Positions 1 through 64,000 of a stretch of 64,000 nt of DNA are shown here, piece after piece. The stretch covers positions 5,408,001 through 5,472,000 of the forward strand of contig OY761158.1 in NCBI GenBank assembly GCA_963664405.1. The letters run 5' to 3'. The position numbers and the translations under genes were made by a program. The notes beneath the pieces were generated by a model. The model saw nothing but the letters and a program-made list of their open reading frames with translations. It had not been told where the DNA came from and made no database searches. Origin of the DNA: Thermoanaerobaculia bacterium (GTDB taxonomy: Bacteria; Acidobacteriota; Thermoanaerobaculia; Multivoradales; Multivoraceae). Numbering within the stretch: position 1 is the first letter of the stretch; every line of letters begins with the position of its first letter.

Positions 1-624
1 AGCTATCTGATCCCGAATGTCAATCAATGCGCCGAGTGCCACGGCAGGGTCGAGCCGATGACCTCTAAGAGCGTCCTCGAGCCCATAGGCGCGCAGGCCA
101 AGCATCTCCACGCCGAGCCGGATCCCGAAGATGGTTTTGAAAGTGAGGTCGCACGCCTAGCGAGCCTCGGCCTTCTGGTCGGCGTGCCGGACGATCTCGC
201 GACGGTTCCTGCCCTTCCATCCTGGCAGGATCCGACGGCGGGTCTGAACGAGCGTGCTCGGGCCTATCTCGACATCAACTGCGCTCACTGCCATCTAGCC
301 GACGGGTCGGCCAGCTCGTCTGGCCTGCTGCTTGCCTTCGAGGAGCAGCAGCCTTGGCGCTACGGAGTCTGCAAACCGCCGATCCGCGGTGCCGAAGCCA
401 GCCCGGTGACGATTCTTCCGGGGGAGCCGGAGAGCTCGGATCTCTTCGTCCGGGTGAGGACGACGAGCGACAAAGACCTGATGCCGAGAATCGCACGGAC
501 TGTGGTCCACGAAAAAGGGGCCGAGCTCCTCTCAGAATGGATTCAGTGGCTTGGCACCGACGAGGCGGTGACCGAGCTCGGGATTGGCGATCCAAGTTGT
601 GGCATCGCCGGGCTGGGTGGTTAG
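1..624 (+). CDS. Diheme c-type cytochrome, SO2930-like (5'-partial)
   Basis: Frame 1 is open from base 1 (SYLIPNVNQCAECHG...). Two CxxCH motifs (CAECH, CAHCH) and RARAYLDINCAHCH...CKPP...PG.PE.S...MP motifs typical of the family. Confidence 0.7.
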   Translation, partial: SYLIPNVNQCAECHGRVEPMTSKSVLEPIGAQAKHLHAEPDPEDGFESEVARLASLGLLVGVPDDLATVPALPSWQDPTAGLNERARAYLDINCAHCHLADGSASSSGLLLAFEEQQPWRYGVCKPPIRGAEASPVTILPGEPESSDLFVRVRTTSDKDLMPRIARTVVHEKGAELLSEWIQWLGTDEAVTELGIGDPSCGIAGLGG

Positions 625-636
625 GAGGAGTGCTCA

Positions 637-1530
637 ATGAATTCGAGCCCTTGGAGCGGCCCTGAAGCCGTCAGACAACTACTCGAGCTCCTCGAAATGG
701 AGCGCATCGAGGTCAACCTCTTCCGCGCGCAAAACGGCCCTGGACGGCACGTTTTCGGTGGGCAGGTGCTTGGACAGGCCATCGTTGCGGCCTCGCGTAC
801 GGTGAAGGACCGGGCGCTCCATTCCATTCACGGTTACTTTCTTCGTCCCGGCGACAGTGAGATTCCGATTCTCTTCGATGTCGATCGCATTCGCGATGGG
901 CGAAGCTTCACCACTCGACGCGTGGTGGGGATCCAGCACGGAGAGGCGATCTTCAACATGTCGTCGTCGTTTCAGAAGATCGAGGAAGGGCTCGAGCACA
1001 CAACCGACATGCCCGACGTCCCCGGGCCCGACGGGCTGAGGCCGGACGCCGAGTATTACCGGGAGTGGGTGAAGAAAGAGCCCAAGGCCCGGAGGTTTTC
1101 ATGGCGCTATGAGGCGATCGACAGCCGCCAGATCGAGGGTGTTCAGAAGAGGCCCCGCCAGGCGGAAGAGGCGAAGGAGCCGCGAAGGCACACCTGGATG
1201 AAAACCACGGCCGCGCTGCCCGACGATCCGGTGGTGCATCGAGCCTTCCTCGCTTACATGTCTGATATGGATTTCCTCTCGACCTCGATGATGCCGCATG
1301 GTCCGGCCCTTTCCTCGATGCGCCTGCAGGCCGCCAGTCTCGATCACGCGATCTGGTTCCATCGCGAGTTTCGAGTCGACGACTGGCTGCTCTTCGCGAA
1401 GGAGAGCCCGAGGGCTGCAGGCGCGAGGGGTTTTGTGCGCGGCTGCTTCTTCACCCCCGAAGGGGAGCTTGTCGCATCGGCTGCCCAGGAGTGTCTGATG
1501 CGGCCGCGAGAGCTTAGCGAGATCTCGTAG
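637..1530 (+). CDS. tesB: Acyl-CoA thioesterase II
   Basis: VFGGQVLGQA, HSIHGYFLRPG, RDGRSFTTRRV, ASLDHAIWFH and SAAQE motifs. SD AGGAGG upstream. Confidence 0.92.
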   Translation: MNSSPWSGPEAVRQLLELLEMERIEVNLFRAQNGPGRHVFGGQVLGQAIVAASRTVKDRALHSIHGYFLRPGDSEIPILFDVDRIRDGRSFTTRRVVGIQHGEAIFNMSSSFQKIEEGLEHTTDMPDVPGPDGLRPDAEYYREWVKKEPKARRFSWRYEAIDSRQIEGVQKRPRQAEEAKEPRRHTWMKTTAALPDDPVVHRAFLAYMSDMDFLSTSMMPHGPALSSMRLQAASLDHAIWFHREFRVDDWLLFAKESPRAAGARGFVRGCFFTPEGELVASAAQECLMRPRELSEIS

Positions 1531-1587
1531 CCCCGCCGGCAGGTTCGCTCCGAGAAAGCTCGACCTCATGAATGCTATCGGAGATAC

Positions 1588-3036
1588 CTAGAGATAAGGG
1601 GCGAAGAGTCGGGCGACGCCGTCGCGGAGTCGAAACACCAAGGGGCGCCCGGCTAGCTCGTCGGTCGAAAGTCTTCGGCTTGCCGCGATCTCGCGGTCGA
1701 CATGTCGATCCAGAGACTCCGCCAGATCGCGGTCGTAGCACTCGATATTGAGCTCGAAGTTGAGGCGTAGAGATCGCGGATCCCAGTTCGCGCTGCCGAC
1801 GAAAGACCACTCGCTGTCGACGATCATCAGCTTGCTATGGTCGAAAGGGGGAGGCGAGAGCCAGACCCTGCATCCGCCCGCGAGTACCTGCCAGAGCTGT
1901 GCCGTCGATGCCCACTGGACGAAGCGAAGGTTTCCCTTCTCGGGGACAACGATGTCGATCTCGACACCACGGAGTGCGGCGACGCGCAGAGCCGCGATCA
2001 GGACTTGATTGGGAAGAAAGTAGGGAGTAACGATGCGAGCTCTCTTACGGGCGACGGCGAGAGCCCCGAGGAGGGTGGTCGAAAAAGCCTCGAAGTCCTC
2101 GTCGGGTCCGTCGGAGACTACCCGCGCTTCGACCTCGCCGATCTTCTCGGCCCCCAACGCCCATGCCGGGCCCGAGAGCTCTTCGCCGGTCGTGAAGCTC
2201 CAATCGAGAGCCGCGGCGGCGAAGAGTTGGTGAACCACTGGGCCGTCGAAACGAAAGTGGATGTCGCGGACGGGGTGTCGAGGCGCGAGATCGAGACAGC
2301 ACCCTTCGCGAATGTTGAGCCCACCGGTGAATCCGGTGCGACCGTCGACGACGAGGATTTTGCGGTGGTTGCGTAGGTTGAAGTACGGACCGGGAATAGG
2401 GGAGCGTGGGCGCAGAAACTCGGCGGCTCGGAGGCCTCGCTTCCGCAACAGCCCGGTCATTCGAGGCCGGCTGTAACGCGCTCCGACACCATCGATCAGA
2501 ATCCGGACTTCGACGCCGCGCTCGGCCGCCTCGCCCAGGGCTTGCAGAAAGAGCTCGCCTGCTTTGTCGGCATCGAAGATGTAGGTGCACAGAATCACCG
2601 AGCGTCGAGCCTCGCCGATGGCAGCGAGCATCGCTGGATAAGCCTCGTCGCCATTGACCAGAGGAGTGACTCTGTTGCCACTCTCCAGAGGGGTGTTGGT
2701 GGCCCGCGAGACAAGCTCCGCGAGCGGTGTGAGGTTTCGCTCGTCGATGTCCGTGCCTTGTTCGTAGACCCGTGCCGCCTGGGCAGCCTCTACGGCGGGG
2801 CGCACCAGTCGCTCCGCGCGCCTACGGATACGGTTGATGCCGAAAATCCAATAGAGAATCGAGCCAAGCAGGGGAGTCAGCCAGATCAGACCCACCCAGC
2901 CGATGGCGGCACGAACGTCGCGCTTGTAGAGCACGACGTGACTCGAGGCGACAACGGCTGCCACGATGCCCAGGGCAGTGGCGGTGGCTAGCAGGTAGGG
3001 CCAGAACAGGCGCAGAGTGTCGACGAGCGTCTGCAA
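1588..3036 (-). CDS. cls: Cardiolipin synthase (PLD family)
   Basis: Two HKD motifs (NHRKILVVDG, DHSKLMIVD...GSANWD) and N-terminal TM helices. Start placed at TTG 3036; the longer ORF overlaps the upstream gene. Confidence 0.88.
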   Translation of the reverse strand: MQTLVDTLRLFWPYLLATATALGIVAAVVASSHVVLYKRDVRAAIGWVGLIWLTPLLGSILYWIFGINRIRRRAERLVRPAVEAAQAARVYEQGTDIDERNLTPLAELVSRATNTPLESGNRVTPLVNGDEAYPAMLAAIGEARRSVILCTYIFDADKAGELFLQALGEAAERGVEVRILIDGVGARYSRPRMTGLLRKRGLRAAEFLRPRSPIPGPYFNLRNHRKILVVDGRTGFTGGLNIREGCCLDLAPRHPVRDIHFRFDGPVVHQLFAAAALDWSFTTGEELSGPAWALGAEKIGEVEARVVSDGPDEDFEAFSTTLLGALAVARKRARIVTPYFLPNQVLIAALRVAALRGVEIDIVVPEKGNLRFVQWASTAQLWQVLAGGCRVWLSPPPFDHSKLMIVDSEWSFVGSANWDPRSLRLNFELNIECYDRDLAESLDRHVDREIAASRRLSTDELAGRPLVFRLRDGVARLFAPYL

Positions 3037-3047
3037 GAGAGCGCTGC

Positions 3048-3416
3048 TCAGATCTCGATCTCGATCCAGGCGCGCTTGCGAATGCGGCCGGCCAGGGTCG
3101 AAAGCACATCCGCAGTCCACATCAGGATGTGGTACTTGCGCCGAATCGCGCGATGCGCCTCCTTGATCGCCTCGGTGTCGGAAAGGATCTTCGCGGTCGC
3201 ATCGATCCATACCCCGTGTACAACACCGCGTCCGTTACAGGCGGCGACTCTCGCCTTGGAGGAGTTGCGCAGGCGCTTCATCTTGCCGGAGTCGGCAAGG
3301 GTGAAGACGTAGTACTTGTCACCCTTCTCGACGAACCAGACCGGTGTGGCCACAACCTTGCCGGTCTTGCGAAAGGTGGCCAGGCTCAGATACTTCTCGC
3401 CCCGGAGCGGGTCCAT
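3048..3416 (-). CDS. PPOX-class F420-dependent oxidoreductase
   Basis: YLSLATFRKTG..VATPVWF and SGKMKRLRN...V.VAACNGRG signatures. Confidence 0.85.
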   Translation of the reverse strand: MDPLRGEKYLSLATFRKTGKVVATPVWFVEKGDKYYVFTLADSGKMKRLRNSSKARVAACNGRGVVHGVWIDATAKILSDTEAIKEAHRAIRRKYHILMWTADVLSTLAGRIRKRAWIEIEI

Positions 3417-3484
3417 GGCTCAATTCTAACTCTGTCGCCCGCCTCCCCTTCCGGTACCATCTCGGCGGAGGTCGGCGATCGAGT

Positions 3485-4384
3485 ATGGAGGAGTTTCAAC
3501 GGGTCGTGGGTCTGGATGTCGGCGGCACCAACATCAAGGCGATTGTGGTGGACAGTTCCGGCGCCGAGCTCGACCGTTCGACAGTCGCGACACCTCGACA
3601 GAGAAGCGCCCTGCTGAATAGTGTGCGAGAGCTTCTCAGTGAGCTTGCCGGGGCCCCTTCAACGCCCCTTGTAGGTCTTTCGTGCCCGGGCCTGGCGGCG
3701 CCTGACAGCCGTTCGATTGCGTGGATGCAGGGCCGCATGGAGATCCTGCAGGGGCTCGACTGGACTGAGGCCTTGGGCCGGGAGCGGGCTGTCTGGGTGC
3801 TCAACGACGCTCACGCTGCGACCTTGGGAGAGGCGTGGCTGGGGGCGGCAAAGAATCGTCAGAACGTCGTTCTTCTCACTCTGGGCACCGGCATCGGTGG
3901 CGGAGTGATCGTAGACGGACGACTGCTGCAAGGACAGATCGGCCGCGCCGGACATCTGGGTCATCTCTGCCTCGACGTCGACGGCCTACCCGATATCTGC
4001 CGCACTCCCGGTAGCTTGGAGGACGCGGTCGGGGAGTGCACCCTCGAGGCTCGAGCCCGGGGTCGATTCCGGGACACTCAGGCGCTGGTGGAAGCGGTGC
4101 GCGAGGGAGACGAAGAGGCCAACGAGGTTTGGCGCCGGGTCGTTCGCGCCCTCGCGTGCGGCCTGGCCTCTCTGATCAACGTGGTCGACCCCGAGGTCGT
4201 CGTTCTTGGTGGCGGCATAGCCCAGGCTGGGGGCACTCTCTTCGAGCCGCTGGGGCAGCAGATGGACGAGGTGGAGTGGAGGCCGCTGGGCGCAGGGGTG
4301 CCGATCGTGCCCGCCGCTCTCGGTGACTTCGCCGGCGCTTTCGGGGCGGCGCGGTATGCCATGGACCGCGAAGTCCCCATCTGA
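3485..4384 (+). CDS. ROK family sugar kinase (glucokinase-like)
   Basis: GLDVGGTNIK, NDAHAATLGE, LTLGTGIGGG and GHLGH motifs. Confidence 0.88.
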   Translation: MEEFQRVVGLDVGGTNIKAIVVDSSGAELDRSTVATPRQRSALLNSVRELLSELAGAPSTPLVGLSCPGLAAPDSRSIAWMQGRMEILQGLDWTEALGRERAVWVLNDAHAATLGEAWLGAAKNRQNVVLLTLGTGIGGGVIVDGRLLQGQIGRAGHLGHLCLDVDGLPDICRTPGSLEDAVGECTLEARARGRFRDTQALVEAVREGDEEANEVWRRVVRALACGLASLINVVDPEVVVLGGGIAQAGGTLFEPLGQQMDEVEWRPLGAGVPIVPAALGDFAGAFGAARYAMDREVPI

Positions 4385-4419
4385 ACTGGAGGAGACGGCG
4401 GCGATCGTGGTTGGCCGAG

Positions 4420-4950
4420 CTACCCTGTCCGGTCCAAGGGCTGAAGCTCGATATCCACCATCAAGTCTGCGCCGATGGCTTCGAGGCCGGACTGGACTTC
4501 GGCAGGGGAGCCTCCATTGGGTAGGCGCAGCAGCGCGCGGGCGCGGAAGAGGATCTCTCCGGTCATCGGCGCGCTCTCACGCCCGCTCTCGAGCTCTTCG
4601 ACGTTGACTCCATGGCCGGCGAGGGCCTTCGAGATCTCACGCACGATACCCGGCCTGTCCTGGCCGACGAGCTCCAGGGTGAAGAGCTCTCCCTCGGTGG
4701 AGTCTTTCGGAGCGGCCTCTTTGACGACCAGGTCGAGGCCCTGTTCTCCAAGAGAAGCGAGGGCGGACTCGAGGTCGCCGGCACGTGACTCATCGACTTC
4801 GACATGCAGCAGACCGGCAAACTCACCGGCCAGGCTGGCCATGCGGCTCTCCAGCCAGTTGCCTTCGTGCTCGGCCACAACGGCTGCGATGGCTTCGACG
4901 AGGCCGGGGCGATCGGGACCCAATAGGGTGAGGACCAGGGATTTGCGCAT
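4420..4950 (-). CDS. GcvR-like tandem ACT-domain protein
   Basis: Two ACT repeats (GPDRPGLV, GQDRPGIV) and NWLESRMA.LAGEFA. Confidence 0.85.
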   Translation of the reverse strand: MRKSLVLTLLGPDRPGLVEAIAAVVAEHEGNWLESRMASLAGEFAGLLHVEVDESRAGDLESALASLGEQGLDLVVKEAAPKDSTEGELFTLELVGQDRPGIVREISKALAGHGVNVEELESGRESAPMTGEILFRARALLRLPNGGSPAEVQSGLEAIGADLMVDIELQPLDRTG

Positions 4951-5039
4951 CGGAGAGAGGCATTCTAACCGCCAGCGCCCTGACGGGTTGTTTGCATATA
5001 CAATCCTCGGCCTAACTTCGTTAAAGGAGAAGGCGCCTC

Positions 5040-5531
5040 ATGGCAGCAGACCGATTCCCTGTAGAAGCGAGCCACATCATGATGTTTGCGCGTGCCGTCA
5101 ACGACGCGAACCCGATTTACCACGACGAGGAATACGCGCAGACGACCGAGGTCGGGAAGGTCATTGCACCTCCGACCTTCGCCCAGTCCTCGGCCCAGTT
5201 CGACCCCGAGTACTTCTTGCGGCCCAAGGTCGACGAGCCCTGGTTCGGCTCAGGTAGAGAGGCCACGGGGCGAGCGCCTGGAGAAGGGGGCGGCGGAGGG
5301 CCGGCCGGCCTTCACGCCGAGCAAGAGTTCACCTACCACCGCCACTTGAGCCCCGGCGATGTGCTCACGGCCGAAATGAAGCCGGGCAAAGAGTGGGAAA
5401 AACAGGGCCGCCGAGGCGGTTCGTTGAAGTTTCGTGAAGGCATCACTGAGTACCGGGATCAGAACGGCGAGCTCGTCATCACCGCCCGCTCCGTGGGTGT
5501 GCAGCCGTCGAAAGTTGTCGAGCAGGATTGA
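5040..5531 (+). CDS. MaoC-like hotdog dehydratase (N-terminal type)
   Basis: FARAVND.NPIY, APPTF and LHAEQEFTYHR motifs. Confidence 0.85.
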   Translation: MAADRFPVEASHIMMFARAVNDANPIYHDEEYAQTTEVGKVIAPPTFAQSSAQFDPEYFLRPKVDEPWFGSGREATGRAPGEGGGGGPAGLHAEQEFTYHRHLSPGDVLTAEMKPGKEWEKQGRRGGSLKFREGITEYRDQNGELVITARSVGVQPSKVVEQD

Positions 5532-5545
5532 GGAGGGACAGGAAT

Positions 5546-5968
5546 ATGGCACTCAAAGCAAGTGACCTGAGCGTTGGTGACGAGCATCAAGAAGTCGTTG
5601 TCGACAACCTCAGCCGGACCCAGATCGTGATGTACGCAGGCGCTTCCGGCGACTACAACCCGCTGCACACTGACGAAGTCTTCACCACCGAGGTCGCGAA
5701 GTATCCCTCGGTGTTCGCTCACGGAATGTTGTCGATGGGCCTGACTGGCCGCATGCTCACCAATTGGGTGGGAGATGGGCGCCTGGCCAAGTACGGCGTC
5801 CGTTTCGTGGCGCAGGTATGGCCCGGAGATACTCTCACCGCCAAGGCGACCGTAGAGGCGCTGCGGGAGGAGAATGGGGAGCAGTTCGTTGATCTCACCC
5901 TTTCGACGGTCAATCAGGAAGGTCGCGAAGTGGTGAAAGGCCAGGCCATCGCCAGAGTCGACCCCTGA
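5546..5968 (+). CDS. MaoC family dehydratase
   Basis: YAGASGDYNPLHTD catalytic motif and AHGMLSMG. Confidence 0.88.
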   Translation: MALKASDLSVGDEHQEVVVDNLSRTQIVMYAGASGDYNPLHTDEVFTTEVAKYPSVFAHGMLSMGLTGRMLTNWVGDGRLAKYGVRFVAQVWPGDTLTAKATVEALREENGEQFVDLTLSTVNQEGREVVKGQAIARVDP

Positions 5969-5984
5969 TTGGCGATCTCAGCAG

Positions 5985-6476
5985 ATGGCAGGGTTCGACC
6001 CAAAGAAGGCAACGCCGCTACGAAAGGGCAACGCGTTCGAAGACTTCCGGGAGGGAGGAGTCTTCGAGCACCACTGGGGCCGCACCTTCAGTGAAGGCGA
6101 TAACTCTCTCTTCACCACCACTACGCTGTCTTTCAACCCGCTCTATACCAACGCCGAGTATGCACGCTCACTCGGCCACGACAATGTTGTGGTCAACCCG
6201 ATGCTGGTGCTTTCGACCGTGGTGGGGCTCAGCGTCGAGGATCTGAGCGAAGGGGGCGGCCCCTTCCTTGGCGTCGACGAGCTCACTTTTCACGCCCCGG
6301 TCTATCCCGGGGATACGGTGACGGCGCGGAGCACCGTCGTCGGCATGCGCGAGTCGAAGAGCCGTCCCAGCTTCGGCATCGTCACCTGGCACACCGAGGG
6401 TTGCAATCAGCGGGGCGAGCTGGTGATTGACTACAAGAGAACGAACCTGGTGGCCAGACGAAGAGCGCGAGCCTGA
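5985..6476 (+). CDS. MaoC family dehydratase
   Basis: FEDF...H.WGRT, NPLY.N.EYA and PVYPGDT motifs. Confidence 0.85.
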   Translation: MAGFDPKKATPLRKGNAFEDFREGGVFEHHWGRTFSEGDNSLFTTTTLSFNPLYTNAEYARSLGHDNVVVNPMLVLSTVVGLSVEDLSEGGGPFLGVDELTFHAPVYPGDTVTARSTVVGMRESKSRPSFGIVTWHTEGCNQRGELVIDYKRTNLVARRRARA

Positions 6477-6482
6477 GATGGG

Positions 6483-6986
6483 GTGCCGATGGAGAGCGCG
6501 ATGACCGTGGATTTCGACTCCCTGACCGGGTGCGGAAACTACTTCGAAGACTTTGAAGTAGGCGCCTCTTTCAGGCACGTGCGGGGCAAGACGGTGGGAG
6601 AGTTCGAGAACCAGGTGCTCACTCATCTGGTGATGAACACCGCCCACGCTCACTTCAACGAGGATGCGATGAAGGACTCGCCCTGGGGACAGCGACTGGT
6701 CTTCGGCTTGGTGACCGGATCGATCATCATCGGTTTGGCGACGCAGGATGTGGCCGAGAACGCGCTCGCGGAGCTGGGAATGGACGAGCTCCGCTTCACA
6801 GCCCCTGTCTTTCACGGCGACACGCTCTACGCCTATACCGAGGTTCTCGAGAAATACGACAGCGACCGGGACGACGCCGGCATCGTGGTTTTCCGCCATC
6901 ATGGCTACAAGCAGGATGAGACCAAGGTCTTCGAAGGCAAGCGTCGGGTGCTGCTGAAGAGGAAGAGCTCTCGGCCAAGCACGTGA
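6483..6986 (+). CDS. MaoC family dehydratase
   Basis: YFEDFEVG..F.H.RGKT, MNTAHAHFN and PVFHGDTLYA motifs. Confidence 0.85.
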   Translation: MPMESAMTVDFDSLTGCGNYFEDFEVGASFRHVRGKTVGEFENQVLTHLVMNTAHAHFNEDAMKDSPWGQRLVFGLVTGSIIIGLATQDVAENALAELGMDELRFTAPVFHGDTLYAYTEVLEKYDSDRDDAGIVVFRHHGYKQDETKVFEGKRRVLLKRKSSRPST

Positions 6987-8188
6987 GCGGCGCCATCTCC
7001 GGCCCCCTCGAGGGCCTGCGAATCATCGACCTCACCCAGATGCTGGCGGGCCCCTATTGCACGATGCTGCTCGCCGATCTCGGGGCAGACGTGGTCAAAG
7101 TAGAACCGCCGGGTGGAGACATGACCCGCTTCTCCGGCCCCTTCCTCGACGACGACGAGGAGCATGCCTACGGCGGCTATTTCGGCAGCATCAACCGCAA
7201 TAAGCGCTCCATTGTTGTCGACCTCAAGAGCGACCAGGGGAAGGACACGCTGCGCCAGCTGGTTGCCTGCTCGCCAGTGCTCGTCGAGAATTATCGATCG
7301 GGAGTCATGGACAGGCTCGGTCTGTCATGGGAGTCGCTGCACCAGGCGAATCCGAGCCTCGTTTACGCCGCCGTACGCGGCTTCGGAGATCCGCGCACCG
7401 GCGAGAGCCCTTATGTAGACTGGCCTGCCTTCGATGTCGTGGCGCAGGCGATGGGGGGCCTCATGGGCATCACCGGTACCGAGGACGGTACGCCGCTGAA
7501 GGCCGGTCCCGGTGTCGGCGACATCTATCCGGCAGCGCTCGCCGCGCTCGGAATCGTATCCGCCGTACGCCATGCCGAGCGTACTGGTGAGGGCCAGTTC
7601 GTCGATGTCGGGATGGTCGACGCCGTGCTGTCGCTGTGCGAAAGAATCGTCTACGAATACTCCTACCAGGGTAGGGTGGGACGCCCGGAAGGGAATGCTC
7701 ATCCCTTTCTTTGTCCTTTCGAGAACTTCCCCACTTCCGACGACGGTTGGGTGACGATCGCAGCGCCCCGGGACACTCACTGGAAGATCCTCACCGAGAT
7801 CATGGAATGTCCCGAGCTCGGTGACGATGAGCGCTTCAGCACCAATCGGCGCCGAGTGAAGAATGCGGTCGAGACCCGGCGCCTGGTTTGTGACTGGACC
7901 TCGCAGCACACCACTCGCGAGATCGTCGCGGCGCTTGGCGGCAAAGTTCCGGCCGGCCCGGTCCAGACCGTTCGCGATATCTTCGAAGACGGTCACGCGC
8001 ACAGCCGCGAGATGTTGGTGGAGGTCGAGCAGGCGGGGAGCACCCGCAGCGTGACCTACGCCGGAGTGCCGATCAAATTCACCGCCACTCCCGGAGGCAT
8101 CCGTCGACGTGCGCCTCGACTGGGAGAGCACAGCGAAGAGATTCTCGAAGAGATGAACATTCAGATCCCACAAGGAGGTGACTCTTGA
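6983..8188 (+). CDS. Family III CoA-transferase (CaiB/BaiF)
   Basis: PLEGLRIIDLTQMLAGP, LADLGADVVKVEPP.GD and NRNKRSI motifs. Confidence 0.92.
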   Translation: MSGAISGPLEGLRIIDLTQMLAGPYCTMLLADLGADVVKVEPPGGDMTRFSGPFLDDDEEHAYGGYFGSINRNKRSIVVDLKSDQGKDTLRQLVACSPVLVENYRSGVMDRLGLSWESLHQANPSLVYAAVRGFGDPRTGESPYVDWPAFDVVAQAMGGLMGITGTEDGTPLKAGPGVGDIYPAALAALGIVSAVRHAERTGEGQFVDVGMVDAVLSLCERIVYEYSYQGRVGRPEGNAHPFLCPFENFPTSDDGWVTIAAPRDTHWKILTEIMECPELGDDERFSTNRRRVKNAVETRRLVCDWTSQHTTREIVAALGGKVPAGPVQTVRDIFEDGHAHSREMLVEVEQAGSTRSVTYAGVPIKFTATPGGIRRRAPRLGEHSEEILEEMNIQIPQGGDS

Positions 8189-9090
8189 CAATACGCCTGC
8201 GACGTTCCGAGCTGTCGACCCCCGGCACTAGCGAGAAGATGATGACCAAGGCCGCGGGGAGCGACGCAGACCTGGTGTTCCTAGACCTAGAAGACTCGGT
8301 CGCGCCGCAGGAGAAAGAGCGAGCGCGAAAGTTGGTGGTCGAGGCCCTCAACGGGCTCGATTGGGGCAAGAAAACGGTCGCGGTGCGGGTGAACGACGCT
8401 GAGACGCCTTGGGCTTTCGAGGATGTCATCGAGGTCGTCGAGGGTGCGGGTGAGCGAATTCAGTTGCTGATCCTGCCCAAGGTCAAAGGACCTCGAGACA
8501 TATGGTTCTTCGAGACTCTGCTGGATCAGCTCGAGAAGAAGCTGCGCCTCCCTCACCGCATCGGCCTCGAGGCGTTGGTGGAAGAGGTCGAGGCTCTGTC
8601 CTGCGTCGAGGAGCTCGCTCGCTCGTCGCCCCGCCTCGAGGCGCTCATTTTGGGCGTTGGCGATCTGTCGGCCAGCCAGGGTATGAAACTAGGCGGGATC
8701 GGTCTGAGCGACGAGAGATATCCGGGAGACATCTGGCATTTCGCTCGTGCGCGCATGGTAGTGGCGGCTCGGGCGGCTGGGATCGATGCGATCGATGGCC
8801 CTTATGCCAATTTCCAGAACCCTAAGGGCTTCCTTCGCGAAGCGGGTCGTGCGGCCTCGCTGGGCTTTGTCGGCAAGTGGGCGATTCACCCGAGTCAGAT
8901 AGATCTTGCCAACCAGGCCTTCGCTCCAACTGAGGAGGAGATCGCCCGAGCCCGGGAGATGATCGCCGAAGTGCGCAGAGCCGAAGAAGAGGGCCAGGGG
9001 GCGGCTGGCTCGGGCGGCGTGATGATCGACGCTGCTACCGCACGGATCTACCAGGTCATCGTCGATCGCGCCGACTTGATGGAGAAGTAG
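8185..9090 (+). CDS. CitE/HpcH-like CoA-ester lyase (malyl-/citramalyl-CoA lyase family)
   Basis: LDLEDSVAP..K..AR, AIDGPY and GKWAIHPSQI motifs. Confidence 0.88.
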   Translation: MTIRLRRSELSTPGTSEKMMTKAAGSDADLVFLDLEDSVAPQEKERARKLVVEALNGLDWGKKTVAVRVNDAETPWAFEDVIEVVEGAGERIQLLILPKVKGPRDIWFFETLLDQLEKKLRLPHRIGLEALVEEVEALSCVEELARSSPRLEALILGVGDLSASQGMKLGGIGLSDERYPGDIWHFARARMVVAARAAGIDAIDGPYANFQNPKGFLREAGRAASLGFVGKWAIHPSQIDLANQAFAPTEEEIARAREMIAEVRRAEEEGQGAAGSGGVMIDAATARIYQVIVDRADLMEK

Positions 9091-9137
9091 CTGGAAGCGA
9101 CGTCTGTGGAAAGAGGGTGGCGACCTTCTCGGTCGCT

Positions 9138-9473
9138 CTAGTTCAAGGTAGGGCTGTAGACCAGGAAGTTGACCAGCGCGAGGGTGTCGTCGGTGTTCCA
9201 GTCGGCAAATTCGACGGCTCCTGAACCCGTGGCGGCGTCATAGCGGACGAGACGAGCGGGCACCCGCTTGAAAGAGGTGTCGTCGTGGGTGCTGAAGCTC
9301 AGCATGAGCGGACTTCCCGGTCCCAGGTCGCTTGGCAGCATCAGCGCCATCCCGTCACAATTGATGTCGATTGCCGAGCCCGCCCAGCCAACTTGAATCG
9401 GCTCTTCGGCGAGCTCGATCTCGACTCTTACGAATGGTATCGGTAGCCGCTTAGATCGTCTTCTTCCTAACAT
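9138..9473 (-). CDS. PilZ-domain protein
   Basis: RxxxR (RRSKR) followed by a DINxDG variant of the D/NxSxxG motif; about 110 aa. Confidence 0.7.
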   Translation of the reverse strand: MLGRRRSKRLPIPFVRVEIELAEEPIQVGWAGSAIDINCDGMALMLPSDLGPGSPLMLSFSTHDDTSFKRVPARLVRYDAATGSGAVEFADWNTDDTLALVNFLVYSPTLN

Positions 9474-9536
9474 AAGTAGCGATTATATATGACTTTTTTG
9501 GACGTCGGGCGAAGTCGCGGCTGACCTCCTGGCTGC

Positions 9537-9878
9537 CTACTTTTGATAGGCGAGGAAGCGGAGCAGGGAGATCCGATCGTCGTTTCCCCACTCACCGAAG
9601 AGGATAGACGCGGTGCCCGCCGCTTGGTCGTAGCGAAGCAGGGTGCCGGATACGCGATGAAAGCTGCAGCTCTCGTCTAGGCTGAAGCTGAGGACGAAAG
9701 AGCTGCCGATCGCCACCTCCCGGGGCAGCACAAGAGAAATGCCGTCGCCGTTGATGTCGATGGCCGATCCCATCCATAGATCTCCGCGGTCGGCGGCTTC
9801 GAGCTCGATCGTCACCTCGACCTTCGGAATCGGGATGCGGCGGGATCGCCGCTCTATCTCGTAGTTGCCCTCCGCCAC
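9537..9878 (-). CDS. PilZ-domain protein (paralog of neighbour)
   Basis: ERRSRRIP...GSAIDINGDG; clearly similar to 9138-9473. Confidence 0.7.
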   Translation of the reverse strand: MAEGNYEIERRSRRIPIPKVEVTIELEAADRGDLWMGSAIDINGDGISLVLPREVAIGSSFVLSFSLDESCSFHRVSGTLLRYDQAAGTASILFGEWGNDDRISLLRFLAYQK

Positions 9879-10005
9879 TGTCCTCTAGTCGCTCTCTCGA
9901 GGGACGCTCCCGTCGCTCGTCAGACCCGTAGGGGCCAAGATCAAACGTTACCACGTGCGGGTGATAGCTTCGGAAGTGAAGGTCTAGTGCACTAGGATAA
10001 GAAGA

Positions 10006-10530
10006 ATGACCCTCTGGTTGGCCGTTATCGGCGCCCTCACGGTAGCCTTCCTCACTTTTGCGTTCGGCTGGTACGCAAGGGGTCGTAAGACGGAGCCGTC
10101 TGGAAACAAGGGGAAGACTCTTCCAGCCGGTGTCGGAGATTCCACGATCCGTGCCTACTTCATTCCCAAAAAATGGTCACCAGGCGGCGGCGGGGCCTCG
10201 AAGAAGATGGAGGCACTGGAGGGGAAGCAGTATCGCAGTGCGCAGGTCGAGATGGAGGAGGGACCTCAGGTCGGCAATCACTGGCCGCTGCTTGCGGGCC
10301 GAACTCGTCTCGGTCGCGAGGCGGACAATCACGTCGTCCTCGACGACGAGCGGATCTCGCTCTATCACGCACAGATTAGTGTGCGCGACGGCGTTTTTTG
10401 GCTGGAGGACCTGGGTAGCACCAACGGTACTTTCATAGGTGAGGACAAGAGGGTGATGAAGCCCTATCCACTCGAGGACGGAGACCAGATTCGCATTGGC
10501 GGAGTCTTGATGGTCTTCCGCGGGGTCTAG
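10006..10530 (+). CDS. Membrane-anchored FHA-domain protein
   Basis: N-terminal TM helix; LGR...ISLYHA...LEDLGSTNGTF...L.DGD.IRIG. Confidence 0.9.
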   Translation: MTLWLAVIGALTVAFLTFAFGWYARGRKTEPSGNKGKTLPAGVGDSTIRAYFIPKKWSPGGGGASKKMEALEGKQYRSAQVEMEEGPQVGNHWPLLAGRTRLGREADNHVVLDDERISLYHAQISVRDGVFWLEDLGSTNGTFIGEDKRVMKPYPLEDGDQIRIGGVLMVFRGV

Positions 10531-10587
10531 CCTTGGTCGTCCCCATGCTCCGCGGCAAGACCCGCTCTCGGTAAAAGCGACCAGAGG

Positions 10588-11004
10588 CTATTTGAAGAGC
10601 GCGTCGAAGGCCGCCCGGGGATCTTCTGGACCGCTAGTCTGACCGCCGTCACTCTCGACGGTGATCTTGGCGGCGAAGAGCTCGCATTCGTTGGCCTTTG
10701 TCTTACTCGAGACGCGCTCCTTCAGCGGCTTGCGGCACTCGTTCGGGGCGCCGGTGTCGAAGTACGCGCAGTTAACGCAAGAGTGGAGCGGGGCCCCACA
10801 TTGGGCACAGGCGGCATCGAAGGCCACTCCCTGGAAGATGGGCCAGGCCGTGCCGCAGTCACGGCAGCGGAAGACCTCATTCTTCGGCGCGCCGAGGCCG
10901 CGACCCCGGGGCCCATCGCGAGTGGGTCGTTGCCCTTGGGGCTGCTTGCGCTCAGAGCTGTCGCTTTCGAGGTAGCCACGCTGGCCGTACTTGCGCTCGC
11001 TCAT
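10588..11004 (-). CDS. Cys-rich hypothetical protein (putative metal-binding)
   Basis: Three CxxC pairs plus NEC...NEC; C-terminal AAFDALFK. Confidence 0.6.
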   Translation of the reverse strand: MSERKYGQRGYLESDSSERKQPQGQRPTRDGPRGRGLGAPKNEVFRCRDCGTAWPIFQGVAFDAACAQCGAPLHSCVNCAYFDTGAPNECRKPLKERVSSKTKANECELFAAKITVESDGGQTSGPEDPRAAFDALFK

Positions 11005-11020
11005 GGTGGGGCCGAGGCCT

Positions 11021-11404
11021 CTAGCCTCGTTCTCGTTCCTTGCGCTGGATCGCTGCGAAGTAACTGTCCGCCTCGGCCTCGCTGGCGAAGATCGACTCTC
11101 GCGGCAAGGCGGCGGTGATCGAGAACACCTTTTGGACCGGCCCCTGCATATTGGACATGATGAGCTCGCCGCCGTCGGATCGGAGCCGCTTGTAGGTACC
11201 GATCACAACGCTGATGCCCCGGCTGGCGATGAAAGAGAGCTCTTTCATGTCCAGGGCGATTCTCTTGGCACCGCTTTCCAGGAGCCTTTCGAGCACGTCT
11301 TCGAGGCGTTCCGCCGCTACTGAATCGAGGCGTCCGTCGAGAGCCAGCTCGAAGTGACCCGGTCGCGACTCTCTTGATTGGATTTTGAGTGAGGAAGACT
11401 GCAT
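11021..11404 (-). CDS. STAS-domain anti-sigma factor antagonist
   Basis: GRLDS and LDMKELSFIASRG motifs. Confidence 0.85.
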   Translation of the reverse strand: MQSSSLKIQSRESRPGHFELALDGRLDSVAAERLEDVLERLLESGAKRIALDMKELSFIASRGISVVIGTYKRLRSDGGELIMSNMQGPVQKVFSITAALPRESIFASEAEADSYFAAIQRKERERG

Positions 11405-11487
11405 GTCTGGGGCCCCCCGCCGCCGTAGGGCGGCTGCCTCGACCGAGGATCTGTTTAGAACACGGTAGGTTCAGCGGCATCCTGACA

Positions 11488-12795
11488 TCAGCTCAGATCG
11501 GGTGTCAATGGCGTTGCAAGAGGGAGGTCGCGGTAGTCTTTCGGGTGCTCTGCGCGTCCCCTCTTGACCGCGAAGTGGAGCTCCCTCCATTCCCGAGGCA
11601 GAGGGAGGGAGCCACACTGGAGTGAGAGCTCGTCGCTGTATTCGAGCTGGTAGTCGCCGTACCTGAAGTAGTGCCGACTCGAGACCCCTCGAAGCTCGAG
11701 GCGGCGCTCTTTCTCCGCCACCCAGGCTTCTCTCTCTGAGCTCGCCGGCAGGGTAACGCGTCCTGCGAGGAGGCGTGCGAACCAGCGGGCCTGGAGCTCG
11801 AAGAGCGGGAAGGGCACGATCATGAAAGGCAGGCCAACGAAAGCGAGGGAAGGAAGATCGGCGACCACGAGGTCGAGATATAGAGGATGTACGCGGCCAT
11901 CTTCGACAGTGACGAGCTGTGGACTCTTCGGAAGGAAGGGAAAGTCGTGTCGATACCCGGTGCATAAGAGAAGGACGTCGGTGCTCGGCATTCGACTTGC
12001 GTCCGCAAAGTGGAGCGCGCCGTCGCTCTCAACCTCGAGAAGAGGGGCGTGGACCTGGGCGCCGGGGAAGAACGCGCGGCCGTCAGGCCCGTCGCGGCAG
12101 GAGACATGAACGGTAGCACCGGCCGAGACGAGCTCCAAAGAGAGGTCGGCTGCGGAGGCGCCGCCGCCCAGAATGAGGACCGTTGCGCTCGTATAGCCCT
12201 CCGGGCCTCGGTAGTTACGGCTGTGGAGCAGGCGGCCTGGAAAGTGCTCGAGGCCCGCTAGGGGTGGCAGCCGAGGTACCGAATAGTGACCGTTGCACAC
12301 GGCTACCGCGTCAAAGATCTCTGGCGCTGTTGGGGTGCCATTGCGCTCGAAGTGAAGCCGCCATCGCACGCCGGTGTACTCGCCAGCCTCTCTGCCTCGT
12401 TGCCAGTCTTGACCGCTGGCCAGCACCGGGCGGAGCGCACTCAGGCGATGGCCGAGGCGCAGATAGCGCTCGATCTGGTGGTGCTCGGCGAAGTCGCGGA
12501 GGTAGCCGAGGACCTCCGCATGCCCGGGGAACCGCGGCTGTCCCGGAAAGGGGTAGTCCCCGAAGCACATCAAGTCGCGCGGCAGATTGGTCCGCAGTGA
12601 GCGGTACAGAGAGCTCGTCGCGCGGGTGAGCTTCGGGTCTCGTGAAAGCGGATCCTGGTCAACGGCCTCGTCGTACTTCCAGAGCCCGCCGATGGACTCC
12701 GACTGTTCGAACAGGCTCACCTCATGAGCCGCGCGAGCAAGCTCGCGGGCAGTTACGAGTCCCGCGGCGCCGGCACCGATGACAGCGACCTTCAT
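11488..12795 (-). CDS. Flavin-containing monooxygenase (FMO-like)
   Basis: Start at MKVAVIGAGAAG; LRTNLP, VCNGHYSVP, FxGxxxHSxxY (FPGRLLHSRNY) and CTGY motifs. Confidence 0.9.
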   Translation of the reverse strand: MKVAVIGAGAAGLVTARELARAAHEVSLFEQSESIGGLWKYDEAVDQDPLSRDPKLTRATSSLYRSLRTNLPRDLMCFGDYPFPGQPRFPGHAEVLGYLRDFAEHHQIERYLRLGHRLSALRPVLASGQDWQRGREAGEYTGVRWRLHFERNGTPTAPEIFDAVAVCNGHYSVPRLPPLAGLEHFPGRLLHSRNYRGPEGYTSATVLILGGGASAADLSLELVSAGATVHVSCRDGPDGRAFFPGAQVHAPLLEVESDGALHFADASRMPSTDVLLLCTGYRHDFPFLPKSPQLVTVEDGRVHPLYLDLVVADLPSLAFVGLPFMIVPFPLFELQARWFARLLAGRVTLPASSEREAWVAEKERRLELRGVSSRHYFRYGDYQLEYSDELSLQCGSLPLPREWRELHFAVKRGRAEHPKDYRDLPLATPLTPDLS

Positions 12796-14063
12796 ACTCT
12801 GTCGGCCGCCTCGCTGCGCTCTATGGGGAGGACTACCAAGCTCCACAGGACTCCGGCTGCAAGGAGCGTAAGGCCGAAGACGAGGAAGGCCCCTCGGAGA
12901 TCGAGGATGCCGCGGTCTATGAGCATGCTGGCGACGAAGATCGAGGTCGCGTCGGCAAGAGTGAGCATCAGCCACTCGGTGGCGAAGACGCGCCCTCGGA
13001 AGCGATCCACCGTCCTGCGTTGGAGAAGGATGGTTGAAAGCACCCATTGAGTGCCTCCAGCGGTGTGGGCGATCCCAACCAGTGCGGCGACTGCCCAGGT
13101 CCATGGCAGGAAGCTCAGCGCGGCGTAGCACAGCCCGGCGAAGGCGAGGCAAGCGCCGATCACCGTCGGCCAGTACCTGGAGTCGCGGAACAGAATTCGC
13201 GCAGAGAAGGGGCCGACGCCGGTGCCGATACCTCGCACAGCAAGAAGAAAGCCAATGGCTGCCGACGGTGAAGTCGGCGACATCTCACGACCGAGAAGTG
13301 CGAGCAAGTAGATGAGCGCGCCGCCGCCGAGTGACCAAGTGGCCTTGACCAGCGCGATTCGGGCAACTGCCGGGCTCTCGATGAGATGCCGCCAGCCTTC
13401 GACGATGCCGGCGGCCGCGAGACGCAGAATCGGGCCTTCTTCGACTGGGTCGGTACGCTGTGGTATCGCCGTCCGGTAGATGAAGAAGGCGGAGACGAGA
13501 TAGCTCAGACTATCGATGACGAAGACGGCGTCCGTGCCGAGCCATTCAGTGACCAGTCCTCCTGCAGCGGCTCCTGCCGCGAGCATGAACGACCAGGTCA
13601 CTGAAGTGAGTGCATTGGCGGTGACCAGCTCTCGTGGCGAAACGACTGACGGAATGGCGGCGCTGCGAGCAGGCTCGAAGACCGCTCCGACGATGACTTG
13701 GAGGGCGGTCAGGCCGAATATGAGCTCGACGTATCCGACCGTCTCGACGGTCAGAAAGCCCAGTACTACCAGGGCCCTCAACAGGTCCGAGGCGATCATC
13801 ACTCGCCTGCGGTTGAGACGGTCGACCAGGATCCCGGCAATCGGCGAGGCGAGAGCCCACGGCAGCATCTTGGCGATGAAAACCGTGCCCAGAGCCATCG
13901 GCGAGCCGGTGAGCTTCGCGACCAGAGCGTAGATGGCGAGAGTATTGAACCAATCGCCAAGCAGAGAAACGACGCTACCGATCCACAACCGTCGAAAGTC
14001 GACGTTGTTGCGGATCAGTTCGCCGTAGCCGGCCGGGTCCTCCTCTGCACTGCGCGCCGTCAC
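12792..14063 (-). CDS. MFS transporter
   Basis: About 12 hydrophobic segments; FRRLWIG...SLLGDWF and DRLNRRRVMIASD. Confidence 0.9.
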   Translation of the reverse strand: MTARSAEEDPAGYGELIRNNVDFRRLWIGSVVSLLGDWFNTLAIYALVAKLTGSPMALGTVFIAKMLPWALASPIAGILVDRLNRRRVMIASDLLRALVVLGFLTVETVGYVELIFGLTALQVIVGAVFEPARSAAIPSVVSPRELVTANALTSVTWSFMLAAGAAAGGLVTEWLGTDAVFVIDSLSYLVSAFFIYRTAIPQRTDPVEEGPILRLAAAGIVEGWRHLIESPAVARIALVKATWSLGGGALIYLLALLGREMSPTSPSAAIGFLLAVRGIGTGVGPFSARILFRDSRYWPTVIGACLAFAGLCYAALSFLPWTWAVAALVGIAHTAGGTQWVLSTILLQRRTVDRFRGRVFATEWLMLTLADATSIFVASMLIDRGILDLRGAFLVFGLTLLAAGVLWSLVVLPIERSEAADRV

Positions 14064-14108
14064 CGGCGGCAGTGTAGAGGACCGTCAGGCGCAGTCAAAG
14101 TCGCGCCG

Positions 14109-15278
14109 CTAGTTGGTGAGGTTGAAGTCCTTGTCGCTCTCGAGAATCTCGATGGCCGTGTCCAGGTTCCCTTGGTTGAGCGGATCGGGAGCCTGGGAGC
14201 GCGCCATTCGGGCGTAGTGGAGCGCCTTCTTGTAATCCCCCTCGGCGGAGTAGACCCGGGCCATGCCCACGGTTACCGGCCACGTCTCGTCACCGAAGCG
14301 CTTGGCGTTCAGTTTGAACATCTCCAGTGCGTCGTCCAGGCTCCCCTGCATCTGAAGCTGGCGTGCGGCACCGTGGATCTGCTGTGCTGTGGTGCCTGGG
14401 TTGTTGACCGCAACCGTCATGGTCTCCTTGGCTTCGGTGTCACGGCCGAGGGCCGATAAAACCTGCGCCTTGGTCGAGAGGGTGGTGAAATTCGCCTGCC
14501 CGACGAAGGGGGTGGTGATGGAGACCTCGGCCCACTCGAGTGCTTCGTCGAGGTTGGTGTTGTTCTGCAGGCAGTAGACGACGGCGGCGTTCCACGATTG
14601 CCAGGTGAAGCCGGCGGCGGAGCGGAGCTCGTCGCGCATGGTGTCGACATAGAGGTCGACGATGTTCGGCACGCTGATCGTGAAGGGGACGCGCAGGTTC
14701 TCCCAGTGCAGTGCGACCGTGGCCTGGTCGGCCTGGCGATCGACGAAGTCGTAGTTGAGCCACTCTCGGTAGGGTGCTTCCTCAGATTTGGTGTCGACTC
14801 GCAGCGCGTCCTCGGCCGGATCGTAGAAGAAGCTGCCCCACGAAGAGTGGTTGGTGGAGAAGACGATCGTCCACTCCTCCTCGCCCGCGATCATGTGGAG
14901 GCCGTAAGTCCCGGCTGCGAGCGGCTGGCCCTGGACCAGCACGTCATGGGACACGGAGAAGACCGTGTTTGCGTTCGCCCCTGCCCGCCAGGGCCCTGGG
15001 TTGCCATTGCCGAAGCCAAGGTCGGTCAGGCCGTAGGGCACCAGCTGTCCCCAGATCTCGCCGCTGCGATCTTGCCCAGCGGGACCGGTGACGTCAGGAC
15101 TGGAGTAGTCGATACGCACTTCGACCAGGCCGATATTCTGGATCACCGCCGCCTTCTGGTTAGCGCCACTCGGTGGCTGGGTAACGGTCTGAGCCGCGAT
15201 AGGAACCGAGATCGTGGCGAAGATTGTCAACACGCAGAGCCGACGCATCATGGCTTTTCTCATCATTACCTCATCCAC
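14109..15278 (-). CDS. DUF2911-domain exported protein with C-terminal TPR-like repeats
   Basis: Signal peptide; IDYSSP.V...IWG.LVPYG...PWRAGAN.NT...AGTY.L. Start codon uncertain. Confidence 0.8.
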   Translation of the reverse strand: MDEVMMRKAMMRRLCVLTIFATISVPIAAQTVTQPPSGANQKAAVIQNIGLVEVRIDYSSPDVTGPAGQDRSGEIWGQLVPYGLTDLGFGNGNPGPWRAGANANTVFSVSHDVLVQGQPLAAGTYGLHMIAGEEEWTIVFSTNHSSWGSFFYDPAEDALRVDTKSEEAPYREWLNYDFVDRQADQATVALHWENLRVPFTISVPNIVDLYVDTMRDELRSAAGFTWQSWNAAVVYCLQNNTNLDEALEWAEVSITTPFVGQANFTTLSTKAQVLSALGRDTEAKETMTVAVNNPGTTAQQIHGAARQLQMQGSLDDALEMFKLNAKRFGDETWPVTVGMARVYSAEGDYKKALHYARMARSQAPDPLNQGNLDTAIEILESDKDFNLTN

Positions 15279-15424
15279 GGTTGTTTGGGGCGGCGCAGAA
15301 CGCCCTCCAGAGAAATACGCGCGAAGCTCAAGAAGGTTCCAGGGACTCGGAGAGAGTGAGATCGTCTGCCTCCCGCTCCGCGCGCCGAGGTTCTGCGCAG
15401 GGTGTCGTATATTAGTCTTTACAC

Positions 15425-16201
15425 ATGCACCGTGAGAGCCTTCGTCGAGGATTGGGCTGGGTCCTGCTGGTGCTCCTCTCCCCCCTCCTGCCTGGAGTGT
15501 TGGAAGCGGGTCCAGCTGAACCTGTCTATCCTACCTACGAGGGCTACGCCCCTAACGAGGACGGTACTGTCACTCTGGTCTTCGGCTATTACAACCCGAG
15601 TCCGGCGACGGTCAACATCCCCGCAGGAGAGGCGAACGGATTTTCACCGGGACCTCCAGACAGAGGCCAACCCACCACCTTCCTTCCCGGACGCCAGCGC
15701 CATGTCTGCCGCATGGTGCTCCCGGCCGACTACGAAGGCAATCTCCTCTGGACGCTGAGCTCGGCCGGCCAGACCATTCCTACTACCGAGCGTGGCGGGG
15801 TGGACCAGCTCTATCTTCTCGAGGAGAGCGGTACTGCCGCGAGAGCGGCTCGAGAGATCGACACGGCCAAAGCGGTGCACGGCACCTGCATCAACCGCTC
15901 TCCGGTGGTCTCGGCGGGCTCGGACAGGGACACTGTGCTCGCTGCGGGTGTCGGTCTGCGAGCCTTGGTGCGGGACGACGGCCTGCCTCGGGGTAGCGTA
16001 CTCGAATTGCAGTGGTCGCTGACGGCGGGTCCGAGACCGGTCTCCTTCTCGAATCCCGCGAGTGCTCTTACGGAGGTTTCCTTCACAGCTGCGGGAACGT
16101 ACACTCTCGAGTTGAGAGTAAGTGACGGAGAGAAGCAGTCGAGTGATGTCGTGATCGTGAAGGTTGCCGAAGAGGCAGCTCGCTCGTTGGCCGCGCGCTA
16201 G
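15425..16201 (+). CDS. Exported hypothetical protein with C-terminal PKD-like domain
   Basis: Signal-like N-terminus; YEGY..NEDGT.TL.FGYYN, GQPT.FLPGRQ, DDGLP and F..AGTYTLEL.VSDG. Confidence 0.65.
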   Translation: MHRESLRRGLGWVLLVLLSPLLPGVLEAGPAEPVYPTYEGYAPNEDGTVTLVFGYYNPSPATVNIPAGEANGFSPGPPDRGQPTTFLPGRQRHVCRMVLPADYEGNLLWTLSSAGQTIPTTERGGVDQLYLLEESGTAARAAREIDTAKAVHGTCINRSPVVSAGSDRDTVLAAGVGLRALVRDDGLPRGSVLELQWSLTAGPRPVSFSNPASALTEVSFTAAGTYTLELRVSDGEKQSSDVVIVKVAEEAARSLAAR

Positions 16202-16626
16202 CGGAGTGGATCGTCCCAGCGCAGGCCCTCGAAGCGGCCGAAGTCACCATCAGTGCTGCAGAGTACGAGGCCGTGCTCGATCGCAAGCGCCGCGAGATGG
16301 GCGTCCATGACCAGCCCGCCGGTCACCGAGCTCTCTCGAAGCAGGCTGGCCAACACCTCGTGATGGCGGGTTGTCGGAGCCGGGATCCAGACTTGAGGCA
16401 GGCTGAGCCAAGAATCGACCTGATCCCAGGCCTCCGCGATCGGCAAGGGGCTGGGGAAGAGGCGGGGGTTTGTCAGGATGCGGAGAAAGGCCAGCAGCGA
16501 AGGCCAGGGAAGACCGACGCGGGCTCGATCGTTGAGCTTTTCATCGAGCCAGTTGCGGGCGACCAGGTGCTGAGGATAGTCCGAGACCTTGGCGTAGAGT
16601 AGAAGGTTCGCGTCGATGAGGATCAC
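16198..16626 (-). CDS. vapC: VapC PIN-domain toxin
   Basis: ILIDANLLLYA, DAHLAALAIEHG and STDGDFGRF motifs. Confidence 0.92.
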   Translation of the reverse strand: MILIDANLLLYAKVSDYPQHLVARNWLDEKLNDRARVGLPWPSLLAFLRILTNPRLFPSPLPIAEAWDQVDSWLSLPQVWIPAPTTRHHEVLASLLRESSVTGGLVMDAHLAALAIEHGLVLCSTDGDFGRFEGLRWDDPLR

Positions 16627-16877
16627 CGGCGTAGATCCCCCTCGGCGACCGACAAGACTTCTGAGATGTTGTCAATGTTGGGAAGGCGTGGCTCGCCGAG
16701 AGACACCGGCTTTGTCCGGTAGGGCTTCTCGCTGCGTGGCCCCGGCTCCTGGCTCAATGCCAGCAGACCCGCGCGCAGCGCCTCGTTGAGAACGGAGCGA
16801 AACTTCTCGTTGCGCTCTCGGCACAGCTCCTTGAGCTCGTTGTATGTGTCGTCGTCGAGGGTGAGCGTTGTCCTCAT
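16623..16877 (-). CDS. vapB: VapB-type RHH antitoxin
   Basis: MRTTLTLDDD...NEALRAGL; 4-bp overlap with vapC. Confidence 0.85.
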   Translation of the reverse strand: MRTTLTLDDDTYNELKELCRERNEKFRSVLNEALRAGLLALSQEPGPRSEKPYRTKPVSLGEPRLPNIDNISEVLSVAEGDLRR

Positions 16878-16954
16878 GCATCAAAGCATAAGAATCTGAT
16901 GCTTTGATGTCAATGAAGGATCGATCGCTTGTGAGACCGTCGACGGCCCTAACG

Positions 16955-18310
16955 CTATCCTCCCGTGCGCGGACGCCTGCTCACATGATCCTCGTACTCG
17001 TCTTCTGTGAGGTAGACGAAATTGGTCCAGCCGATCGCCATGTCGTCGATGGTGCGAGCGCCCCAGCCAACCCAGGCGGTGGGGTCGGGATTGTGGCGGT
17101 TGGCCTCCGAGTTGTCGTGCCAAGAGGTGACGTGCAGGACGGTGCCTGCCGGGAACACCGGCGGATCTTTGTAGGGGTAGGCGACCTGCCAGTTGAAGTC
17201 GTAGTTGTCGATCACGGTCAAGGGCTCGCGGCGGCCGTCGAGATGGATCGCCTCCAGCGCCATCGCCTTGCCTCGATAGTGCATATGGGCCTGGAAGCTG
17301 ATGATCTTCGTCGGCCGCGGAAGCACGCGGTATCCGTCGTGGCGCACATTGGGAGCGCCCGGAGGAATGCTGAGCTCGTTGAGGCGGCCCTCGGCATTGG
17401 GGAGCCCGGCGAAGATGCGAGTGGAGATCACTCGGCGCGTGGGTACGACTCCCTCGGGGTAGAACCCGAAGCCAACCCGGAGACGGTCGTGGATCTCGTC
17501 GCCGACCGGGTGGTAGTGGGGCCTGAAGCGGACCTTGGCGCCAGCCATGAGGAGCTTGCCGGTGCCCTCGGAGTAGATGTCGCCGGTATTGCCGACCGCA
17601 TACTCGATCAGCAGCGAACCACGGAGAGCGCCGTCCGCCCCGACGCGGGTGGGATCGTCATCGGCTTCGATCCGGTCGTCGCCGATGTATTCGGCGTCGT
17701 CCTGCATTGCGTAGACGATGACGTGATGCACCGACCGGCGGCCCTCGATACTCGGCTTGACCTCGATCCACTTGATGTAGCGATCCTGCTCGAGTCCGGT
17801 GTCGGCGACAAAGCTGGTGAAGAGATCCGGGCCCTCGGCGGGGACCACCATCTCTTCGTCCATCTCGACCACTAGATCGGGCTCGCCGAATTCCCAGTCT
17901 TCCTCTGCCGGCCATTGGATTGGCGGAGGTAGCTCGGCGGGATCGCCTTCCGGCGCGCCGGCGTCGACCCAGCGGGCAATGGTCGTGATCTCTTCGTCAC
18001 GGAGCGAGGGATCTGGGTCGTACTCGCCGATCGAGCGATCGATATGCCACGGCGGCATCTCGCGGCTCACCACGCGCTTCTTGATCGATCTCGCCCAGGG
18101 CCGGGACGAGGTGTAGGTCCCGAGCGACATTGGCGCCGGACTGTCTTGGCGATGACAGCGCTCACAAGAGCGCTGGAAAATAGGCGCTATGTCTCTACTG
18201 AAGGTCGGCGCCTCGATCGCATCACGCGCGCTCTCGGCTGCCGACGCCGGAAGCGACCCTGCGATCGCGGCAGCGACACCGATCAAGAGTATGGAGCGAG
18301 ATCCCTTCAT
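16955..18310 (-). CDS. Exported cytochrome c fused to a copper type II ascorbate-dependent monooxygenase-like region
   Basis: Signal peptide; PTFSRDIAPI...CERCH; MPPW; VHHVIV; HYH; AHMHYRGK; YDFNWQ; DDM. Confidence 0.7.
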   Translation of the reverse strand: MKGSRSILLIGVAAAIAGSLPASAAESARDAIEAPTFSRDIAPIFQRSCERCHRQDSPAPMSLGTYTSSRPWARSIKKRVVSREMPPWHIDRSIGEYDPDPSLRDEEITTIARWVDAGAPEGDPAELPPPIQWPAEEDWEFGEPDLVVEMDEEMVVPAEGPDLFTSFVADTGLEQDRYIKWIEVKPSIEGRRSVHHVIVYAMQDDAEYIGDDRIEADDDPTRVGADGALRGSLLIEYAVGNTGDIYSEGTGKLLMAGAKVRFRPHYHPVGDEIHDRLRVGFGFYPEGVVPTRRVISTRIFAGLPNAEGRLNELSIPPGAPNVRHDGYRVLPRPTKIISFQAHMHYRGKAMALEAIHLDGRREPLTVIDNYDFNWQVAYPYKDPPVFPAGTVLHVTSWHDNSEANRHNPDPTAWVGWGARTIDDMAIGWTNFVYLTEDEYEDHVSRRPRTGG

Positions 18311-18374
18311 GGCTGTCTCCTCGAAGCAGATGTTGCGTCGTCGAGGTTAGCACCTCGGTGACGCAGAGGGCAGC

Positions 18375-19019
18375 TCAGCGCTTGCGGATCTGGTAGACAC
18401 AGCGAGTGTCGCCACTCATCAGATGGGCAGTTCTCGAGATCTCGGCCTCTTCCCCGAGAGCGTGCTGGAAGACTTCGAGCTCGGCGCGACAGAGCCCGGT
18501 GCAGCTGCGCGCCGCTTCACAGATGGGGCAGTGATGCTCGACCAATAGATAGCTGCCGGGCCGTTCGGTGCGCACCTCCGCCATGTAGCCTTCGTCGCTG
18601 CGCAGGCTCGCCAGCGCTTCGACTCGGCTCTTGAGCGACGCCCGCGCCCCCGGCATGCGCTCTCGGTAATCGCTCATCTGTTGGCGGGCTCGGGTATCGA
18701 TGACCCGCTCAACCCCCTCTTCACCGAAAGCCTCGCGCAAGGCCCCGATCAGCCCGACCGTGAGCTCGCCGTGCCGGTCAGGGAAGAGGCCCTCTGCACC
18801 CTCGCTCAAACGCCACTCGGACGAGGGACGACCACGGCCCACGGCCGCTCGCTTCTGCTGGGTCACCAATCCCTGCGCCTCGAGAGAGCTCAGATGCTGG
18901 CGCACCGCAGTACCGGTGAGATCCAGCATCGCGGCTATGTCGGCGGCCGTCGCCGAGCCCGCCCGCTTGAGGATCTCGAGCAGGCGGCGCTTTGCCGGGG
19001 TCAGACCATCGTCACTCAT
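18375..19019 (-). CDS. SufR-like HTH transcriptional regulator with Cys-rich C-terminus
   Basis: HTH (AVRQHL..LE..GLV...GRGRP); EGYMAE and EHHCPI...C..LC..E...C motifs. Confidence 0.8.
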   Translation of the reverse strand: MSDDGLTPAKRRLLEILKRAGSATAADIAAMLDLTGTAVRQHLSSLEAQGLVTQQKRAAVGRGRPSSEWRLSEGAEGLFPDRHGELTVGLIGALREAFGEEGVERVIDTRARQQMSDYRERMPGARASLKSRVEALASLRSDEGYMAEVRTERPGSYLLVEHHCPICEAARSCTGLCRAELEVFQHALGEEAEISRTAHLMSGDTRCVYQIRKR

Positions 19020-19052
19020 CGAAGAGAGCATACTTGAAATATTCTAAATATG

Positions 19053-19103
19053 AAAGTAAACACTTGACTAAATAATGCGTAGAATATATAAAAGTCAACA
19101 CTT
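19053..19103 (+). promoter_or_regulatory. Sigma70-like promoter overlapped by two AAAGTMAACACTT boxes (candidate operator)
   Basis: TTGACT (19064-69), N17, TATAAA (19087-92). Repeats at 19053-19065 and 19091-19103 lie in an AT-rich divergent intergenic region. Confidence 0.6.
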
Positions 19104-19121
19104 TCAAAAAAGGAGACACTC

Positions 19122-19511
19122 ATGTACCTCGAGCACGTCAATCTCACCGTCGCCGATATCGACAGATCCACCGACTTCTACCATCGCCTACTCGACTTCA
19201 GAGTGCGCTGGGAGGGTTACTCTTCGAGTGGTCGCCGAGCCAGCCATATTGGTATCGAGGGCCCCGACGGGACCTACCTGGCACTCTTCGAGGGAGATGC
19301 TCGCGCTCTCGAGATGGATTACCACAAGGTCGGATTCAACCACTTTGGTGTCGTGGTCGACGATCTCGATGCAACCAGAGAGCGGCTCGAAGGTCTGGGA
19401 GCCCAGGTTCACCTCGAAGGCGACTACGAGCCGGGACGCCGCCTCTACTTTCTCGACCCCGATGGCTACGAGGTAGAGTTGGTGGAGTACCCGCAGGAGG
19501 CCGCGAGCTGA
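19122..19511 (+). CDS. VOC/glyoxalase family protein
   Basis: LEHVNLTV.D...S.DFY, NHFGVVVDD and YFLDPDG.EVE motifs. Confidence 0.88.
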   Translation: MYLEHVNLTVADIDRSTDFYHRLLDFRVRWEGYSSSGRRASHIGIEGPDGTYLALFEGDARALEMDYHKVGFNHFGVVVDDLDATRERLEGLGAQVHLEGDYEPGRRLYFLDPDGYEVELVEYPQEAAS

Positions 19512-19522
19512 GCTCCAAACAC

Positions 19523-20041
19523 TTGATCTTCTCTTGCAGTCTGCGCCCGGAGAGCCACAGCGGCGTGCTGGCTCGGGAGCTCGTCGGAGAGCTCGAGAGA
19601 GTCGGAAAAGAGGTCGATCTTGTCGACTTGCGTGAGGTGGAGCTGCCTTTCTGTGACGCCGACGAGTGTTATCGCGACTCCAACGTGGTGCGCGTACGCG
19701 CGATGATCGAGGAAGCGGCGAGCGTGACCTTCGCCACTCCGATCTACAACTACGAAGTCGGTGGCGCGACGCGGAACCTGGTGGCGGTGTGCGGCAACAC
19801 CTGGAAAGAGAAGATCGTCGGTTTCTTATGCGCGGCCGGCGGCCGCAACTCGTATATGTCGGTGATGGGTCTCGCCGACTCGATGATGCTCGACTTCCGA
19901 TGCCTGGTCGTGCCTCGCTTCGTCTACGCGACGCGGCAGGCCTTTCGCGATGGCTGCTTGGTCGATGACGTCGTCCAGGAGCGAGTCGAGGAGCTCGCCG
20001 GAGAGCTGGACCGACTGACGACGGCGCTTAACGGAGTCTGA
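19523..20041 (+). CDS. NADPH-dependent FMN reductase
   Basis: SLRP.SHS, DL...LPFCD and ATPIYNY motifs. Confidence 0.82.
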   Translation: MIFSCSLRPESHSGVLARELVGELERVGKEVDLVDLREVELPFCDADECYRDSNVVRVRAMIEEAASVTFATPIYNYEVGGATRNLVAVCGNTWKEKIVGFLCAAGGRNSYMSVMGLADSMMLDFRCLVVPRFVYATRQAFRDGCLVDDVVQERVEELAGELDRLTTALNGV

Positions 20042-20053
20042 ATGGCCCAGATC

Positions 20054-21406
20054 CTAGTCGGCCTTCTCCAGCGAAGCGGACAAGATCTCGACGTCGTTGC
20101 GAATGAAGACATGGCGGTTGGCGTAGGCGGGGTGTCCCCAGTTGATTTTCGCGTCGAACCTCTTACGCGGGCCGAAGCCGGCGCTTGTCGTCGGCTCGAT
20201 CAGCTTGGTGCGGTCGATCTCTTCGTACCCATTTCGTGTGAAGCGGCAGAGAATCAGCTCGCCGAGATCGTTGAACACCACCCAGCGGTCGCCCTGCTCG
20301 ACCACGTAGGCCGATCCCCAGCGCCCCTGGCGCGCCATCGTCTTGTCCTCCCACAAGCGCTTGCCGGTGGGTGCGTCGAGGGCTCGCAGCTCGCCGTAGC
20401 TGTCGATGCCGTAGATCGTCTCGCCCTTCAAGATCGGGGTGGTGATGAGAGAATGCAGGGCCTCGGTATCGCCGGGCATCTCACTGCGCCCCTTCATTCT
20501 CCACAGCTCCTTGACTCCGGGACCATCGTCGAGCTCGAGCATCAGCGAGCCACCGTAGAACGTGGACAGGAACAGAAGGTTGTTCTCGACCACGGGGGTG
20601 GCGACAGTCAGGGCTCCGCGCGTCTCGAAGGGAAAGTGCCACAACACGTCTCCCGAGTCGGGGTCGAGCGAGCTCATCGCCATCGGATGCCAGATCAGGA
20701 GCTGGCGATGCCCCGCCACTTCGACGATGGTGGGCTGCGAGTAACCGGGCTCGGAGCTGGCTTCGAGAGCCCGCCAGACTTCGGCTCCGGTCTTCTTGTC
20801 GAAAGCAACGACCAGAGCATCGGGCTCACCGCCAACGATGGCGATGAGCAGATCACCATTGACGATCGGTGAGCTCGAGAAACCCCAAACGGGGATGCCG
20901 ACGTCGTAGTCGGTGGGGTAGTGCTTCTGCCAGATCACCTTGCCGGTGTTCGTATTCAGGCACAGAAGATGACCCGCCGCGCCTATGACGTAGACGCGGT
21001 CGCCGTCGACGGTCGGCACCGCCCGCGGTCCCTCCGCGTAAGAGGCCATGAGTGAGGAGTAGTCGACCTCCCAACTATGAGTCCACAGCACCTTGCCGGT
21101 CGCCTCGTCGAGGGCGAGCATGCGCTCGGTACCGTCGATGCGAGGTGTCCCCTTGTGGCGCTCGAAGTCCGCGACGAAAACCTTGCCGCCGGCGACGACG
21201 GGACCCGCATAACCTTCCTTGATCGGCGTGCGCCAGCGCACGGTGAGCCCTTCGCTGGGGAAACGCTCGACAATGCCGTCTTCGCTCCAGATCGCCCGGC
21301 CTCCTGGGCCGCGCCATTCCGGCCAGTCTTCAGCCAGGGAGGCGCCTGCTGTAACGAGGGAACCGAGCAAGAGTGTCGCAAGGATCGAGCGGAATGTGCG
21401 GTTCAT
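20054..21406 (-). CDS. PQQ-binding-like beta-propeller exported protein
   Basis: Signal peptide; DWPEWRGP, repeated LD..TGK..W blades and WGHPAYAN. Confidence 0.85.
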   Translation of the reverse strand: MNRTFRSILATLLLGSLVTAGASLAEDWPEWRGPGGRAIWSEDGIVERFPSEGLTVRWRTPIKEGYAGPVVAGGKVFVADFERHKGTPRIDGTERMLALDEATGKVLWTHSWEVDYSSLMASYAEGPRAVPTVDGDRVYVIGAAGHLLCLNTNTGKVIWQKHYPTDYDVGIPVWGFSSSPIVNGDLLIAIVGGEPDALVVAFDKKTGAEVWRALEASSEPGYSQPTIVEVAGHRQLLIWHPMAMSSLDPDSGDVLWHFPFETRGALTVATPVVENNLLFLSTFYGGSLMLELDDGPGVKELWRMKGRSEMPGDTEALHSLITTPILKGETIYGIDSYGELRALDAPTGKRLWEDKTMARQGRWGSAYVVEQGDRWVVFNDLGELILCRFTRNGYEEIDRTKLIEPTTSAGFGPRKRFDAKINWGHPAYANRHVFIRNDVEILSASLEKAD

Positions 21407-21486
21407 ATACGGGTCACCTCTCTGTTGCGTTGAACGGCGGGAGTGTAGCAAGGCGCGGCCGCGGTGTTGCAGGTAGGCTAGGAGAG

Positions 21487-23046
21487 ATGAACCGCGATCG
21501 CATGCTTCGACACCTCCACGCCGATAAGGAGGAGTGGGACTTCATTGTGATCGGCGGTGGCGCCACGGGCCTTGGGGTCGTCGTCGATGCCGCGTCGAGG
21601 GGCTATCGATCTCTGCTCCTCGAGCAGGGCGACTTCGCCAAGGGCACGTCGAGCCGATCGACCAAGCTGATCCACGGCGGTGTGCGCTATCTCCAGCAGG
21701 GGAATGTGAGTCTGGTGCTCGAGGCGCTGCACGAGCGCGGCCTCTTACGCCAGAATGCGCCTCATCTGGTTCACGACATCCCCTTCGTGGTGCCCAACTA
21801 CGACTGGTGGGAGGCGCCGTTCTACGGCATCGGTCTCCGCCTCTACGATGTGCTCGCCGGCCGCCACGGCTTCGGAGCCTCTCGCCATCTCTCACGCGAG
21901 GAGACGCTGGCCCATCTGCCTACTCTCGAGACCGACGGCTTGCGTGGTGGCACTCTCTACTACGACGGCCAGTTCGACGACGCGCGATTGGCGATCTCGT
22001 TGGCGGCGACGGCGGCCGATCTGGGCGCGACCCTGGTCAACTACATGGCTGTCCGTTCGTTGACCAAAAGCGACGGGATGGTGCGAGGGGTGATCGCGGT
22101 CGACGGGGAGAGCGGGGAGGAGAGAGAGCTCCGTGGCAAGGTGGTGATCAATGCGACCGGCCCTTGGAGCGACTCTGTGCGGAGCATGGACGACCCTCAG
22201 GCCTCGCCGATGATGCGGCCGAGCCAGGGAGTTCATGTTGTTCTGGAGCGCCGCTTCTTACCCGGCGACAGCGCGATCATGGTGCCTCACACCGACGACG
22301 GGCGGGTGCTCTTCGCCATTCCCTGGCACGACCGGGTGATCGTCGGCACCACTGACACTCCGATCGAGGAAGCGACGCTCGAGCCTCGTCCGCTCCCCGA
22401 GGAGATCGACTTCCTACTCACGCACGCCGCCCGCTATCTCGACGAGGATCCCGTGCGGGCCGACGTCCTCTCGGCCTTCGCCGGCATCCGCCCGCTCGTC
22501 GGCGACCCCGACAATCAGGACTCGGCGTCGATCTCGCGCGATCACACGCTGCAAATCTCGTCGTCCTGCCTGGTGACCATTGCCGGCGGGAAGTGGACGA
22601 CTTACCGCAAGATGGCGGAAGATACGGTCAATCAGGCGGCGGTCCTGGCTCAGCTCCCCGAGCGCTCCTGCGTTACCGGCGAGCTCAACCTGCATGGCTA
22701 CCATCGCGACGCTGCCTCATTCGGCGACCTCGCCGCCTACGGCGCCGATGCAGTGCCCTTGCGGGACTTCCTCGCCACCCAGCCGAGCTATGGGGAGCGC
22801 CTTCATCCGTCTCTGCGCCCTTTCGTCGGAGAGGTCGTTTGGGCGGTGCGAGAGGAGATGGCCAGAAACGTCGAGGACTTTCTAGCTCGGCGAACGCGTT
22901 CTCTGCTGCTCGACGCCAGGTCGAGCATCGAGGCCGCTCCTCGCGTGGCCGAGCTGATGGCTGCCGAGCTGGGGCGTGACGCGAGCTGGCGCGACGAACA
23001 AGTCGAGCAGTACCGGACCCTAGCCGCCGGCTATTTGGCGGAGTGA
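21487..23046 (+). CDS. glpD: FAD-dependent glycerol-3-phosphate dehydrogenase
   Basis: IGGGATG, GTSSRSTKLIHGGVRYL, DGQFDDARL and GGKWTTYRKMAE motifs. Confidence 0.93.
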   Translation: MNRDRMLRHLHADKEEWDFIVIGGGATGLGVVVDAASRGYRSLLLEQGDFAKGTSSRSTKLIHGGVRYLQQGNVSLVLEALHERGLLRQNAPHLVHDIPFVVPNYDWWEAPFYGIGLRLYDVLAGRHGFGASRHLSREETLAHLPTLETDGLRGGTLYYDGQFDDARLAISLAATAADLGATLVNYMAVRSLTKSDGMVRGVIAVDGESGEERELRGKVVINATGPWSDSVRSMDDPQASPMMRPSQGVHVVLERRFLPGDSAIMVPHTDDGRVLFAIPWHDRVIVGTTDTPIEEATLEPRPLPEEIDFLLTHAARYLDEDPVRADVLSAFAGIRPLVGDPDNQDSASISRDHTLQISSSCLVTIAGGKWTTYRKMAEDTVNQAAVLAQLPERSCVTGELNLHGYHRDAASFGDLAAYGADAVPLRDFLATQPSYGERLHPSLRPFVGEVVWAVREEMARNVEDFLARRTRSLLLDARSSIEAAPRVAELMAAELGRDASWRDEQVEQYRTLAAGYLAE

Positions 23047-23076
23047 CGAGATCACCGGAACATCCCAAGCCCGCCC

Positions 23077-24939
23077 CTACTCTCGATCCTTCCCGAAGAG
23101 GCTGCGTAGTCCGTCTCTCAAGGTGTCCTCCAGCGTTGACTTCAACTTGTCGACCTCTTTCCCCAGCACGGCCTTGGCGATCTCTTTCAGTGCATCCTGG
23201 AGGGCGTCACGATCGAGCCCGATCTCAGGCTCCTCGACGGTGCCGCGGATGATGAGCGGCACCCAGATACGCCCGTCGTCCGTCGTCAAGGCTCGCACAA
23301 CGTCCGCCGCGAGCTCGTCGGTCGGCTCGTAGGTCGAGGGCAATCCGACGTTCGCGGAGAAGGTGAGGGATCCGTCTGCGGCAACGGAGCCTTTGCCTCG
23401 CAGCAGGAAGATCTCACTCTCGAGAGTAAAAGGAAGAACTTCGAGTTTGCCCTGCTCGAGCGTGAACTCGACATCCGTACCCAGGTAGGCGGCGCCATCC
23501 GAAGAGGTGTCGAGAAGATTGTCGAGAGCGATCAGTAGGGGCATCGAAGGGAAGCGTCCGGGGTCGAGCCTGATCGTGCCTTCGGCCTGCAACTTCTCGG
23601 GCGCCGACGTGGGGCCGAAGGCGCGGGCCGAAATGCGAGCCGCGCCCATCGCGTCCTGGTCGCGGGCACCGAGGGCGCTGTCGAGGTCGAGTGAGCCTCC
23701 CTCGAGAACGAGCTCGTAGTCCGGTGGGTGGCTCTCGAGGTTGGCATCGAGGAGAAGTCCCTCCGAGGGGATCTCCACCTGCGCCTGGACGGTCGCCCGC
23801 CCGTCGAGCTCGCCGTGACCTTCGGCGCGCAGCTTCACGATGTCGCCGGTGAGCTCGAAGGGGAGGATCTGGATCGCGCCCTCGCGAAGCTCGAGCGTGA
23901 CGGTGGTGGGCTGGTAGGCCGAGCCCACCAGGCCGATGTCGAGGATGGTATCGATGTCGGTCATCGGCGAGAGGGGTGGAATGCGGCCTGCGGCGAGCGA
24001 GATCGTGCCGGTGGCCCGTACGCCATCCGGGTCGATGCCTGCGCCCGAGACGTCGAGCTCGACAGCTCCGGGGCCCAGATAGGGATCGCCTTCGAGGCCG
24101 AGGAGGGCGTCGAGGTCGACGGACTCCGCCAGGACGGTGATCCGATACTCGAAGGGGGCTTCTGCCAGGTCGACCTGGCCCTCGGGAATGCGCAGCCGGC
24201 CCCATGGACTCGAGGCCGTGAGGTCGCTCAGGCGATAGACGCCTCGCTCCGCGGAAAGGTTCCCGCTAGCGCTGTCAAGAGAAGTGTCGCCGACCCGGAT
24301 AGCGGCAATCTGGATCTCGCCGCGGGCGGAAAGGCCGAGCAGGGCCGACGGTGCTTGTGGGTCGATCTCGAGATCCTGAAGGTCGAGGTCGAGGCCCTCG
24401 AGTACCAGCGTGTCTCCTTCGACGTCCTCCGAGCGCACCTCGAGGTGGCCGTCCCGAAGACGGATCTCTTGAATCTTGACGTCCAGGCTCCCAGTACTCG
24501 GCACACCTTCTGGCATGGGCAGAGCGGTGTCTCCCCGAGGTCCGGGCGAACGCCTGCCGCTGTCGCCTGTCGAGGGGCGTCCGTTTTCGTCGGTGGCAGT
24601 GACAATCTCGACCAGGGCTCCCTCCAGGAAGATCTCGTCGACCGCGACCTGGCCGCGCAGAAGCGGCCAGAGCCGGTGCTTGAAGACGACCGCGTCGAGG
24701 GTGCCTCGCACGCTGCCCGAAGGGATCTCGCCCTCGATCTGAACATCCTCGAGACGAAAGCCCTCGATCAGCTTGAGGCGGAAGTCCCCGACTTGGAGCC
24801 GAAACCCGGTCGTAGCTTCGGCCTCGGCGAGGAGCCGGTTACCGATCTCGCTGACGTCGATCTGGACGAAGAGAAGTAGCGCGACACAGACGACGGCGAA
24901 CACAAACAGGGAGACCAATAGGAGAGCCCATCGCCGCAT
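23077..24939 (-). CDS. AsmA-like protein
   Basis: N-terminal TM anchor, long beta-rich repeats and C-terminal VPL.IRGT.EEP. Confidence 0.7.
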   Translation of the reverse strand: MRRWALLLVSLFVFAVVCVALLLFVQIDVSEIGNRLLAEAEATTGFRLQVGDFRLKLIEGFRLEDVQIEGEIPSGSVRGTLDAVVFKHRLWPLLRGQVAVDEIFLEGALVEIVTATDENGRPSTGDSGRRSPGPRGDTALPMPEGVPSTGSLDVKIQEIRLRDGHLEVRSEDVEGDTLVLEGLDLDLQDLEIDPQAPSALLGLSARGEIQIAAIRVGDTSLDSASGNLSAERGVYRLSDLTASSPWGRLRIPEGQVDLAEAPFEYRITVLAESVDLDALLGLEGDPYLGPGAVELDVSGAGIDPDGVRATGTISLAAGRIPPLSPMTDIDTILDIGLVGSAYQPTTVTLELREGAIQILPFELTGDIVKLRAEGHGELDGRATVQAQVEIPSEGLLLDANLESHPPDYELVLEGGSLDLDSALGARDQDAMGAARISARAFGPTSAPEKLQAEGTIRLDPGRFPSMPLLIALDNLLDTSSDGAAYLGTDVEFTLEQGKLEVLPFTLESEIFLLRGKGSVAADGSLTFSANVGLPSTYEPTDELAADVVRALTTDDGRIWVPLIIRGTVEEPEIGLDRDALQDALKEIAKAVLGKEVDKLKSTLEDTLRDGLRSLFGKDRE

Positions 24940-25030
24940 TGGGTAAGAATACGCTTGGCGGTGTGAGTGTGCCAGGCCCCGTTGGTTCTGCTACCTCTGC
25001 TCGCCCACCTATGTTAGGTATGTCTGCCGG

Positions 25031-26617
25031 ATGACCGATCACGATCTCTACCTGTCTTCCAAAGCCTGGCCCTTCGTCGAGGCGCGCAAGGTCGTCGATC
25101 GCCATCGCGGCGGGGCTCCCGAGAAGGGCTACGCACTCTTCGAGACCGGCTACGGCCCTTCCGGGCTGCCGCATATCGGCACCTTCGCCGAGGTGGCGCG
25201 CACCTTGATGGTCCTGCACGCGTACCGTCGCATCTCCGATCTACCGGCGCGGCTGATCTGCTTCTCCGACGACATGGACGGCCTGCGGCGGGTGCCTGGC
25301 AACGTTCCCAACCAGGAGCTTCTCGAGGCCAATCTCGGCAAGCCGCTGTCGCAGGTGCCCGACCCCTTTGGGACGCACGAGAGCTTCGCTGCGCACAACA
25401 ATGCGCGGCTTCGGGCCTTTCTCGACCAGTACGGCTTCGAGTACGAGTTCCTCTCTTCGACCGAGTGCTACAAGAGTGGCCGTTTCGATGAGGCTCTGCT
25501 TCTCGTTTTGCGCCACTACGACCAGATCCGGTCGGTGATGCTCGAGACCTTGGGAGAGGAGCGGCGCAAGACCTACTCTCCTTTCCTACCGGTGTGTCCG
25601 AAGACGGGAGTGGTGCTGCAGGTACCGACTGTCGCCAGAGACGTCGACGCCGGCACCATCAGCTTCGTTGACGGTGATGGAGAGACGCAGACCGTTCCGG
25701 TGACCGGTGGCCACGTGAAGTGCCAGTGGAAGGTCGACTGGGCGATGCGCTGGCATGCTCTCGAGGTCGACTACGAGATGTCCGGTAAAGACCTCATCGA
25801 GTCGGTGAAGGTGTCCTCGGCGATCCAGCGAGTCTTGGGTAGCAAGCCACCGGCGGTCCTCAACTACGAGCTCTTCCTCGACGACAAAGGACAGAGAATC
25901 TCAAAGTCCAAAGGCAATGGGCTCACCATGGACGAGTGGCTTGCGTACGCCAGCCCCGAGAGTCTCTCCTGGTACATGTATCAGAGCCCGAAGCGTGCGA
26001 AGCGTCTCTACTTCGACGTCATTCCTCGCGCTGTCGACGACTACTACGAGGCGCTGGACCGCTATGCCGGCGAAGACGCAGAGAAGCAGATCCAGAGTGG
26101 TATTTTTCACATCCACGACGGCTCGCCGCCCGAGTTCGACCTGCCGATCACCTTCTCGCTCTTGCTCAACCTGGTGAGCGCCGCGCATGTGACCGACAAA
26201 GAGCGGCTGTGGGATTTCGTGCGTCGTTATCGCCCCGGTGCCGACGCCGACAACCATCCCGAGCTCGACCGTCTGCTCGACTACGCGTTGCGCTACTACC
26301 AAGACTTCGTAGCACCGAACCAGGACTATCGAGCGCCCGACGATCGGGAGCGGGCTGCGATGATCGATCTCGTCTCTCGCTTGCGGGGTCTGGGTGGCGA
26401 TGCGCAAGCCGAGACCCTGCAACACGAGGTCTACGAGGCCGGGAAGAGTCAGGACTTCGATTCTCTGCGCGACTGGTTTCGCGCTCTGTACGAGTGTCTG
26501 CTCGGACACTCGCAGGGCCCGCGCATGGGTAGCTTCATCGCTCTTTACGGGGTCGCATCGACGATTGAGCTCCTCGAAGAGGCAATTGGGCGCGGTGCGG
26601 AGGAAGGGGCCTCCTAA
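25031..26617 (+). CDS. lysS: Class I lysyl-tRNA synthetase
   Basis: AWPF.EA, ETGYGPSGLPHIGT (HIGH-like), KCQWKVDWAMRW, ISKSKGNG (KMSKS-like) and QGPRMGSF. Confidence 0.95.
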   Translation: MTDHDLYLSSKAWPFVEARKVVDRHRGGAPEKGYALFETGYGPSGLPHIGTFAEVARTLMVLHAYRRISDLPARLICFSDDMDGLRRVPGNVPNQELLEANLGKPLSQVPDPFGTHESFAAHNNARLRAFLDQYGFEYEFLSSTECYKSGRFDEALLLVLRHYDQIRSVMLETLGEERRKTYSPFLPVCPKTGVVLQVPTVARDVDAGTISFVDGDGETQTVPVTGGHVKCQWKVDWAMRWHALEVDYEMSGKDLIESVKVSSAIQRVLGSKPPAVLNYELFLDDKGQRISKSKGNGLTMDEWLAYASPESLSWYMYQSPKRAKRLYFDVIPRAVDDYYEALDRYAGEDAEKQIQSGIFHIHDGSPPEFDLPITFSLLLNLVSAAHVTDKERLWDFVRRYRPGADADNHPELDRLLDYALRYYQDFVAPNQDYRAPDDRERAAMIDLVSRLRGLGGDAQAETLQHEVYEAGKSQDFDSLRDWFRALYECLLGHSQGPRMGSFIALYGVASTIELLEEAIGRGAEEGAS

Positions 26618-26694
26618 GCACTCGCCTCCCTTGTGCCAGGCCGGAGGGCCGTCTTTCGTCTTCTCTCGTTAGAACCCTAACGAGGGAGGCGAAG

Positions 26695-26872
26695 ATGTCT
26701 CGATCGACACCAACCGTATCCGCGTCGCCGTCAGCCTCAGAAGAGCACTCGCAACGTCCTCTGCTCGAGACCGTGCGTCGGCAGCTCCGAGTGCGCCGAA
26801 GAGGGAGGCGAACGGAGAAGGCTTACGTGGGCTGGATCCGGCGCTACATCTTGTTCCATGGAAAGCGACAGC
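26695..26872 (+). pseudogene. intI: Integron integrase N-terminal fragment
   Basis: LLETVRRQLRVRR.GRRTEKAYVGWIRRYILFHGKR.P matches the IntI N-terminal consensus (L...R..LR.RHYS..TE.AY..W..R.I.FH..RHP). Truncated at the IS3 remnant. Confidence 0.8.
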
Positions 26873-27009
26873 CTATGGCCGCTCTCGGTCACCATCCGAA
26901 CCGCTTCCTCTTTGAACTCCCGACTGAAACTCCTCCGGGTTGCTGAGATCGACACCTCCCAGCCCATTATCGGGCTTGATCAGGTATCCACGAAACCCGG
27001 GGAACTCCA
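26866..27009 (-). mobile_element. IS3-family left-end remnant (IRL plus orfA fragment)
   Basis: Minus strand begins TGGAGTTCCCCGGGTTTCGTGGATACC, then SD GGAGG and RRSFSREFKEEAVRMV.ESG (OrfA HTH start). Confidence 0.8.
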
Positions 27010-27036
27010 CTCGTGCTCCTTGGTAGACTCAGCCTG

Positions 27037-27321
27037 ATGAAGCACGCGGTGGAAGTCGAAGCGCGTTCGGGTTTTCGTATCTGGGTTCGATTCGACGACG
27101 GCGTTGACGGCGAGATCGATCTCTCAGACCTGGCAGGCCGGGGCGTTTTTCGAGCATGGGAGGATCGCGCTGTGTTCGAGGCGGTGTCCGTTGGCCCTGG
27201 CGGCTGTGTTGCGTGGCCGGGCGATCTGGAGATTTGCCCCGACAGCACCTATCTTCGCCTAACCGGGAAGGACCCAGAGGACATTTTTCCGAGACTCCGC
27301 CCGAGCTCGGCGCATGCCTGA
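27037..27321 (+). CDS. DUF2442 protein (putative antitoxin)
   Basis: VRFDDG..GEIDLS.L...GVF..W.D...F..V and W...LEICPD..Y motifs. Confidence 0.82.
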   Translation: MKHAVEVEARSGFRIWVRFDDGVDGEIDLSDLAGRGVFRAWEDRAVFEAVSVGPGGCVAWPGDLEICPDSTYLRLTGKDPEDIFPRLRPSSAHA

Positions 27322-27574
27322 GCTATCTCGGTTCTACGGCATCATCATCCGAATGTACTTCGGAGATCATCCGCCGCCACACTTCCACGCGTTCTACGGA
27401 GAGTACGAGGCTCTCGTGAGGATCGAGAACCTCTCGGTGTTGGCGGGCTCGATGCCCGCGCGGGCTCTCGGTCTCGTCGTGGAATGGGCGTCGTTGCATC
27501 AAGAAGAGCTCCGTGCGGCGTGGCGGCGCGCCAGCGAGAATCAGGTACCGGGGAAGATCCAGCCCCTACCATGA
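27314..27574 (+). CDS. DUF4160 protein (putative toxin)
   Basis: MPELSRFYGIIIRMY..DHPPPHFHA.Y and EWA.LHQ.EL..W motifs. Confidence 0.88.
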   Translation: MPELSRFYGIIIRMYFGDHPPPHFHAFYGEYEALVRIENLSVLAGSMPARALGLVVEWASLHQEELRAAWRRASENQVPGKIQPLP

Positions 27575-27584
27575 TCTGCCAGTT

Positions 27585-27646
27585 GCCTAACCTTGCGCTG
27601 GAGCGGACGCCCATTGCGAGCGCCGCTCAGCTTAGGACTGTTAGAT
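27585..27646 (+). other. attC site
   Basis: R'' GCCTAAC ... imperfect palindrome (GCTGGAGCGG/CCGCTCAGC) ... R' GTTAGAT; 62 bp, 10 bp after a stop codon. Confidence 0.85.
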
Positions 27647-27860
27647 GGCCACTGAATTGAGAGGAATCAAATGATCGAGACTGCGGGGGTCGCGCTTGCG
27701 ACTCTTGTGGCCACAATCGGCCCGCTCGACGTCGCCGCCATTTTTGCCGCGCTAACAGCGGGCGCGACTCCGCAGCAGAGGCGTTCGATGGCGATTCGCG
27801 GATCAGTGATGGCTGCCGTGATTCTGGTTTCGTTCGCACTGGTCGGCGAGCTTCTCCTAG

Positions 27861-29592
27861 CTAGATCGCGTCCGGAAACGGACGAAATAGAGTGGTGTCC
27901 GGGTCTCATCGAGCTTTTTTTCGAAGCCTGTTGCGTGCGATTCCAGGTTTTCTGTACCTGGTTCGCTGGATCAGGAAGGCTCGGCTGCTTTGACGGCGTA
28001 TTGCGGGGTTGGTGCTCCGTTTCTCCAGCAGTGCTGGGGGTGAATCGAACGGTGTGCGATGCCCTATTTCAGTTGATGAGGTGCCTTGCGGTGACGAGGA
28101 GGTTGCTGGTGATCACACTCGCCCAAGCGTAGCTCTGGAAGGAAGGCCAGGATCTCCAAGTGCATCGCTTGAGTCCAAAGGCGCGTTTGAGAAAGGAGAT
28201 GATGCCTTCGATACCGGCGCGAAAGTCGCGCAGCCGCTTGTAGACCCAGGAGCTCTGGGCCATGTCACTGACCTGAAGGCCCCGGCCCTTGCTGAAGACG
28301 ACATCGTGCACGAAATAGAGTGGTGTCCCATCTGCTTGATCTCTTCGAGATTGGCTTTGGAGGCGAACCCGCCGTCGAAGGCGATCTGGCGCGGGGGTTG
28401 GCTATGGTTGGCGATGTGGCGCTGGACCATGGTCGTGGCGAGGCTGGAGTCGGGCGGGTTTCCCTGGAGGATCACGAGATCCAGGACAAGGGACGAGGAG
28501 CCGGCGGTGAGGCAGACCTTGTGGCCGTAGAGCGTTTCTCTGGCGTCTTTGCGAATGATCGCGGTGTGCTCCTCGAAGATCGAGACGATCTTCTCGCTCG
28601 CGGGGACCGTTTCGCCGTCGAGAATTCTACGGCGTGTCGGGTCGATGACCGTGGCGGTGCGCTCGAGGAAACAGTCGAGCTCCTCGAGGAGTCGACGGGC
28701 GCCGGATTCCTGGGAAGGCCCCTGCTTGGCGAGCACATTCCGGGCCGCCTTGGCTGAATCTTGGACTTTCTCGGTGATCTGGATCAGGTCGCGGTAGGGC
28801 TGGAGCCGCATATCCTTGGTGCGCGAGTCGTTGATCTTCTTGCGCCGCCTCTTGGCTTGCCGCGATCGGTCGCGGAACGAGAAGTGCTCGCTGCCCAGCA
28901 GGCCTCGCGCCCTTGCGAGCAATCGGGTAAGCACCCGAACGCAATCCCAGAGCAGCTCGGAGTCGGTCGGATGATGGATGTTGGACTCCACCACGGTGGC
29001 GTCCACCCGGACTCTGTTGCCTCGCTCCACTCCCGTGTCGAGTGCCAGGGCCACGATTCGCTTGTGAATCGCCTCCAGGGTGGCGCACGTCAGTGCCTTG
29101 ATGTTCTGGGCCAGCGTCGACTTCTTCGGCGTCCACCCGACGAGGCCGAGGCGGCAGAAGGTCCGGTAGCTACGGGAATCCTCAAGGTGGAAGGCGAGCT
29201 CCGAATAACTGAAACCGCCCATCTGCTTCACGATCAGGGCCCGGACCACCTGCTCGCCCGACATGCCTCGCGCCCCGGTGCTCTGGCCTTTGCCTCCAGC
29301 CTGTAGCTGCAGGTCTTGCCACGCAAGCTCGTAGATTCTAGGATCCCTGTCGAGGAGGCGAGAGATCGCTTCGAGTTCTTTGGCATGGTCCAGATCGAGC
29401 CACTTTTCGGTGAGATCAGGCTGAATACTGACGGCTTGTCGCATCTCGGGCTGGCTCCTTCTCGGCGTAAGCTATTTAGAATCAACGGTTTCGTCACCTA
29501 GACTCTATCAAGCTCCGCGGAGAATTACCAGCCCTGCCTCCCTCGCAAGCCACTGACGCAAAACAACTTACACGATTCCGGACGAGAACTAG
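27861..29592 (-). mobile_element. ISNCY/IS5-like DDE insertion sequence
   Basis: Imperfect terminal IRs CTAGATCGCGTCCGGAA / TTCCGGACGAGAACTAG. CTAGCTAG is present on both sides, so the duplication is 4 or 8 bp depending on where the ends are placed. Confidence 0.82.
28069..29444 (-). pseudogene. DDE transposase, frameshifted by a 14-bp insertion near 28312-28325
   Basis: RVDATVVESNIHHPTDS, EKIVSIFEEH, YGHK and DGGFAS motifs. The C-terminus (FRAGIEGIISFLKR.FGL.RC.W) continues in another frame. Confidence 0.82.
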
Positions 29593-31242
29593 CTAGCGTA
29601 GGTACGTCGGGACGACTTGGAGACGGGAAGTAACGGTGCGCAGTCAGGATACTCTGTTGGCACCGCACGGGGAGAAGAAGGCCGGAAGAGCATTGGTGCT
29701 TCGTGCCCGTTAGCTAGCGTGGTCCTGGGAGCGTTGCGTAGAAGACAGTGGCGACACGAGAGATCGTGATCCCGTTTAGGAGAGTGCCAGAGTGTGCGGC
29801 TCCCACTCCTGTGCGGTTTGCGCACAAGAGGAGGATGTATGTCTCGGAAGAAAGAGCGTCGTCGGTCGGCGGGTGATTCGAAGCGCCGTCGATCCCAGCT
29901 GCCGGCAAGCCTTGAGCAGGTCAACCTGAATGCTGCCGGGATCGATATCGGAGCGACGGAGCATTGGGTGGCGGTGCCCGAAGACCGGGATTCGCAGCCG
30001 GTTCGGAAGTTCGGAGCGTTCACGGCGGATCTGTACTCGCTGGCCGAGCATCTTCTGGCGTGTGGGATCGACACGGTGGTGATGGAGTCGACGGGTGTGT
30101 ACTGGATTCCATTGATGGAGGTGCTCGAGGAGCGGGGTTTCGAGGTGAAGTTGGTCGACCCTCATCGTCTTCGCCAGGTTCCTGGTCGCAAGAGCGACGT
30201 GCTGGATTGCCAATGGCTTCAGCAGCTGCACACCTTTGGGCTGTTGGGGGGAGCGTTTCGGCCGGACGATCAAATCTGTGTTCTGCGCAGCTACCTGCGA
30301 CAGCGCGCGATGCTGGTCTCGTACGCAGGCCAGCATATTCAACACATGCAAAAGGCGATGACCCAGATGAACATCAAACTCCAGCATGTGGTCAGCGACA
30401 TCACGGGGGCGACCGGGATGCGGATCATCCGAGCGATTCTCGAGGGTGAGCAGGATCCAAAACGATTGGCCCAGATGCGAGATGGTCGATGCAAGAACAG
30501 CGAGGCGACGATCGCCAAGGCGCTGGAAGGTCATTGGCGTGAAGAACATCTCTTCGAGCTCCGGCAGGCGGTGGAGCTTTTCGATATCTACCACCAGAAA
30601 GTCGGCGAGTGCGACCAGAAGATCGAGACCTACCTCGAAGGTTTCGAAGACCAATCGGGCGGACAAACCCCACCGAAGAAGGCCAAGGAGAAGCAGACCC
30701 GGACCGGGTTGGGCTTCGATGCGCGCTCTCATCTGTTCCGCATGACAGGGGTCGACCTCACAGCGATCGAGGGAATTCAGGCGCACACGGCACTGAAAGT
30801 CATCGGTGAGATCGGACTCGACATGACTCGATGGCCCAACTCGAAGCATTTCGCGTCGTGGCTCGGGCTCTGTCCCGGGAGCAAGATCACCGGCGGCAAG
30901 CAGCTGAGTAGTCGCTCGAAAGCCTCGGCGAATCGGGCTGCCTCCGCCCTGCGATTCGCCGCGAATGGCCTGCATAACTCGCACAGCTCTCTCGGCGCCT
31001 TTCTCCGTCGCAAGAAGGGTCAGATCGGAAGACCGGAGGCCATCACCGCAACCGCTCACAAGCTCGCACGCATCATCTACTCGATGCTCCGATACGGAAC
31101 CGAGTACGCTGCGAAGTCACAGGACTACTACGAGACCGAGTATCGAAAACGTGTCCTCAAGAACCTCAAACGCAACGCTAAACGTCTCGGCTTCTCCCTT
31201 CTGCCGCTCGATCGCGGCTCGCTACAGACAGAGGAAGTTACT
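29593..31242 (+). mobile_element. IS110-family element (CT core; left end displaced by the ISNCY insertion)
   Basis: CT core duplicated at 27857-58 and 31241-42 restores marC. About 240-nt upstream non-coding region; no terminal IRs. Confidence 0.8.
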
Positions 31243-31245
31243 TAG
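29839..31245 (+). CDS. IS110 DEDD transposase/recombinase
   Basis: GIDIG, MESTGVYW, KSDVLD, FASWLGLCP...TGG and A.AHKLARIIY motifs. The stop codon is supplied by target DNA. Confidence 0.93.
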   Translation: MSRKKERRRSAGDSKRRRSQLPASLEQVNLNAAGIDIGATEHWVAVPEDRDSQPVRKFGAFTADLYSLAEHLLACGIDTVVMESTGVYWIPLMEVLEERGFEVKLVDPHRLRQVPGRKSDVLDCQWLQQLHTFGLLGGAFRPDDQICVLRSYLRQRAMLVSYAGQHIQHMQKAMTQMNIKLQHVVSDITGATGMRIIRAILEGEQDPKRLAQMRDGRCKNSEATIAKALEGHWREEHLFELRQAVELFDIYHQKVGECDQKIETYLEGFEDQSGGQTPPKKAKEKQTRTGLGFDARSHLFRMTGVDLTAIEGIQAHTALKVIGEIGLDMTRWPNSKHFASWLGLCPGSKITGGKQLSSRSKASANRAASALRFAANGLHNSHSSLGAFLRRKKGQIGRPEAITATAHKLARIIYSMLRYGTEYAAKSQDYYETEYRKRVLKNLKRNAKRLGFSLLPLDRGSLQTEEVT

Positions 31246-31705
31246 GAGTCTCGGAATATCCCTCGCTGCATTGAGGACAGCTGGAGGAATATTGCTCTTG
31301 CTAATAGGTATAGACATGGTATTCGCGCGTTCGTCCGGCGGAACTTCTACCACGGACGATGAGGAGCGGGAGGCCGCATCGAAGCAGGACATATCCGTGT
31401 TTCCTCTAGCAACACCGTTGATAGCCGGCCCTGGCGCCATGGGTGCCGCCATACTTCTCATGGCGAATGCCGAAGGAGAGCTAGCGCGGCAGATGATCGT
31501 AATTGCTTCCATTCTCGCGATCGTTCTCCTCACATTCGCTGCGTTAATGGTCGCAAGCAGGCTTCAACGGCGTCTCGGGATCACCGGGATGCATGTGGTG
31601 ACGCGGGTCTTTGGCGTCCTGCTGTCTGCGCTGGCCGTTCAGTTTATGTTTGACGGCATTGAGCAAAGCGGACTGCTTGGAAAATGAGTGCCTTGCCGAA
31701 CCACG

Positions 31706-31762
31706 ATCTAACCCGGCGCTGGTGGCGACGCGCCAAGCGCGCGCCTCAGCTCAGCGTTATAC
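31706..31762 (+). other. attC site
   Basis: R'' ATCTAAC, GCTGGTGGCG..CGCCTCAGC palindrome, R' GTTATAC; 57 bp, downstream of marC. Confidence 0.8.
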
Positions 31763-31819
31763 GGTAATGGCGAGGCTAGGATTCCCGGCGTCGTGGCGTC
31801 GCTTCTGAGCGTAATAGCC

Positions 31820-32218
31820 ATGAATCAGATCTTTCGGTTCTCCAGCTCGGTCAAGCGGGATCCAGCCATCGATGCCTGGATGAAGGAGCATTCGGGTGAG
31901 TTGGGGTCTATCGCGCGGGACTGGTTTGACGTCATCCGCGAGCGTGGAGACGATGTTCGAGAACTCTTGCATGACGGCCATCCGACCGCGTGCGTAGCGG
32001 ACGCGGCATTCGCCTACGTCAACGCGTTCACGGCCCACGTCAATGTGGGGTTTTTTCGTGGTGCCGAGCTTGCGGATCCGGCTCAGCTTCTGGAAGGCAC
32101 CGGCAAGTACATGCGCCATGTGAAGCTCAGGCCCGAAGGTGACGTCGACGCTGCGGCTCTTATTGAGCTGATCGAAACTGCCTACACGGATATGAAGGGG
32201 CGCCTCGAGGCGGAGTAG
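31820..32218 (+). CDS. DUF1801 (YdhG-like) protein
   Basis: F..HVNVGFFRGAEL.DP..LLEGTGKYMRHVKL motif. Confidence 0.85.
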   Translation: MNQIFRFSSSVKRDPAIDAWMKEHSGELGSIARDWFDVIRERGDDVRELLHDGHPTACVADAAFAYVNAFTAHVNVGFFRGAELADPAQLLEGTGKYMRHVKLRPEGDVDAAALIELIETAYTDMKGRLEAE

Positions 32219-32223
32219 TTCGT

Positions 32224-33120
32224 CTAGCTGGCATGATCCGGGTGCTCTACGAGGGTCCACTTCACGCCGCAAATGAGCACAGAATCGAACTTCTTGTAAG
32301 CGCCGGGGGCTGCCCACAGATCAACGCCTACAACGCCGGTCCTGTCCCCTGGCTCGACGAATCTCATCGTCTGTCCCGCTGACAACCTTAGCGTTGCGGG
32401 TTCGGCAGGATCAATCGAGCACCCGGCACCGAGGCCATTCATCCACCTCTGACAGACCTCCTCCGGAGCACCGTCTCGGGGTGCGATCTCAACGGCCGCG
32501 AAGCCGGACGTGACACCCCCGTGGGGCCGCGCGTCAACGCCGCTCTGCCACGTGTTTCCGGCTGGAAAGTACGTCCCTTTGTTCCTGGGGAATTCGCCGG
32601 GGCCTGGCCAATTTTCTTGAATCTCGGCGAGGGTCCCAAAGTCCCTCGGGTGGAACTGAACGTTCACGCCGGAAACCGTGCCGGGGCTCTTGGGCAGAGC
32701 CTCGCCTAACACGTAACGTCCGGACTCGACACCGGCCAAGCCCGAGCCAGGTGAGCCCGCACAAACGTTCCAATCCCCTGAAACGATCCCTCGCCCCGAC
32801 CCCTGAACGGCCATCGACCGCGAAGCCACAGAGACGTCAGGGACCTGCACGATCGCCATGTATCCGCAGTCACCGTTGCGCTCCAGAAGCCGGGTTTGGG
32901 TCGACGAACGCTCCCATGCAAGGTCCGTTGGGCAAACTGTCTCGAGAAACGAGTCGCCCAAGCGGATATGGGTGTTGGTGAGGTTTCCGCCAGCGGCCAT
33001 TCGAGGGTCCCGGAAGACTACCGGCGCGTCGAACGCTGCAGTCAGCACGCTGGACGTCCACTCCAGGTCCCGTGTTAGCAGACAGATCTGACGGAGGCGC
33101 AGTACGGGATCGGCCGTCAT
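32224..33120 (-). CDS. Glyoxalase/VOC-like hypothetical protein
   Basis: LRLRQICL..DL, GD.FLE.V.P, GDCGYM.I.Q and QFHPRD.G motifs. Confidence 0.6.
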   Translation of the reverse strand: MTADPVLRLRQICLLTRDLEWTSSVLTAAFDAPVVFRDPRMAAGGNLTNTHIRLGDSFLETVCPTDLAWERSSTQTRLLERNGDCGYMAIVQVPDVSVASRSMAVQGSGRGIVSGDWNVCAGSPGSGLAGVESGRYVLGEALPKSPGTVSGVNVQFHPRDFGTLAEIQENWPGPGEFPRNKGTYFPAGNTWQSGVDARPHGGVTSGFAAVEIAPRDGAPEEVCQRWMNGLGAGCSIDPAEPATLRLSAGQTMRFVEPGDRTGVVGVDLWAAPGAYKKFDSVLICGVKWTLVEHPDHAS

Positions 33121-33247
33121 TGATCGATATTACCTCTCAACAAGGCCTTGGGGGTAATTTGAAGACAGGCTAAACGATCGGCTCGCAGCCCCGACGCTGA
33201 AGCGCATCTCCCTCGGGCGACCAGGTGCCGCTTGGTAGACTCCGCCG

Positions 33248-33643
33248 ATGGCCAAAGACGATCTGCTGACCCATTTGCGCGGTCTGGAAATTGCGCTGCA
33301 TCGGCCAGAAGTTCGCTCGGCCATCGAGCAGCTAGGGTATTAGGGCATGGGAGAATTCGGAATACCGGGGCGCCGGTATTTTCGTAAGGACACTTCGTCG
33401 GGCATCAGGACGCACCAGATTCATACCTTTCAGGCAGGTAGCTCAGAAGTCGAGCGACACCTGGCGTTCCGCGATTACATGATTGCGCATCCAAAGGAGG
33501 CACGAAACTACACCGACCTGAAGCGCAAGCTGGCCGCGAAGCATCCGGACGACATCGAGGCCTACATGGACGGCAAAGATCCTTACATCAAGGAACATGA
33601 GGCCAAAGCCATGAAGTGGGCGTCAGCTCGAGGTGAGGAGTAG
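33248..33643 (+). pseudogene. Fused remnants: DUF4440-like 5' stub and truncated GrpB-family gene
   Basis: LRGLEIALHRPEVRS stub, then LGY* and GEFGIPGRRYFRK...THQIH...HLAFRDY...Y.DLKRKLA...Y.DGK (GrpB C-terminal half). Confidence 0.65.
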
Positions 33644-33776
33644 TCTCAGATGGATTTGACCAAGATCAGGGAGCTCGCCTCGAGCTATACGCCACATCTT
33701 CCGTTGGACGCGACGCGCCACAGATACCGGTCCTGGTCGCCCCGTTCTGAAGCCGCAGCTGGAGGTAGTCCGAAGT

Positions 33777-34157
33777 GTGAGTGAACCGCAGTTCAAAGAA
33801 GCGCGCCCTTTCCAACGGGACGTCTTGGCGTTACCGGTCACCGATCTCGATGCCACCTCTCAGTGGTATTCAAAACACTTCAGTATGGTGGAGGTCGAGC
33901 GGTTTCGTCAGCCAGTTCCGACCGTCATCCTCGAGCGAGACGGCACACAGATCGGTTTCGCGATAAATGGAGGCGATGCGTCGCAGGATGGTGCGGCGAT
34001 ACTCGTTTCGAATATTCAAGCGATCAAAGACGAGCTCGAGTCAAACGGAGCGAAGATCGGAAATTGGCGGGTGGATGAGCGAGAGGGTCAATCGTTCCAG
34101 GTCTTTTTCGTCGTCGCGCCCGACGGGTTGTGCTATTACTTTCACGAACCCATCTAG
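33777..34157 (+). CDS. VOC family protein
   Basis: LPV.DLD...WY...F and FF.VAPDGLCY.F motifs. Confidence 0.75.
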   Translation: MSEPQFKEARPFQRDVLALPVTDLDATSQWYSKHFSMVEVERFRQPVPTVILERDGTQIGFAINGGDASQDGAAILVSNIQAIKDELESNGAKIGNWRVDEREGQSFQVFFVVAPDGLCYYFHEPI

Positions 34158-34199
34158 TGCCATGTCGGAGACACAACACTAGAGACTCGGAGCGATGAT

Positions 34200-36080
34200 G
34201 TGAGCTCGAGACACGGCCTCTTCTCCCTCATCGGCGCCTTGATCGTTGCCGGTGCGGCCCAGGCGCAGGCCGGATCACCGTGTGCGGTCGCCCACGAGCT
34301 CCCGGTCGTCACCCACTGGAGCAATGAGGCTCAGTCGTTCCGGTATCTCGCCTCCGATCAGATCGACTACGCCCTGCCCTATCAGGCCGACAAGCCCTAC
34401 ACGCCCGGCGGGGTCTACCCGGTCTATAAGGTCGGGGGCGAGACGTATACGCCCGACTTCGATCACTACGTCGGGACCCATTACTCGACGACAGGGATCC
34501 CCGACGCCCGCGCCGCGCAGTGGGCTCAGAAAGTCTGTGCCGACACCGGCGTGGCCGTGAAGCTGCTGCGCCCCGATGCGCTCGAGGGCGGGCGCCTGAG
34601 CTCAAAGCCGGGATTCGTACAGGCCTTGGTCGGGCTGATCGTCAAAACCACCGCCGCCGACCCCGGCTCGCTGGCGGCCGTGTTCCTTCCGCCCAACTGG
34701 TCGGCCGGCGCCGCGCCGGGGACGTACCCGATCCTGGCCCAGGGCTACTACGACCTCAATGACAGCGTCTTTCGCACGACGGGCCTCGGGTTCGACATGG
34801 CGCGCCAGATCGGTCGCAGCGGGATCGATGGCCGCAGCGGCGCGATCGGCGTGTTGTGGAACGGCGGCGGTGCCAGGGCGACGTACACGGTCAACGAAAA
34901 GGCCTACCGCCAGTTTGGCAGTGTGGTGGACCTCATTGCCCAAGCGTTCGGCGGCGACCGTCATCGCGTGATGATGTTCGGCGGCTCTCGCGGCGGCGTC
35001 TCGGCGATCAATATGGCGTCGAACCCCTACGACCTCGATTACACGATTACATTCGCGTCGGCGAGCGCGGCGCCGGCGCTCCCCGGCTCGATTGCGCGGC
35101 TGTCGTCGACGGCCACCTACCCTCGTGGGATCGGCAACCTGACCGGTGTCGTCGGCTTTCACGACTCTTGGCGGATGGGTTGGCGTTACCCTGAGGTCCC
35201 GGGGCGCGCGCACCTCGAGGGACTCGACTTGGCGCAGTCGGCCGCTTTCGTTCTCACCGGCTCGACCGACCTTGGCTACGCCGACAAAAATCTGGGCCCG
35301 TTCGCTGATCGCAACGTCGAACGGCTCGAGCGGGCCGGGACTGAGTTGTATCTGGAGATCGGCACGCACGACCGGCTGCCCTACATTCTGCAGGTCGAAT
35401 ACGCCAAGAAGCTGATCGAGCGGGGTCTGCCGGTCCACGCGGATGTCGTGGTGCGGGGCGGGCATGGCGGGGGCCGCGTCAACGCCGAAGGGAGCCCGGT
35501 CAAGAACGACCGCATGTGGGAGGCCTTGCTCGAGTACATCGACCCGGCGCGCTCGGGAAGGCCGCGCGTCGAGCCGGGCTGGACGTTTTACCGTGTCGAT
35601 CGTCGCAACGATCAGCGCGAGCTCTTCGAGCCCGAGGGCCACCCGTTCACCTTGGAGGCGCCGTATCTGGCGGTGGCCGGCCAGCGCTTTCCGCTCATCT
35701 TCATCGGCGAGCCGGGGACGGAATACGAATTGCGCATTACGCCGCCCGTGGGCGTCGAGTGGCCGGTCGCACGCTTTCGGGGGGCGATTCCGAAGAACGA
35801 GCCGCACAAACTCAGCACCATCGAGTGGTTCGCGACCGCTTCGGGAATGCCGCCGGGCGACTACGGCTACCGGATGACGATTCGCAAGACCGGAGGCAAG
35901 TGGATTGCGATCCCCGAGACGAACACGCCTGCGGGCGAGGGCGAGCGGGCGATCCTGAGAATCATTGCCGAGGAGCCGAATCTGCCCGGCGCGGAATGGT
36001 CGAACAAGATCCTCGAAATGACTCCTCACTTGAACGACCGCGGCGGGAACCCGTATGCCTGGGGACTCTCGGAATACTAG
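34200..36080 (+). CDS. Exported hypothetical protein with putative alpha/beta-hydrolase domain
   Basis: Signal peptide; GxSxG (GGSRGG), G.HD and GGHG candidate triad. Confidence 0.6.
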   Translation: MSSRHGLFSLIGALIVAGAAQAQAGSPCAVAHELPVVTHWSNEAQSFRYLASDQIDYALPYQADKPYTPGGVYPVYKVGGETYTPDFDHYVGTHYSTTGIPDARAAQWAQKVCADTGVAVKLLRPDALEGGRLSSKPGFVQALVGLIVKTTAADPGSLAAVFLPPNWSAGAAPGTYPILAQGYYDLNDSVFRTTGLGFDMARQIGRSGIDGRSGAIGVLWNGGGARATYTVNEKAYRQFGSVVDLIAQAFGGDRHRVMMFGGSRGGVSAINMASNPYDLDYTITFASASAAPALPGSIARLSSTATYPRGIGNLTGVVGFHDSWRMGWRYPEVPGRAHLEGLDLAQSAAFVLTGSTDLGYADKNLGPFADRNVERLERAGTELYLEIGTHDRLPYILQVEYAKKLIERGLPVHADVVVRGGHGGGRVNAEGSPVKNDRMWEALLEYIDPARSGRPRVEPGWTFYRVDRRNDQRELFEPEGHPFTLEAPYLAVAGQRFPLIFIGEPGTEYELRITPPVGVEWPVARFRGAIPKNEPHKLSTIEWFATASGMPPGDYGYRMTIRKTGGKWIAIPETNTPAGEGERAILRIIAEEPNLPGAEWSNKILEMTPHLNDRGGNPYAWGLSEY

Positions 36081-36552
36081 CCCGACCGCCCAGGGCACCC
36101 CACCTCACCGCGTGCTCGTCGCTCGGCTCCTCCGGCGTACAGGAGTACGCCTACGTCGCCTCGCTCCTGCGCTGCGGCGATCTGGGGCACCCTTGTTGAT
36201 GGCTGCGAGAAAGCGCATCCCGTTGGCTGCGAGCGCAGTTTCCGGGATGGAGTGAGCTGAGGGCTTCGCGACCGCGGGAAAGCTAGGCCTTCTTCAGGAA
36301 GGGCGGCATCATCCCGCCGGAACGGCGGTCCGGGTGCGTGGTCCCGGCGGCGTGTTTGCGGTCGGAAGAGATGCGTGAGTCGGTGTAGGGCTTTGCAGTG
36401 CGGGCTCTGCTCTGATAGAGCAGGCCGACCAGAGACGGCGAGAGCCCGGGAAAGCGAAGTAGAAAACGCCCCGGGCTCTGCCCCAAACCGCAGCATTAGC
36501 TGCGCTTGCAGTATGGCAGAGAGTCGGGGTCGTCGTCGAATGGGAGGCGACG

Positions 36553-36948
36553 ATGCGACCGGACTACCGACTCTTCGACTGTGCTCGATGCCGTCGGCGT
36601 ATCTCGCTGTGCTCGCACTGTGACCGTGGCCAGCGTTACTGCCGGGCTTGTGCTCTGGTGGCTCGTCGGGAATCGACTCGGGCGGCCGGCCATCGGTACC
36701 AGCGAAGCCTCCGAGGTCGGCATTGTCATGCCGCCCGTCAGGCCCGCTACCGTCGGCGCCAGCGCGAGCGGGCAGAGAAAGTGACGCATCAGGGTACCCC
36801 AGGCGGTACTTCGGGGAGGACACTGTGTCGGATCGAGACTCCGAGGCGCGAAGTGCGCTACGACCCGAGGAATCCGCGATGCATGCAGTGTGGAGAGGCC
36901 TGCCGAGAGTTTGTGCGAACGAGCTTTCGTCGTTGCCGACGGAGATAG
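36553..36948 (+). CDS. Cys/Arg-rich IS21 accessory protein (putative Zn-binding)
   Basis: CARC..CSHCDRGQRYC..C, HAARQARYR and terminal CxxC. SD GGAGG; ends 4 bp before istA. Confidence 0.65.
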   Translation: MRPDYRLFDCARCRRRISLCSHCDRGQRYCRACALVARRESTRAAGHRYQRSLRGRHCHAARQARYRRRQRERAEKVTHQGTPGGTSGRTLCRIETPRREVRYDPRNPRCMQCGEACREFVRTSFRRCRRR

Positions 36949-36952
36949 GGGC

Positions 36953-38461
36953 GTGATCGACGCACAGCTGCGCGGGGAGATCCGTCGTCTGTTCCTGGTC
37001 GAGAAGTGGAAAGTCGGCACGATCGCTCGACAGCTACAGCTGCACCCCTCAACCGTGCGCCGGGCGCTGGAGAAGTCCGGCGTGCTACCCCAGCAGCGAC
37101 GAGGGAGGATGATCGATCCTTACCTGCCGTTCATCGAGCAGGTGCTCGGGACCTACCCACGACTGCCGGCGAGCCGTCTCTACACCATGGTGGTGGAGCG
37201 CGGCTATCCAGGAGGCCCGGATCAGTTTCGCCACCTGGTGGCCTCGATGCGACCGAAGCCCCAGCGCGAGGCGTTTCTCTCGCTGCGCATGCTGCCAGGA
37301 GAGCAGGCGCAGGTCGACTGGGGCCACTTCGGTCGGCTCCGCGTCGGCCGGGCACATCGTCGGCTCTATGCCTTCGTCTTCGTGCTGTCGTTCTCGCGCA
37401 CGGTCTTCGTGCACTTCACCCTCGACACTCGTCTCGAAACCTTCTTGCACGCTCACCAGCTGGCCTTCCACTACGTCGACGGCGTCGTCAGGACCGTTCT
37501 GTACGACAACCTGCGAACCGCGGTGATCGAGCGGCAGGGAACCGCGGTGCGCTTCCATCCCGTGCTGCTCGATTTCGCCAGCCACTACGGCTTCCTTCCC
37601 ACCGTCGCCGCGGTGGCTCGGGGAAATGAGAAAGGCCGCGTCGAGCGCGCAATCCGCTTCCTGCGAAGCTCGTTCTTCGGCGCCCGAACGGTGAGCGATT
37701 TGGATCGTCTGAATCGGCAGGTCCTGGAATGGTGCCAGAGGTCGCAGCGCAGACCCTGGCCGCAGGACCGACAGCGAACCGTGAAAAGCGCCCTGGCCCA
37801 GGAACGACCTCGACTGCTTGAGCTTCCCGGAGACGACTTCGAAACCGACCTGCGACTGGAGATCAAGGTCAGAAAGACGCCGATCGTGCGCTTCGACCTC
37901 AACGACTACTCGGTGCCGCACAGTCATGTGCAGAGGACCGTCACGCTCCTCGCCAGCGAGCATCGGGTGCGGATCCTCGATGGCCAGGAGCTCCTCGCCG
38001 AGCACCCTCGCTCGTACTCCCGGGGCGAGCAGATCCTCGATCCTCAACACCTCGAGGAGCTCCTCGCTCACAAACGCAGGGCCCGACGACACCGGGGCTT
38101 CCATCGGCTGTTTTCCGCTGTGCCTCGATGCGAAGAGCTGATGCAGCAGCTCGCCGAGCGAGGCGAGAACCTCGGAACGCAGACCGCCGGCCTGCTCCGA
38201 CTCCTGCGCCAGTACGGCCCCCAGCGACTCGACAAAGCCGTGCGCGAAGCGCTCCTGAACCACGCACCGCGATTCCAGTCCGTCCGGCTCCTACTCGAAC
38301 GGCACCAGCGCGGCCTCGGTCAGCCCCCGGCTTTACCGGTGCCGCTCAGCCAGGAGCTCCAACAGCGAGATCTCTCCGTGAGACCGCACAACCTCGAGGA
38401 CTACGACCAACTTGGAGGCAACGACGATGGCCCGACCCAGGAAGAGTCCAACGATCCCTGA
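36953..38461 (+). CDS. istA: IS21 transposase IstA
   Basis: N-terminal HTH; PGEQAQVDWG, LYDNLRTAV, EKGRVER and FDLNDYSVP motifs. Confidence 0.95.
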   Translation: MIDAQLRGEIRRLFLVEKWKVGTIARQLQLHPSTVRRALEKSGVLPQQRRGRMIDPYLPFIEQVLGTYPRLPASRLYTMVVERGYPGGPDQFRHLVASMRPKPQREAFLSLRMLPGEQAQVDWGHFGRLRVGRAHRRLYAFVFVLSFSRTVFVHFTLDTRLETFLHAHQLAFHYVDGVVRTVLYDNLRTAVIERQGTAVRFHPVLLDFASHYGFLPTVAAVARGNEKGRVERAIRFLRSSFFGARTVSDLDRLNRQVLEWCQRSQRRPWPQDRQRTVKSALAQERPRLLELPGDDFETDLRLEIKVRKTPIVRFDLNDYSVPHSHVQRTVTLLASEHRVRILDGQELLAEHPRSYSRGEQILDPQHLEELLAHKRRARRHRGFHRLFSAVPRCEELMQQLAERGENLGTQTAGLLRLLRQYGPQRLDKAVREALLNHAPRFQSVRLLLERHQRGLGQPPALPVPLSQELQQRDLSVRPHNLEDYDQLGGNDDGPTQEESNDP

Positions 38462-39221
38462 CGAACCACTACGAGAGCTCGCCCGATCCCTCGGCTTCTA
38501 CGCCCTCGTCGACGACTGGGGCACCTACCGAGAACAGCCCTGGCTCGAACAGCTGCTGCGCAAAGAAGAGGCCGAGCGCAAACGGCGCAGCCTCGAACGG
38601 CGCATCCGCACCAGCCGCGTCGGGCTCTTCAAGAGCATCGCCGACTTCGACTTCTCCTGGCCCCAGCGCATCGACCGCGAGCAGATCCAGGATCTGCTCA
38701 CCCTCCAATTCCTCGACGACATCACCAACGTCATCCTCCTCGGACCCAACGGTGTCGGCAAGACCATGATTGCCAAGAACCTCCTCTACCAGGCGCTGCA
38801 ACGAGGGGCCACCGCCAGCTTCGTCACCGCCTCCGACATGCTCAACGATCTCGCCGTCCAGGAAACCCCCTCGGCGCTCCAGAGAAGGCTCTCCAAATAC
38901 ACCCGACCCTCGCTTTTGGCAATCGATGAGCTCGGCTATCTCTCCTACGACCACCGCCACGCGGATCTCCTCTTCGAGGTCGTCTCCAGGAGATACGGCA
39001 ACAAGCCCATTCTTCTCACCACCAACAAGCCCTTCGCCGAATGGGCCGAGGTCTTTCCCAACGCCTCCTGCGTCGTCACTCTCGTCGATCGACTCACCCA
39101 CCACGCCGAGATCGTCAAGATCGAGGCTAACTCCTATCGCCGCAAGGAGGCCAAGGAGGCTGCTGAAAAAAAGGCCAAGGACCGCGCCAAAAGGCGGAGC
39201 GCAGCACGACGACGCTCATGA
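38427..39221 (+). CDS. istB: IS21 AAA+ helper IstB
   Basis: DFDFSW, GPNGVGKT (Walker A), LAIDELGY, LTTNKPF.EW and DRLTHHA motifs. Confidence 0.95.
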   Translation: MARPRKSPTIPDEPLRELARSLGFYALVDDWGTYREQPWLEQLLRKEEAERKRRSLERRIRTSRVGLFKSIADFDFSWPQRIDREQIQDLLTLQFLDDITNVILLGPNGVGKTMIAKNLLYQALQRGATASFVTASDMLNDLAVQETPSALQRRLSKYTRPSLLAIDELGYLSYDHRHADLLFEVVSRRYGNKPILLTTNKPFAEWAEVFPNASCVVTLVDRLTHHAEIVKIEANSYRRKEAKEAAEKKAKDRAKRRSAARRRS

Positions 39222-39574
39222 CCCGAAGCCACTATCGGCGCCAGCTCCTCCGCCTCTATCGACTCCTTCCCGACACCCCGCACCGCTTCCACCACGGCGA
39301 CCGCGTCATCGTCGACCAGCTCTTCGACCAAGACCTGCCTCTCACCGTCCTCCAGGCCGCCCTCCTCCTCGGCTCCGCCCGACGCGCATGCCGAGATCCG
39401 CGCCTACCAAAGCTCCAGCCCATCCGATCCCTCGCCTACTTTCTCCCCATCCTCCGAGAACTCCCCACGACGCCACCCCCCGAGGGGTACCTCGACTATC
39501 TGCGCCACACCCTGAGTCACGCCTCGCGGGGACAAAAAACCGACTCGCAGCCAACTAAGTGCGCTTTCTCGTAG
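39218..39574 (+). CDS. Hypothetical IS21 accessory protein
   Basis: ATGA overlap with istB; ends inside the right IR; Y..LPDTP and PIRSLAYFLP motifs. Confidence 0.6.
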   Translation: MTRSHYRRQLLRLYRLLPDTPHRFHHGDRVIVDQLFDQDLPLTVLQAALLLGSARRACRDPRLPKLQPIRSLAYFLPILRELPTTPPPEGYLDYLRHTLSHASRGQKTDSQPTKCAFS

Positions 39575-39583
39575 CCGGTAACA

Positions 39584-40034
39584 ACCCTGAACGGCCGGGC
39601 TCCCGTGGACCCGAGAGATTCCCTCTCCGGCCGGCTGGGCGTACAGGAGTACGCCTACGTCGCCTCGCTCCTGCGCTGCGGCGATCTGGGGCACCCTGAA
39701 CGGCCGGGCTCCCGTGGACCCGAGAGATTCCCTCTCCGGCCGGCTGGGCGTACAGGAGTACGCCTACGTCGCCTCGCTCCTGCGCTGCGGCGATCTGGGG
39801 CACCCTGAACGGCCGGGCTCCCGTGGACCCGAGAGATTCCCTCTCCGGCCGGCTGGGCGTACAGGAGTACGCCTACGTCGCCTCGCTCCTGCGCTGCGGC
39901 GATCTGGGGCACCCTGAACGGCCGGGCTCCCGTGGACCCGAGAGATTCCCTCTCCGGCCGGCTGGGCGTACAGGAGTACGCCTGCGTCGCCTTGCTCCTG
40001 CGCTAAGGCGATCTGGGGCACCCTGAACGGCCGG
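39584..40034. repeat. 109-bp tandem repeat (4 full copies plus a partial; a further partial copy at 36134-36193)
   Basis: Unit ACCCTGAACGGCCGGGCTCCCG...GGCGTACAGGAGTACGCC...GATCTGGGGC at 39584, 39693, 39802 and 39911. The fourth copy carries a few substitutions. Confidence 0.95.
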
Positions 40035-40279
40035 CACGAGTCCGCGCCTAGAAAACTTGACTCAGACGTCACCAGTGCGAGCTATTAGAGGTTCTTAGTG
40101 GGCCGACCCGGCGAAATCGTTACGACAGATGTTGTAGGGGCGAGGTGGCTCGACCCCCGCGCCTAGCGCTTGGGATACCCGGCTGCTGTCTGTGGGGGGG
40201 CTAGGTGCCTACAGTTGCTGCCGGTTATCCTTGGGCCTTGAGGGTCCGATGAGATGTCGGTGAGGGCGGGAGGGTTGGA

Positions 40280-40822
40280 ATGAGCGCTTTCATTGCTCTA
40301 TTCAGAGGAATCAATGTCGGGGGCAAGAACAAGCTCCCGATGAAGAACCTCGCCTCTCTGATGGAAGGCATGGGCTTGAAGAACGTCAGCACTTACATCC
40401 AAAGCGGCAACGTGGTGTTCCAGGCTGCCGCCTCGAAGGAATCCGGCCTCGCCACAAAGATTCGAGGCTTGATCGAAGATCACTATGGCTTCAGTCCGGA
40501 AGTCGTCATTCTGGACCAAGGCGCAATTGATAAGGCGATCTCCGAGAACCCTTTTTCCGAGGCTGATGCTGAACCAAAGAGCGTGCATCTGACATTCTTG
40601 TCAGCGCTGCCCAGCAGCCCGGATGTCGAGGCCCTCGAGCGTATTCGCAAGCCCAGCGAACGCTTTGTGCTGAACGGAAAGGTATTTTTTCTCCACACGC
40701 CAGAGGGAATTGGAAGATCGAGGCTCGCGGCGCGTGTTGAAAAGTCTCTGGGCGTATCGTGTACGGCGCGCAATTGGCGGACCGTCCTGAAACTTCAGGA
40801 GATGATCCATGCATGTGCCTGA
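40280..40822 (+). CDS. DUF1697 protein
   Basis: IAL.RGINVGGKN..PM, TYIQSGNVVF and TARNW.TV.KL motifs. Confidence 0.9.
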   Translation: MSAFIALFRGINVGGKNKLPMKNLASLMEGMGLKNVSTYIQSGNVVFQAAASKESGLATKIRGLIEDHYGFSPEVVILDQGAIDKAISENPFSEADAEPKSVHLTFLSALPSSPDVEALERIRKPSERFVLNGKVFFLHTPEGIGRSRLAARVEKSLGVSCTARNWRTVLKLQEMIHACA

Positions 40823-40870
40823 CAGCGCCTGACAGATCTCGTCGCTACGCGGCTCGCCTGCCGGTTAGCT
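40817..40870 (+). other. Degenerate attC-like site
   Basis: GCCTGAC overlapping the stop codon, CGCTACGCG loop motif and GTTAGCT end; the palindrome is poor. Confidence 0.4.
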
Positions 40871-40932
40871 GAGAAACTTCGGCGGAGCTCGTCTGTTCCA
40901 CCCTACATTTAGTCTCGGCGAGGGGAGAAGCC

Positions 40933-41379
40933 ATGCTTCATCACGTTTCGTTCTCGGTGACCGAGCTAGCTCGCTCGGCGGGTTTCTACGCCGCCGCCCT
41001 CGGCGCACTTGGATTTCGCCGTGTCTTTGAAGCTGACACTGCGATCGGATATGGCCTAGAGGACGGCAAGGACAAGTTTCTGCTCAACGTCTCGGATGGG
41101 CCGGCATGCCCACCCTCTCCAGGCTTTCATCTCGCATTCGCAGCGCAGAACCGCGATCAGGTGGATGCCTTCCACGCTGAAGGTGTGAGGCATGGCGGCG
41201 TGGACAACGGCGCTCCTGGGCTTCGTCCGCACTACGGTCCCCACTACTATGCCGCCTTCGTCTTCGATCCTGATGGTCACGCCATTGAAGCCGTGATCAA
41301 TACACCTCGTCCCACGCTGCCGGAGGCTCGGGCGGTTTTGTCCGATATCGGCGAGTTCTTCGACCGGAATAGCAGTTGA
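40933..41379 (+). CDS. VOC family protein
   Basis: HLAFAA..R..VDAFH..G...GG.DNGAPGLRPHY...YYAAFV.DPDG..IEAV motif. Confidence 0.9.
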   Translation: MLHHVSFSVTELARSAGFYAAALGALGFRRVFEADTAIGYGLEDGKDKFLLNVSDGPACPPSPGFHLAFAAQNRDQVDAFHAEGVRHGGVDNGAPGLRPHYGPHYYAAFVFDPDGHAIEAVINTPRPTLPEARAVLSDIGEFFDRNSS

Positions 41380-41488
41380 GGGCGAATATGGTGCCGGCAT
41401 ACGGCGGTGCGGAACCTAAGTTCGAACCGTCCGCATAGGGCCAAGAGTGGACGCGAGCGACTTGTCGGGAAGGTGAGAGAATCGCCGC

Positions 41489-43018
41489 GTGAACACCTAC
41501 GACTATGTTGTTATCGGCGCCGGTTCGTCTGGTTGTGTTGTTGCCAATCGTCTGACCGAGGACCCGGACGTTTCTGTGCTGCTGTTAGAAGCTGGCGCCA
41601 GGGACGAGCTCCCGGCGATCGACGATCCACGCGCGTTCGCTCAGCTGTTCAAGACCCCCGTGGATTGGGCCTATGTCACGGCACCGGAGCCGGAATTGAA
41701 TGGACGATCCCTAGACTGGCCCCGGGGCAAGGTCCTGGGCGGCACCAGCGCAATCAACGCGATGATCTACCTTCGCGGAAACCGCGCCGACTACGACAAC
41801 TGGGCGAGCCTGGGCAACCTGGGTTGGGGATATGAGGACGTGCTTCCGTACTTCACGAAGTCGGAACGAAACTCTCGCGGCGCGTCAGATTGGCACGGCG
41901 CGAGCGGCTTGCTCGATGTCACCGATCCGTCCGCGCCGCATCCCTACTCACTTGCGTTTGTCGAGGCTGCTGCGGAGCTGGGACATGCGCGTAATCCCGA
42001 TTTCAACGGTGCGCGCCAGGATGGTGCAGGCCTTTGGCAGCGCACGATCAAGGACGGAACACGCTCGAGTACCGCGCGTGCTTTCCTGCACCCGGCGCTT
42101 GTTCGGTCAAACCTGCTCGTATTGACGGGCGCCGAGGCGACCCGCATCGTGTTTGAGGGCAGGCGAGCCACCGGTGTGCGCTACGTGCGAAATGGAATCA
42201 CGGAGGAGGTATCGGCGCGGGGTGAAGTCGTTCTGTGCGGGGGTACGGTCAATTCTCCGCATTTGCTGATGTTGTCCGGCATCGGGCCGGCAGATCATTT
42301 GCGAGGGCTCGGAATACCGGTTTTGGAAGATGTGCCCGGCGTAGGCCGGAATCTGCAGGACCATGTCATGGCGAAATTCCGTTGCTGGACGTCCGACCAT
42401 CGCGCAGTCGACGCCTCGAGCAATCTCGTCGAGGCCGGGCTGTTGTGCAGCGTGGAACCCGGGCTTACTCCGCCAGAGCTCTATTTTCATTTCCTCCCGG
42501 TGGCGATGGTCGAGACGCACAATGGGCAAGAGCGCTCGGCGTTTTCGATCGTGTCGGTCGTATTGCGGCCCAAGAGTCGCGGCTCGTTGCAGTTGCAATC
42601 TCCCGACCCGGAGGCCGCACCCGTCATCCGCGCCGGCTACTACTCAGAGCGAGCGGATCTGCTGCTGATGATCGAGGGCCTCGAGATCGCGCGTGCGCTT
42701 TCGCGAACGCGGGCCCTTGACGGCATCGTTGCCGAAGAAGGGGCACCGGGGGCGGCTGTCACCGGCGATGCCGCGCTCGAGGCCTACCTCCGCGAGACCA
42801 GCGATACCCTCTTTCATCCGGTGGGTACCTGCAAGATGGGGACGGATTCAGAGGCTGTGGTTGACCCTCGGCTTCGCGTGCGCGGCGTGGAAGCGCTTCG
42901 GGTGATCGATGCGTCGATCATGCCGACGATCACATCGGGGCCTACCAATGCTCCCTCGATCATGATCGGAGAGAAGGGTGCGGACATGATCAAAGCGTCT
43001 CGCGGTCTCAACGACTAG
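41489..43018 (+). CDS. GMC oxidoreductase (choline dehydrogenase-like)
   Basis: [34 protein letters not shown] and [10 protein letters not shown] motifs. Confidence 0.92.
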
Positions 43019-43111
43019 TCGTACGAGCCAGGGCGCGGCAGAATCCCGACGTAGTGTGGCTCTGACCTTGACTACTCCCGGGCAATCTCGAATTGATAGG
43101 AGACTCCGACG

Positions 43112-43516
43112 ATGCCATCCAAACTTGATGAGTTTGCGAGTCACTACGCCCAGGCGTGGTGCAGTCAGAAGCCCGAAAGTGTTGCGGCGTTTTACGCCGA
43201 GGGCGCCTCGCTTCGCGTCAACGATGACGCCCCAGCTGTGGGCAGAGCCGCTATCACAGAGGTGGCCAGGGGGTTCATGACGGCCTTTCCGGATATGGTT
43301 GTGGCTCTGGACGAACTCCTCTCCAAACCAGATGGTGCCGAGTTTCACTGGACCTTGACGGGTACAAACTCCGGGCCCGAGGGCACCGGGAAACGGGTCC
43401 GGATCAGTGGCTACGAAGAGTGGCAGATCGACGCGAACGGCCTCATCGCCGAGTCCATGGGTCATTTTGACTCCGCCGAATATGAGCGCCAGCTCGAGCA
43501 CGGCGTGGACGGCTAG
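43112..43516 (+). CDS. SnoaL/NTF2-like (ester cyclase) protein
   Basis: FM.AFPD, WTLTGTNSGP.GTG..VRISG.EEW motifs. Confidence 0.85.
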   Translation: MPSKLDEFASHYAQAWCSQKPESVAAFYAEGASLRVNDDAPAVGRAAITEVARGFMTAFPDMVVALDELLSKPDGAEFHWTLTGTNSGPEGTGKRVRISGYEEWQIDANGLIAESMGHFDSAEYERQLEHGVDG

Positions 43517-43610
43517 TATGGTTGAGATTCACAACAGATGAGGAGGAGAGTCATGCCGAAGGTCGTATTCACACAGGCTGTAAGCGATCCCGCGGGCGAT
43601 TGACGGGAAG

Positions 43611-43994
43611 ATGGTTACACACACCGGGGGGTGTCACTGCGGACGAGTTCGCTTCGAGGTGGACGCTCCCGCAGAGATCGATGTCGACGAGTGCAACTGT
43701 TCGATCTGCTCCCGTGTCTCATACCTCCATCTCATCGTTCCGAAGTCTCGATTTCGCCTGCTCCGCGGCGAAGAATCGCTGACTTCTTATCGCTTCAACA
43801 CCGGGGTGGCTCAGCACCTCTTCTGTTCCACCTGCGGCGTCAAGTCGTTCTACGTGCCCAGATCTCATCCGGACGGCTACAGTGTCAATGCGCGATGCCT
43901 CGATCAAAGTAGCATTCAGCGATGCACGGTGCGGCAGTTTGATGGAGTGAATTGGGAGCAGCATGTTGTCGAGCTCGGCCAGCTCCAAGAGTAG
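43611..43994 (+). CDS. GFA family protein
   Basis: GGCHCG.VRFE, CNCSIC and H.FC..CG motifs. Confidence 0.9.
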   Translation: MVTHTGGCHCGRVRFEVDAPAEIDVDECNCSICSRVSYLHLIVPKSRFRLLRGEESLTSYRFNTGVAQHLFCSTCGVKSFYVPRSHPDGYSVNARCLDQSSIQRCTVRQFDGVNWEQHVVELGQLQE

Positions 43995-44060
43995 GCTGGC
44001 GGAGAAGGGACCAGGCACCGCTGCAGTCGCTTATCGAGTTTCAACCAAGGAGAAACGCCA

Positions 44061-44384
44061 ATGCCTCAATACGTTCTTGTTTATCTAGGTGGCGATCAGC
44101 CATCCAGCCCCGAGGCGGGCAAAGAACATTTTGCGAAGTACATGGCTTGGTTGTCCTCGCTGGGAGACTCGGCCGTCAGTCCTGCGAATCCGCTCAAGGG
44201 TACGAGCACAGTGAGCCCGGATGGTTCTGTCAGCGCCGGTGGGGCGACTTCGATGTCCGGCTTCACAATCATTGAAGCGGGTTCTATGGAGGCGGCACTG
44301 TCGATCGCGAAGGCTTGCCCTTTTCTCGACATCGGCGGCTCACTCGAAGTGTCGGAGCTGGTAGAGATGCCAAGCCAGAATTAG
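44061..44384 (+). CDS. YciI/DGPF family protein
   Basis: W...LG, SGFTIIEA.S.EAA..IAK.CP.L..GG..EV motifs. Confidence 0.82.
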   Translation: MPQYVLVYLGGDQPSSPEAGKEHFAKYMAWLSSLGDSAVSPANPLKGTSTVSPDGSVSAGGATSMSGFTIIEAGSMEAALSIAKACPFLDIGGSLEVSELVEMPSQN

Positions 44385-44441
44385 AGACTGGCAGCCGGAA
44401 AGGCGGCTTTCGGCTGCTGGAATGGCAGCGCTGGAGTTCAC

Positions 44442-45125
44442 TTGCTCGAGCTCATCATCGGCAACCGAAACTACTCCTCGTGGTCGCTGCGGGCGTGGCT
44501 CTATTTGCGCGCGAGCGAAGTTCCCTTCGCGGAGTCACGGATCCCGATGTTCACTGGCGATTGGGAGGAGTCTGCTCTCAGATACTCTCCGGCAGGCCGC
44601 GTGCCGGTCCTGATTGACGGCGACCTTCGGGTATGGGACTCGATGGCCATCATCGAGCATGTTCGAGAGTTGCACCCCGGCGGCGTCGGATGGCCCGAGG
44701 CCGCCGCTCTTCGAGCGCATGCGCGTTCCGTCTCGGCGGAGATGCACTCCGGGTTTCTCGCTATGAGAGGCGAGCTACCGCTCAATATTCGAGCACGCCG
44801 TTCCCCTCCGCCGATGTCCCCGACCTGCACGGCCCAGGTGCGCCGACTCTGCGAGATCTGGGAGGATGCCCGGAAGTCCTATGGTGGGCGGGGCCCCTGG
44901 CTCTTCGGTGAGCTCTCGATTGCCGACGTTCTATTCGCACCGGTAGCGCTGCGCTTCGTCTCTTACGGCGTCCCCCTGGCCGGAGGCGCTGCGGAATTCG
45001 TCGAAGCTGTCCAAGGTCTGGCGTCGGTCAAAGAGTGGTGCGCGCTCGCTGAAGCTGAGTCTGAGAGGATCTCCTTCATCGACGACCTCGTGCCGGCCGA
45101 TGACGCTCCTTTGACCCTCGGCTGA
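44442..45125 (+). CDS. Glutathione S-transferase family protein
   Basis: GNRNYSSWSLR.W, SPAGRVPVL, WDSMAI and AEMHSGF motifs. Confidence 0.9.
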   Translation: MLELIIGNRNYSSWSLRAWLYLRASEVPFAESRIPMFTGDWEESALRYSPAGRVPVLIDGDLRVWDSMAIIEHVRELHPGGVGWPEAAALRAHARSVSAEMHSGFLAMRGELPLNIRARRSPPPMSPTCTAQVRRLCEIWEDARKSYGGRGPWLFGELSIADVLFAPVALRFVSYGVPLAGGAAEFVEAVQGLASVKEWCALAEAESERISFIDDLVPADDAPLTLG

Positions 45126-45133
45126 GGGGGGCT

Positions 45134-45415
45134 GGCTTCGCGACCGCGGGAGAGCTAGCCCTTCTTCAGGAGGGCGGCATCATCCCGCCGGAACGGCGGT
45201 CCGGGTGCGTGGTCCCGGCGGCGTGTTTGCGGCCGGAAGAGATGCGTCAGTCGTTGTTAGGGTTTTGCAGTGCGGGCTCTGCTCTGATAGAGCAGGCCGA
45301 CCAGAGACGGCGAGAGCCCGGGAAAGCGAAGTAGGAAAACGCCCCGGGCTCTGCCCCAAACCGCAGCATTAGCTGCGCTTGCAGTATGGCAGAGAGTCGG
45401 GGTCGTCGTCGAATG
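45134..45415 (+). repeat. Solo near-identical copy of the IS21 internal leader (36262-36542)
   Basis: About 280 bp from GGCTTCGCGACCGCGGG to GGTCGTCGTCGAATG; lacks the IS21 IR and ORFs. Confidence 0.9.
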
Positions 45416-45640
45416 AGCCGTCGGAGTGGATGTCGATGCCGGTGGTGCCCGTCGGTAGCTCCATCACCTCCTGTGGGCTCGAGAACTCGATGCTGTCGCC
45501 CGATGACCTGACCAGGCGCTATGGCCAAAGTCCAGCGGCAGGACGGACTCCTACGCCGGGGGCTTTAGCCCCCTTCACACGGTGGAGGTCCCTTCGAGGG
45601 GCCTTCATCAAACAGCCTGCTGTGCGGGTGGTCCTTGATT

Positions 45641-46480
45641 CTAAACATCCGGGAAGAAGGGGTTGTTGCCCCGTAGCTCGTCATCGCGCTGCTCGGCGGT
45701 CAGACTCAGGACCCAGTTGGTGAGCTCCTCGGTTCCCTCGGGTGCAATCAGATTGTGGAATCTGGGCTCGGTGCTCTCGACGAGCTTCGCCACACCCTCC
45801 ACCAGCTCCCCGGGGTCGGGCATGGTGGCGGCGTGCTCTCGGAAGGCGGCCAGCGCCTTGTCCACCCCTTCGCTGTAGGTCGAATCGGTTCCCCCGACCC
45901 GCAGTGACGTGGTCTGCCAGTCCGTTCGGTAGGCGCCAGGCTCGACAACCGTCACCTTGATCCCGAAACGCTTCACCTCGTAGGCCAGCACCTCCGACCA
46001 CATGTGGACCGCGGCCTTCGATGCGCTGTACATCCCCATCAGGGGCAGCGGAATGCGGGCTGCACCCGAGGTGATGTTGATGATCAAGCCATCACGCCGT
46101 TTCCGCATGCCGGGAAGCACCGCCTTGCAGGTGCGCCACATCCCGATGGTGTTGGTGTTGAACTGGCGGATGACCTCCTCTTCATCGAACGCCTCGACCG
46201 GACCGTAGAGACCGTATCCTGCATTGTTGATCAGGACCTCGATGCGGCCGTACCGGGCCTCGATCGCGCCCAGGCTCGCGCTGACGCTGGCAGTGTCGGT
46301 GACATCCAGACGTTCGAAGTCCATGCCGGGAACCTGGGCGCGGAGCGACTCGAAATCGTCCGGATTGCGCATGGTGGCTACGACGCGATTTCCGCGCCGC
46401 GCAAGCTCCAGCGCGAAGGCGCGTCCGAACCCTCGCGACGCACCGGTGATCACGATCACTTTGCTGCTTGATGTCTGCAT
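45641..46480 (-). CDS. SDR family oxidoreductase
   Basis: TGASRGFG, NNAG, YSASK and VEPGAYRT motifs. Confidence 0.92.
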   Translation of the reverse strand: MQTSSSKVIVITGASRGFGRAFALELARRGNRVVATMRNPDDFESLRAQVPGMDFERLDVTDTASVSASLGAIEARYGRIEVLINNAGYGLYGPVEAFDEEEVIRQFNTNTIGMWRTCKAVLPGMRKRRDGLIINITSGAARIPLPLMGMYSASKAAVHMWSEVLAYEVKRFGIKVTVVEPGAYRTDWQTTSLRVGGTDSTYSEGVDKALAAFREHAATMPDPGELVEGVAKLVESTEPRFHNLIAPEGTEELTNWVLSLTAEQRDDELRGNNPFFPDV

Positions 46481-46566
46481 TGGAATCTTCTCCTGGGTAC
46501 CTACCGCATTGGTCGTAGTCGCCTCTTCAGCGTGCCCGTCCATGAGAGGGACGGGGCAGTCACTCT

Positions 46567-46655
46567 GTCAGGCCACCCTGCTCATAAGGTCGAGGAAACG
46601 GGTATCGGCCCGCAAGTTGTCGAAGCGCGGATTGACCTTGACCCACGCCAGACGC
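46567..46655 (-). pseudogene. C-terminal stub of a TPR-type signalling protein
   Basis: Reads LAWVKVNPRFDNLRADTRFLDLMSRVA*, resembling the LKVDPRFDPLRSDPRF tail of kinase/TPR proteins. Confidence 0.55.
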
Positions 46656-46728
46656 TGCCGTCGTCGAGGGCGATCGGCCCTTCGGGAAAGTCCAACTGAT
46701 TGGTGATCTCGCGCAGCTCGACCATCGT

Positions 46729-47628
46729 CTACTCCTTCTTCAGATGGCGATCCAGGAAGGCGACGACGGCGCGGCTCATCTCATCGTCGCTGCTCACGTC
46801 GCGATTGACGTCGTCATGGTCCTTGCTCTTCGCCATGAAGCTCTCGACCTCGACGCCCGCGGTGCGCAGGGCGCCGGCGAGCTCGTCGCTCGCCATTCCC
46901 GGCGGATATTGTTGGAACTGGATGCCGGCTGCGACAAGGAGGGTGGGCGGATGGCCCTTGTCCGGCGCGATGTGCGCCATCGCCGAAGCATCGCGCCAGT
47001 GCTCGGGAGTGTCGCCGAACTTCGAGAACGGGCCGGCGAGGATTGCGGGATCCTCGATCGCTGCGATTCGGGCCTCGAGATCGTAGGTGTGGCCGTCGAG
47101 GAGCACAGCCGCCTTCACCACCTCCAGACCGAGGCCGTGAGCCTCCAACCTGCGTTGATCCGTGATCAAGAGGCTACTCACCTGAGCGCCAGACGAGTGT
47201 CCGAGCAATCCGATGCGCTCAGGGTCTCCTCCGTAGTCCGAGATGTTCCGATACACCCAGGCAAAGGCAGCCGCGGTGTCCTCGAGCCAGGCAGGGTGAC
47301 GAACGGCGGGCGCGAGCCGATAGTTGATCGACACCACCACGTAGCCACGACTACAGAAGAAGTGCGGCTTGTCGCCCACCATCTCCTTGTCTCCGGCCCG
47401 ATAAGCGCCGCCGTGGACGTAGACCACCACAGGTGCCCCGTCGGCGCCGGCGGGAGCATAGATATCGAGCGCCTGGAGCTTCGCGTCACCGCCTTCGAGG
47501 TAGACCAGATCCGTCGTCGTCTGGATGACGAGATCGGGCGGGCGCTGCTCCTCCGAACAGGAGGCTATCGCCAACACCACAAGGGGCAAGGCCAAGAACC
47601 GCCATCCGTGAAAGCTCAGTTCGGGCAT
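46729..47628 (-). CDS. HSL-family alpha/beta hydrolase lipoprotein
   Basis: Lipobox-like IASC; HGGAY, NYRL.P and GHSSGA motifs. Confidence 0.85.
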   Translation of the reverse strand: MPELSFHGWRFLALPLVVLAIASCSEEQRPPDLVIQTTTDLVYLEGGDAKLQALDIYAPAGADGAPVVVYVHGGAYRAGDKEMVGDKPHFFCSRGYVVVSINYRLAPAVRHPAWLEDTAAAFAWVYRNISDYGGDPERIGLLGHSSGAQVSSLLITDQRRLEAHGLGLEVVKAAVLLDGHTYDLEARIAAIEDPAILAGPFSKFGDTPEHWRDASAMAHIAPDKGHPPTLLVAAGIQFQQYPPGMASDELAGALRTAGVEVESFMAKSKDHDDVNRDVSSDDEMSRAVVAFLDRHLKKE

Positions 47629-47632
47629 CTCT

Positions 47633-47880
47633 CTACTCCTTCGCCAGGTGGCGCTTGAAAAAGGCGGTGACGGCGCGGCTCATCTCATCGTCGCTGCTCA
47701 CGTCGCGGTTGACGCCGCCGTGGTCTTTGCCGTGCGCCAAGTCCCCCTTGTGCAGGCCCTCAGGCGCGCCAGGCAAACCCACCTTGAGCAGCCCGGTTCG
47801 GAACGGACTTTGACCGGTGATGAAGGCGGCCCGGCCTGCGGTGCAGCTGTTCTGACCGTAGGCGTCGGTAAATCTTCCAA
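47633..47880 (-). pseudogene. Chimeric remnant: arylsulfatase fragment plus duplicated hydrolase C-terminus
   Basis: [33 protein letters not shown] (sulfatase) fused to [25 protein letters not shown] (near-copy of the neighbour's end). Confidence 0.7.
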
Positions 47881-47906
47881 TAGCGCAATAAGAGTGTCCT
47901 CCGTCG

Positions 47907-48030
47907 TGGCACCTTCCGCTAGAAAGTGCGCCAACCCTCGACTCCTTGTTGAGACGAAACCGCGCAACCACCGAAAGTTGTCCGCGGAAGGAAGGTACCA
48001 GATTGTCACCTTCCACCGAATTTCGCGACA
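47907..48030. repeat. 27-bp sites downstream of the recombinase (48004-48030; degenerate 47907-47933)
   Basis: TGTCACCTTCCACCGAATTTCGCGACA and TGGCACCTTCCGCTAGAAAGTGCGCCA. Confidence 0.65.
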
Positions 48031-48061
48031 TCACTACATTCGGAGGCGTCGCTCTTCGTGC

Positions 48062-48589
48062 CTACCATTTGGTCCGGAACTCCTGCAGCACGAACTCGGG
48101 GCTCATGTTCAGGTAGATCTCGGTCGTCGACAGGTGATCGTGGCCGAGCATCATCTGCAAGGCGCGTGTCGAGCCACCCTTGTGAATCCACAGAATCGCA
48201 AAAGTGTGACGCAACACGTGGGGACTGACGGGACGGGAGATCGTCGCCGCGTTGGCGACGCGTCGCACGGTGCGCTGAGTGGTCCGCGCCGAGAAGTCGA
48301 TTGTCTCGTGGAGGATGAAATAGTGCTCGAAAAGAGCCCGCACACGGTCCGAGAGAGGTACAACTCGGAGCTTGGTGCGCTTTCCATAGGGGCCACCCTT
48401 TCCGTACAGCCGGATGCAGCGCTGCTGCCACTGGATCTGGTTCCTGGTCAAGTTGGCCAGCTCGGAGACGCGCATACCCGTCTCGAGAAGAGCCCAGATA
48501 CAGATCTTCTCCTCCATTGTCTCGCAGGCGTTGATGATTCGATCGGCTTCCTCAATCGACAGTGGCTCACGTTTGTGTTGGTATCTCAT
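48062..48589 (-). CDS. Minimal tyrosine recombinase (catalytic domain only, 175 aa)
   Basis: Complete R-K-H-R-H-Y set: ETGMRVSE, YGKGG, HVLRH, LGH and TEIY. No N-terminal core-binding domain. Confidence 0.92.
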   Translation of the reverse strand: MRYQHKREPLSIEEADRIINACETMEEKICIWALLETGMRVSELANLTRNQIQWQQRCIRLYGKGGPYGKRTKLRVVPLSDRVRALFEHYFILHETIDFSARTTQRTVRRVANAATISRPVSPHVLRHTFAILWIHKGGSTRALQMMLGHDHLSTTEIYLNMSPEFVLQEFRTKW

Positions 48590-48666
48590 GGCACAGTCCA
48601 TCAGAGACTGCGCGGGAGGAAATCGCAGCTCCTCCCTGAGAGCCGGCTCTAGAGAGCTTTCTGGGT

Positions 48667-48716
48667 ACTCATTCGGATCGAGCTATGCGTGTCGTAGTGC
48701 GCCACATAAAGCGACA
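48667..48716. repeat. Linker motif plus 27-bp site (48690-48716)
   Basis: ACTCAT-N9-GCTAT-N3-TGTCGTAGTGCGCCACATAAAGCGACA, 7 bp from the kinase stop codon. Confidence 0.85.
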
Positions 48717-48723
48717 TCCTCTC

Positions 48724-51403
48724 TCAGTCGGCGGGAACGAGATGCTTCAGCTCCTCGGCCCAGTTCAAGACGACCTGGATGTGGGCTGGCGCGCCCTCGA
48801 GAGCCTTGATGAAGACGAAATCTCCGTTGGGTAGGACGTCGTACTGGGGGAAGGGGGACGGGTGTGAGTAGTAGCGCGCCTCGAAGAGGAGCTTCGGCCG
48901 CGAGTAGGTGAAGCTCTGGCCACCTGCCGACTCAGCCACGTCGACCTTCATCAACAGGTCACCGTTACGGTAAAAGAGCTCGCGCCCTTGCGTGCTCCAG
49001 ACGGGGTTTCGACCACCCCCGGTCGAGATTCGATACTTCGCCTCCGAGGTTCCGGCCAGCGGTCGCACGTAGACATTCAGCTGACCGTCTTCGTCGCTGA
49101 CGTACGCCACCCACCGCCCGTCGGGGGAGGATCTAGAGCTGGTCTCGTAGACCGGCGTCGCAAGAAAAGGTCGCGGCTCTGTTTCACCGGCAGGCAGCAT
49201 CATGATGTCGTGGAGGTTTACCGGATCCACCAGCTGGTAGAGAAGATCTCCGTTCGGCGTGAAGGAATGCGCCACCTGCACCGGCCCGGGTGCAGTAACG
49301 GCAATTTCGTCGGCGCTGCCATCGGCCAGCTTCGAGAAGAGGCCGATCCCTCCAGGTCGAGTCGACTGGAAGACCAGGCGATCACCTTCGGCGCTCCACA
49401 CCGCGAAGCCCGATCCCTTGAAGGTCAGCTGCCGCCGACTCTCCTGGGCTAGATCGTAGATCCAGACTTCGCGCCGCCGCAGGTCGGTGGCGTTGTTGCC
49501 GCTGAGGACCGTTACCGATACCTGATCTCCTGCTGGTGAGACGCGAGGCGCCAGATAGCTGTCGGGTGGGATCTCGAGCGGCGTCTCTTTGCCACGGCGA
49601 TCCACTCGTACCAGGGTCGACAGCCGTTGAGCGCTGATCGGCGTGGTTGCAAGGAGGTTTCTCGCGACCGCGTATTGCGACACTCCCCGCGCCACCGGTA
49701 CCGGCGTGCCGGTGACGCTCCCGGCTTCGACATCGAAGGGCACGGCCATCAAGTCGTTGTCGCGGCGAAACAGAAGATGTCCGGTCGATACGACCTGGGG
49801 GTCACGGGCGTCATCGAGCAATGTGAGTCTTCTGCCCGAGGCAACGTCGATGGCGATCAGGCTCGGGAGGCGCGAGGCGGCCACCACCTCCGCGAGGACG
49901 GTCTTTCCGCCGGGGAGTAGCTCGGGTGAGCTCGGTTTCCCTCGCCGCCCTGTTTCGCCGCCAGAGTCTGGAGCGTCCGCGTCGTCCGCGGGGACGGGAG
50001 GATGATAGAGCTCCGCAGTGCCGCCGACGGCCGGTACCACCAGCAACTCGTCCGAATCGAGGGTGGCGAAGACGATGCGATCGTCGTCACCCCAGGCACC
50101 GCCTCGGGGGATTGGGACATCGCAGATCGCTACCGGGGCTCCCCCCCCCCTGGGTCGGCAACCTCTTGAGCTCCGTGCCCTGAAAGAAGGCGATCCACTC
50201 GCCGTCCGGTGAGAACAGCGGAAACTGCGCCCCCCGGGTTCCCGCTAGCGGCTGGCTCGAGGGATCCGCGATTCTGCGGAGATGGAGCTGGTCTTGAGCT
50301 ACGAAGACGAGCTGGAGTCCGTCGGGCGATAGTGCGAGCTCGCGAAGCCCTTCAAGCCCTCTACCGTTGGCGCCGGTGATACTCAGCCGGGCCGGTCGTA
50401 GCGTCACGGGCTTTTCGTTTCGCGGCGCGATCAGGGTCGTCAGCAGCATGCCGGCTGCCAGTCCAACAGCAAGCGCGAGGGCAACACGTCCCCGGACCTT
50501 CGTGGGGGTGACCGCAAACTCGGAACCTGCGTTCGGGTCGGTAGCTGCGTCCCTCGCCTCCTCGATCTCGAAGCGAGCGTCACCGATGTCGCGCAATCTC
50601 TCGCTGGGCTCTCTCTTTAGGCAACGACGGAGCAGACGCTGGATCGCTCTCGGCGTCGGCGCAAGCCTTCCCCAGTCCAACTCTGCCCGAAGAACCGCTG
50701 CCAGTGTGTCGGCCGCATCGTCGCCCTCGAAGGCGCGGCGGCCTGCAAGCGCCTCGTAGAGGCACGCGCCGAAGGCCCATACGTCGGCCCGCTTGTCGAC
50801 CTCCCTGCCCTTCGCCTGTTCGGGCGACATGTACGCCGCGGTGCCAAGGATCTGGCCCTGGCGCGTTGCCGCGTAGGTGAGCGTGGGCGACTCCGAGGAG
50901 TCGCTCTCCGGGCCTGTCGCCGGAGCCATTGCCTTGGCCAGACCGAAGTCAAGAATCTTGACGTTCCCGTCGTCGGTGACCTTGATGTTCGCGGGTTTGA
51001 GATCCCGGTGGATCACGCCCTTTTCGTGGGCTGCCTCTAGACCTTCCGCGATCTGCAAGAAAACGGGCAAGGCTTCATCGACGGGGACAGCACCTCTCTT
51101 GATGCGCTCGGCGAGTGTCTCGCCTTCGACCAGTTCCATGACCAGGAAGTTAGTGTCCCCTTCCTTCTCGAAGCCGTAGAGCGTGGCGATGTTGTTGTGA
51201 TTCAGTGAGGCGAGGACGCGAGCCTCGCGCTCGAAGCGCGCCAGCCGCTCAGGATCTGTGGAAACCTCATCGAGAAGGAGCTTGATCGCTACCTCGCGCC
51301 CGAGCTTGGTGTCCTTGGCGCGATAGACCTCTCCCATTCCTCCCACTCCGAGGCTTGAGACCACTTCATAGTGGCCAAGGCGAGTGCCAGCTTCGAGCGC
51401 CAT
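48724..51403 (-). pseudogene. Ser/Thr kinase-TM-TolB/PD40 propeller K1, frameshifted at a G10 tract (50141-50150)
   Basis: Hanks motifs (Gx[24 protein letters not shown]); ORFs 50087-51403 and 48724-50046 join if the tract is G9 or G6. Confidence 0.85.
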
Positions 51404-51463
51404 GACTTGGCGACATCTTACCCGTCGCCCGTGGGATCAGCGGCTCAGAGAGCTGATTCCCGC

Positions 51464-51540
51464 TGTCGCGATGCACCCGGAACTGCGACAGCAGGAGCCT
51501 ATTCAGATCGAGCTATGGCTGTCGCAGTCCGCCACCAAAG
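51464..51540. repeat. 27-bp site (51464-51490), 29-bp linker and left part of an IS-interrupted site (51520-51540)
   Basis: TGTCGCGATGCACCCGGAACTGCGACA..GCCTAT-N9-GCTAT-N3-TGTCGCAGTCCGCCACCAAAG. Confidence 0.85.
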
Positions 51541-51671
51541 TCATCATAGAAATGCGCTCGGGTGCGCCCGAGGTCAAGAAGTAGGGAGTTGTGAAGAACG
51601 GTCCTCCGTCGAAAGGGTCAAACTCGAGATGAGTAATTACCCTGGGCTTAGCCCCAAGAAGGAGGACCGAA

Positions 51672-52710
51672 ATGGAACGATATCTCGGACTCGACATGCA
51701 TCGGGACAGCTGCACGGCCGTCGTGCTGAGTGCCGGTGGGAAGAAGACCGGCGAGCAGGTGATGGCGACCGAAACCGCCGCGTTGGTGCAGTACATAAAG
51801 AGTCTCTCGGGAGAGCTTCACGTCTGTGTGGAGGAGGGCGAGTGGAGCGAGTGGGTAGTGGAGATCCTCAATCCATGGGTCTCGCGGGTGGTTTCGGCGT
51901 CGGCTCCGGGTCGCAAGGGTCCTCGCAGCGATGCGATGGACGCTCGCGAGCTCGCCGAGCGTCTGAGGACTCGCCAGACGGGTCCACCGGTCTACAAGGC
52001 GTCTCGGGAATGGGCGCGGCTGCGCGAGGCAGTGCCGCCTGGAGGGCAAGCTGCTCCAGGACGCGGTACGAGCCAAGCAGCGGCTCAAGAGTCTGTATCG
52101 ACGTCGTGGTGTGGCGTGCTTGGGCGAGGAGGTCTACTCCCCGCAGCTGCGCGAGCAGTGGCACGCGAAGCTGCCCGCAAGCGTGCGGCCATCCGCCGAG
52201 CTCCTGGGTCAGGAGCTCGATCACCTCACAGAGCTGCACCAGACCGCCGAGCGGCAGATGTGTGCAGCCGCTGGCAAGTTTCCGATGTGGCGCAAGCTCC
52301 AGACGGCTCCGGGGATCGGCCGCAAACGATCGGCACAACTGCTAGCGATCGTGGTGACCCCTCATCGCTTCCGCACCAAACGACTCTTCTGGTCCTACTG
52401 CGGACTCGGTGTGGTCACGCGCTCGACCTCGGACTGGGTCCGCCAGCCGAACGGTCAGATGGTGCGGGCTCCAGTGATCCAGGCCCGGGGGCTGAACAAA
52501 GCCTGCAACCGTCAGCTCAAGGGGCTCTTTGTGGGCGCCGCGAAGACGGCTCTCCGCTGCCGGCGACCCAATCCCCTGCGCGACGCCCACGAACGGATGG
52601 TCGAGGCCGGGACCAAACCGAATCTGGCCCAGCTCACCATCGCGCGAAAGATCGCTGCAGTGGTGCTGGCCATGTGGAAGAGCGAAAGCGAGTATCGGAT
52701 CATGAGCTGA
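51672..52710 (+). pseudogene. IS110 transposase, +1 frameshift near 52035
   Basis: YLGLDMH, VEEG, SDAMDA; second frame has PGIG, F.TKR.FWSYCGLG..TRST and IARKIAA..LAMWK. Confidence 0.85.
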
Positions 52711-53090
52711 GTCTCACCTTCGACCGCTTCCCTGCCGGGCTCTGGCGCCGAGCGCCGGACCGAGACGGGGATCGGTGCCGGGTCGGACTCAGAGATCCAA
52801 AGGTCGAGGGAGAGTCTCCACTGTCGTCTTGTGCCCCATCATCGATGGGAGTAACTGACATAAGTCTAGGCCCCCTCCCAGGACCAAAAGAAGAGATGGC
52901 CCACGAGGCCCTGATGGAAGGCTGGTCCCAGCATACGAGGACCCACACACTCACTTCTCATCTCACGAGCTCACCCGCAACAGGAACCGATCCCCGAACC
53001 GGAAGACGCCTCGCGGATCCACTCGGTAGAGGAATAGCCCGCGCTCGATCCCAAGACCTCGAGCGCTCAGGGAAACTCCGTCTTGACATC
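52711..53090 (+). ncRNA. Predicted bridge/seek RNA of the IS1111-type element (bounds approximate)
   Basis: CCAAAG (52797-802) matches left target plus core; CTGTCGTCTT (52821-30) is the reverse complement of core plus right target AAGACGACAG; ATGGAAG (52914-20) matches the donor right end. Confidence 0.7.
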
Positions 53091-53104
53091 GATTTCTATG
53101 GAAG

Positions 53105-53176
53105 ACGACAGCTCGCCGATTTCGGGGCCTATCGCCTTTCAGCTATTCGTGTCGTGGTCCGCCAGATTCTGCGACA
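53105..53176. repeat. Right part of the interrupted site, 39-bp linker and 27-bp site (53150-53176)
   Basis: ACGACA..GCCTAT-N9-GCTAT-N3-TGTCGTGGTCCGCCAGATTCTGCGACA, 6 bp from the K2 stop codon. Confidence 0.85.
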
Positions 53177-53182
53177 CGGTGA

Positions 53183-55888
53183 TCAGTCGGTCGAGGTGAG
53201 TCGTTTCAACTCGTCGAACCAATCGAGAACGACGTTGATGTAAGAAGGCGTCGCTTCCGGAGGCTGGAGCATCAGGAAACGATTGCCGTCGGACGTGACA
53301 TCGTAGTGGGAGACCCCCTTGCCGAGCCGAGGGGCCGGCCATCCGCTGAGGAGAACCTGCGCTGGCTCGAACGTGAAGACAGAGCCGTTGGTCTCGACAG
53401 GAATAACCATGAGGAACTCGCCCTGGCGAAAGAACAGTTCCCGTCCGTCGCGGGACCACACCGGGTCCCGGCCGCCGTTTGCGGAGACCGGAGTGGAACC
53501 TACAGGCTCAGGATACGACGTGACGTGGACCTCCTTTTCGCCCGTCACCTCCGACACGTATGCGATCCATCGCCCGTTCGGCGAGAAGGTCGGCGAGTCC
53601 TCGTTGTGCGGACGCGAGAGAAAATCGCTCGGCCCCCCCTCTTCGAGGATGCCAATGTCCGATCCGGCCGGCGTGGTCTCGAAAAAGGCGAGGGCGTTGC
53701 CATCTAGGCCCCAAGAGGTCGGAAACTGACGGCCTGCCCGCGCCAACAACTGCTCCGGCTCCCTCCCCCCATCGGCCGGCACGAAGTGCAGGTCAAAGTG
53801 CGCGGCTCCCCTGACTGCGGAGAATGTGAGTCCGTTACGCTGCTGGTCCCAGACGGGCGTGAGATTGTATCCGTCGGTGGTCAACAACGTCCGGGTGCCA
53901 CTTTCGACATCGATGACCCAGATGTCGGGCGTAATCGTTACGGCGATCTGATTGCCATCCGCCGATAGACGAGGGGTCTTGTAAGGGGCAAGGCCGTCGA
54001 CAACCGGCGTCACCTGCTGGTTCTGTCGATCGACCCAGACGAGCGTCGTGTCCGTCGCGCCGGAATCTTCCGGCGGGTAGGCGAGCGTTCCGGTGTCGGA
54101 CACCGCGAAATGCGCGCCACCCAGCCCGGCGAGATACGGAACCCTCTCGGTGGTGGGAATGGGAGAGCCACTGGCACTCAGCCGGTCGAGATCAAACGCA
54201 ACCACCATCAAGGCCCCATCCTGGGCATATACAAGATGTCCTGTTTGGACGTAGCGGGCACCGTGGGCATTGGGGAGCACCCAGTCCCATTCATTTGACG
54301 CAAGGGACAAGATCGCGGCTCGCGGCCCGTCGTTGTAGTTGATGGTAAACAGGACGTGCTGACCGCCGGGGAGAATCTGGGGATCGAAGTGCCGAAATTC
54401 CCCCACCGCGGCGTCTGGAAGCGTCAGTCGTTCCGGTACTCCGGCACCTGCTGACACTTTGTAGAGGCCAAACGTGAAATGCGAAAAGATGATGGTGTCA
54501 TCACGCCCCCAGCTCGCGCTCGGGAAGAGCCCGATCGTGTCGCAAATCTTCACGGGGGACCCACCCAAAACCGATACTTTCTGCAGCGTCCTGTTGGCAA
54601 AGAAACCGATCCATTCGCCGTTCGGTGAAAAGAATGGAGCTTGCGCGCCTTCGGTACCCGCGATCGGCTGAGCTTCGAACTCGTCGATCGGGCGGAGAAA
54701 CAGCTGCGTCGATCCACCCCCAGGCTGCGCTGCCGTGTAGACCAGGAGTTGACCATTGGGCGAGATTGCGATGGCACTAACGGCGGCCTCCTCGCCCAAC
54801 GACAGCTCCTGGTCGGGCGGAAGCGCGACAACGAGTCGAGCCGGAGACCGCACCTCGGCCTGCCGCAGGGCCCACCAGGCGCCGGCTCCCGCTCCCACTG
54901 CGAACAGCGCGGTCAGCGCCCATGGGACCAGTCGCTGCCAACGGTGAGCCTGAAGCGGCCGTTCGGCCTGGCGTGCATCAACGGCCGGAGCCGCGAAGGC
55001 ATCACCGATCTCGATCCGCGCGTCGGCCTGAAGCTCATCGCCGACCGCCTGAAGCTCGATCCCGACATCCAGGGCCGACTGCCAGCGTCGCTCGGGGTCT
55101 TTGGCCAGGCAGCGGCTCACAACCCAGTCGAGGCGAGGTGGAGCGATCTCTTGGACCGCCCTCAGCGGTCGAGGCTCCGAGGCCATGATGGCGGTGGTCA
55201 GGGAAGCTTGGTTGTCGCCCTGGAAAGGGCGCTCGCCGGTGACCATCTCGTAGAGCACGCAGCCCAGTGCCCAGATGTCGGTGCGGGCGTCGGTGTCCTT
55301 GCTCTCCAACTGCTCCGGTGCCATGTAGAGCTGCGTACCGAGGATCGAGTCCTGACCGGTGATCGGCTGCATCCTCGTCGGTGACTCTGTGTTGGCCGCC
55401 AATGGCTCCGGCTCGATGCTCTTCGCCAGTCCGAAGTCCAGCACCTTGACGCCGGTCTTCGTCAGCATCACGTTGCCGGGCTTCAGATCCCGATGCACCA
55501 CTCCGGCCTTGTGGGCGGCATCGATCGCTGCACCGATCTGGCTCCCGATCTCTAGCGCCTGAGCGATGGGAAGAGCCCCCTTCTTCAACCCCTTCTCAAG
55601 CGTCTCGCCTTCCACCACCTCCATGACCAGGAAGCGAGTGCTGCCGTCTGTGTCGAAGCTGTAAAGCGTGGCGATGTTCGGGTGATTGAGGCCGGCCAGG
55701 ACCTTGGCCTCGCGCTCGAACCGCGCCATCCTCTCAGGATCCCCGGATACCTCCTCCAATAGCAGCTTGACCGCCACCTCACGACCGAGCTTCGTGTCTT
55801 TCGCTCGGTACACCTCTCCCATGCCTCCCGCACCGAGGGAGGAGACGATCTCGTAGTGGCCCAGGATTGTGCCTGGTTTTAGCTGCAT
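53183..55888 (-). CDS. Ser/Thr kinase-TM-TolB/PD40 propeller K2 (intact, 901 aa)
   Basis: Hanks motifs, TM helix, repeated FSPNG.WI blades and C-terminal YDV..DG.RFLM..VVLDWFDELKRL. Confidence 0.92.
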   Translation of the reverse strand: MQLKPGTILGHYEIVSSLGAGGMGEVYRAKDTKLGREVAVKLLLEEVSGDPERMARFEREAKVLAGLNHPNIATLYSFDTDGSTRFLVMEVVEGETLEKGLKKGALPIAQALEIGSQIGAAIDAAHKAGVVHRDLKPGNVMLTKTGVKVLDFGLAKSIEPEPLAANTESPTRMQPITGQDSILGTQLYMAPEQLESKDTDARTDIWALGCVLYEMVTGERPFQGDNQASLTTAIMASEPRPLRAVQEIAPPRLDWVVSRCLAKDPERRWQSALDVGIELQAVGDELQADARIEIGDAFAAPAVDARQAERPLQAHRWQRLVPWALTALFAVGAGAGAWWALRQAEVRSPARLVVALPPDQELSLGEEAAVSAIAISPNGQLLVYTAAQPGGGSTQLFLRPIDEFEAQPIAGTEGAQAPFFSPNGEWIGFFANRTLQKVSVLGGSPVKICDTIGLFPSASWGRDDTIIFSHFTFGLYKVSAGAGVPERLTLPDAAVGEFRHFDPQILPGGQHVLFTINYNDGPRAAILSLASNEWDWVLPNAHGARYVQTGHLVYAQDGALMVVAFDLDRLSASGSPIPTTERVPYLAGLGGAHFAVSDTGTLAYPPEDSGATDTTLVWVDRQNQQVTPVVDGLAPYKTPRLSADGNQIAVTITPDIWVIDVESGTRTLLTTDGYNLTPVWDQQRNGLTFSAVRGAAHFDLHFVPADGGREPEQLLARAGRQFPTSWGLDGNALAFFETTPAGSDIGILEEGGPSDFLSRPHNEDSPTFSPNGRWIAYVSEVTGEKEVHVTSYPEPVGSTPVSANGGRDPVWSRDGRELFFRQGEFLMVIPVETNGSVFTFEPAQVLLSGWPAPRLGKGVSHYDVTSDGNRFLMLQPPEATPSYINVVLDWFDELKRLTSTD

Positions 55889-55949
55889 GAATTGAGCAGC
55901 ATCTTACTCGCCGCCTCTGGGATCTACCGCTCAGAGGCTGAATCTGGCG

Positions 55950-56042
55950 TGGCGTCTTCCACCATGAAAGACGACAGCCCCTCTGCTCAGAGGCTCATCT
56001 GCTTTCAGCTATACGTGTCGTCCTTCGCCACATTTCACGACA
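55950..56042. repeat. Paired 27-bp sites (55950-55976, 56016-56042) with 39-bp linker
   Basis: TGGCGTCTTCCACCATGAAAGACGACA / TGTCGTCCTTCGCCACATTTCACGACA. Confidence 0.88.
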
Positions 56043-56050
56043 TGCTTCGC

Positions 56051-58728
56051 TCAGTCGGTGGGAACCAGACGCTGCAGCTCCTCGAACCAGTTCTGGACCA
56101 GGACGACGTGACTGCTCGAGCCCCCCTCGGTCGTCTCCGCCGGTTTGACCATCAGGAACCTCTGACCGTCAGGGTGGATGTCGTACATGCGGCCGATTCT
56201 GACGGCATAGCTCCCCGTGAAGAGCTCCTGTGGGCTCCCAGCCTCGAACGCGGGCTCGGTTGTGACCGGCACTGCCATCAGCCGATCGCCGGCACGATAG
56301 AAGATCTCGCTCCCGTCGGGCGACCATAGCGGTTCGCTGCCACCGCCCGCTGAGATCGGGAAGCGACCGCCGTCGACCTCAGGGAATGGCCTCACATAGA
56401 TCTCGTCCTCGCCTGATTCGTCCGACTGGTAGGCCAGGAAACGACCGTCGGGTGAGATCTCTCCACTCCGCTCATTGATATCCGTGGCGAGAAGCAGCTG
56501 TGGCGCTCCCTCGCCTTCCAGCGACAGCACCCCCAGATCGAATCCCCCCCCTGCGCCGACGCGGTAGACGAGAAGCTTGCCATCGGGAGAGATCGACGAG
56601 GGAAATAGACTGTCTGGGCTGTCGGTGAGAGGCCTTACAGCGCCCGTACCGTCAGCCGCCCTCTGGTAGACGTCGAAGGTCCCGCCACGAACCGAGCTGT
56701 ACACCACTTCGCGGCTGTCAGGAGTCCAGATCGAATACATGTCTGGTCCCGGATCGCGGGTCAACCGGTCCAGGGTCTCCCGACCGAGATCCCAGATCCA
56801 CACATCCTGTTCTTCATCCTGGGAAGAGACCGCTACCCGCTGTCCATCCGGAGAGATGCGGGGAAGCAGGTAGGGCCGAATCGGGGCCAAGAGGGCCTCC
56901 TCCCTCCCGTCCCGTCCCACCCAGACCAGGGCCGTCTGCACCCCTCCCCCTGCGCCACCCGTGACGTACACCAAGGATCCGTCCTGCGAGAAGTCGAAGT
57001 TCACAGCACCTGTGGGCTTCGTGCCGACGCCTTCCAAGACGGGCACCGGATTTCCCCGGACCTCAAGACTTCCTGCATCGAAGGCCACCGCACGTAACGT
57101 ACCGCTCACTCCATAGACCAGGTGCCCAGTGGGCACGTACCGGGCGCCGGCCCCTCCAGAGACCAGGACCTTCCGCTCCCCGGTGGCGAGAGATAGGGCC
57201 ACGATCTGCGTCTGCTCGACGTTCGCGCTCGTAAATACCGTGAAAAGGACGGCCTCGCCGCCGGGTAGTACATCGGGGAAGCGATAGCTACTCTCTCCTC
57301 TCTCGGGATCTGGCGCTACCAGCAGCTCCGGCTCGCCGCCTCCCCCCGACATCCGATAGAGGCCCTCGGAGATGGAGCTGAAGATGATGGTGTCGTCCGC
57401 GCCCCAGCTCACACCGGGGAGAATGCCGCCGGGTATGTCGGCCAAGGTCACGATTGGTCCCCCGAGAATGGAGACCTTCTTGAGAGTTCCGCCGGATGCG
57501 AAGCCGACCCAGGCCCCGTCAGGTGAGAGGAAAGGAGTCCTCGCGCCCTCCGTGCCTTCCAGGTGGGACCCGACGAGGCTGCCCACGTGGCGAACATAGA
57601 GAGAGCCTCCGCTCTGGTAGACCACCGCACGACCGTCGGTTGTCACCGCCAGATCGCGCCCGTTTGGGAGAACGCTCACCGGCGCGCTGGGAGCGGCGCT
57701 CAGCACCGAGCGAACCACGGGGCGCTCGGTCGGCAGTGGAGCAGGCTTCAGCATCCAGACTGCGCTGGCGATCACTGCGACGGCAGCGAGGGCGGCGAGA
57801 ATGAGGGGGACGGGACTGCGCTTCTCCGCCATAACCGCCCCGGGGGTCTCCTCGTCCTCCGGAGCCGCCATGACTTCTTCGATCTCGATGCGGGCATCAC
57901 CGATATCGTGCAGCCTCTGCCTTGGGTCCTTGCTGAGACACCGCCGCAACAGTTCTCTGAGCTTTCTGGGCGTGTCGCCAGGGAGCCCTTCCCAGCCCGG
58001 GTCAGACTTGAGCACCGACGCCAAGGTGGTGGAAGCGTCCTCGCCCTCGAAGACTCGCTTGCCGCTCAGCGCCTCGAACAGACAGACCCCGAAGGCCCAC
58101 ACATCGGCGCGCTTATCGACGGTCTTTCCTCGCGCCTGCTCGGGAGCCATGTAGGCGGCTGTGCCGAGAATCTGACCCCGTTGAGTTGCTGCAAGAGTGA
58201 GGGTCGGAGATTCGGACAAGCGCCCTCTCCGGTGGCACTAGCTTCCACAGCCATCGCCTTGGCCAACCCGAAATCGAGGAGCTTCACGGCACCCTCGTCC
58301 GACACTTTGATGTTCGCGGGCTTCAGATCGCGATGGATGACGCCCTTCTCGTGGGCTGCCTCCAGCCCCTCAGCGATCTGCAAGAAGACGGGCAATGCTT
58401 CGTCGACTGGCATGGCTCCTCTCTTGATGCGATCCGCTAGAGTCTCGCCCTCCACCAGTTCCATGACCAGGAAGCTGGTGTCGCCTTCCCGCTCGAAGGC
58501 GTGAAGGCTGGCGATGTTCTTGTGGTTGAGCGAGGCCAGAACCCGCGCCTCCCGCTCGAGGCGAGCTAGGCGCTCCGGGTCAGAGGAGACCTCGTCAAGC
58601 AGGAGTTTGACCGCCACCTCGCGCCCGAGCTTCGTGTCGCGAGCTCGGTAGACCTCTCCCATGCCCCCGGCACCGAGGGAGGAGACCACTTCGTAGTGGC
58701 CGAGGCGAGTGCCAGCTTCTAGCGCCAT
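56051..58728 (-). pseudogene. Ser/Thr kinase-TM-TolB/PD40 propeller K3, single frameshift near 58221
   Basis: ORFs 58066-58728 and 56051-58219 join at ..ATGEG-LSESPTLT with one added base. Confidence 0.85.
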
Positions 58729-58787
58729 GACTTGGTGACATCTTACCCGTCGCCCGGGGGATCAGCGGCTCAGAGCTCGATCTGTGC

Positions 58788-58880
58788 TGTCGCACCTCAC
58801 CGAATTTCACGACAGCCCCTTCTCTCAGAGGGTTATCTGCTTTCGGCTATACCTGTCGCAGAGCGCCAGGGATTGCGACA
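58788..58880. repeat. Paired 27-bp sites (58788-58814, 58854-58880) with 39-bp linker
   Basis: TGTCGCACCTCACCGAATTTCACGACA / TGTCGCAGAGCGCCAGGGATTGCGACA. Confidence 0.9.
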
Positions 58881-58923
58881 GACAGTGGCAGCTCTGTCGG
58901 CCCCTACTCTGGAGGGAGAGATC

Positions 58924-59385
58924 CTATTTGCGCTCATGAACAAGATCGATTTGGAACTCGCGGCGAATCTCTGCGAGCGGCCGGCTCAAGAAGGTGTCGA
59001 AGTTGGACCAAGGCCACTTGGCCGGCATGCGATGACCTCGCCACGCAGCCTTGACGAGGATCGGTACTGACCTGGCGAAGGTGACCAAAGCTGTCCGCCA
59101 GCCAACCTTTGCCATGATGTCTTTGTGCTCCTCGACCCTGAAGAAGCCAAGAAACTGACGGATGCTCACAGAGGTACCGAAGAGCGTCCATGTGTCCGTC
59201 AAGGCCTCGCCAGCCAGGCTAGTGCTACAGCCGAACAAGACATGGGCCGTGTCGTGGCACCGAAAGAACTCAGCGCCGAGTCCTCCGGGATCTCGGGCTG
59301 AGGCGAGCCCTGGGTTTGCAGCCCAATACTCCATCAGCCCCTCGGCCAGAGTCTGCCGTGATTCCTGCTCCTGATACCTTGGCAA
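58924..59385 (-). CDS. Coq4-like hypothetical protein
   Basis: HDxxH(x)11E motif (HDTAHVLFGCSTSLAGE) and PL.EIR.EF.I; SD AGGAG before the TTG start. Confidence 0.6.
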   Translation of the reverse strand: MPRYQEQESRQTLAEGLMEYWAANPGLASARDPGGLGAEFFRCHDTAHVLFGCSTSLAGEALTDTWTLFGTSVSIRQFLGFFRVEEHKDIMAKVGWRTALVTFARSVPILVKAAWRGHRMPAKWPWSNFDTFLSRPLAEIRREFQIDLVHERK

Positions 59386-59481
59386 GGCCGAACTCTCCTT
59401 CGCGGAGCTCTCACGCCATCAACCAGCGCGTAGTCTAGCGTCCGACCACAGCAATAGGACGCTCTTTCGGCACGCCCTCAC

Positions 59482-59508
59482 TGTCGTAGTGCGCCACATT
59501 TCGCGACA
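59482..59508. repeat. 27-bp site
   Basis: TGTCGTAGTGCGCCACATTTCGCGACA, 4 bp from a kinase C-terminal stub. Confidence 0.85.
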
Positions 59509-59512
59509 CCAT

Positions 59513-59570
59513 TCAGTCGGTGGGCCGCGTGGCGTTTCAACTCGTCGAAGCAGTTGAGGACGACATAGCT
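59513..59570 (-). pseudogene. C-terminal stub of a fifth kinase-propeller gene
   Basis: YVVLNCFDELKR...PTD* matches the tails of K1-K3. Confidence 0.7.
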
Positions 59571-59586
59571 GCAATGCTTAAGCCGC

Positions 59587-60054
59587 TTAGAGATCCAGCA
59601 ATGGTCCTACGATCTCCATGTTGTACTTCTCGGCCAATTCTTCGGCTTTGGCAACGTAAGCTTCTGTGTCCGTGACATCCAGATCAACCGCCTCGTCAAA
59701 GAACTGCTCGAATCCTGGTGGAGAAATGATGGCGAGTAATTTGGCAGGTTCCTGCCCGGCGCGACACCAGGCGTGAACCGTTCCCCTGGGGATGAGGACG
59801 AAAGAACCAGCTTTCGCTATAGAAGTGGTTTCTCCCAACAGTACTTTGACCTCTCCCTCCAAGACGTAGAAGGCTTCCTCCTCGGTTTTGTGTATATGCT
59901 GTGGCGGTCCGTCGCCGGTTAGCTCGATCTCCAAAAGTGAGTACGCACCACCGGTGTCTGCACCAACCACCTTAAGCGTTATCTCGTGGCCTGGCACTGG
60001 AACTGTCTTGCCCTCTCCTGGGCCGAGTACAACATTCCCATCGTCAATAGACAT
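59587..60054 (-). CDS. Cupin-domain protein
   Basis: PPQHIH..EEEAFYVLEG, IPRGTVH and PPGFEQFF motifs. Confidence 0.88.
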   Translation of the reverse strand: MSIDDGNVVLGPGEGKTVPVPGHEITLKVVGADTGGAYSLLEIELTGDGPPQHIHKTEEEAFYVLEGEVKVLLGETTSIAKAGSFVLIPRGTVHAWCRAGQEPAKLLAIISPPGFEQFFDEAVDLDVTDTEAYVAKAEELAEKYNMEIVGPLLDL

Positions 60055-60224
60055 ACATTGTTCTCCTTAGTTCTCCCATGGAACACAAAAGATTGGGACT
60101 GACGGCTTTGGTGAATCAGGCCTGGGCGACCATCGCAACCATCCACTTTAGATGAGTGAACAGGAGTATACGTCTGCGCCGGGTCTGGTCCCGCTACCCT
60201 TCTGGTGGGGGACCCGATTCGCGC

Positions 60225-60316
60225 CGTCGTAATGCGCCGAATTTCACGACACACCTCTGCTCGAAGGCTTATCTGCTTCCGGCTATGCGTGTCGCGGTCC
60301 GCCACATTTCACGACA
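60225..60316. repeat. Paired 27-bp sites (60225-60251, 60290-60316) with 38-bp linker
   Basis: CGTCGTAATGCGCCGAATTTCACGACA / TGTCGCGGTCCGCCACATTTCACGACA. Confidence 0.9.
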
Positions 60317-60326
60317 CGCCTTCGCC

Positions 60327-63000
60327 TCACGAGCCCCCCTCGGAGAACATCTCGAGCACCTTGGCCCGCCAGTTCTGGACGAAGACTAGACGCTCCTCCT
60401 CGGCCTCTGCCGCCTGGATCATGAGGAAGCGACCGTCGGGGTGGATGGCGTAGTTCTGGAAGCTCAAGGGTGTGCGCAGGTAATCATCCACGAAGAGTGG
60501 CTCGGGACGCCGGGGGGACGAAGCGCTCGCCGGAGATCTCGACCGGGAGCGTCATCATGTGGGTCGGGCTGCGGTAGAGGATCTCGCTGCCTTCGGGGGA
60601 GAAATCGGGCTCCCCGCCGCCGTCGAAGGTGAGCTGGCGCGGCTCGCCGGGACCGGGGAAGGGCCGGATCCAGACGTTCTCCTGTCCCTGAATCACCACC
60701 GAGTAGGCGATCCAACGTCCGGCGGGGTGGAAGCGGGCGGCGGGGACCACGTTCCCCTCGAGGAGGGTCTCGGACTCTCCGCTCTCCCGGTCGAAGATCC
60801 AGAGTCCGGAGACATCGATGTTCGTGTAGAGCATGTAGCGCCCGTCCGGGGAGAAATCCAGCGGTACCTGCGGGTGCTCCGACGGTACGAGCCGCTCCGC
60901 CGGGGCACTGCGATCGGCAGGCTGGATGTAGAGCTGAAAGCGTCCCTCGAGGCGATCCGACATGAAGACGATCTCCTGGCCGTCGGGGGGCACCCACATC
61001 AAGCCAGCGTTGCGATTCCCCTCCTGGGTCGGGCGGGTCCAGGAGCCGGTCCCGAGGTTGAGCATCCACTGCTCTAAGTCCCCCCTGGCGTTGCGGGCGC
61101 CCACCGAGATCCGGCGCCAGTCCTGGGAGTGTCGCGGCGACGCGAAAGGCTTGCGCTCCGGCGCCACCTCCTCGATGTCCCGGCCGTCCCGACTCACCCA
61201 AACCAGCCGGGACACGCTCCGACTCCCGAGAACGTAGAGCAGGTCGCCCGAGTCGGCGAGCGCGAAGCGGCCCCTATCGACGCCAACGCCGAGGAGCGGC
61301 GCCACCCCGTTCTCGACCTGACGCGCCGGGCCGAGGAGGGCGGCGGTCTCGGGATCGATCGGCGCCGCCCACAGTCCGCCCTCGCGATAGAAAACCAAAA
61401 CCCCCGGATCGAGATAGAACGGCTGCGCCCCAGGGAGGAGAACCCGTTCCTTGCCAGTCTCGAGGTCCACCGCCTGAACATCGCTCCAGAAGCCCTCCTG
61501 ACGCTCGGATCTCAAGTGGGCCAGGACGACCCTCTCACCAGGCAGAAGCGCGGTGCCGATGCCATGCCCCACCTGCTCGGAAACACCCCCGTCCGCCGGA
61601 ATCCGCCATAGCTCGCGAGACGTGGGGCTTCCTATCTCAGGAGTGTAGTAGAGGAAGCCATCGCGCCCCCAGACACCGGTCCTGCGGATCCCTTCCACCA
61701 GAGCGCTGGCGCCTCCACCCCCCACGGGAAGCGTCTTCAGACTGCCCCCGGCCACGAAAGCAAGCTGCTGGCCGTCGGGCGAGAAGATCGGGCGGAGGGC
61801 ACCGTCGCTGCCGGAGATGCGATCGGCAACCAGGGAGTCGAGAGAGCGCCGGTAGAGGCTGGTCTCGGCTCCCTCGCGACGGCCGAAGACCACCATCCGA
61901 CCGTCCGGGGAGAGCACGAAGGGCTGATCCGGAGTTGCCTCGAGGTCGAGAGCCGTGACCGTCCAGGTGTCGGCCGAAGTGGCGTCGCTGGCCACGTTCT
62001 CCTCCCCACCACGGTCCAGGACGTAGCCGAGGGCGAGACCGACCACCAGGGCGAGGAGGGCGAGTGCTCCGGCGAGGACCGCCGACACCGGTCGCCTGGT
62101 AGGCGCCGCCTCGCCACCGGCTGGCGCGTCGATGTCCGGCTGCTCGAGCACTCCTCGGATCTCGATCCGGACGTCGGCGATGTCGTGAAGGCGCTCCCGC
62201 GGGTCCCTCGTCAGACACCGTCGGAGCAGTGTCCTGATCGGCCTCGGCGTCGCCGGGGGGAGCTTGCCCCAGTCGATCTCCGCTCTGAGCACCGCTGCCA
62301 GCGTGTCGGCGGCATCGTCGCCGCGGAACGCCCTCGATCCCGTCAGCGTCTCGTAGAGACACACGCCGAAGGCCCAGACGTCGGCCCTTCTATCGACCTC
62401 TTTCCCCTTGGCTTGCTCAGGCGACATGTAGGCCGCCGTGCCGAGGATCTGGCCTCGGAGCGTGGCCGCCTGGGTCAGCGTGGGCGATTCCGAAGGGTCG
62501 CTCTCCGGCCCCGTCGCCGGAGCCATTGCCTTGGCCAGACCGAAGTCAAGAATCTTGACGTTGCCGTCGTCGGTGACCTTGATGTTCGCGGGTTTGAGAT
62601 CCCGGTGGATCACTCCCTTCTCATGGGCTGCCTCGAGGCCCTCGGCGATTTGGAGAAACAGAGGGATCGCCTCATCGACGGGAATCGGGCCGTGAGCGAT
62701 CCGATCGGCCAGAGTCTCACCCTCCACCAGTTCCATGACCAGGAAGCCCGTGTCACCTTCCCGCTCGAAGGCGTGGAGGCTGGCGATGTTCTTGTGGTTG
62801 AGCGAGGCGAGAACTCGCGCCTCCCGCTCGAAGCGAGCTAGACGCTCCGGGTCAGAGGAGACCTCGTCGAGCAGGAGTTTGACCGCTACCTCGCGACCGA
62901 GCTTCGTATCCTTCGCTCGATACACTTCTCCCATGCCTCCTGCACCGAGGGAGGAGAGCACTTCGTAGTGGCCGAGGCGAGTGCCAGCTTCTAGAGCCAT
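60327..63000 (-). pseudogene. Ser/Thr kinase-TM-TolB/PD40 propeller K4, frameshift near the 3' end in a 6-nt homopolymer (60512-60517)
   Basis: 838-aa ORF. Removing one base gives the family tail RPEPLF...NYAIHPDGRFLMI...FVQNW ending at 60327. Confidence 0.82.
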
Positions 63001-63060
63001 TGACTTGGCGACATCATACCCGTCGCCCGGGGGATCAGCGGCTCAGAGCTCGATCTGTGC

Positions 63061-63144
63061 TGTCGCACCTCACCCAAAAGTGCGACAGCGGGAGGCTTAT
63101 TCGCTTCGAGCTATTCTTGTCGTAGTCCCAAGGGGTCCCTGTGG
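63061..63144. repeat. 27-bp site (63061-63087), 30-bp linker and half-degenerate site (63118-63144)
   Basis: TGTCGCACCTCACCCAAAAGTGCGACA..GCTTAT-N9-GCTAT-N3-TGTCGTAGTCC. Confidence 0.82.
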
Positions 63145-63214
63145 CTCATGCAGCTTGGTGGCGTCTCTGCCCGAAGTCGGCGGACAGAGCTGCTCTTGCG
63201 GCCAGTGTTCGGGT

Positions 63215-64000
63215 TCACTCGAATACTTCGAGCTCCCTTCCGCCGGAGCGCAGCACGACGTCGACGTACTTGGTGTCCGCTGTCGTACCGCCGAAAACAC
63301 CCACCGAGATGAACCACACACCAACGACGCGCTCTGGTGGATCGCCGCCTACCGCCATTTCATAGTCGTCGAGGATCTTGCGGGTGTGGCTCTGCCACAC
63401 GCCGACGTCCTCACGGCCGCTCTGGAGCACGATGTGGGTCTCGCGCCTGTCCCACCAAGGCAGCGGGCAGCGGAAGCTCGTCACGGCCTCGAGGTAGGGG
63501 CTTCGCATCCACGTGATGTCCTGCCCGTTGTCGAACTCGAGGGCGATGCTCGAATAGTCGTGGTGGCTGGCCTCTGTCTCCGGGCCCAGGGAGTGCAGGT
63601 CGTCGTAGCGCCAGGCGAAGCTGATCTCGCTCGATCGATCGAGCGGCAGATCCACCGCCTTCTTGATGATCCCGCCCGACGAGGCGGCGTTGCCCCAGAC
63701 ACCGTGCCGCTCGCCGTCGTCCCAGGCCTCGAAGACATCGGCTGTGCGGAGTAGGTAACACACGGAACGGAAACCCGCAGGAAGCTCGCGAGCGGCGTCG
63801 AGGTCGGCCTTGGCGCGTGCCAGGACTTCGTGTGCGACGAGGCCTCCTAGGGCGTCGCCGGGCGCCGATCTCCACGCCACAGTCAGCAGGTCGTGACCGG
63901 GCGCTTGGCGCGGAGCCGCGCTGAGCGAGGCCGGCGGCGTGCCGTCACAGTGCTCCCAGCGTACGTCCCTGGGCAGTGAGATCACTTCGATTTCACCCGT
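63215..64000 (-). CDS. DUF3047-like protein (5'-partial)
   Basis: Frame open to the window end; W.YDDL.S...E...HHDY.SIA.EFDNGQD.TW..S, W....R.I..DY..A.GG.PP motifs. Confidence 0.65.
   Translation of the reverse strand, partial: TGEIEVISLPRDVRWEHCDGTPPASLSAAPRQAPGHDLLTVAWRSAPGDALGGLVAHEVLARAKADLDAARELPAGFRSVCYLLRTADVFEAWDDGERHGVWGNAASSGGIIKKAVDLPLDRSSEISFAWRYDDLHSLGPETEASHHDYSSIALEFDNGQDITWMRSPYLEAVTSFRCPLPWWDRRETHIVLQSGREDVGVWQSHTRKILDDYEMAVGGDPPERVVGVWFISVGVFGGTTADTKYVDVVLRSGGRELEVFE

Follow-up and report, generated by a model that had tools for sequence, protein, structure and literature searches.

Bioinformatics analysis of a 64,000-nt stretch of a Thermoanaerobaculia genome (contig OY761158.1, positions 5,408,001–5,472,000; hereafter the window) revealed an array of genes bounded by 27-bp elements, which are probably double-stranded "simple" recombination sites with 7-bp inverted arms (TGTCGYR...YRCGACA) and an asymmetric centre, C[A/G]CC. 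It is likely that these are the sites of a family of ~175-aa recombinases consisting of a catalytic domain only, and that the cassettes recombine between arrays. The earlier note had proposed that the small recombinase serves a cassette platform, and two independent lines of evidence support this: the sites are chimeric, with near-identical cassettes losing their identity in the site core, and the recombinase family carries the same type of site beside its gene in distant lineages, with arms that vary by lineage.

Architecture of the window array

In the window, the pattern TGTCG-N17-CGACA has nine exact matches, all on the plus strand between 48690 and 63087, as compared with an expectation of 0.07 from 100 shuffles of the window, none of which reached nine. 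Sites with one mismatch add three more, at 48004 (TGTCA), 55950 (TGGCG) and 60225 (CGTCG), and together these account for all of the 12 sites listed in the earlier note. The C[A/G]CC at site positions 11–14, also proposed there, is borne out by the site matrix, which has Y-R / Y-R at positions 6–7 and 21–22. The two site classes described at gene boundaries were both seen: CGCC-core sites lie a few bp past stop codons, and CACC-core sites are found upstream of kinase starts, at a distance of about 60 bp. The start-to-start spacing of paired sites is 65–66 bp, or 56–57 bp in a variant with a 29–30 bp linker. The attC-like folding of the 66-bp pairs was considered and rejected, because the paired sites repeat in the same direction and lack complementarity at their centres.

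All of the sites described below are on the plus strand, and the cassette genes are on the minus strand. The distal edge of the array is marked by the first of two degenerate sites that had been reported, TGGCACCTTCCGCTAGAAAGTGCGCCA (47907–47933), which scores below the matrix threshold and stands 97 bp before the next site. The latter (48004–48030; CACC core, one arm mismatch) bounds the recombinase cassette, where a tyrosine recombinase of 179 aa with a catalytic domain only is encoded (48062–48601), the sole intact copy in the genome. A CGCC-core site (48690–48716) is located upstream of the recombinase, 89 bp from its start. The adjoining kinase-PD40 cassette gene (48724–51403) is split into two ORFs (438-aa kinase and 440-aa PD40), and the kinase start has the CACC-core site at 51464–51490 about 60 bp upstream. 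The reported interruption of a site by an insertion element was recovered as well: a CGCC-core site is cut after its left 21 bp, TGTCGCAGTCCGCCACCAAAG (51520–51540); these are followed by an insertion of ~1.56 kb (51541–53104, plus strand) and then by ACGACA at 53105–53110, and the pieces, once joined, give a consensus 27-mer. The insertion element has a weak IS110-type N-terminal match and relatives of 68% identity at genome positions 4985443–4986894 and 779175–780610.

The next CGCC-core site (53150–53176) is found 6 bp past the stop codon of a 901-aa Ser/Thr kinase with a PD40 beta-propeller (53183–55888), followed by a CACC-core site with a TGGCG arm (55950–55976), from which a 39-bp linker module (55977–56015, plus strand) leads to an exact CGCC-core site (56016–56042). 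The linker module is conserved between arrays, has a short hairpin, and moves together with the CACC site's right arm. A frameshifted kinase-PD40 gene (56051–58728; overlapping ORFs at 56051–58219 and 58066–58728) precedes exact CACC-core (58788–58814) and CGCC-core (58854–58880) sites. Two small cassettes, separated by a lone CGCC-core site (59482–59508), code for a 153-aa protein (58924–59385) with no match in Pfam, NCBIfam or PADLOC, and for a cupin of 155 aa (59587–60054). Beyond them lies a hybrid CGCC-core site (60225–60251), which combines a CGCC-class left arm with a right arm and linker otherwise found with CACC sites, and then an exact CGCC-core site (60290–60316), a kinase-PD40 gene (60484–63000; 838 aa when counted from the ORF's first start) and an exact CACC-core site (63061–63087). 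The second degenerate site is a half-site with the left arm TGTCGTAGTC only (63118–63127), behind a 30-bp linker variant. While the sites of the array are real, its end had been placed incorrectly at 63144: the next cassette, coding for a 408-aa DUF3047 protein, starts within the window (63215–64000), and the array runs ~3.3 kb beyond the window end, reaching genome position 5475273, plus the end structure.

Site clusters and junctions within sites

The window array is one of nine such clusters in the genome. A genome scan with the site matrix (score of at least 20) returned 107 sites, 98 of which fall in nine clusters amounting to 2.6% of the genome; the genome-wide spread of sites that the earlier note had named as evidence against its own reading was thus not seen. 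Within each cluster the orientation is uniform (97 of the 98 clustered sites), with the exception of the special end site in array A7. The end structure opening each array comprises a first site, 66 bp, a half-site, 3 bp and a special second site; it is present at eight of the nine clusters, and a degenerate one is found at A8. The recombinase is located here at the distal array end, as a cassette, and in other lineages beside the end structure. No tRNA genes were found at the array ends by ARAGORN (nine loci) or at the Rfam gathering thresholds (eight loci); BLAST returned tRNA fragments only.

Together, the arrays hold about ninety genes or cassettes, many of which are sensor kinases. The cargo is heterogeneous and mostly co-oriented, and includes kinase-PD40, kinase-TPR, kinase-AAA16-TPR, cyclase-TPR, sigma-70, methyltransferase, cupin, PLD, amidohydrolase, antiporter and DUF3047 genes, with Ser/Thr kinases with variable sensor domains being dominant. 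PADLOC analysis matched the kinases to the PD-T4-6, mad6, MkoA and PglW models via the generic kinase domain alone, and such matches do not speak for a defence role. The small cassette proteins had no PADLOC match.

The near-identical cassettes (97.8–99.7%) are located in different arrays. A cassette of 3,827 bp at 28158–31984 is 99.7% identical to 759586–755760, and the identity begins and ends inside sites: one boundary reads TGTCGTCCTT/CGCCACCAAATGCGACA versus TGTCGCAGTG/CGCCACCAAATGCGACA, and the other TGTCGCAGTGCGCCAC/CAAAGG... versus .../ATTTCA.... The same within-site loss of identity was observed in two more cassette pairs, which are 99.5% and 97.8% identical. Arms stay with the flank on their own side, left as well as right. 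For junction mapping, a change-point fit was applied to 65 site pairs whose flanks differ in identity, with at least 90% on one side and no more than 50% on the other. In a 140-position scan, 51 of the 65 junctions fell within site positions 6–20 and 14 outside, with modes at 12–15 (22 pairs), 7/8 (11 pairs) and 10–12 (six pairs). The 104 distinct sites combine 44 left and 72 right arms; 21 of the left arms are paired with at least two different right arms each, and the converse is true of 16 right arms. Thus, DNA between two direct-repeat sites behaves as a cassette, copies of which recur in other arrays with junctions within the sites. Judged from sequence, such junctions are a footprint of site-specific recombination rather than of operators or REP elements.

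The hot spots at 7/8 and 12–15 are asymmetric about the site centre, and the 7/8 class could alternatively represent a variable triplet in diverged kinase leaders. Many of the kinase cassettes are merely 85–92% identical, and therefore tandem duplication and homologous exchange must have shaped the arrays as well. In the four best matching public sequencing runs, available as short contigs only, the pieces over the window are identical to it; the joints listed for these contigs, each side of which measures 19–31 nt, all fall within repeats of kinase paralogs and are uninformative either way on excision.

The small recombinase and its family

The R-K-H-R-H-Y set that had been reported as intact corresponds to R44, K68, H128, R131, H154 and Y163, all of which are invariant in an alignment of 28 sequences. 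This family alignment suggests that translation starts at Met5, giving a putative product of 175 aa. The protein matches Phage_integrase (PF00589; E-value, 3.4e-29; 102 bits, cut-off 27), which places it in the tyrosine recombinase superfamily. XerA was the best match among both the NCBIfam models and the structures (4a8e and 5hxy); the structure model (pLDDT 83) has XerA 5hxy as its best PDB match (query TM, 0.76), and the profile aligns solely to XerA residues 104–271 and 139–308. The 179-aa protein is thus a XerA-like tyrosine recombinase with a catalytic domain only, lacking the core-binding domain. It scores below all of the Xer cut-offs (XerA, 117 of 220 bits; XerC, 94 of 335; XerD, 93 of 330; XerS, 52 of 267), and the integron integrase models match its C-terminal 60 residues only (TIGR02249, 68.3 bits versus 265; NF011946, 47 versus 435). 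The search for homologs of at least 315 aa returned no close one (one match, at 37% identity), an outcome that counts as weak evidence.

Homologs were found in many bacterial and archaeal lineages. Those at 45–65% identity, which come from Poribacteria, Acidobacteriota, Aerophobetes, Clostridia, Planctomycetes, Elusimicrobiota and metagenomes, have the same site type upstream. At least one site was detected upstream in 65 of the 88 homolog loci, and a pair 93–97 bp apart in 38 of the 88; the remaining 23 loci, with all of the archaeal ones among them, have no site by the family matrix. Site density was 110 per 191 kb upstream versus 4 per 335 kb downstream, a contrast that is partly circular, as the family matrix was trained on upstream matches. 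A generic detector of palindromic arm pairs was too noisy (18 of 88 loci upstream versus six of 88 in the control), and the family matrix was used instead. The site arms vary by lineage, e.g., TTGCG/CGCAA in locus L033, GTTCG/CGAAC in L031 and TGGCG/CGCCA in L138. In other family members, the end structure is located upstream of the recombinase gene, and its second site is probably an autoregulatory operator, as it lies between promoter-like -35 and -10 hexamers.

The loci of family members have variable cargo between the site and the gene, toxin-antitoxin and nuclease-type cargo included. Outside this lineage, 0–1 cassettes were observed per locus, and a de novo search within 10 kb on either side of 14 genome homologs found no arrays. 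In two metagenomic loci (L107 and L108), where the recombinase is 92% identical, a different cassette adjoins the recombinase cassette. Array building on integron lines thus appears to be documented only here and in this one close metagenomic relative. No more than three strict sites were found in any of 440 other genomes of the phylum (40 relatives and 400 more) versus 86 in the genome studied here. Among the 40 relatives, a single genome has a recombinase homolog (one weak match, a frameshifted pseudogene), and it is also the only one with convincing sites, in the form of empty end structures. Sites and recombinase therefore co-occur among relatives; the lack of such a link would, according to the earlier note, have spoken against its proposal. 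The recombinase family and its site were not found described in the literature searched, including passages of PMC8138268, the supplementary tables of which could list short recombinases. Apparently, this is a widespread and undescribed family of very small tyrosine recombinases.

Mechanism, alternatives and known systems

In the proposed mechanism, the recombinase would bind the site arms and exchange strands in the central region, where a 7-bp overlap at positions 8–14 would fit the hot spots at 7/8 and 12–15. A cassette would leave by recombination as a circle with one hybrid site, and the circle would re-enter at any site in any of the nine arrays. The single recombinase gene, itself a cassette in the window, would serve all of the arrays in trans. 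A broader proposal, offered tentatively as one that may well prove wrong, is an unrecognised class of gene-capture platform on double-stranded simple sites, run by ~175-aa catalytic-domain-only XerA-like recombinases widespread in uncultivated bacteria and archaea, in which each unit combines a conserved control region of two sites with a slot for variable cargo. Here, its nine arrays with ~90 cassettes would hold, copy and reshuffle ~27 sensor kinases, and would diversify signalling or defence receptors.

It is unlikely that the sites, while real, are used by another tyrosine recombinase and that the 179-aa protein is a passenger or regulator. The enzyme would then be a host XerC/D-type recombinase or the 286-aa two-domain one of an IS91-like element (Y2 transposase plus SAM-like/Phage_integrase protein), which has at least five full copies, four of them in or at arrays A1 and A2; other two-domain recombinase-like genes are found at 3566204, 5350571, 6274562 and 6759404. 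The 179-aa protein lacks a core-binding domain, and we know of no protein without this domain that binds and synapses DNA alone. However, the same site type adjoins the 175-aa gene in distant lineages with lineage-specific arms, and relatives without this gene are also without the sites. The IS91-like element itself looks like an invader of the arrays, because its copies end inside linkers or sites, away from the site cores. Recent events are indicated by the 99.7% and 99.5% identical cassette copies in different arrays, which makes it improbable that the arrays are a fossil, i.e., conserved leftovers of a system built in the past, with cassettes that are no longer moved. Such a state would agree with the presence of an intact recombinase in one of the nine arrays (fragments lie in two others, at 783022 and 874206), with the breakage of two of the four window kinase genes, and with insertion elements within sites and the degeneration of some sites, but not with arms and core kept in ~100 sites or with an intact recombinase reading frame in which all catalytic residues are present.

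It is highly improbable that the 27-mers serve the kinase genes as operators, promoter elements or terminator-like elements and spread by tandem duplication, with mosaic sites arising via homologous recombination or gene conversion. The junctions concentrate within a few bases of the site centre, where the shared stretch is 4–6 bp, and homologous recombination needs far more than this. The same sites also flank unrelated genes, and in other phyla the sites go with the recombinase gene and not with kinases. This reading would account for the fixed site positions relative to kinase start and stop codons, for the one linker hairpin that scores terminator-like, and for the overlap of the second end-structure site with promoter-like hexamers in other lineages; a sigma-70 promoter scan of the window array revealed no excess (one found versus 1.5 expected), a count that is uninformative for this organism.

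Integrons are the textbook site-specific platform for stockpiling and reshuffling genes, and need a specialised integrase and folded single-stranded attC sites. If the gene-capture proposal is true, it would add a second, mechanistically simpler cassette platform, in which a minimal recombinase would act on 27-bp duplex sites with a central crossover, and such platforms would have evolved more than once. The 175-aa recombinase with the two-site region would then be a new marker for mobile gene pools in uncultivated lineages, and the small enzyme with its short, defined site would be of interest as a genome-engineering tool. The system would also explain how the genome built its large sensor-kinase family.

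As in integrons, the arrays hold mostly co-oriented, unrelated genes with a recombination site at each boundary, and members of this recombinase family have toxin-antitoxin and nuclease-type cargo. The promoter-proximal end has a special primary site, to which a tyrosine recombinase is linked as in integrons; the gene adjoins this site in other lineages, but in this genome it is found at the distal array end. The insertion elements that invaded sites here likewise have a parallel in the IS1111-attC and ISCR elements of integrons. In contrast, the recombinase lacks the IntI-specific insertion as well as the core-binding domain (68 bits versus a cut-off of 265), and in this genome is itself a cassette. 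The attC sites are imperfect palindromes of ~57–141 bp with RYYYAAC...GTTRRRY ends, whereas the sites here are simple 27-bp ones with a central crossover and TGTCG/CGACA ends, not folded attC hairpins, and each neighbouring cassette owns half of each site.

With Xer/dif and the Acinetobacter pdif modules, in which genes are also bracketed by sites, the system shares a Xer-related recombinase and short duplex sites whose inverted arms flank a central region. The dif sequence is unrelated to the 27-bp site, and apparently one ~175-aa catalytic-domain-only protein acts here, unlike the 300-aa XerC/XerD pair. The pdif sites alternate in orientation, whereas those within the arrays are in direct orientation (97 of 98). 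XerS/difSL and XerH/difH are single-recombinase Xer systems with the site next to the gene, and a cognate site directly upstream of the recombinase gene is likewise found in 65 of the 88 family loci. Unlike these, the present system is patchy in its distribution (among 40 relatives, one weak match), has two sites and a half-site, and carries variable cargo between site and gene; distribution, layout and cargo do not fit a role in chromosome dimer resolution. Shufflons and tyrosine invertase switches (Rci, FimB/FimE) also have small tyrosine recombinases and many short sites in one locus, but they use inverted repeats and invert segments, whereas the sites here are direct repeats within arrays, and excision and integration are therefore predicted. 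Finally, REP/BIME elements are dispersed intergenically genome-wide, unlike the sites described here, which are concentrated in the nine clusters.

Site arrays and their cargo

Nine exact matches to TGTCG-N17-CGACA were found in the window (shuffle expectation, 0.07), all of them on the + strand from 48690 to 63087, in keeping with the single orientation claimed in the earlier note. A one-mismatch search added the sites at 48004, 55950 and 60225, and the twelve well-conserved sites reported there were thereby all recovered. The site at 51520, described as split by an insertion sequence, is indeed interrupted: its first 21 positions precede an insertion of about 1.56 kb, and its final six bases are at 53105–53110. 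Both sites called degenerate proved to be so: the one at 47907 has the arms TGGCA...CGCCA, and at 63118 the left arm alone is left. The array itself is present, but its end at 63144 was wrong, as this array (A8) extends beyond the window to genome position 5475273. A matrix of 88 oriented genomic sites has invariant ends, Y-R at positions 6–7 and 21–22, and, as had been read from the window, C[A/G]CC at positions 11–14.

The genome is a single contig of 6.78 Mb with a G+C content of 62.6%, in which the window spans 5408001–5472000 and the exact pattern occurs 118 times. At a matrix score of at least 14, there are 71 + 52 matches in the genome and 4 in the reversed sequence; at a score of at least 20, the numbers are 65 + 42 and 0, respectively. 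The genome scan proposed in the earlier note revealed no genome-wide scatter, i.e., 98 of the 107 sites with scores of at least 20 are gathered into nine clusters, which together occupy 2.6% of the genome. Orientation is uniform inside every cluster, the sole exception being a special end site in array A7.

The two classes of gene-boundary sites claimed for the window are seen in all arrays: sites with a CGCC core lie directly 3' of stop codons, and those with a CACC core about 60 bp 5' of kinase starts. A CACC site is joined to the next CGCC site by a conserved 39-bp linker (29–30 bp in a variant), and single sites separate small non-kinase cassettes. The promoter-proximal array end consists of the last CACC site, 66 bp, a half-site ...GGCGACA, 3 bp, and a special 27-mer (e.g., TGTCGCGATATGTGCGTGGGTGCGACA); the end structure of A8 is a degenerate version of this arrangement.

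All of the genes of the window array are on the minus strand. They comprise one gene for a Phage_integrase protein of 179 aa, four for Ser/Thr kinases with PD40 propellers, a cupin gene, one whose 153-aa product matches no family, and a DUF3047 gene, only the start of which lies in the window. Two of the kinase-PD40 genes are broken: that at 48724–51403 is split into ORFs of 438 and 440 aa, and a frameshift in that at 56051–58728 results in overlapping ORFs of 220 and 722 aa. Genome-wide, array cargo includes kinase-PD40, kinase-TPR, 1230-aa kinase-AAA16-TPR and adenylate cyclase-TPR proteins, as well as a methyltransferase, cupin, PLD-like protein, amidohydrolase, Na/H exchanger-TrkA protein, DUF3047 and transposases. 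Two cassettes encode RpoD-like sigma-70 factors of 564 aa (regions 1.1 to 4), one in A3 (771143–772837; positions 6143–7837 of locus L006) and one in A7 (5002495–5004189), the latter facing the opposite way to its neighbouring genes. In total, the arrays contain about 27 of the 57 kinase-domain loci of the genome.

Several other features were observed near the arrays. Past the small array A4, at a distance of about 11 kb, there is a group II intron (Rfam RF02003 + RF00029; positions 16854–18808 of locus L007). A perfect 49-bp copy of the tRNA-Ala(ggc) 3' end (genome 3944488–3944536) is found about 300 bp past the end structure of A5, and the intact tRNA-Ala(ggc) gene (3990927–3991002) is 46 kb off, on the opposite side of that array; the two look like the ends of a tRNA-integrated island holding A5. 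Adjoining the A8 end structure on its outer side is a 32-bp fragment (positions 5436–5467 of locus L013; genome ~5475436–5475467) that matches the tRNA-SeC 3' end with 97% identity; the tRNA-SeC gene is located 1.5 Mb off, at 3996757.

Recombination junctions within the sites

Array self-comparison revealed that different arrays have cassettes of 97.8–99.7% identity in common, and that this identity starts and stops within sites. At one end of a 3.8-kb cassette of A1 and A3, the left arms differ (TGTCGTCCTT versus TGTCGCAGTG), while the core, right arm and cassette are the same; at the other end, the left arm and core are common (TGTCGCAGTGCGCCAC) and divergence follows. The same in-site boundaries delimit 599488–600069 / 4990909–4991490 and 767719–768586 / 4990666–4989794.

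Junctions were located by a change-point fit (140-position scan, invariant positions skipped) in 65 site pairs whose 60-bp flanks show an identity of ≥ 90% on one side and ≤ 50% on the other. Of these junctions, 51 fall within site positions 6–20, with modes at positions 12–15 (22 pairs), 7|8 (11) and 10–12 (6), and most of the 14 that lie outside reflect point differences between kinase leaders that have diverged. The A/G at position 12 travels with the left arm, and hybrids of both site classes occur in the window (60225) and in A1 (41243). Arms are freely combined in the 104 distinct sites, which contain 44 different left and 72 different right arms. Since the junctions share only 4–6 bp, ordinary homologous recombination is excluded, and the pattern is the kind of footprint made by a tyrosine recombinase exchanging strands centrally in a simple site. 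The hot spots at 7|8 and 12–15, which are asymmetric about the site centre, would be compatible with an overlap of 7 bp spanning positions 8–14.

The recombinase and its sites in other lineages

The genome has one intact copy of the recombinase gene (window 48062..48601); remnants include a 35-aa fragment at the A3 end and a diverged C-terminal fragment adjoining the end structure of A4. The catalytic set R-K-H-R-H-Y, noted previously as intact, is fully present, and all six residues are invariant in an alignment of 28 sequences (73% mean column identity). The protein comprises a catalytic domain only: its profile aligns to residues 104–271 and 139–308 of archaeal XerA structures, and its AlphaFold model (pLDDT 83) best matches XerA 5hxy (TM 0.76 on query, 0.50 on target). 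A search of proteins of near length gave 2691 matches at E-values ≤ 0.001, and most of the 120 matches listed are 174–176 aa long; among proteins of at least 315 aa there was one match, at 37% identity, which is weak evidence.

Only one of 40 relatives, G008 of the same family, has a homolog, and its division among three reading frames marks it as a pseudogene. Convincing sites were likewise found in G008 only (three sites; two are empty end structures). The G008 loci concerned are L020 (1501–1640), L026 (1501–1620) and L016 (1501–1960), and the end structures without cassettes read site, 66 bp, CGACA, 3 bp, second site. None of another 400 genomes from the phylum has the strict site pattern more than 3 times, versus 86 times here, indicating a large expansion particular to the source lineage; one of them, G201, has one true 66-bp site pair. 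Two metagenome contigs (L107 and L108) carry a recombinase 92% identical to the window copy in the order site, recombinase, half-site with 66-bp linker, CACC site, kinase. Upstream of the recombinase, they have a different cassette from the window.

More distant members (43–59% identity) are found in MAGs labelled as Poribacteria, Aerophobetes, Clostridia, Acidobacteriota, Elusimicrobiota and Planctomycetes, in archaeal-labelled MAGs (Methanosarcinales, Woesearchaeota, Nanoarchaeota), and the family also occurs on many metagenome contigs. Directly 5' of family genes lies an array-type end structure, i.e., site 1 (e.g., TGTCGCCTTCCACTAAGAAAGACGACA), a half-site, 3 bp and site 2, with 93–97 bp from start to start of the sites. 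Among 88 recombinase loci with at least 250 bp upstream, a family matrix detected at least one site at 65 and a site pair at 38, and no site at 23, including every archaeal locus. There were 110 matches per 191 kb upstream versus 4 per 335 kb downstream, a contrast that is partly circular because the matrix was trained on upstream matches. Site arms vary with lineage (TTGCG/CGCAA in L033, GTTCG/CGAAC in L031, TGGCG/CGCCA in L138), as cognate pairing of protein and site would predict.

At six metagenome loci (L118, L121, L125, L128, L136 and L146), the site 1–site 2 module is 82–94% identical and the recombinase DNA 78–86% identical, while the DNA between site 2 and the recombinase is unrelated. 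This slot holds HicAB (HicA/HicB), ParE, SNase, a Schlafen/AlbA_2 protein, a trypsin-like peptidase or an Hjc-like nuclease, and no site was seen at the recombinase-proximal end of the cargo. Site 2 is flanked there by a TTGCGT hexamer and a TGnTATAAT element, and is therefore read as a putative operator of the cargo-recombinase operon.

Known systems and alternative explanations

As far as sequence comparison can tell, the footprints within sites and the association of recombinase and sites across lineages support the platform claimed in the earlier note, in which cassettes recombine at these sites through the small tyrosine recombinase; the original observation is confirmed and enlarged. In their logic the arrays recall integrons, with rows of cassettes, an end site akin to a primary site and a tyrosine recombinase (here itself a cassette at the distal array end), but the IntI insertion and attC hairpins are absent. 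A simple duplex site is shared with Xer/dif and pdif modules, which differ in their two-domain XerC/D proteins and in the alternating orientation of neighbouring sites that characterizes pdif. The 179-aa recombinase misses the thresholds of the NCBIfam Xer models, falling far under the cut-off of every Xer and integron-integrase model in that collection. No description of the recombinase family, site or array was found in full-text literature searches or in passages of a tyrosine recombinase survey (PMC8138268).

That the 27-mers are operators or terminators is very unlikely, as such a role would leave unaccounted for the junctions within sites, the unrelated cargo and the link to the recombinase gene in other phyla. 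It is also improbable that the arrays are the fossil of a once-active system, since cassette copies of 99.5–99.7% identity point to recent events; the joints in public sequencing runs lie in kinase paralog repeats and favour neither reading. Just as doubtful is the possibility that the sites are acted upon by another tyrosine recombinase, either of host XerC/D type or the 286-aa two-domain enzyme that is encoded, together with a 408-aa Y2 transposase, by a 2.6-kb IS91-like element. Five near-identical copies of this element are present (34789–37391, 41380–43976, 596846–599449, 615110–617712 and 887165–889767; loci L002, L003, L004 and L007), and its residence in arrays A1 and A2 speaks for such a role. 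Four of the five copies lie in array linkers or sites or adjoin a special end site; however, the element ends within linkers or sites, away from the site cores. It looks like an invader of the arrays, as does the insertion element of the window. In addition, a 3.39-kb stretch is 100% identical at 593337–596726 and 4414142–4417531, one of which is inside A2, and carries a 523-aa ORF equal in length to that of the window insertion element.

What the first reader, a model, noticed from the sequence alone, without database searches (positions are those of the whole stretch)
51464..53176. An empty cassette slot: three sites in a row once the IS is removed
Seen: deleting 51541-53104 yields site, 29-bp linker, TGTCGCAGTCCGCCACCAAAGACGACA (exactly 27 bp), 39-bp linker, site. 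The middle site has the left arm typical of gene-3' sites (..GTCCGCCA, preceded by GCTAT) and a right arm like the gene-5' site at 55950 (AAAGACGACAGC). Inference: this is the hybrid expected after excision of a gene between its two flanking sites, or an unused attB-like slot.
Basis: partly seen in the sequence, partly recalled or inferred. Interest (0 to 1): 0.75.

Follow-up and report, generated by a model that had tools for sequence, protein, structure and literature searches.

The report
Gene-less scar in a recombinase cassette array
The three sites in a row are real: the middle one, split by an insertion sequence, is most likely the scar left when a kinase gene was cut out of a gene-cassette array that resembles an integron but uses short 27-bp sites and probably a tiny Xer-like recombinase.

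Summary
With 51541-53104 (an IS1111-type insertion sequence) removed, the sequence reads site, 29 nt, 27-bp site X, 39 nt, site.

The sites (TGTCG-N5-CRCC-N8-CGACA) number about 100 in this Acidobacteriota genome. They lie co-oriented in nine arrays and bound Ser/Thr-kinase genes and other genes.

Near-identical cassettes (99.1-99.8%) sit in different arrays. Their identity starts and stops inside the centre of the gene-3' (B) sites, at positions 11-17. The sites are therefore crossover sites, and a cassette runs from one B centre to the next. It carries its own gene-5' (A) site and linker.

X has a B-type left arm and centre, but an A-to-B linker follows it. That is true of only 2 of 31 junctions. 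Two metagenome contigs carry the same linker and B left half behind a true A-type site, one of them with a kinase gene attached. X is therefore best read as a B x A deletion scar, a 66-bp gene-less cassette remnant, and not an unused attB.

The likely enzyme is a 179-aa catalytic-domain-only tyrosine recombinase at 48062-48601. In other phyla its relatives sit directly beside the same site module.

All five copies or fragments of the IS family are inserted in such sites or half-sites.

I found no published description. Earlier AI notes of this scan report similar arrays with tiny recombinases on other DNA.

The parts
48004..48030 (+). A-type site A' (TGTCACCTTCCACCGAATTTCGCGACA) at the tail end of the array, 31 nt past the recombinase stop codon
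   Evidence: PWM scan, 24.2 bits. Its left half matches the canonical site 1 of recombinase modules in other phyla.
48062..48601 (-). 179-aa tyrosine recombinase with a catalytic domain only, Xer-like; the last gene of the array and the only intact copy in the genome
   Evidence: PF00589 at 102 bits. The best NCBIfam match is XerA, below its cut-off. R44, K68, H128, R131, H154 and Y163 are invariant in 25 family members. tblastn of the genome finds only fragments elsewhere.
48690..48716 (+). B-type site, 7 nt past the 3' end of the first kinase cassette
   Evidence: 35.4 bits
48724..51403 (-). Ser/Thr kinase + PD40 beta-propeller cassette gene, split into two ORFs (48724-50046 and 50087-51403)
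   Evidence: Pfam Pkinase and PD40
51464..51490 (+). A-type site (centre CACC), the 5' site of the kinase cassette; first of the three sites
   Evidence: 31.3 bits
51491..51519 (+). 29-nt A-to-B linker, the short class; equals the last 29 nt of a 39-nt linker subfamily
   Evidence: 27 of 29 identical to the junction at genome 21277
51520..51540 (+). Site X, left arm and centre (B-type, CGCC), positions 1-21
   Evidence: The rejoined X differs from the B site at genome 4996744 at 2 of 27 positions.
51541..53104 (+). IS1111-type insertion sequence. The transposase gene runs 51672-52710 with a frameshift near 52035. Subterminal inverted repeats CATAGAAAT/ATTTCTATG. A 394-nt non-coding region lies downstream of the gene.
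   Evidence: family features from passages of PMC11187229
53105..53110 (+). Site X, end of the right arm (ACGACA), positions 22-27
53111..53149 (+). 39-nt A-to-B linker; with X's right half and the left half of the next B site it forms a 66-bp gene-less unit
   Evidence: Up to 33 of 39 identical to other linkers in the genome; 36 of 39 to L065 and 35 of 39 to L064.
53150..53176 (+). B-type site, 6 nt past the stop codon of the 901-aa kinase gene; third of the three sites
   Evidence: 33.7 bits. Its left half is identical to the B sites of L065 (to position 15) and L064 (to position 18).
53183..55888 (-). Intact 901-aa Ser/Thr kinase + PD40 cassette gene
55950..56042 (+). Regular junction: A-type site (55950), 39-nt linker, B site (56016)
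58788..58880 (+). Regular junction: A site (58788), 39-nt linker, B site (58854)
59482..59508 (+). B site between the 153-aa unknown gene and the cupin gene; these short cassettes have no A site
60225..60316 (+). Second scar of the same kind: a site with a B-type centre (CGTCGTAATGCGCC), an A-type right arm (GAATTTCACGACA), a 38-nt linker and the B site at 60290
   Evidence: The right arm is identical to the kinase-cassette tails at genome 3964952 and 6520286, and the linker is identical apart from one missing first base.
63061..63087 (+). A site of the 838-aa kinase cassette (60484-63000)

Best explanation
The window holds one of nine arrays of gene cassettes bounded by 27-bp core sites for a tyrosine recombinase. 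Each site has inverted arms TGTCG...CGACA and an asymmetric centre, CGCC in B sites and CACC in A sites.

Shown: cassettes are exchanged between arrays by crossover in the centre of B sites, positions 11-17. A kinase cassette runs, on the + strand, as B right half, gene, leader, A site, 30- or 39-nt linker, B left half.

Inferred: site X arose when the B site at the 3' end of a kinase cassette recombined with that cassette's own A site. This deleted the gene and left a hybrid site (B left arm and centre, A right arm) followed by the orphaned linker. The result is a 66-bp gene-less cassette remnant.

An IS1111-type element whose family targets the right arm of these sites later inserted into X.

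Inferred: the enzyme is the 179-aa catalytic-domain-only Xer-like recombinase at the array's tail.
For: 1. Site family. A PWM finds 124 hits of at least 14 bits in the genome, against 1 in a 2-Mb shuffle. About 100 hits of at least 24 bits lie in nine arrays, and apart from the head T sites all are co-oriented within each array.

2. Crossover mapping.
- Genome 28188-31902 and 755842-759556 are 99.8% identical over 3715 bp, with different neighbours. Identity begins at position 11 of one B site and ends at position 16 of the next.
- An 803-bp cassette pair, 99.1% identical, has the same boundaries at positions 11 and 17.
- A third pair, 99.5% identical, ends at position 15.

3. No base-pair covariation beyond the 5-bp arms. 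At positions 6/22, Watson-Crick pairs number 46 observed against 49.6 expected, and four further position pairs behave alike. This fits a duplex protein-binding site, not a folded one.

4. X in context.
- Of the 31 A-to-B linkers, 29 follow an A-type site.
- Only X and the site at window 60225 have a B-type centre in front of such a linker.

5. Metagenome contigs.
- L065 holds a kinase gene, leader, A site ending GGAAAGACGACA, a linker 36 of 39 identical, and a B left half identical to position 15.
- L064 holds an A-type site, a linker 35 of 39 identical, and a B site identical to position 18.

6. Recombinase.
- The catalytic residues R, K, H, R, H and Y are invariant in 25 of 25 family members.
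- In 14 of 36 relatives' loci from many phyla, a TGTCG-N16-18-CGACA site lies within about 330 nt of the gene: 20 hits in 21.9 kb, against 10 in 363 kb elsewhere.
- The module of site, about 60 nt, CGACA-NNN-TGTCG..CGACA that precedes the gene in those loci stands at the head of 8 of the 9 array ends examined in this genome; the ninth keeps the half-site and T site but no A site.

7. IS targeting. The left ends of 5 of 5 copies or fragments of the IS family abut the interior of such a site or half-site.
Against: - No IS-free allele and no excised circle was seen. The runs available were contigs only, and the IS is present in them.
- I found only the right linker attached to a gene, not both linkers flanking one. 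L065's kinase is 77-84% identical to kinases of this genome, so it is not shown to be the gene lost from this slot.
- B and A centres differ at position 12. Tyrosine recombinases usually need identical overlap regions (established knowledge), so B x A would be a rare side reaction. A deletion by slippage on the shared arms would give the same product.
- X as rejoined differs at only 2 of 27 positions from ordinary B sites. Its hybrid nature rests on its flanks and on similarity of the right arm, not on a diagnostic base.
- No recombinase gene stands at any array head in this genome.
- Other candidate enzymes exist: two full-length Xer-like genes of 329 and 340 aa, and five copies of a 286-aa recombinase linked to an IS91-type transposase. 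At least three of those five copies lie inside or at the ends of arrays 1 and 2.
- The small enzyme lacks an N-terminal DNA-binding domain.
Confidence: 0.6

Rival explanations
1. X is an ordinary B site, and the 66-bp unit behind it was never attached to a gene. It would be a gene-less cassette in its own right, or a local duplication of a junction, or in the reader's words an empty slot awaiting a cassette.
For: The rejoined X is within 2 of 27 positions of normal B sites. Gene-less cassettes are known in integrons (PMC6557892, abstract seen in the listing).
Against: The unit starts with a right arm plus linker that, in 29 of 31 junctions and in L064 and L065, belongs behind an A-type site. 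In L065 that site belongs to a kinase cassette. A second scar at 60225 has a right arm identical to, and a linker one base shorter than, two intact kinase-cassette tails. This is what gene loss predicts. Nothing marks X as a preferred entry point; the head module is the better candidate for entry.
Confidence: 0.13
2. The gene was lost by recombinase-independent deletion, either slippage or short-homology recombination between the TGTCG.../...CGACA repeats of its B and A sites. The outcome is the same but no site-specific reaction is involved.
For: B and A sites share 5-8 bp arms in direct orientation about 2.7 kb apart. Their centres differ at position 12, which disfavours a tyrosine-recombinase reaction (established knowledge).
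Against: The join keeps the site at exactly 27 bp, and it does so in two independent scars with different linker subfamilies. Crossovers at site centres are shown for three other cassette pairs.
Confidence: 0.15
3. The 27-bp palindromes are operators of a transcription factor, or terminators, copied along with tandemly duplicated kinase genes. Three in a row would then be three regulatory sites and nothing has moved.
For: A sites lie about 60 nt upstream of each kinase start codon, next to a 48-nt leader that is 96% conserved. B sites lie 6-8 nt past stop codons. The sites look like protein-binding sites.
Against: Identity of 99.1-99.8% identical cassettes begins and ends inside site centres, with unrelated neighbours. 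Unrelated genes (cupin, DUF3047, an unknown gene, a recombinase) are bounded by the same sites. The sites travel with a recombinase gene across phyla. Forty related genomes have 0-5 such sites against 88 here.
Confidence: 0.05

Closest known systems
Integrons (IntI, attI, attC cassette arrays, including integrase-less CALIN arrays and ORF-less cassettes)
   Same: - Co-oriented array of mostly single-gene cassettes.
- The recombination site sits at the 3' end of each gene and is split at each cassette boundary.
- A distinct head module stands at the promoter-proximal end.
- Gene-less cassettes occur.
- An IS1111-group element targets the cassette sites, as ISKpn4 and ISPst6 target attC (PMC11187229, passages).
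   Different: - The sites are 27-bp duplex-type core sites with no structural covariation, not 57-141-nt folded attC sites with R/L boxes (recalled).
- The candidate recombinase is 179 aa, without the N-terminal domain. It scores 68 bits against the integron-integrase model TIGR02249, whose cut-off is 265.
- It sits at the array tail, not beside the head.
- Kinase cassettes carry a second site (A) and their own leader.
dif modules bounded by pdif (XerC/XerD) sites in Acinetobacter plasmids
   Same: Short (28-bp against 27-bp) simple core sites of Xer-type recombinases bound discrete accessory-gene modules that are shuffled between replicons. Dedicated IS target the sites (PMC10132070, abstract seen in the listing).
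   Different: - pdif sites alternate in orientation and use the host XerC/XerD (abstracts; the orientation is recalled). Here all sites of an array are in direct orientation and a dedicated small recombinase travels with the site module.
- These arrays are chromosomal, with about 100 sites in nine arrays.
IS1111-attC group and other IS1111/IS110 elements with seekRNA or bridge-RNA guided targeting
   Same: The IS in X has a DEDD transposase, subterminal inverted repeats, a long non-coding region downstream of the gene, and strict insertion at one place in a repeated recombination site.
   Different: The target is a new one, the right arm (..AAAN / NCGACA) of these 27-bp sites. The guide RNA was not identified here. 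This copy has a frameshifted transposase gene.

Membership tests
Integron | IntI-type integrase with the extra domain, scoring as an integron integrase | tested here: not met
   The small recombinase scores 68.3 bits on TIGR02249 (cut-off 265) and 47 bits on NF011946 (cut-off 435). Its best match is XerA, also below cut-off. At 179 aa it covers only the catalytic domain.
Integron | attC sites: long imperfect palindromes kept as folded single strands, with pairing maintained by covariation | tested here: not met
   Across 99 sites there is no excess of pairing beyond the invariant 5-bp arms. At 6/22, 46 Watson-Crick pairs against 49.6 expected; at 7/21, 32 against 33.9; at 8/20, 22 against 22.3.
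Integron | Cassettes exchanged by crossover within the site at the 3' end of each gene | tested here: met
   Three near-identical cassette pairs have boundaries at positions 11-17 of B sites.
Integron | Integrase gene next to attI at the array head, divergent from the cassettes | tested here: not met
   A head module stands at every array examined (8 of 9 with its A site), but no recombinase remnant follows it in the forward orientation. Array 4 has a reversed C-terminal fragment. The intact gene is at the tail. In other phyla the gene does follow the module.
dif/pdif modules | Modules flanked by sites in alternating (inverted) orientation | tested here: not met
   All sites of at least 24 bits within an array share one orientation.
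dif/pdif modules | Recombination by the host XerC/XerD | not testable with these tools
   Two full-length Xer-like genes exist (genome 3565746 and 5350062). Their action on the sites cannot be tested here.
Simple tyrosine-recombinase core site | Two inverted binding arms around a 6-8 bp overlap in which strands are exchanged | tested here: met
   The arms TGTCG/CGACA are invariant, the centre C-R-C-C is asymmetric, and crossovers map to positions 11-17.
Tyrosine recombinase (catalytic competence of the 179-aa protein) | The R-K-H-R-H/W-Y catalytic residues | tested here: met
   R44, K68, H128, R131, H154 and Y163 are invariant in 25 aligned family members. Their assignment to the catalytic roles is by recalled motif positions.
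IS1111 group of the IS110 family (the element in X) | DEDD transposase, subterminal inverted repeats, non-coding region downstream of the gene, one specific target | tested here: met
   PF01548 (28.8 bits on the N-terminal piece, cut-off 29) and PF02371 (41.2 bits). Repeats CATAGAAAT/ATTTCTATG lie a few nt inside both ends. A 394-nt region follows the gene. 5 of 5 left ends lie in sites. Criteria are from PMC11187229.

The most novel reading that the evidence does not exclude
This would be a separate, widespread class of gene-cassette platform that is not an integron. A roughly 175-aa tyrosine recombinase with only a catalytic domain works on 27-bp duplex core sites of two kinds: A, used at the array head, and B, used for cassette exchange. 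Its site module is shared from Acidobacteriota to Rhodospirillales, anammox bacteria and Ignavibacteria. In this genome the platform has been turned to storing and reshuffling roughly two dozen ~2.7-kb cassettes of the kinase size class (the six examined encode sensor Ser/Thr kinases) among nine chromosomal arrays. Gene-less scars such as X would be by-products of A x B reactions.
Probability: 0.45. Interest if true: 0.85.

Novelty: new variant of a known kind. Interest (0 to 1): 0.74.

Why it matters
Integrons are usually treated as the one system that captures and shuffles single-gene cassettes. Here a different and much simpler recombinase-and-site pair appears to do the same job, with crossover points readable directly from the genome. 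It handles large signalling genes, not small accessory ones.

If the small recombinase is the enzyme, a 175-aa protein and a 27-bp site would form a very compact site-specific recombination system. The arrays would also explain how this bacterium expanded and rearranged its sensor-kinase repertoire.

The scar at X and its twin at 60225 give a concrete, testable side reaction, B x A.

Tried and rejected
- Sequencing runs. Six runs hold the stretch, but only as contigs. Contigs of X19 and X20 span 51421-55102 with the IS in place. No IS-free allele, no gene in the slot and no joint at a site was seen. The listed joints fall inside paralogous kinase genes and look like assembly cross-overs. This says nothing either way.
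- Rfam: 0 families in the window.
- tRNA at the array head: I guessed one from the sequence, but ARAGORN finds none.
- Hairpin or attC-like reading of the sites: rejected for lack of covariation.
- Recombinase remnant behind the head T sites: a profile search of six frames found none, except a reversed C-terminal fragment at array 4.
- Close relatives for a synteny test: 40 genomes of the same family or order have 0-5 sites each and no arrays. The genus has no other genome in the collection.
- Promoter scan of 51350-53250: 0 sigma-70-like sites.
- Literature: six searches found integron, pdif and IS1111 papers, but no description of these sites, of this recombinase family as a cassette enzyme, or of kinase cassette arrays. 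PMC8138268 had none of my six search phrases about catalytic-domain-only recombinases.
- Boundary of the 95% identical pair at genome 3953477/3962761. I first read it as an A x A crossover. It turned out to be an internal A site compared with the A site of a second array head. It is only suggestive that heads take in cassettes at A sites.

Full report
**The observation.** The window reads as follows.
- 51464-51490: a 27-bp site.
- 51491-51519: 29 nt.
- 51520-51540: TGTCGCAGTCCGCCACCAAAG.
- 51541-53104: a 1564-bp insert.
- 53105-53110: ACGACA.
- 53111-53149: 39 nt.
- 53150-53176: a second complete 27-bp site.

The insert encodes an IS110/IS1111-type DEDD transposase. The gene is broken by one frameshift near 52035 when compared with the intact 344-aa gene of a 70% identical copy elsewhere. 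The site pattern is far above chance: 9 in the window against 0.57 expected, and 0 of 100 shuffles reach 9. One caveat applies. AAG stands at both IS junctions and I found no IS-free allele, so the IS ends are known only to about 3 nt. The exact 27 bp of the rejoined site is the reading that restores the canonical length.

**The site family.** A weight matrix built from 89 seed sites finds 124 hits of at least 14 bits in the 6.78-Mb genome, against 1 in a shuffled 2 Mb. About 100 hits score at least 24 bits. They lie in nine arrays, and within each array all point the same way.
- Invariant positions are TGTCG (1-5), C11, C13, C14 and CGACA (23-27).
- Position 12 splits the sites into A (CACC, 41 sites) and B (CGCC, 58 sites).
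- B sites lie 6-8 nt past the stop codon of each gene.
- A sites lie about 60 nt upstream of the kinase start codons and are followed by a 39-nt linker (sometimes 30-nt) and the next B site.
- Short cassettes have no A site.

In the window, the units between sites hold four Ser/Thr-kinase + PD40 genes (two of them split), a cupin, a DUF3047 protein, an unknown 153-aa ORF and a recombinase. Positions 6-10 and 18-22 show no pairing beyond expectation. The site therefore behaves as a duplex protein-binding site, not a hairpin.

Forty genomes of the same family or order have 0-5 such sites each, against 88 here. The junction of A site, linker and B site also occurs in three other MAGs. In one of them, L018, it lies between two kinase genes.

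**The sites are crossover points.**
- Genome 28188-31902 (array 1) and 755842-759556 (array 3) are 99.8% identical over 3715 bp but have different neighbours. Identity starts at position 11 of one B site. It runs through the gene, leader, A site and 39-nt linker, and stops at position 16 of the next B site.
- An 803-bp cassette shared by arrays 3 and 7 (99.1%) has the same boundaries, positions 11 and 17.
- A third pair (99.5%) ends at position 15.
- The B site at 53150 shares its left half, to position 15 or 18, with B sites on two metagenome contigs whose right halves differ.

A cassette therefore runs from B centre to B centre, and strand exchange happens in CGCCASN. This is the layout of a simple tyrosine-recombinase core site: arms of about 10 bp around an overlap of about 7 bp.

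**What X is.** The rejoined X differs at 2 of 27 positions from ordinary B sites. Its flanks are the unusual part.
- The 29-nt linker in front of it is a bona fide A-to-B linker, 27 of 29 identical to the last 29 nt of the linker at genome 21277.
- The 39-nt linker behind it is also a bona fide A-to-B linker, up to 33 of 39 identical to others.
- Of 31 such linkers in the genome, 29 follow an A-type site. Only X and the site at window 60225 have a B-type centre in front of one.

A scan of metagenome contigs with 30 nt of the right linker found two contigs.
- L065 has a kinase gene and its leader, then the A site TGTCGCGATCCACCCGGAAAGACGACA. A linker identical at 36 of 39 follows, then a B site identical to 53150 through position 15.
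- L064 has an A-type site, the linker (35 of 39) and the B site identical through position 18.

From position 18 of X onward, the window thus matches the 5' tail of a kinase cassette, while X's left arm and centre are B-type. The site at 60225 repeats the pattern with another linker subfamily. Its right arm is identical to two intact kinase-cassette tails at genome 3964952 and 6520286, and its linker is identical apart from one missing first base.

The simplest route is recombination between the B site and the A site of one cassette. This deletes the gene and leaves B-left/A-right plus the orphaned linker, 66 bp from centre to centre. The qualification is that it is an off-pathway event, not the normal excision. 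I see nothing to support an unused attB.

**The enzyme.** PF00589 hits in the genome include one at window 48062-48601 on the minus strand. It is a 179-aa protein that is a catalytic domain only, Xer-like and below every NCBIfam cut-off. It is the last gene of the array, lying between the B site at 48690 and an A-type site at 48004. A 35-residue fragment sits in the same position at the tail of array 3, and a C-terminal fragment lies beside the head of array 4.

The family is large and uniform. Of 2762 candidates, 2691 score E <= 1e-3, and the best 120 are 152-200 aa long and 57-92% identical. It occurs in many phyla. R44, K68, H128, R131, H154 and Y163 are invariant in 25 aligned members.

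In 14 of the 36 best loci, a TGTCG-N16-18-CGACA site lies within about 330 nt of the gene. I left out the 9 weakest or partial loci of the 45. That is 20 hits in 21.9 kb, against 10 in 363 kb elsewhere.

In at least seven loci the gene is directly preceded by one module. These come from Rhodospirillales, Scalinduaceae, Ignavibacteria, Acidobacteriota and an unclassified bacterium. The module is a 27-bp A-type site, about 60 nt, CGACA, 3 nt, and an inverted 27-bp site. The same module closes the promoter-proximal end of 8 of the 9 array ends examined in this genome; the head of array 3 keeps the half-site and T site but has no A site.

This links the site family to this recombinase family. It does not prove that this copy acts on these arrays. 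Other recombinases are present: two full-length Xer-like genes, and five copies of a 286-aa recombinase paired with an IS91-type transposase.

**The insertion sequence.** The element has subterminal inverted repeats and a 394-nt non-coding region downstream of the transposase gene. These are the IS1111-group features described in PMC11187229 (abstract and passages). That paper also records IS1111 members that target integron attC sites and REP sequences. The genome holds three copies and two left-end fragments of this IS family. Four left ends abut ..AAAN inside a TGTCG-type site, and the fifth abuts the half-site of an array head. A marine-sediment metagenome holds the same IS at about 99% identity.

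**Comparison and novelty.** The system works like an integron. It has co-oriented cassettes, a site split at each boundary, a head module, gene-less units and a site-seeking IS1111 element. It fails the membership tests for the integrase type, the folded attC and the integrase position.

It resembles Acinetobacter dif modules in using short Xer-type core sites. It differs from them in site orientation and in having a dedicated small recombinase.

Six literature searches found no description.

Earlier AI notes of this scan describe cassette arrays with tiny tyrosine recombinases on other DNA. They are unchecked, they share no close sequence with this recombinase, and I did not use them as evidence.

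**Open points.** The following were not shown:
- recombination in vivo;
- the enzyme's identity;
- the gene that once filled the slot;
- the role of A sites. Array-head A sites tend to share a right half, ACAGAAGACGACA in two arrays, which hints that cassettes enter at A sites, but this is only suggestive.

Noticed in passing
window 51403-51450, 55889-55936, 58728-58775, 63001-63048: A 48-nt leader directly upstream of the kinase start codons is 96% identical between three cassettes whose coding DNA is only about 75-82% identical. It contains a GGCGAC..GTCGCC hairpin around TAAGAT. It may be a promoter or a 5'-UTR control element carried by each cassette.
   Followed up: no
window 48724-51403 and 56051-58728: Two of the four kinase cassette genes in the window are split into two ORFs (48724-50046 + 50087-51403; 56051-58219 + 58066-58728), so part of the array is decaying or silent.
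   Followed up: partly
genome C1: 34790-37386, 41380-43976, 615191-617709, about 596900-599457, and near 887650: Five copies of a 2.6-kb element encode an IS91-type Y2 transposase and a 286-aa tyrosine recombinase. Two sit at the same point of an A-to-B linker, one abuts the right half of an array-head A site and one lies 17 nt from a head T site. This second mobile element seems to favour the arrays.
   Followed up: partly
genome C1: 6509415-6510104 (L015:7215-7904): A 229-aa serine recombinase (resolvase) gene lies about 160 nt before the first B site of array 9. No such gene lies next to the other arrays.
   Followed up: no
L019-L049 (relatives of the small recombinase): Many relatives, in Aerophobetes, Atribacteria, CPR and archaeal MAGs, lack the TGTCG module. 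They start after a conserved ribosome-binding stretch and lie next to toxin-antitoxin-like genes. In L033 an attC-like long palindrome precedes the gene, so the recombinase gene may itself travel as a cassette.
   Followed up: no
L039, L041, L045 upstream regions: In some relatives the module's arms are changed on both sides together (GTTCGC..GCGAAC, GCGCA..TGCGC). This is what co-evolution of a recombinase with its site would give.
   Followed up: no
genome C1: 747662, 3944777, 6523212 (behind the head T sites): About 130 nt just outside the T site are conserved between three array heads and match no recombinase. Their function is unknown.
   Followed up: partly
L065:1236-1330: In the metagenome contig the B site is followed after about 60 nt by a second site with a degenerate left arm, and only then by a kinase 3' end. 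This looks like another short gene-less unit, in a different organism.
   Followed up: no
window 63118-63144: A degenerate B site (TGTCGTAGTCCCAAGG..) follows the A site at 63061 after a 30-nt linker. The weight matrix missed it.
   Followed up: no

Follow-up and report, generated by a model that had tools for sequence, protein, structure and literature searches.

An IS110-family insertion sequence of IS1111 organisation and its predicted two-module bridge/seek RNA in a 27-bp palindrome of a Thermoanaerobaculia genome

Introduction

The RNA-guided recombinases of IS110/IS1111 elements are under development as programmable tools for genome insertion. According to PMC11208160, elements of the IS1111 group have inverted repeats of 7-17 bp in sub-terminal position together with long right ends, and bridge RNAs have been predicted in 93% of them, located in the right end. 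A long non-coding region downstream of the transposase gene is a further characteristic of the group (PMC11187229). The same study showed by experiment that the seekRNAs of this 3' region are essential and reprogrammable in four elements, ISEc11, ISPa11, ISKpn4 and ISPst6. In these RNAs the match to the top strand is placed 5' of that to the bottom strand, and the known targets of the group include a REP and attC sites (PMC11187229). For two IS110-family elements of Pseudomonas putida, PMC12288879 reports that circles of ISPpu10 form a hybrid promoter, and that ISPpu9 transposes without need of its downstream small RNA and has no junction promoter. Among the papers listed by a literature search on Acidobacteria, IS110 and palindromic targets, none dealt with the element or the site described here, as judged by title and abstract.

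The element analyzed here, copy c1, lies in a Thermoanaerobaculia genome, within a stretch of 64,000 nucleotides that was analyzed as a whole and is referred to as the window. The genome consists of one contig of 6.78 Mb, to which all genome-wide counts refer. An initial annotation of the window had proposed that c1 is an IS1111-type element whose RNA is programmed against a 27-bp site.

Comparison with described elements

Like ISPa11 of Pseudomonas aeruginosa, c1 combines sub-terminal inverted repeats, a 3' non-coding region with a putative seekRNA, and an abundant extragenic palindrome as target, and its top-strand match likewise lies 5' of the bottom-strand match (PMC11187229). It differs from ISPa11 in a host of another phylum and in another palindrome family, and the two are likened here by description. 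In the pair ISEc11/ISXne4, the RNA stems are kept while the loop bases differ with the targets (PMC11187229), and the same is seen in c1, L053, L061, L063, L064 and others. However, the series in the clade of c1 is longer, most of its members stay within one palindrome family, and the left-flank match in the subclade of c1 is much weaker than the right-flank match. With ISPpu9 and ISPpu10, c1 shares the insertion of an IS110-family element in REP-type sequences (PMC12288879).

A target loop and a donor loop of two strands each, a core common to donor and target, and a DEDD transposase are features that c1 has in common with IS621 as presented in PMC11208160. The transposase also matched the IS621 structure (PDB 8wt6), with weak protein similarity (E = 5e-6). 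In contrast to c1, IS621 encodes its RNA in the left end and has the reversed guide order. The core of IS621 is the dinucleotide CT, whereas that of c1 behaves as AAG and is often only partly shared.

Structure and copies of the insertion sequence

Aligned with its paralogues c2/c3 and with relatives, c1 is an insertion sequence of 1564 bp at positions 51541-53104 of the window (+ strand). With an AAG on either side (51538-40 and 53102-04), the ends are ambiguous by 3 bp, and 51538-53101 is an equally good delimitation. The span of 51520-53110 given by the initial annotation does contain the element, but 21 + 6 bases of that span belong to the target. The following features mark the ends.

51545..51553, + strand: left sub-terminal inverted repeat CATAGAAAT (from the sequence and the alignment of relatives)
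53092..53100, + strand: right sub-terminal inverted repeat ATTTCTATG (from the sequence and the alignment of relatives)
53083..53088, + strand: TTGACA near the right end

The inverted repeats are 9 bp in length. The left one lies 4 nt inside the left end, preceded by the extension TCAT, and the right one 4 nt inside the right end (AAG counted). Both the repeats and the insertion at an AAG core, as described earlier, are thus present in the sequence of c1. When the ends are joined with a single AAG, CATCAT of the left end comes to lie 17 bp behind TTGACA, which reproduces the arrangement that had been claimed for the circle junction; TTGAC is retained in the right ends of most relatives.

The genome holds three copies of the element (c1, c2 and c3). 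Copies c2 and c3 are near-identical to each other and 68% identical to c1, and the right end of c3 has been lost to an unrelated insertion sequence with a 411-aa ORF, which we take to be ISL3-like. Of 300 genomes from the order, this one included, 14 contained relatives at 40-57% protein identity, and a DNA search of 61 relatives gave matches in 10. Among metagenome contigs, a degenerate pattern of the RNA scaffold retrieved 14 close copies. A search of genome contigs with a single transposase protein retrieved one locus with a 39-residue match. Of the named records found, an Acidobacteriota MAG is the nearest.

Contigs of public runs were also searched, and yielded neither a clean empty site nor a clean circle junction. 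Two joints were considered as excision products and set aside. The joint of 51485 to 53106 (X1/X3) is off the element's ends, and the contig piece differs in 6 of 58 letters; the joint of 51497 to 53141 with 14 other letters (X9) is also off the ends, and its piece is not identical. We read both as probably representing other loci.

Transposase gene

51672..52710, + strand: broken transposase gene, with the DEDD domain N-terminal, Transposase_20 C-terminal and an extra base at about 52035

The frame from 51672 carries the DEDD_Tnp_IS110 domain and the frame 52111-52710 the Transposase_20 domain. The fragments of c1 scored 28.8 bits for PF01548 (cut-off 29) and 41.2 bits for PF02371, and the intact paralogue c2/c3 scored 42.3 and 40.2 bits, both exceeding the cut-offs. 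The transposase of c2/c3 is 344 aa long, and that of c1 has the same length but for a frameshift. This frameshift had been noticed before and is borne out in two ways: with the intact paralogue as tblastn query, residues 1-122 and 123-345 fall in frames one base apart, and the alignment with c2/c3 shows one extra base at about window position 52035. Both halves of the gene are otherwise still open and are 63-64% identical to the intact paralogue.

The X1 and X3 contigs contain the extra base, and a single contig of X8 and a single one of X9 lack it, so that the frameshift is a feature of the strain's own copy, and near-identical copies with an open frame exist in other samples. The X8 copy has two differing bases beside the guide described below (52820-21), and its contig departs from the window sequence after AAGACGAC.

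The catalytic D, E, D, D residues are kept. Aligned to IS621, they appear as GID, CxE and D..DAR in c2/c3, and the translation of c1 shows LGLD, CVEE and SDAMDAR at these places. The IS1111 motif GL-P----S(t)G is not conserved: IS621 reads GLTPRRYESG, while c2/c3 read GLGIVTRSSS and c1 GLGVVTRSTS. The P of the family motif is therefore I/V and the SG is SS/TS in c1 and c2/c3, with the hydroxyl residue at the first position retained. Against NCBIfam NF033542 (IS110 family RNA-guided transposase), the transposase gave a full-length match (5-338) of 118.5 bits, below the cut-off of 140; this score indicates a divergent lineage, as judged from the protein sequence.

The organisation of c1 agrees with that of the IS1111 group. 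The 9-bp repeats fall within the described range, the non-coding region downstream of the transposase gene measures 394 nt as against 131 nt upstream, and the 344 aa of c2/c3 lie within the 330-350 aa of IS1111 transposases. As these organisational features and the in silico RNA features are present, c1 is placed in the known IS1111-type class. The grouping is supported by the sub-terminal inverted repeats, the short left end and the long 3' non-coding region, that is, by organisation. The element is a well-supported and fairly ordinary addition to the IS110/IS1111 class, with no new mechanism. It is set apart by the NF033542 score below cut-off, by I/V and SS/TS in place of P and SG, and by a phylum for which the literature search listed nothing on the topic.

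The target palindromes

51520..51540, + strand: left part of the interrupted 27-bp target, with arm TGTCG at 51520-24, 13 loop bases and AAG at 51538-40
53102..53111, + strand: second AAG and right arm (A + CGACA + G), the stretch paired by the predicted guide
55950..55976, + strand: unoccupied site of the same geometry, with left arm TGGCG (one mismatch)

Removal of c1 with one AAG from the sequence restores the palindrome TGTCG-N17-CGACA (51520-40 + 53105-10). Sites with exact arms in this geometry number 118 genome-wide, compared with 6-32 at the other spacings from N10 to N25. We used only the exact-arm count; the genome-wide count with one arm mismatch allowed, which had no clear peak at N17, was dropped. 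The target is a REP-like family, i.e., an abundant extragenic palindrome of fixed geometry, and the abundance that the initial annotation had supposed holds true by this direct count.

The sites form two subtypes: 60 have a CGCCA-like centre, and those of the second subtype mostly have a CACC centre. The sites are clustered and often paired about 66 bp apart, and those in the window sit between tandem Ser/Thr-kinase/PD40 genes. The site near 55950 contains AAAGACGACAG, as previously stated, and is a plausible further target.

Predicted structure of the RNA

52806..52877, + strand: target-binding module 1, with stem GAGGG/CCCTC (52806-10 with 52873-77), a loop and a hairpin at 52832-53
52881..52928, + strand: donor-binding module 2, with a stem of 52881-86 with 52923-28 and hairpin GGCC/GGCC at 52898-910

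A search of 51400-53250 against Rfam with E up to 1 gave zero matches. None of the public runs listed for the element is recorded as RNA. Folded alone, c1 gave a structure that differs from the comparative one and is no better than shuffles (z = -1.77). A scaffold downstream of the stop codon is common to all relatives, and RNAalifold produced an identical two-module structure from 12 and then from 23 relatives. Standard pairs fill 96.8% of the cells (23 sequences, 26 pairs), compared with 34-54% when the partners are slid by 1-3 columns. Moreover, 8 of the 26 pairs show compensatory changes, and the covariation score was reached by none of 500 shuffles. These results support the view that the 3' non-coding region would fold into two modules with internal loops.

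Module 1 consists of an outer stem and a short second helix, followed by a large internal loop and a variable hairpin. In module 2 the outer stem reads GGACC./.GGTCC and is followed by an internal loop and the GGCC/GGCC hairpin. The loop strands of c1 are 52818-31 and 52854-67 in module 1, and 52887-97 and 52911-22 in module 2. Three segments had been proposed as guides. Two of them, CTGTCGTCTT and ATGGAAG, lie in these internal loops, but the third, CCAAAG, lies 5' of the outer stem.

Complementarity of the predicted guide to the right flank

52821..52830, + strand: right-flank guide CTGTCGTCTT, 5' strand of the module 1 loop, complementary to AAG + ACGACAG

The segment CTGTCGTCTT is a perfect complement of AAGACGACAG at the right junction (53102-11), as had been pointed out. 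Within the window this 10-mer has three exact hits, namely 52821-30 (minus strand), 53102-11 and 55968-77. Of 2000 dinucleotide shuffles of the non-coding region, 4 contained a complement of 10 nt to the right junction, so that the match is above chance level.

Comparison across the family gave the same picture. We took 15 IS species from 11 genomes, each represented by its first listed copy with a right flank. The longest complementary run with the own core and right flank averaged 7.13 nt, compared with 3.85 nt for the flanks of the others, and 0 of 20000 permutations attained the observed sum. Runs of 6-11 nt were present in 11 of the 15 species. The low values belong to c2 (5), G129a (4), G129b (4) and G008a (4); the right end of G129a is degenerate, the run of G129b is broken by one mismatch in a longer match, and the G008a copy is shortened.

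The close clade comprises 14 copies with a right junction, namely c1, c2, G008a and 11 metagenome copies. In a fixed register, the guides matched their own flanks at 8.29 of 13 positions on average, compared with 6.93 for the flanks of the others (0 of 20000 permutations), and at least 8 matches of 13 were seen in 10 of the 14 copies. The misses are c2 (6/13), G008a (3/13) and L057 (5/13), and L052 has a 10-nt run that is one base out of register. These permutation figures are generous, since the sequences are related and the one-base register shift for the c2-like copies was picked after inspection of the data.

Guide and flank change together in several copies, as follows.

L053: AAGGCGACACC
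L061: AAGTTGACAGTG
L063: AGGTGCCA
L064: AGGTGACAC

In addition, two guide positions of L062 and L065 differ in step with their flanks. The covariation of guide and target that the initial annotation had proposed as a check is therefore found for the CTGTCGTCTT strand, both in the 15 species and in the 14 close copies.

The other loop strands

52914..52920, + strand: ATGGAAG, donor loop (3' strand), with the same letters as the right IS end and core
52857..52866, + strand: left-flank strand, 3' side of the module 1 loop, GACAT-AAG-TC
52797..52802, + strand: CCAAAG, proposed left guide, rejected

The earlier match of ATGGAAG to the right end withstood examination: it is identical to the last bases of the element plus AAG, and the strand covaries with that end. 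The donor 3' strand scored a mean of 7.93 with its own right end, compared with 4.49 (0 of 20000 permutations). The two bases behind the core in this strand were also considered as a candidate right-flank reader. They agree with the flank in G158, G128, G130a, G130b, G129b, G129d, G051, G149 and G041, but they misfit in c1 (GC vs AC) and in most of the close clade, and the candidate was rejected. For the 5' strand of the donor loop, comparison by eye with the left IS end gave nothing convincing.

In the left-flank strand of c1, GACAT-AAG-TC stands against CACCA-AAG-TC of the junction, so that the core, TC and 2 of 5 flank bases match. The homologous strand shows 9-11 nt of identity to the left junction in G158a, G075b-d, G130a, G129a, c3 and L063. 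The family-wide test of this strand was reached by 43 of 20000 permutations, which is weaker than for the right-flank guide. Among the other c1-like copies with a left flank, four of five match poorly (L053, L055, L059 and L061) and only L063 matches well.

The role of left guide had been assigned to CCAAAG instead, and this assignment fails. The segment lies outside the loops and does not covary with the flanks, and an identity of at least 6 nt to the left flank arose in 1373 of 2000 shuffles, which is chance level. AAAGG belongs to a conserved scaffold whatever the flank is, in c1, c2/c3, G008a and the metagenome copies, and differs in other family members; the two bases before it do not track the flanks. 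The guide order that went with this assignment, with the left match 5' of the right match, is the reverse of that in IS1111 seekRNAs (PMC11187229), whereas the strands identified here in c1 follow the IS1111 order, the top-strand match being 5' of the bottom-strand match.

Alternative explanations

How closely the element is tied to the palindrome depends on what its guide needs. It could be that only AAG and ACGACAG(+) are required, a word present in few of the palindromes, and that insertion there was partly incidental. We regard this as unlikely, though it has to be taken seriously. AAGACGACAG occurs 26 times in the genome, namely once as the guide itself, once at the occupied junction, four times in palindromes of the right geometry (the 55950-76 site being one of them) and 20 times elsewhere, so only 4 of the 24 remaining occurrences fit the palindrome. 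Most of the 118 sites have no AAGA before the arm, and as the full 10-mer is held by only about five sites, c1 would be able to address a small subset of the 118. L061 and L055 are inserted in a different, non-palindromic target. Yet the 26 occurrences compare with about 9 expected from base composition, and a TGTCG-like arm stands exactly 13 nt before the core in 8 of the 10 clade copies for which a left flank is available. L063 shows a joint change of both arms (TGGCA.../...TGCCA), to which its guide has adapted. Copies c2/c3, a second IS species in the genome, also enter these palindromes, in the opposite site orientation; their left-flank strand matches the site centre (GGCGCAAAC, 9/9 in c3), and the right-flank guide fits poorly in c2. 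The specialisation on the site that had been claimed is therefore overstated for c1, as most of the sites lack the full 10-mer; the link to the palindromes is stronger at the level of the clade. Tabulation of the flanks, which had been recommended, places most clade copies in palindromes, with the exception of L061 and L055.

It is also conceivable that the target is chosen mainly by the protein or by a hairpin/cruciform of the palindrome, with the RNA match being secondary or a relic. The palindromic nature of the targets would fit this, as would the G075 copies at the 5' foot of short hairpins, the poor left-flank match in the subclade of c1, and the location of c2, G008a and L057 at right flanks poorly matched by their own guides. 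But guide and flank change together at positions outside the arm, and also where the arm itself changes, and the RNA was essential and reprogrammable in the experiments on four elements of the IS1111 group (PMC11187229), which make this explanation improbable. Still harder to maintain is that the 10-nt complementarity arose by coincidence in a degenerate, dead element. The transposase gene is indeed frameshifted, the 10-mer is short, and the shuffles did produce such a match four times. However, the match falls exactly where the relatives show covariation with the flank, the gene halves are open apart from one base and similar to the intact paralogue, and near-identical copies in other samples lack the extra base. 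We consider coincidence very improbable.

Proposed mechanism

We therefore favour the reading, with a probability of roughly 0.85, that c1 is an IS110-family insertion sequence of IS1111 organisation with a two-module bridge/seek RNA, whose guide strand pairs with the right arm of the 27-bp palindrome, and that its transposase frame has since been lost. The anatomy of c1, the comparative RNA structure, the covariation of guide with flank and with IS end, and the abundance of the site are shown by the present analysis; RNA production, transposase binding and the chemistry of strand exchange are steps that we infer. According to this reading, the non-coding region would encode an RNA, about 125-140 nt long, that comprises two modules with internal loops. 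The 5' loop strand of module 1, CTGTCGTCTT, would pair at the AAG core and ACGACAG of the target's top strand, and the 3' loop strand would read the left flank, the core and the first bases of the element, weakly in the case of c1. The 3' loop strand of module 2, ATGGAAG, would read the right IS end and the core. By analogy with other elements, recombination may proceed via a circular intermediate whose junction sets TTGACA and CATCAT 17 bp apart, and strand exchange at AAG would leave AAG on both sides. In this reading the element entered one site of the palindrome family between the tandem kinase genes and later lost its transposase frame. For the biology of the host, c1 is an ordinary and probably inactive IS copy.

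A bolder version of this reading is offered as a tentative idea that we would not expect to hold in full. In this version the RNA is one-armed: one strand would do nearly all of the target reading (core plus 7-9 nt of the right arm), its counterpart would recognize hardly anything beyond the core and the left end of the element itself, and the palindrome could be entered in either orientation. The element would then belong to a distinct, divergent lineage of IS1111-like elements in sediment Acidobacteriota, one that diversified together with the 27-bp palindromes, with a transposase lacking the canonical P and SG. Target recognition in the clade of c1 appears unusually one-sided, and the contrast of a strong guide for the right flank with a weak one for the left is unusually clear.

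Natural series of reprogrammed guides reveal which loop positions are read. The clade of c1 is such a series, with about ten guide variants with matching flanks on a simple two-loop structure. The insertion of c1 further identifies the 27-bp palindromes that lie between the tandem kinase genes as a genuine family of repeats and as landing sites for mobile elements.

The 27-bp palindromic sites and the adjacent kinase gene

Sites with the TGTCG-N17-CGACA geometry lie in the window at the positions below, one of them split by the IS copy c1.

51464-51490, 27-bp palindromic site
51520-40 and 53105-10, 27-bp palindromic site, split by c1
53150-76, 27-bp palindromic site
55950-76, 27-bp palindromic site
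56016-42, 27-bp palindromic site

In the genome-wide list, sites of this geometry fall into two subtypes, one with a CGCCA-like centre and the other with a CACC centre, and many are preceded by GCTAT. The sites occur as pairs, whose members are about 66 bp apart, and also as clusters with one-gene-length spacing between tandem kinase/PD40 paralogues. They may be REP-like elements, operators or terminators.

Next to c1 is a kinase ORF (50087-51403, minus strand) that encodes 438 aa, as against 901 aa in its neighbour, and retains a mere trace of the PD40 region; it looks truncated. In gene orientation the ORF comes just downstream of the IS, which lies on the upstream side of the start codon, at a distance of about 135 bp.

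Junctions and targets of the other copies

In c2, a further copy in the same genome, and in the metagenome copy L058, the left junction reads AAA (or CAA) and the right one ACT (or GAC); the two copies of the “core” are therefore not the same, which would be consistent with an exchange of strands behind the first base of the core, between a donor and a target with unlike cores. At about 2940-4181 of locus L003 (near 780.6-781.9 kb of G000:C1), c3, the third copy of this genome, has had its last ~30 bases replaced by another IS, which encodes a 411-aa ORF and may be ISL3-like.

Two metagenome copies, L061 and L055, both carry a guide for TTGACAGTG, a non-palindromic target, and in the left flank of each CCTCG precedes the core by exactly 13 nt, which hints at another repeated target family. 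In genome G075 a related IS is present as three full-length copies in tandem, ~2.2 kb apart on one contig (G075:C24:281551-287037), and other copies in G075 are found at the 5' base of short, perfectly paired hairpins.

The C-terminal part of the transposase

Residues 177-285 of the transposase (P0001), its C-terminal part, matched the NCBIfam model “TIGR-Tas system RNA-guided endonuclease” with 51.6 bits, below the model's cut-off of 100 bits.

Follow-up and report, generated by a model that had tools for sequence, protein, structure and literature searches.

A probable cassette-exchange system of 27-bp sites and a small tyrosine recombinase in an uncultured Acidobacteriota genome

Among the described systems nearest to the arrays considered here are integrons, which likewise consist of co-oriented, mostly single-ORF cassettes that each end in a recombination site, and whose sites receive IS110/IS1111-type insertions. 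Two other groups of tyrosine recombinases are pertinent: IntDOT of CTnDOT and the Int of Tn916, which tolerate unlike overlap sequences, belong to conjugative transposons and are large enzymes of three domains that use arm sites, and the pdif modules of Acinetobacter plasmids, which alternate in site orientation, involve host XerC/D. The locus described here lies in a window of 64,000 nucleotides (contig OY761158.1, positions 5,408,001 to 5,472,000) from an uncultured Acidobacteriota genome of 6.78 Mb, which is carried on a single contig with numerous near-identical repeats. It contains copies of a 27-bp site with the consensus TGTCGY-N4-C(A/G)CC-N7-RCGACA. We consider it probable, from the sequence patterns set out below, that these are double-stranded core sites of a tyrosine recombinase, most likely a 179-aa enzyme encoded in the window, that they bound single-gene cassettes which have been moved repeatedly, and that the main exchange falls between site positions 12 and 15.

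Genome-wide, 86 strict and 107 scored (PWM scan) copies of the site are held in about eight arrays, with uniform orientation inside every array. Positions 11, 13 and 14 are C, C and C without exception across the 86 oriented sites, and position 12 gives the two types their names: A12 for CACC and G12 for CGCC. Exact matches to TGTCG-N(12-18)-CGACA number nine in the window against 0.78 expected, a count reached by none of 100 shuffles, and 105 in the genome against three for a reversed control pattern. The 13 scored sites of the window all lie on one strand. Of the 52 cassettes above 300 nt, 42 have their longest ORF co-oriented, with its stop usually 14-56 nt from a core; thus the arrays are made of co-oriented single-ORF cassettes with the site at the 3' end, as in integrons. 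More than 20 cassettes of the genome encode Ser/Thr kinases, whose 2.7-kb genes are mutually 77-92% identical and in several cases frameshifted.

The layout of the window can be followed from left to right, every site lying on the plus strand and every cassette gene on the minus strand. At the left end of the array, a degenerate CACC-type site (TGTCACCTTCCACCGAATTTCGCGACA; 48004..48030; PWM score 24.4) stands 32 nt past the stop codon of the small tyrosine recombinase (48062..48601), and a G12 site preceded by a linker motif (48690..48716) lies 3' of kinase cassette K2 (48724..51403; Pkinase plus PD40 propeller), which is broken into ORFs 50087-51403 and 48724-50046. Sixty nucleotides upstream of the K2 ATG is an A12 site (51464..51490; left half TGTCGCGATGCACC, right half CGGAACTGCGACA), followed by a 29-nt linker (51491-51519) and by a site that an IS110-family element interrupts between positions 21 and 22 (51520..53110; parts 51520-51540 and 53105-53110). 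Once rejoined, this site would precede a 39-nt linker (53111-53149), and it therefore counts as a G12 site whose right-hand neighbor is a linker. There follow a G12 site (53150..53176) 3' of an intact 901-aa kinase (53183-55888), a composite (55950..56042) in which a 39-nt linker separates a degenerate A12 site (55950-55976) from a G12 site (56016-56042), and the frameshifted kinase cassette K3 (56051..58728; ORFs 58066-58728 and 56051-58219). In a second composite (58788..58880), an A12 site (58788-58814) is joined through 39 nt of linker (58815-58853) to a G12 site (58854-58880), giving a "mini-cassette" of 66 nt from core to core (58802 to 58867). Further on are a 153-aa cassette ORF (58924..59385) with no Pfam match, a G12 site (59482..59508) 3' of a cupin cassette (59587-60054), and a third composite (60225..60316), whose degenerate site (60225-60251) is separated by a 38-nt linker from a G12 site (60290-60316). 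The open frame of kinase cassette K4 (60327..63000; frame 60484-63000, 838 aa) ends about 50 codons short of the usual end of the kinase family, and upstream of it (63061..63144) lie an A12 site (63061-63087), a 30-nt linker (63088-63117) and, from 63118, a G12 site (TGTCGTAGTCCCAA...) judged by eye to be decayed. A DUF3047 cassette ORF (63215..64000) runs off the window, and the array continues to G000 5475273 and a decayed head module.

An earlier note on the window had proposed that the two halves of a site follow different neighbors, and the four sites it named (58788, 63061, 51464 and 60225) are all present. It described the K3 and K4 leaders as almost identical from the ATG through site position 14; when 58729-58801 is aligned with 63001-63074 (leader plus site positions 1-14), they differ by two substitutions and one one-base indel. 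Past position 14 the two diverge as abruptly as claimed, with matches at two of eight variable positions and linkers unlike in both length and sequence: the site at 58788-58814 reads TGTCGCACCTCACC followed by GAATTTCACGACA, and that at 63061-63087 reads TGTCGCACCTCACC followed by CAAAAGTGCGACA. Linker lengths are likewise as given, at 39 nt (58788), 38 nt (60225), 29 nt (51464) and 30 nt (63061). The right half GAATTTCACGACA indeed tracks with its linker, being followed by one 38-39-nt family in all nine sites genome-wide, among which there are at least six distinct left halves, and CAAAAGTGCGACA precedes a 30-nt linker in the three listed sites as well as at 63061. The looser pattern "C..AA.TGCGACAGC.GGAG", which the note gave for the sites with linkers of 29-30 nt, merges two right-half families instead of defining one, and CGGAACTGCGACA is found with three different linkers.

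The same division appears when all sites of the genome are compared. In the 198 pairs that have the left flank in common but not the right, agreement exceeds background at positions 6-10 and equals it at 15-22. The 22 pairs with a common right flank alone agree at 0.64-0.95 over positions 15-22 and stand at background over 7-10. Among A12 sites, the left half correlates with the left flank and the right half with the right flank (r=0.34 in both cases, reached by 0 of 2000 permutations), and neither the cross terms nor the half-versus-half correlation is significant. Thus the claim that array sites are recombinant hybrids largely holds, each half following its own flank and uncorrelated with the other, and the border of flank linkage lies in the invariant core, consistent with the proposal that strands were exchanged at or just after it.

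Where exactly homology ends is best seen in 45 pairs whose left flanks are at least 95% identical and whose right flanks are unrelated. Twenty of them first differ at position 15 and 10 at 16-20, so that homology is kept to position 14 and lost from 15 in 30 of the 45; the other 15 first differ at 7-8, forming a second, smaller class of breaks at positions 6-8. In the mirror class (n=13), the first mismatch met leftward is at position 10 in six pairs, 8 in one, 15-16 in three and 22 in two, and is absent in one. Looser pairs, placed by a change-point fit, are more scattered, the core receiving only 33 of 100 pairs homologous on the left and 7 of 21 homologous on the right. Pairs are not independent, and by our count the near-identical ones go back to about 19 distinct joining events at the core and about four at positions 6-8. 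The core is favored by construction, as breakpoints can be mapped only to conserved blocks. Position 12 narrows the junction. It is G in all 36 sites with a linker as left flank and A in all 25 with a kinase leader there, and the corresponding rule for the right side has three exceptions: the site at 5002351, the IS-split site at 51520/53105, and the window site at 60225-60251 (CGTCGTAATGCGCC followed by GAATTTCACGACA), informative on this point with its degenerate left arm, G12 core and A12-type right half. At these three informative sites position 12 travels with the left side, which puts the junction between 12 and 15. Two sites, 614345 and 5471061, have both flanks in common and differ only at positions 8-10.

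One may argue that such joints reflect ordinary homologous recombination or gene conversion through microhomology in TGTCGY, CRCC and RCGACA, with no dedicated recombinase and with the core as merely one of three places where a break becomes visible. Breaks do also occur at the left arm or positions 6-8 (15/45), as in metagenome pairs with identical left flanks, 33 of 46 of which already differ at positions 6-10; a few lie at 21-22 or the right arm (2/13; metagenome 1/1), and breakpoints are not resolvable within invariant blocks. However, RecA-type exchange requires much longer homology than blocks of 4-6 bp, the 2.7-kb kinase genes offer far more homology and yet duplicated cassettes stop at cores, linkage to the left flank is never seen at positions 15-22 nor linkage to the right flank at 7-10, and the sites co-occur with one recombinase family across phyla. 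We therefore regard homologous recombination as improbable.

Whole cassettes also recur. One of 834/830 nt (99.0% identical) and one of 3742 nt (99.8% identical) are each found in another array, aligned from core to core between unrelated neighbors. A single left unit has as many as 15 unrelated partners on its right, and 55 left and 72 right classes form 83 combinations, among which no four-gamete cycle was found (cycle rank 0). The earlier note had called for alignment of sites across genomes, and the outcome is mixed: homology to a 93.5% identical kinase cassette of another genome (G206) is lost at position 14, but in metagenomes, where 80 loci have the same site architecture, half-to-flank linkage among 65 sites is weak and not significant. 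Function, and not recent origin, probably accounts for the linker shared within this metagenome set. The public runs, whose contigs are fragmented and joints of low confidence, showed no recombination product, circle or cleavage.

These data also bear on whether the sites are instead regulatory or structural palindromes, such as operators, terminators or REP/BIME-like elements, whose variable parts drift faster and so mimic a break beside neighbors that arose by ordinary duplication. The leader and linker are clearly conserved elements, metagenome linkers at least 90% alike bear many different left halves, and in other phyla a second site overlaps, by eye, a TATAAT-like box at the recombinase start, which suggests that binding at the site also serves regulation. 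Against this stand the absence of hairpin covariation (complementarity of positions 6-10 with 18-22 equals that of shuffles), the lack of Rfam matches and of a terminator or promoter consensus at the sites, and their clustering in arrays rather than dispersal; nor can drift repeatedly place one 40/40-identical flank beside unrelated genes with the joint always at the same base, or carry whole cassettes between arrays. Such an origin seems quite remote. Still more so is an assembly artefact, in which long-read metagenome assembly would have made chimeric joins at repeats. A single contig with many near-identical repeats and several frameshifted kinase genes might invite that suspicion, but misjoins would be expected within the long kinase repeats and not at a 4-bp core, the same architecture is found in the 80 metagenome loci, and zero-mismatch contigs from four public runs in two studies, some of which may derive from the source sample, span 58801/58802, 58867/58868, 59495/59496 and 60238/60239.

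If exchange is site-specific, the 179-aa enzyme is its likely agent, judging from its sequence and genomic association. It matches Pfam PF00589 (Phage_integrase; 3.4e-29) over profile positions 5-169 of 172, has no second Pfam domain and thus no N-terminal core-binding domain, and can be aligned with XerA (133-309 of 317) and XerD (130-285 of 290) in their C-terminal parts only, the catalytic domains of XerA, XerC and XerD being its nearest sequence relatives. Residues R44, K68, H128, R131, H154 and Y163, which we take to fill the catalytic roles R-K-H-R-H/W-Y, are intact and invariant in 20 of 20 aligned homologues. The gene at 48062-48601 is the only full copy in the genome; it lies at the tail of one array rather than at array heads, and the sites at 48004 and 48690 make it a 686-nt cassette from core to core. 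The family is of about 175 aa across phyla (nearly all of 120 listed homologues, from 2691 found, have 174-176 aa) and occurs in many bacterial phyla, in some archaea and on endosymbiont plasmids. Of 42 family loci in other phyla, 23 have a TGTCG-type site no more than about 1.1 kb upstream of the recombinase, often as two sites 93-94 nt apart with the second at the ATG, and the same two-site module heads arrays in the Acidobacteriota genome.

A different agent, either a 286-aa recombinase that accompanies an IS91-family transposase or host XerC/D, could also perform genuine site-specific exchange. Five IS copies encoding the 286-aa recombinase and a Y2 transposase lie in or beside arrays, inserted in the linker right before CTTAT, and the small recombinase is single-copy and at an array tail. 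However, the array in the window has no IS91-family element, the IS ends differ from the 27-bp site, the IS enzyme shows nothing comparable to the conserved pairing of TGTCG...CGACA with the small recombinase in unrelated phyla, and, in contrast to Xer dif modules, every site is a direct repeat. We thus consider another agent unlikely, if the least unlikely of the alternatives weighed here.

With the small recombinase as agent, cassettes would be repeatedly excised and inserted, within and between the roughly eight arrays. Each would end in the right 13 bases of a site at the gene's 3' end and the left 14 of the next site at the 5' end, and because a cassette carries parts of two sites, every array site would be a hybrid; the "linkers" of 57-67 nt would act like mini-cassettes. 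The main exchange is placed between positions 12 and 15, on the right-hand border of the invariant C(A/G)CC. First strand exchange would take place beside CRCC, whose identity in all sites may reflect a need for a few paired bases in the strand swap, and the partner exchange would lie 7 bp leftward, between positions 7 and 8, with unlike bases tolerated at 8-10. The overlap region would then be positions 8-14, and product junctions would fall mostly between 14 and 15 and sometimes between 7 and 8, with an occasional swapped patch at 8-10. That this overlap is off-center, the site arms being symmetric about position 14, counts against the model.

More broadly, and as a tentative reading that we find possible without quite favoring it, this may be a second cassette-capture system independent of integrons, in which a catalytic-domain-only recombinase of about 175 aa acts on 27-bp duplex sites with a 7-bp overlap (8-14) of which only CRCC must match; the family and its two-site platform would be widespread, and the Acidobacteriota genome a hyper-expanded case in which the kinase cassettes have been amplified. 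If so, integrons are not the sole bacterial route to exchangeable gene cassettes, a conserved, widespread but unnamed recombinase family gains a function, and the build-up of this lineage's large kinase-propeller gene family is explained. An enzyme about half the size of IntI with a plain 27-bp duplex site would also be an attractive minimal recombination tool, for which the sequence predicts the exchange point (12 to 15), the bases that must match (CRCC) and the heterology tolerated (8-10).

Several known systems share features with this one. REP/BIME elements with RAYT transposases are also short palindromic-ended repeats, paired, with discrete linker length classes and located 3' of genes, but they are dispersed hairpins with stem covariation, whereas the present sites lie in about eight arrays without covariation, bound duplicated whole genes and are associated with a tyrosine recombinase instead of an HUH transposase. 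FimB and FimE are likewise tyrosine recombinases under 200 aa, essentially catalytic domain only, with sites beside their own genes; similarity to them is weak (26-27 bits against cut-offs of 221-222), and the two upstream sites in other phyla are, by eye, direct rather than inverted, so they do not form an invertible switch. The dif/pdif modules resemble the present ones in their 27-28 bp core sites, inverted arms and discrete gene modules recurring in varied contexts, but here the sites are direct repeats within every array and a dedicated small enzyme is associated with them. The proposed logic is that of IntDOT and Tn916 Int, with a 7-bp overlap, a match needed only beside the first cleavage, and unmatched overlaps passing through heteroduplex to alternative junctions and swapped patches; the differences are a minimal enzyme, cassette arrays and an overlap assigned from sequence alone.

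The system is not an integron. No IntI was found genome-wide: the best TIGR02249 match reaches 122 bits, the cut-off being 265, and lacks alignment to the IntI-specific insert, and the small recombinase scores 68 bits over model positions 238-298 only. Folded attC sites, which are imperfect palindromes with R''/R' boxes, are also ruled out, as the sites are of 27 nt, have neither RYYYAAC/GTTRRRY nor folding covariation, and match nothing in Rfam. Nevertheless, both systems have identical cassettes in different arrays, arrays without their own recombinase, as in CALINs, and IS110-family insertion into a site (here at 51520..53110), and the 27-bp sites, like those of integrons, are hybrids with a fixed crossover, as would follow in both from exchange at one fixed point inside the site. 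The present system differs from integrons in its 27-bp sites, compared with 57-141 nt for attC, in a 179-aa, catalytic-domain-only recombinase about half the size of IntI that is itself a cassette at an array tail, and in a central exchange point, by virtue of which, unlike in integrons, cassettes carry 13 and 14 site bases at their two ends.

Two kinase cassettes of the window, K3 and K4, locate a breakpoint inside the 27-nt site (TGTCGY-N4-C(A/G)CC-N7-RCGACA, with the core C(A/G)CC at positions 11-14). Their leaders, the stretches between the kinase ATG and a site with A at position 12 (A12, as opposed to G12), had been described in the earlier note as almost identical as far as position 14, and alignment from the base after the ATG bears this out: 58729-58801 and 63001-63074 differ by two substitutions and one 1-nt indel. 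Past position 14 they diverge abruptly, one continuing into GAATTTCACGACA and a 39-nt linker (the stretch between an A12 site and the following G12 site), the other into CAAAAGTGCGACA and a 30-nt linker. The right half of a site indeed tracks the linker type, as also claimed there: behind an unrelated left side, the site at 60225 has the right half of that at 58788, and its 38-nt linker belongs to the same family. The linkers behind 51464 and 63061 are both short (29 and 30 nt).

These sites belong to an array of minus-strand genes, separated by the plus-strand repeat, that runs from ~48.0 kb to the window end and beyond it up to genome position 5475273. The pattern TGTCG-N(12-18)-CGACA occurs nine times in the window against 0.78 expected, a count reached in 0 of 100 shuffles, and with the degenerate copies picked up by a weight matrix at 48004, 51520, 55950, and 60225 the scored sites number 13, in one orientation throughout; by eye, a decayed further site begins at 63118. 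The minus-strand genes comprise four for Ser/Thr kinases with a PD40 propeller, a cupin gene, a DUF3047 protein gene, a 153-aa ORF without a family, and, at the far left, the gene of a 179-aa tyrosine recombinase (48062-48601). One kinase is intact (901 aa), K2 and K3 are broken, and K4 has an early stop; these interruptions in three of the four kinase cassettes (48724-51403, 56051-58728, and 60327-63000) could be decay or long-read indel errors. Genome-wide, cassettes of 2.75-2.87 kb number about 20, and about 16 of them keep an ORF of at least 880 aa. An IS110-family element (51541-53104, DEDD transposase, weak Pfam match) is inserted in the array inside a G12 site, separating position 21 from 22, which recalls the IS1111-type elements that target attC sites of integrons. 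In addition, an ORF adjoining the array end (47633-48034) has a sulfatase-like N-terminus fused to a duplicate of the ~30 C-terminal residues of the esterase next to it (46729-47628), and is a rearrangement scar at the array border.

The genome of this uncultured Acidobacteriota, a single 6.78-Mb contig, contains 105 matches to TGTCGY-N(14-16)-RCGACA versus 3 for the reversed control, and 107 sites with a weight-matrix score of at least 20. Matching C[AG]CC at positions 11-14 gives an orientation to 86 of 100 27-mers; C11, C13, and C14 are invariant in these, and position 12 is G in 54 and A in 32. The sites are grouped in about eight arrays, each of uniform orientation. Many inter-site spacings are ~2770 bp, corresponding to kinase cassettes, and 19 of 71 inter-site segments measure 57-67 nt. 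G12 sites lie immediately 3' of ORFs. A12 sites precede kinase start codons by ~59 nt, or lie upstream of other cassettes, and they lead into a conserved linker that runs up to a G12 site. Of the 52 cassettes above 300 nt, 42 have a co-oriented longest ORF, with its stop usually 14-56 nt from the core. Across 40 relatives and a further 400 Acidobacteriota genomes, strict sites never exceed three per genome; short-read bins may collapse such arrays.

Because positions 11, 13, and 14 never vary, only position 12 is informative inside the core. Among the 107 scored sites, a linker on the left is followed by G12 in 36 of 36 cases and a kinase leader on the left by A12 in 25 of 25. On the right, a linker or array-head module goes with A12 and the 3' end of an ORF with G12, with three exceptions: the genome site 5002351, where A12 precedes an ORF end that elsewhere comes after G12; window site 60225, where G12 precedes the unit of GAATTTCACGACA plus linker that elsewhere comes after A12; and the site split by the IS110-family element (51520-51540 and 53105-53110), which is G12 and then has a linker. 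These associations and exceptions indicate that position 12 goes with the left side. The junction lies between positions 12 and 15.

The linkage of each half to its own flank is also seen when every site pair in the genome is classed by flank likeness. Pairs alike only on the left (n=198) show match fractions of 0.87 and 0.83 for positions 6-7 and of 0.46-0.50 for positions 8-10 (background 0.28-0.34), falling to background at 15-22; for pairs alike only on the right (n=22), the fractions are 0.64-0.95 over positions 15-22 and at background level over 7-10. In Mantel-type permutations within site type (2000 permutations), the A12 sites (n=32) gave r=0.337 for left half with left flank and r=0.344 for right half with right flank, each reached in 0 of 2000 permutations, with cross terms of 0.075 and -0.003 and half against half at -0.006. 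Among the G12 sites (n=54), the left-hand correlation was 0.145 (reached in 4 of 2000) and the right-hand one 0.054 (79 of 2000), and the cross terms were not significant.

Breakpoints were read from pairs with near-identical flanks (at least 95% identity over 40 nt on one side and at most 45% on the other). Of the 45 left-identical pairs, 20 have their first mismatch at position 15 and 10 at positions 16-20; another 13 have it at position 8 and 2 at position 7, and these two groups form a second break class at positions 6-8 (15 of 45). Leftward from the identical side, the 13 right-identical pairs first differ at position 10 in 6, at 8 in 1, at 15-16 in 3, and at 22 in 2, with no mismatch in 1. 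The claim of the earlier note that exchange occurs at or just after the core is supported, with the main junction interval at positions 12-15, but a minor junction at 6-8 has to be added. Breaks are assignable to conserved blocks only and the pairs share ancestry, and by our count about 19 separate joinings fall at the core, versus about 4 at positions 6-8. With looser thresholds, a change-point fit retained the core as the largest class but was otherwise scattered: of 100 left-homologous pairs, 33 broke at 12/15, 16 between 15/16 and 19/20, 24 at 6/7 to 7/8, 24 within flank positions -8 to -1, and 3 past position 22, while 7 of the 21 right-homologous pairs broke at 10/12 and 14 elsewhere.

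Individual sites illustrate the pattern. In the genome pairs 24310/4989797, 600055/4991476, and 767727/4990631, the left flank and positions 1-14 are identical and unrelated sequence comes after; 28161/614402/759557 and four GAATTTC sites are the mirror case, sharing the right side. Sites 614345 and 5471061 have both flanks in common and differ at positions 8-10 only. At 90% identity, 55 left and 72 right classes occur in 83 combinations, one left unit joining up to 15 right units; a four-gamete test gave cycle rank 0 at three thresholds, that is, one-to-many joins only and no reticulation cycle. Whole cassettes also recur in different arrays with unrelated neighbours on both sides: the cassette with cores at 4989797 and 4990631 and that at 768557 and 767727 (834 and 830 nt) are 99.0% identical core to core, and those at 28161-31903 and 759557-755749 (3742 nt) are 99.8% identical. 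Moreover, a kinase cassette in another Acidobacteriota genome, G206, is 93.5% identical to that at 4996744-4999518, and the homology ends exactly at A12 position 14, where TGTCGCACCTCACC is followed by GTGAAAGACG... in one and by ATATTTCACGACA in the other. Logan contigs of public runs, broken at sites, gave eight joints, each having no more than 30 nt on one side and a depth of 28 or less; one of these, 58801 to 60290, has its left end at site position 14 and unknown letters between.

Metagenome contigs were scanned for the linker end plus a G12 site, which gave 90 stretches, 80 returned loci, and 68 unique sites with full flanks, three of which (L075, L079, and L134) were dropped as probable false matches. 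Neither half was significantly linked to its flank in this set (left r=0.089, reached in 223 of 2000 permutations; right r=0.002), and of the 46 left-identical pairs, 33 have their first difference at positions 6-10 and 13 past the core. We read the linker as a conserved functional element, hence 90% identity does not denote recency here. Only certain sets, such as L090/L095/L104, break cleanly past the core, and support from the metagenome data is limited to single sets of this kind. The linker-plus-G12 composite itself (L062-L141), in many cases running on into the 3' end of the same kinase family, is found across many public data sets, and its presence in 90 stretches implies that the cassette system is common in the environment and not peculiar to one genome.

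The enzyme acting on the sites is likely the small recombinase at 48062-48601, whose gene is bounded by sites at 48004 and 48690. It consists of a Phage_integrase catalytic domain and nothing else, aligns only with the C-terminal halves of XerA, XerC, and XerD, reaches no curated NCBIfam cut-off, and keeps R44, K68, H128, R131, H154, and Y163. The genome has one full copy, and fragments lie near two other arrays; an integron integrase was not found in the genome. The family has 2691 matches, almost all of ~175 aa among 120 listed, with 55-60% identity in Acidobacteriota, Aerophobetes, candidate-phyla bacteria, Planctomycetota, Rhodospirillales, Atribacterota, Chlorobiota, Elusimicrobia, and two archaeal bins, and 52-56% on plasmids of Cardinium, Megaira, and Piscirickettsia. 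Of 42 family loci, 23 have a TGTCG-type 27-mer no more than ~1.1 kb upstream (by our estimate ~0.03 per locus by chance), and about ten loci have a pair of sites spaced 93-94 nt apart, of which the second touches the ATG and contains a TATAAT-like box recognized by eye.

A 286-aa tyrosine recombinase is also encoded, together with a Y2 transposase, by an IS91-family element with five genome copies (34950-37386, 41380-43816, 597007-599443, 615271-617707, and 887326-889762; loci L001 and L002). Its right end abuts a linker directly before CTTAT/CCTAT at 37386, 599443, and 1012199, the last being a truncated further copy, and the same junction is present in G206 (L058). G206 is placed in another Acidobacteriota family, yet that locus also carries an IS (1-1963) of which our genome has more than 20 copies with 100% identity, and a 2.7-kb stretch (7050-9745) shared with our genome at 98% identity; this near-identity suggests that the two genomes recently exchanged DNA, are close kin, or were affected by a binning problem.

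The weight-matrix-based scan yielded 29 linkers genome-wide, which fall into discrete length groups, 29-30 and 38-40 nt (20 of 39 nt, 3 of 38, 2 of 40, 3 of 30, and 1 of 29). All share YTAT-N8-9-GCTAT (e.g. window 58815-58853), placed 3 nt before the G12 site; the linkers might serve as a site for a bending protein or as a promoter. A sigma-70 scan gave no promoter in the linker (1 site in 16 kb versus 2.1 expected), nor did it back a weak GCGACA-N16-GATAAC match noticed by eye. On the side upstream of the first cassette, arrays are closed by a module of A12 site, 66 nt, and a "special" site. This special 27-mer marks the head of each array, at a distance of 93 nt from the last A12 site; it is found at genome positions 41336, 617787, 747662, and 6523212, with variants at 873849, 3944777, 4411856, and 5004409. 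Its counterpart in other phyla overlaps the recombinase start, with a TATAAT-like box (by eye), which suggests that the module is an operator and promoter platform minus its gene in this genome. An invertible switch at the array head was rejected, as special and canonical sites have the same orientation in other phyla (by eye).

The sites are thus hybrids with a junction interval at positions 12-15 and a minor junction at 6-8, and the cassette is the moving unit. A folded-site or RNA reading was also considered, but stems show no covariation and Rfam at E<=1 returned a chance miRNA match only; with no hairpin constraint, recognition of the sites most likely takes place on duplex DNA. On duplex DNA, the small recombinase would cut one strand between positions 14 and 15, with the four bases CRCC supplying the pairing required for the strand swap, and the other strand would be cut 7 bp away, between 7 and 8, unlike bases at 8-10 being tolerated. 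Replication or repair of the heteroduplex would then place junctions at either end and occasionally leave swapped patches. Two points speak against such an overlap: it would be off-centre in a site with symmetric arms, and positions 8-10 show no linkage to the right flank.

The literature consulted (listings, the first lines of abstracts, and passages of PMC8138268) holds no description of these sites, arrays, or catalytic-domain-only recombinase group. The proposed hybrid-site cassette system differs from pdif modules in the direct orientation of its sites, and from REP/BIME repeats in that its sites are clustered, lack covariation, and have a recombinase partner. IntDOT and Tn916 Int tolerate heterology in the overlap, and the proposed mechanism would be alike in this respect. 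Although two features that define integrons, IntI and attC, are absent from it, the cassette system would work much as integrons do; integrons use one exchange plus replication, and the mechanism proposed here would resemble theirs.
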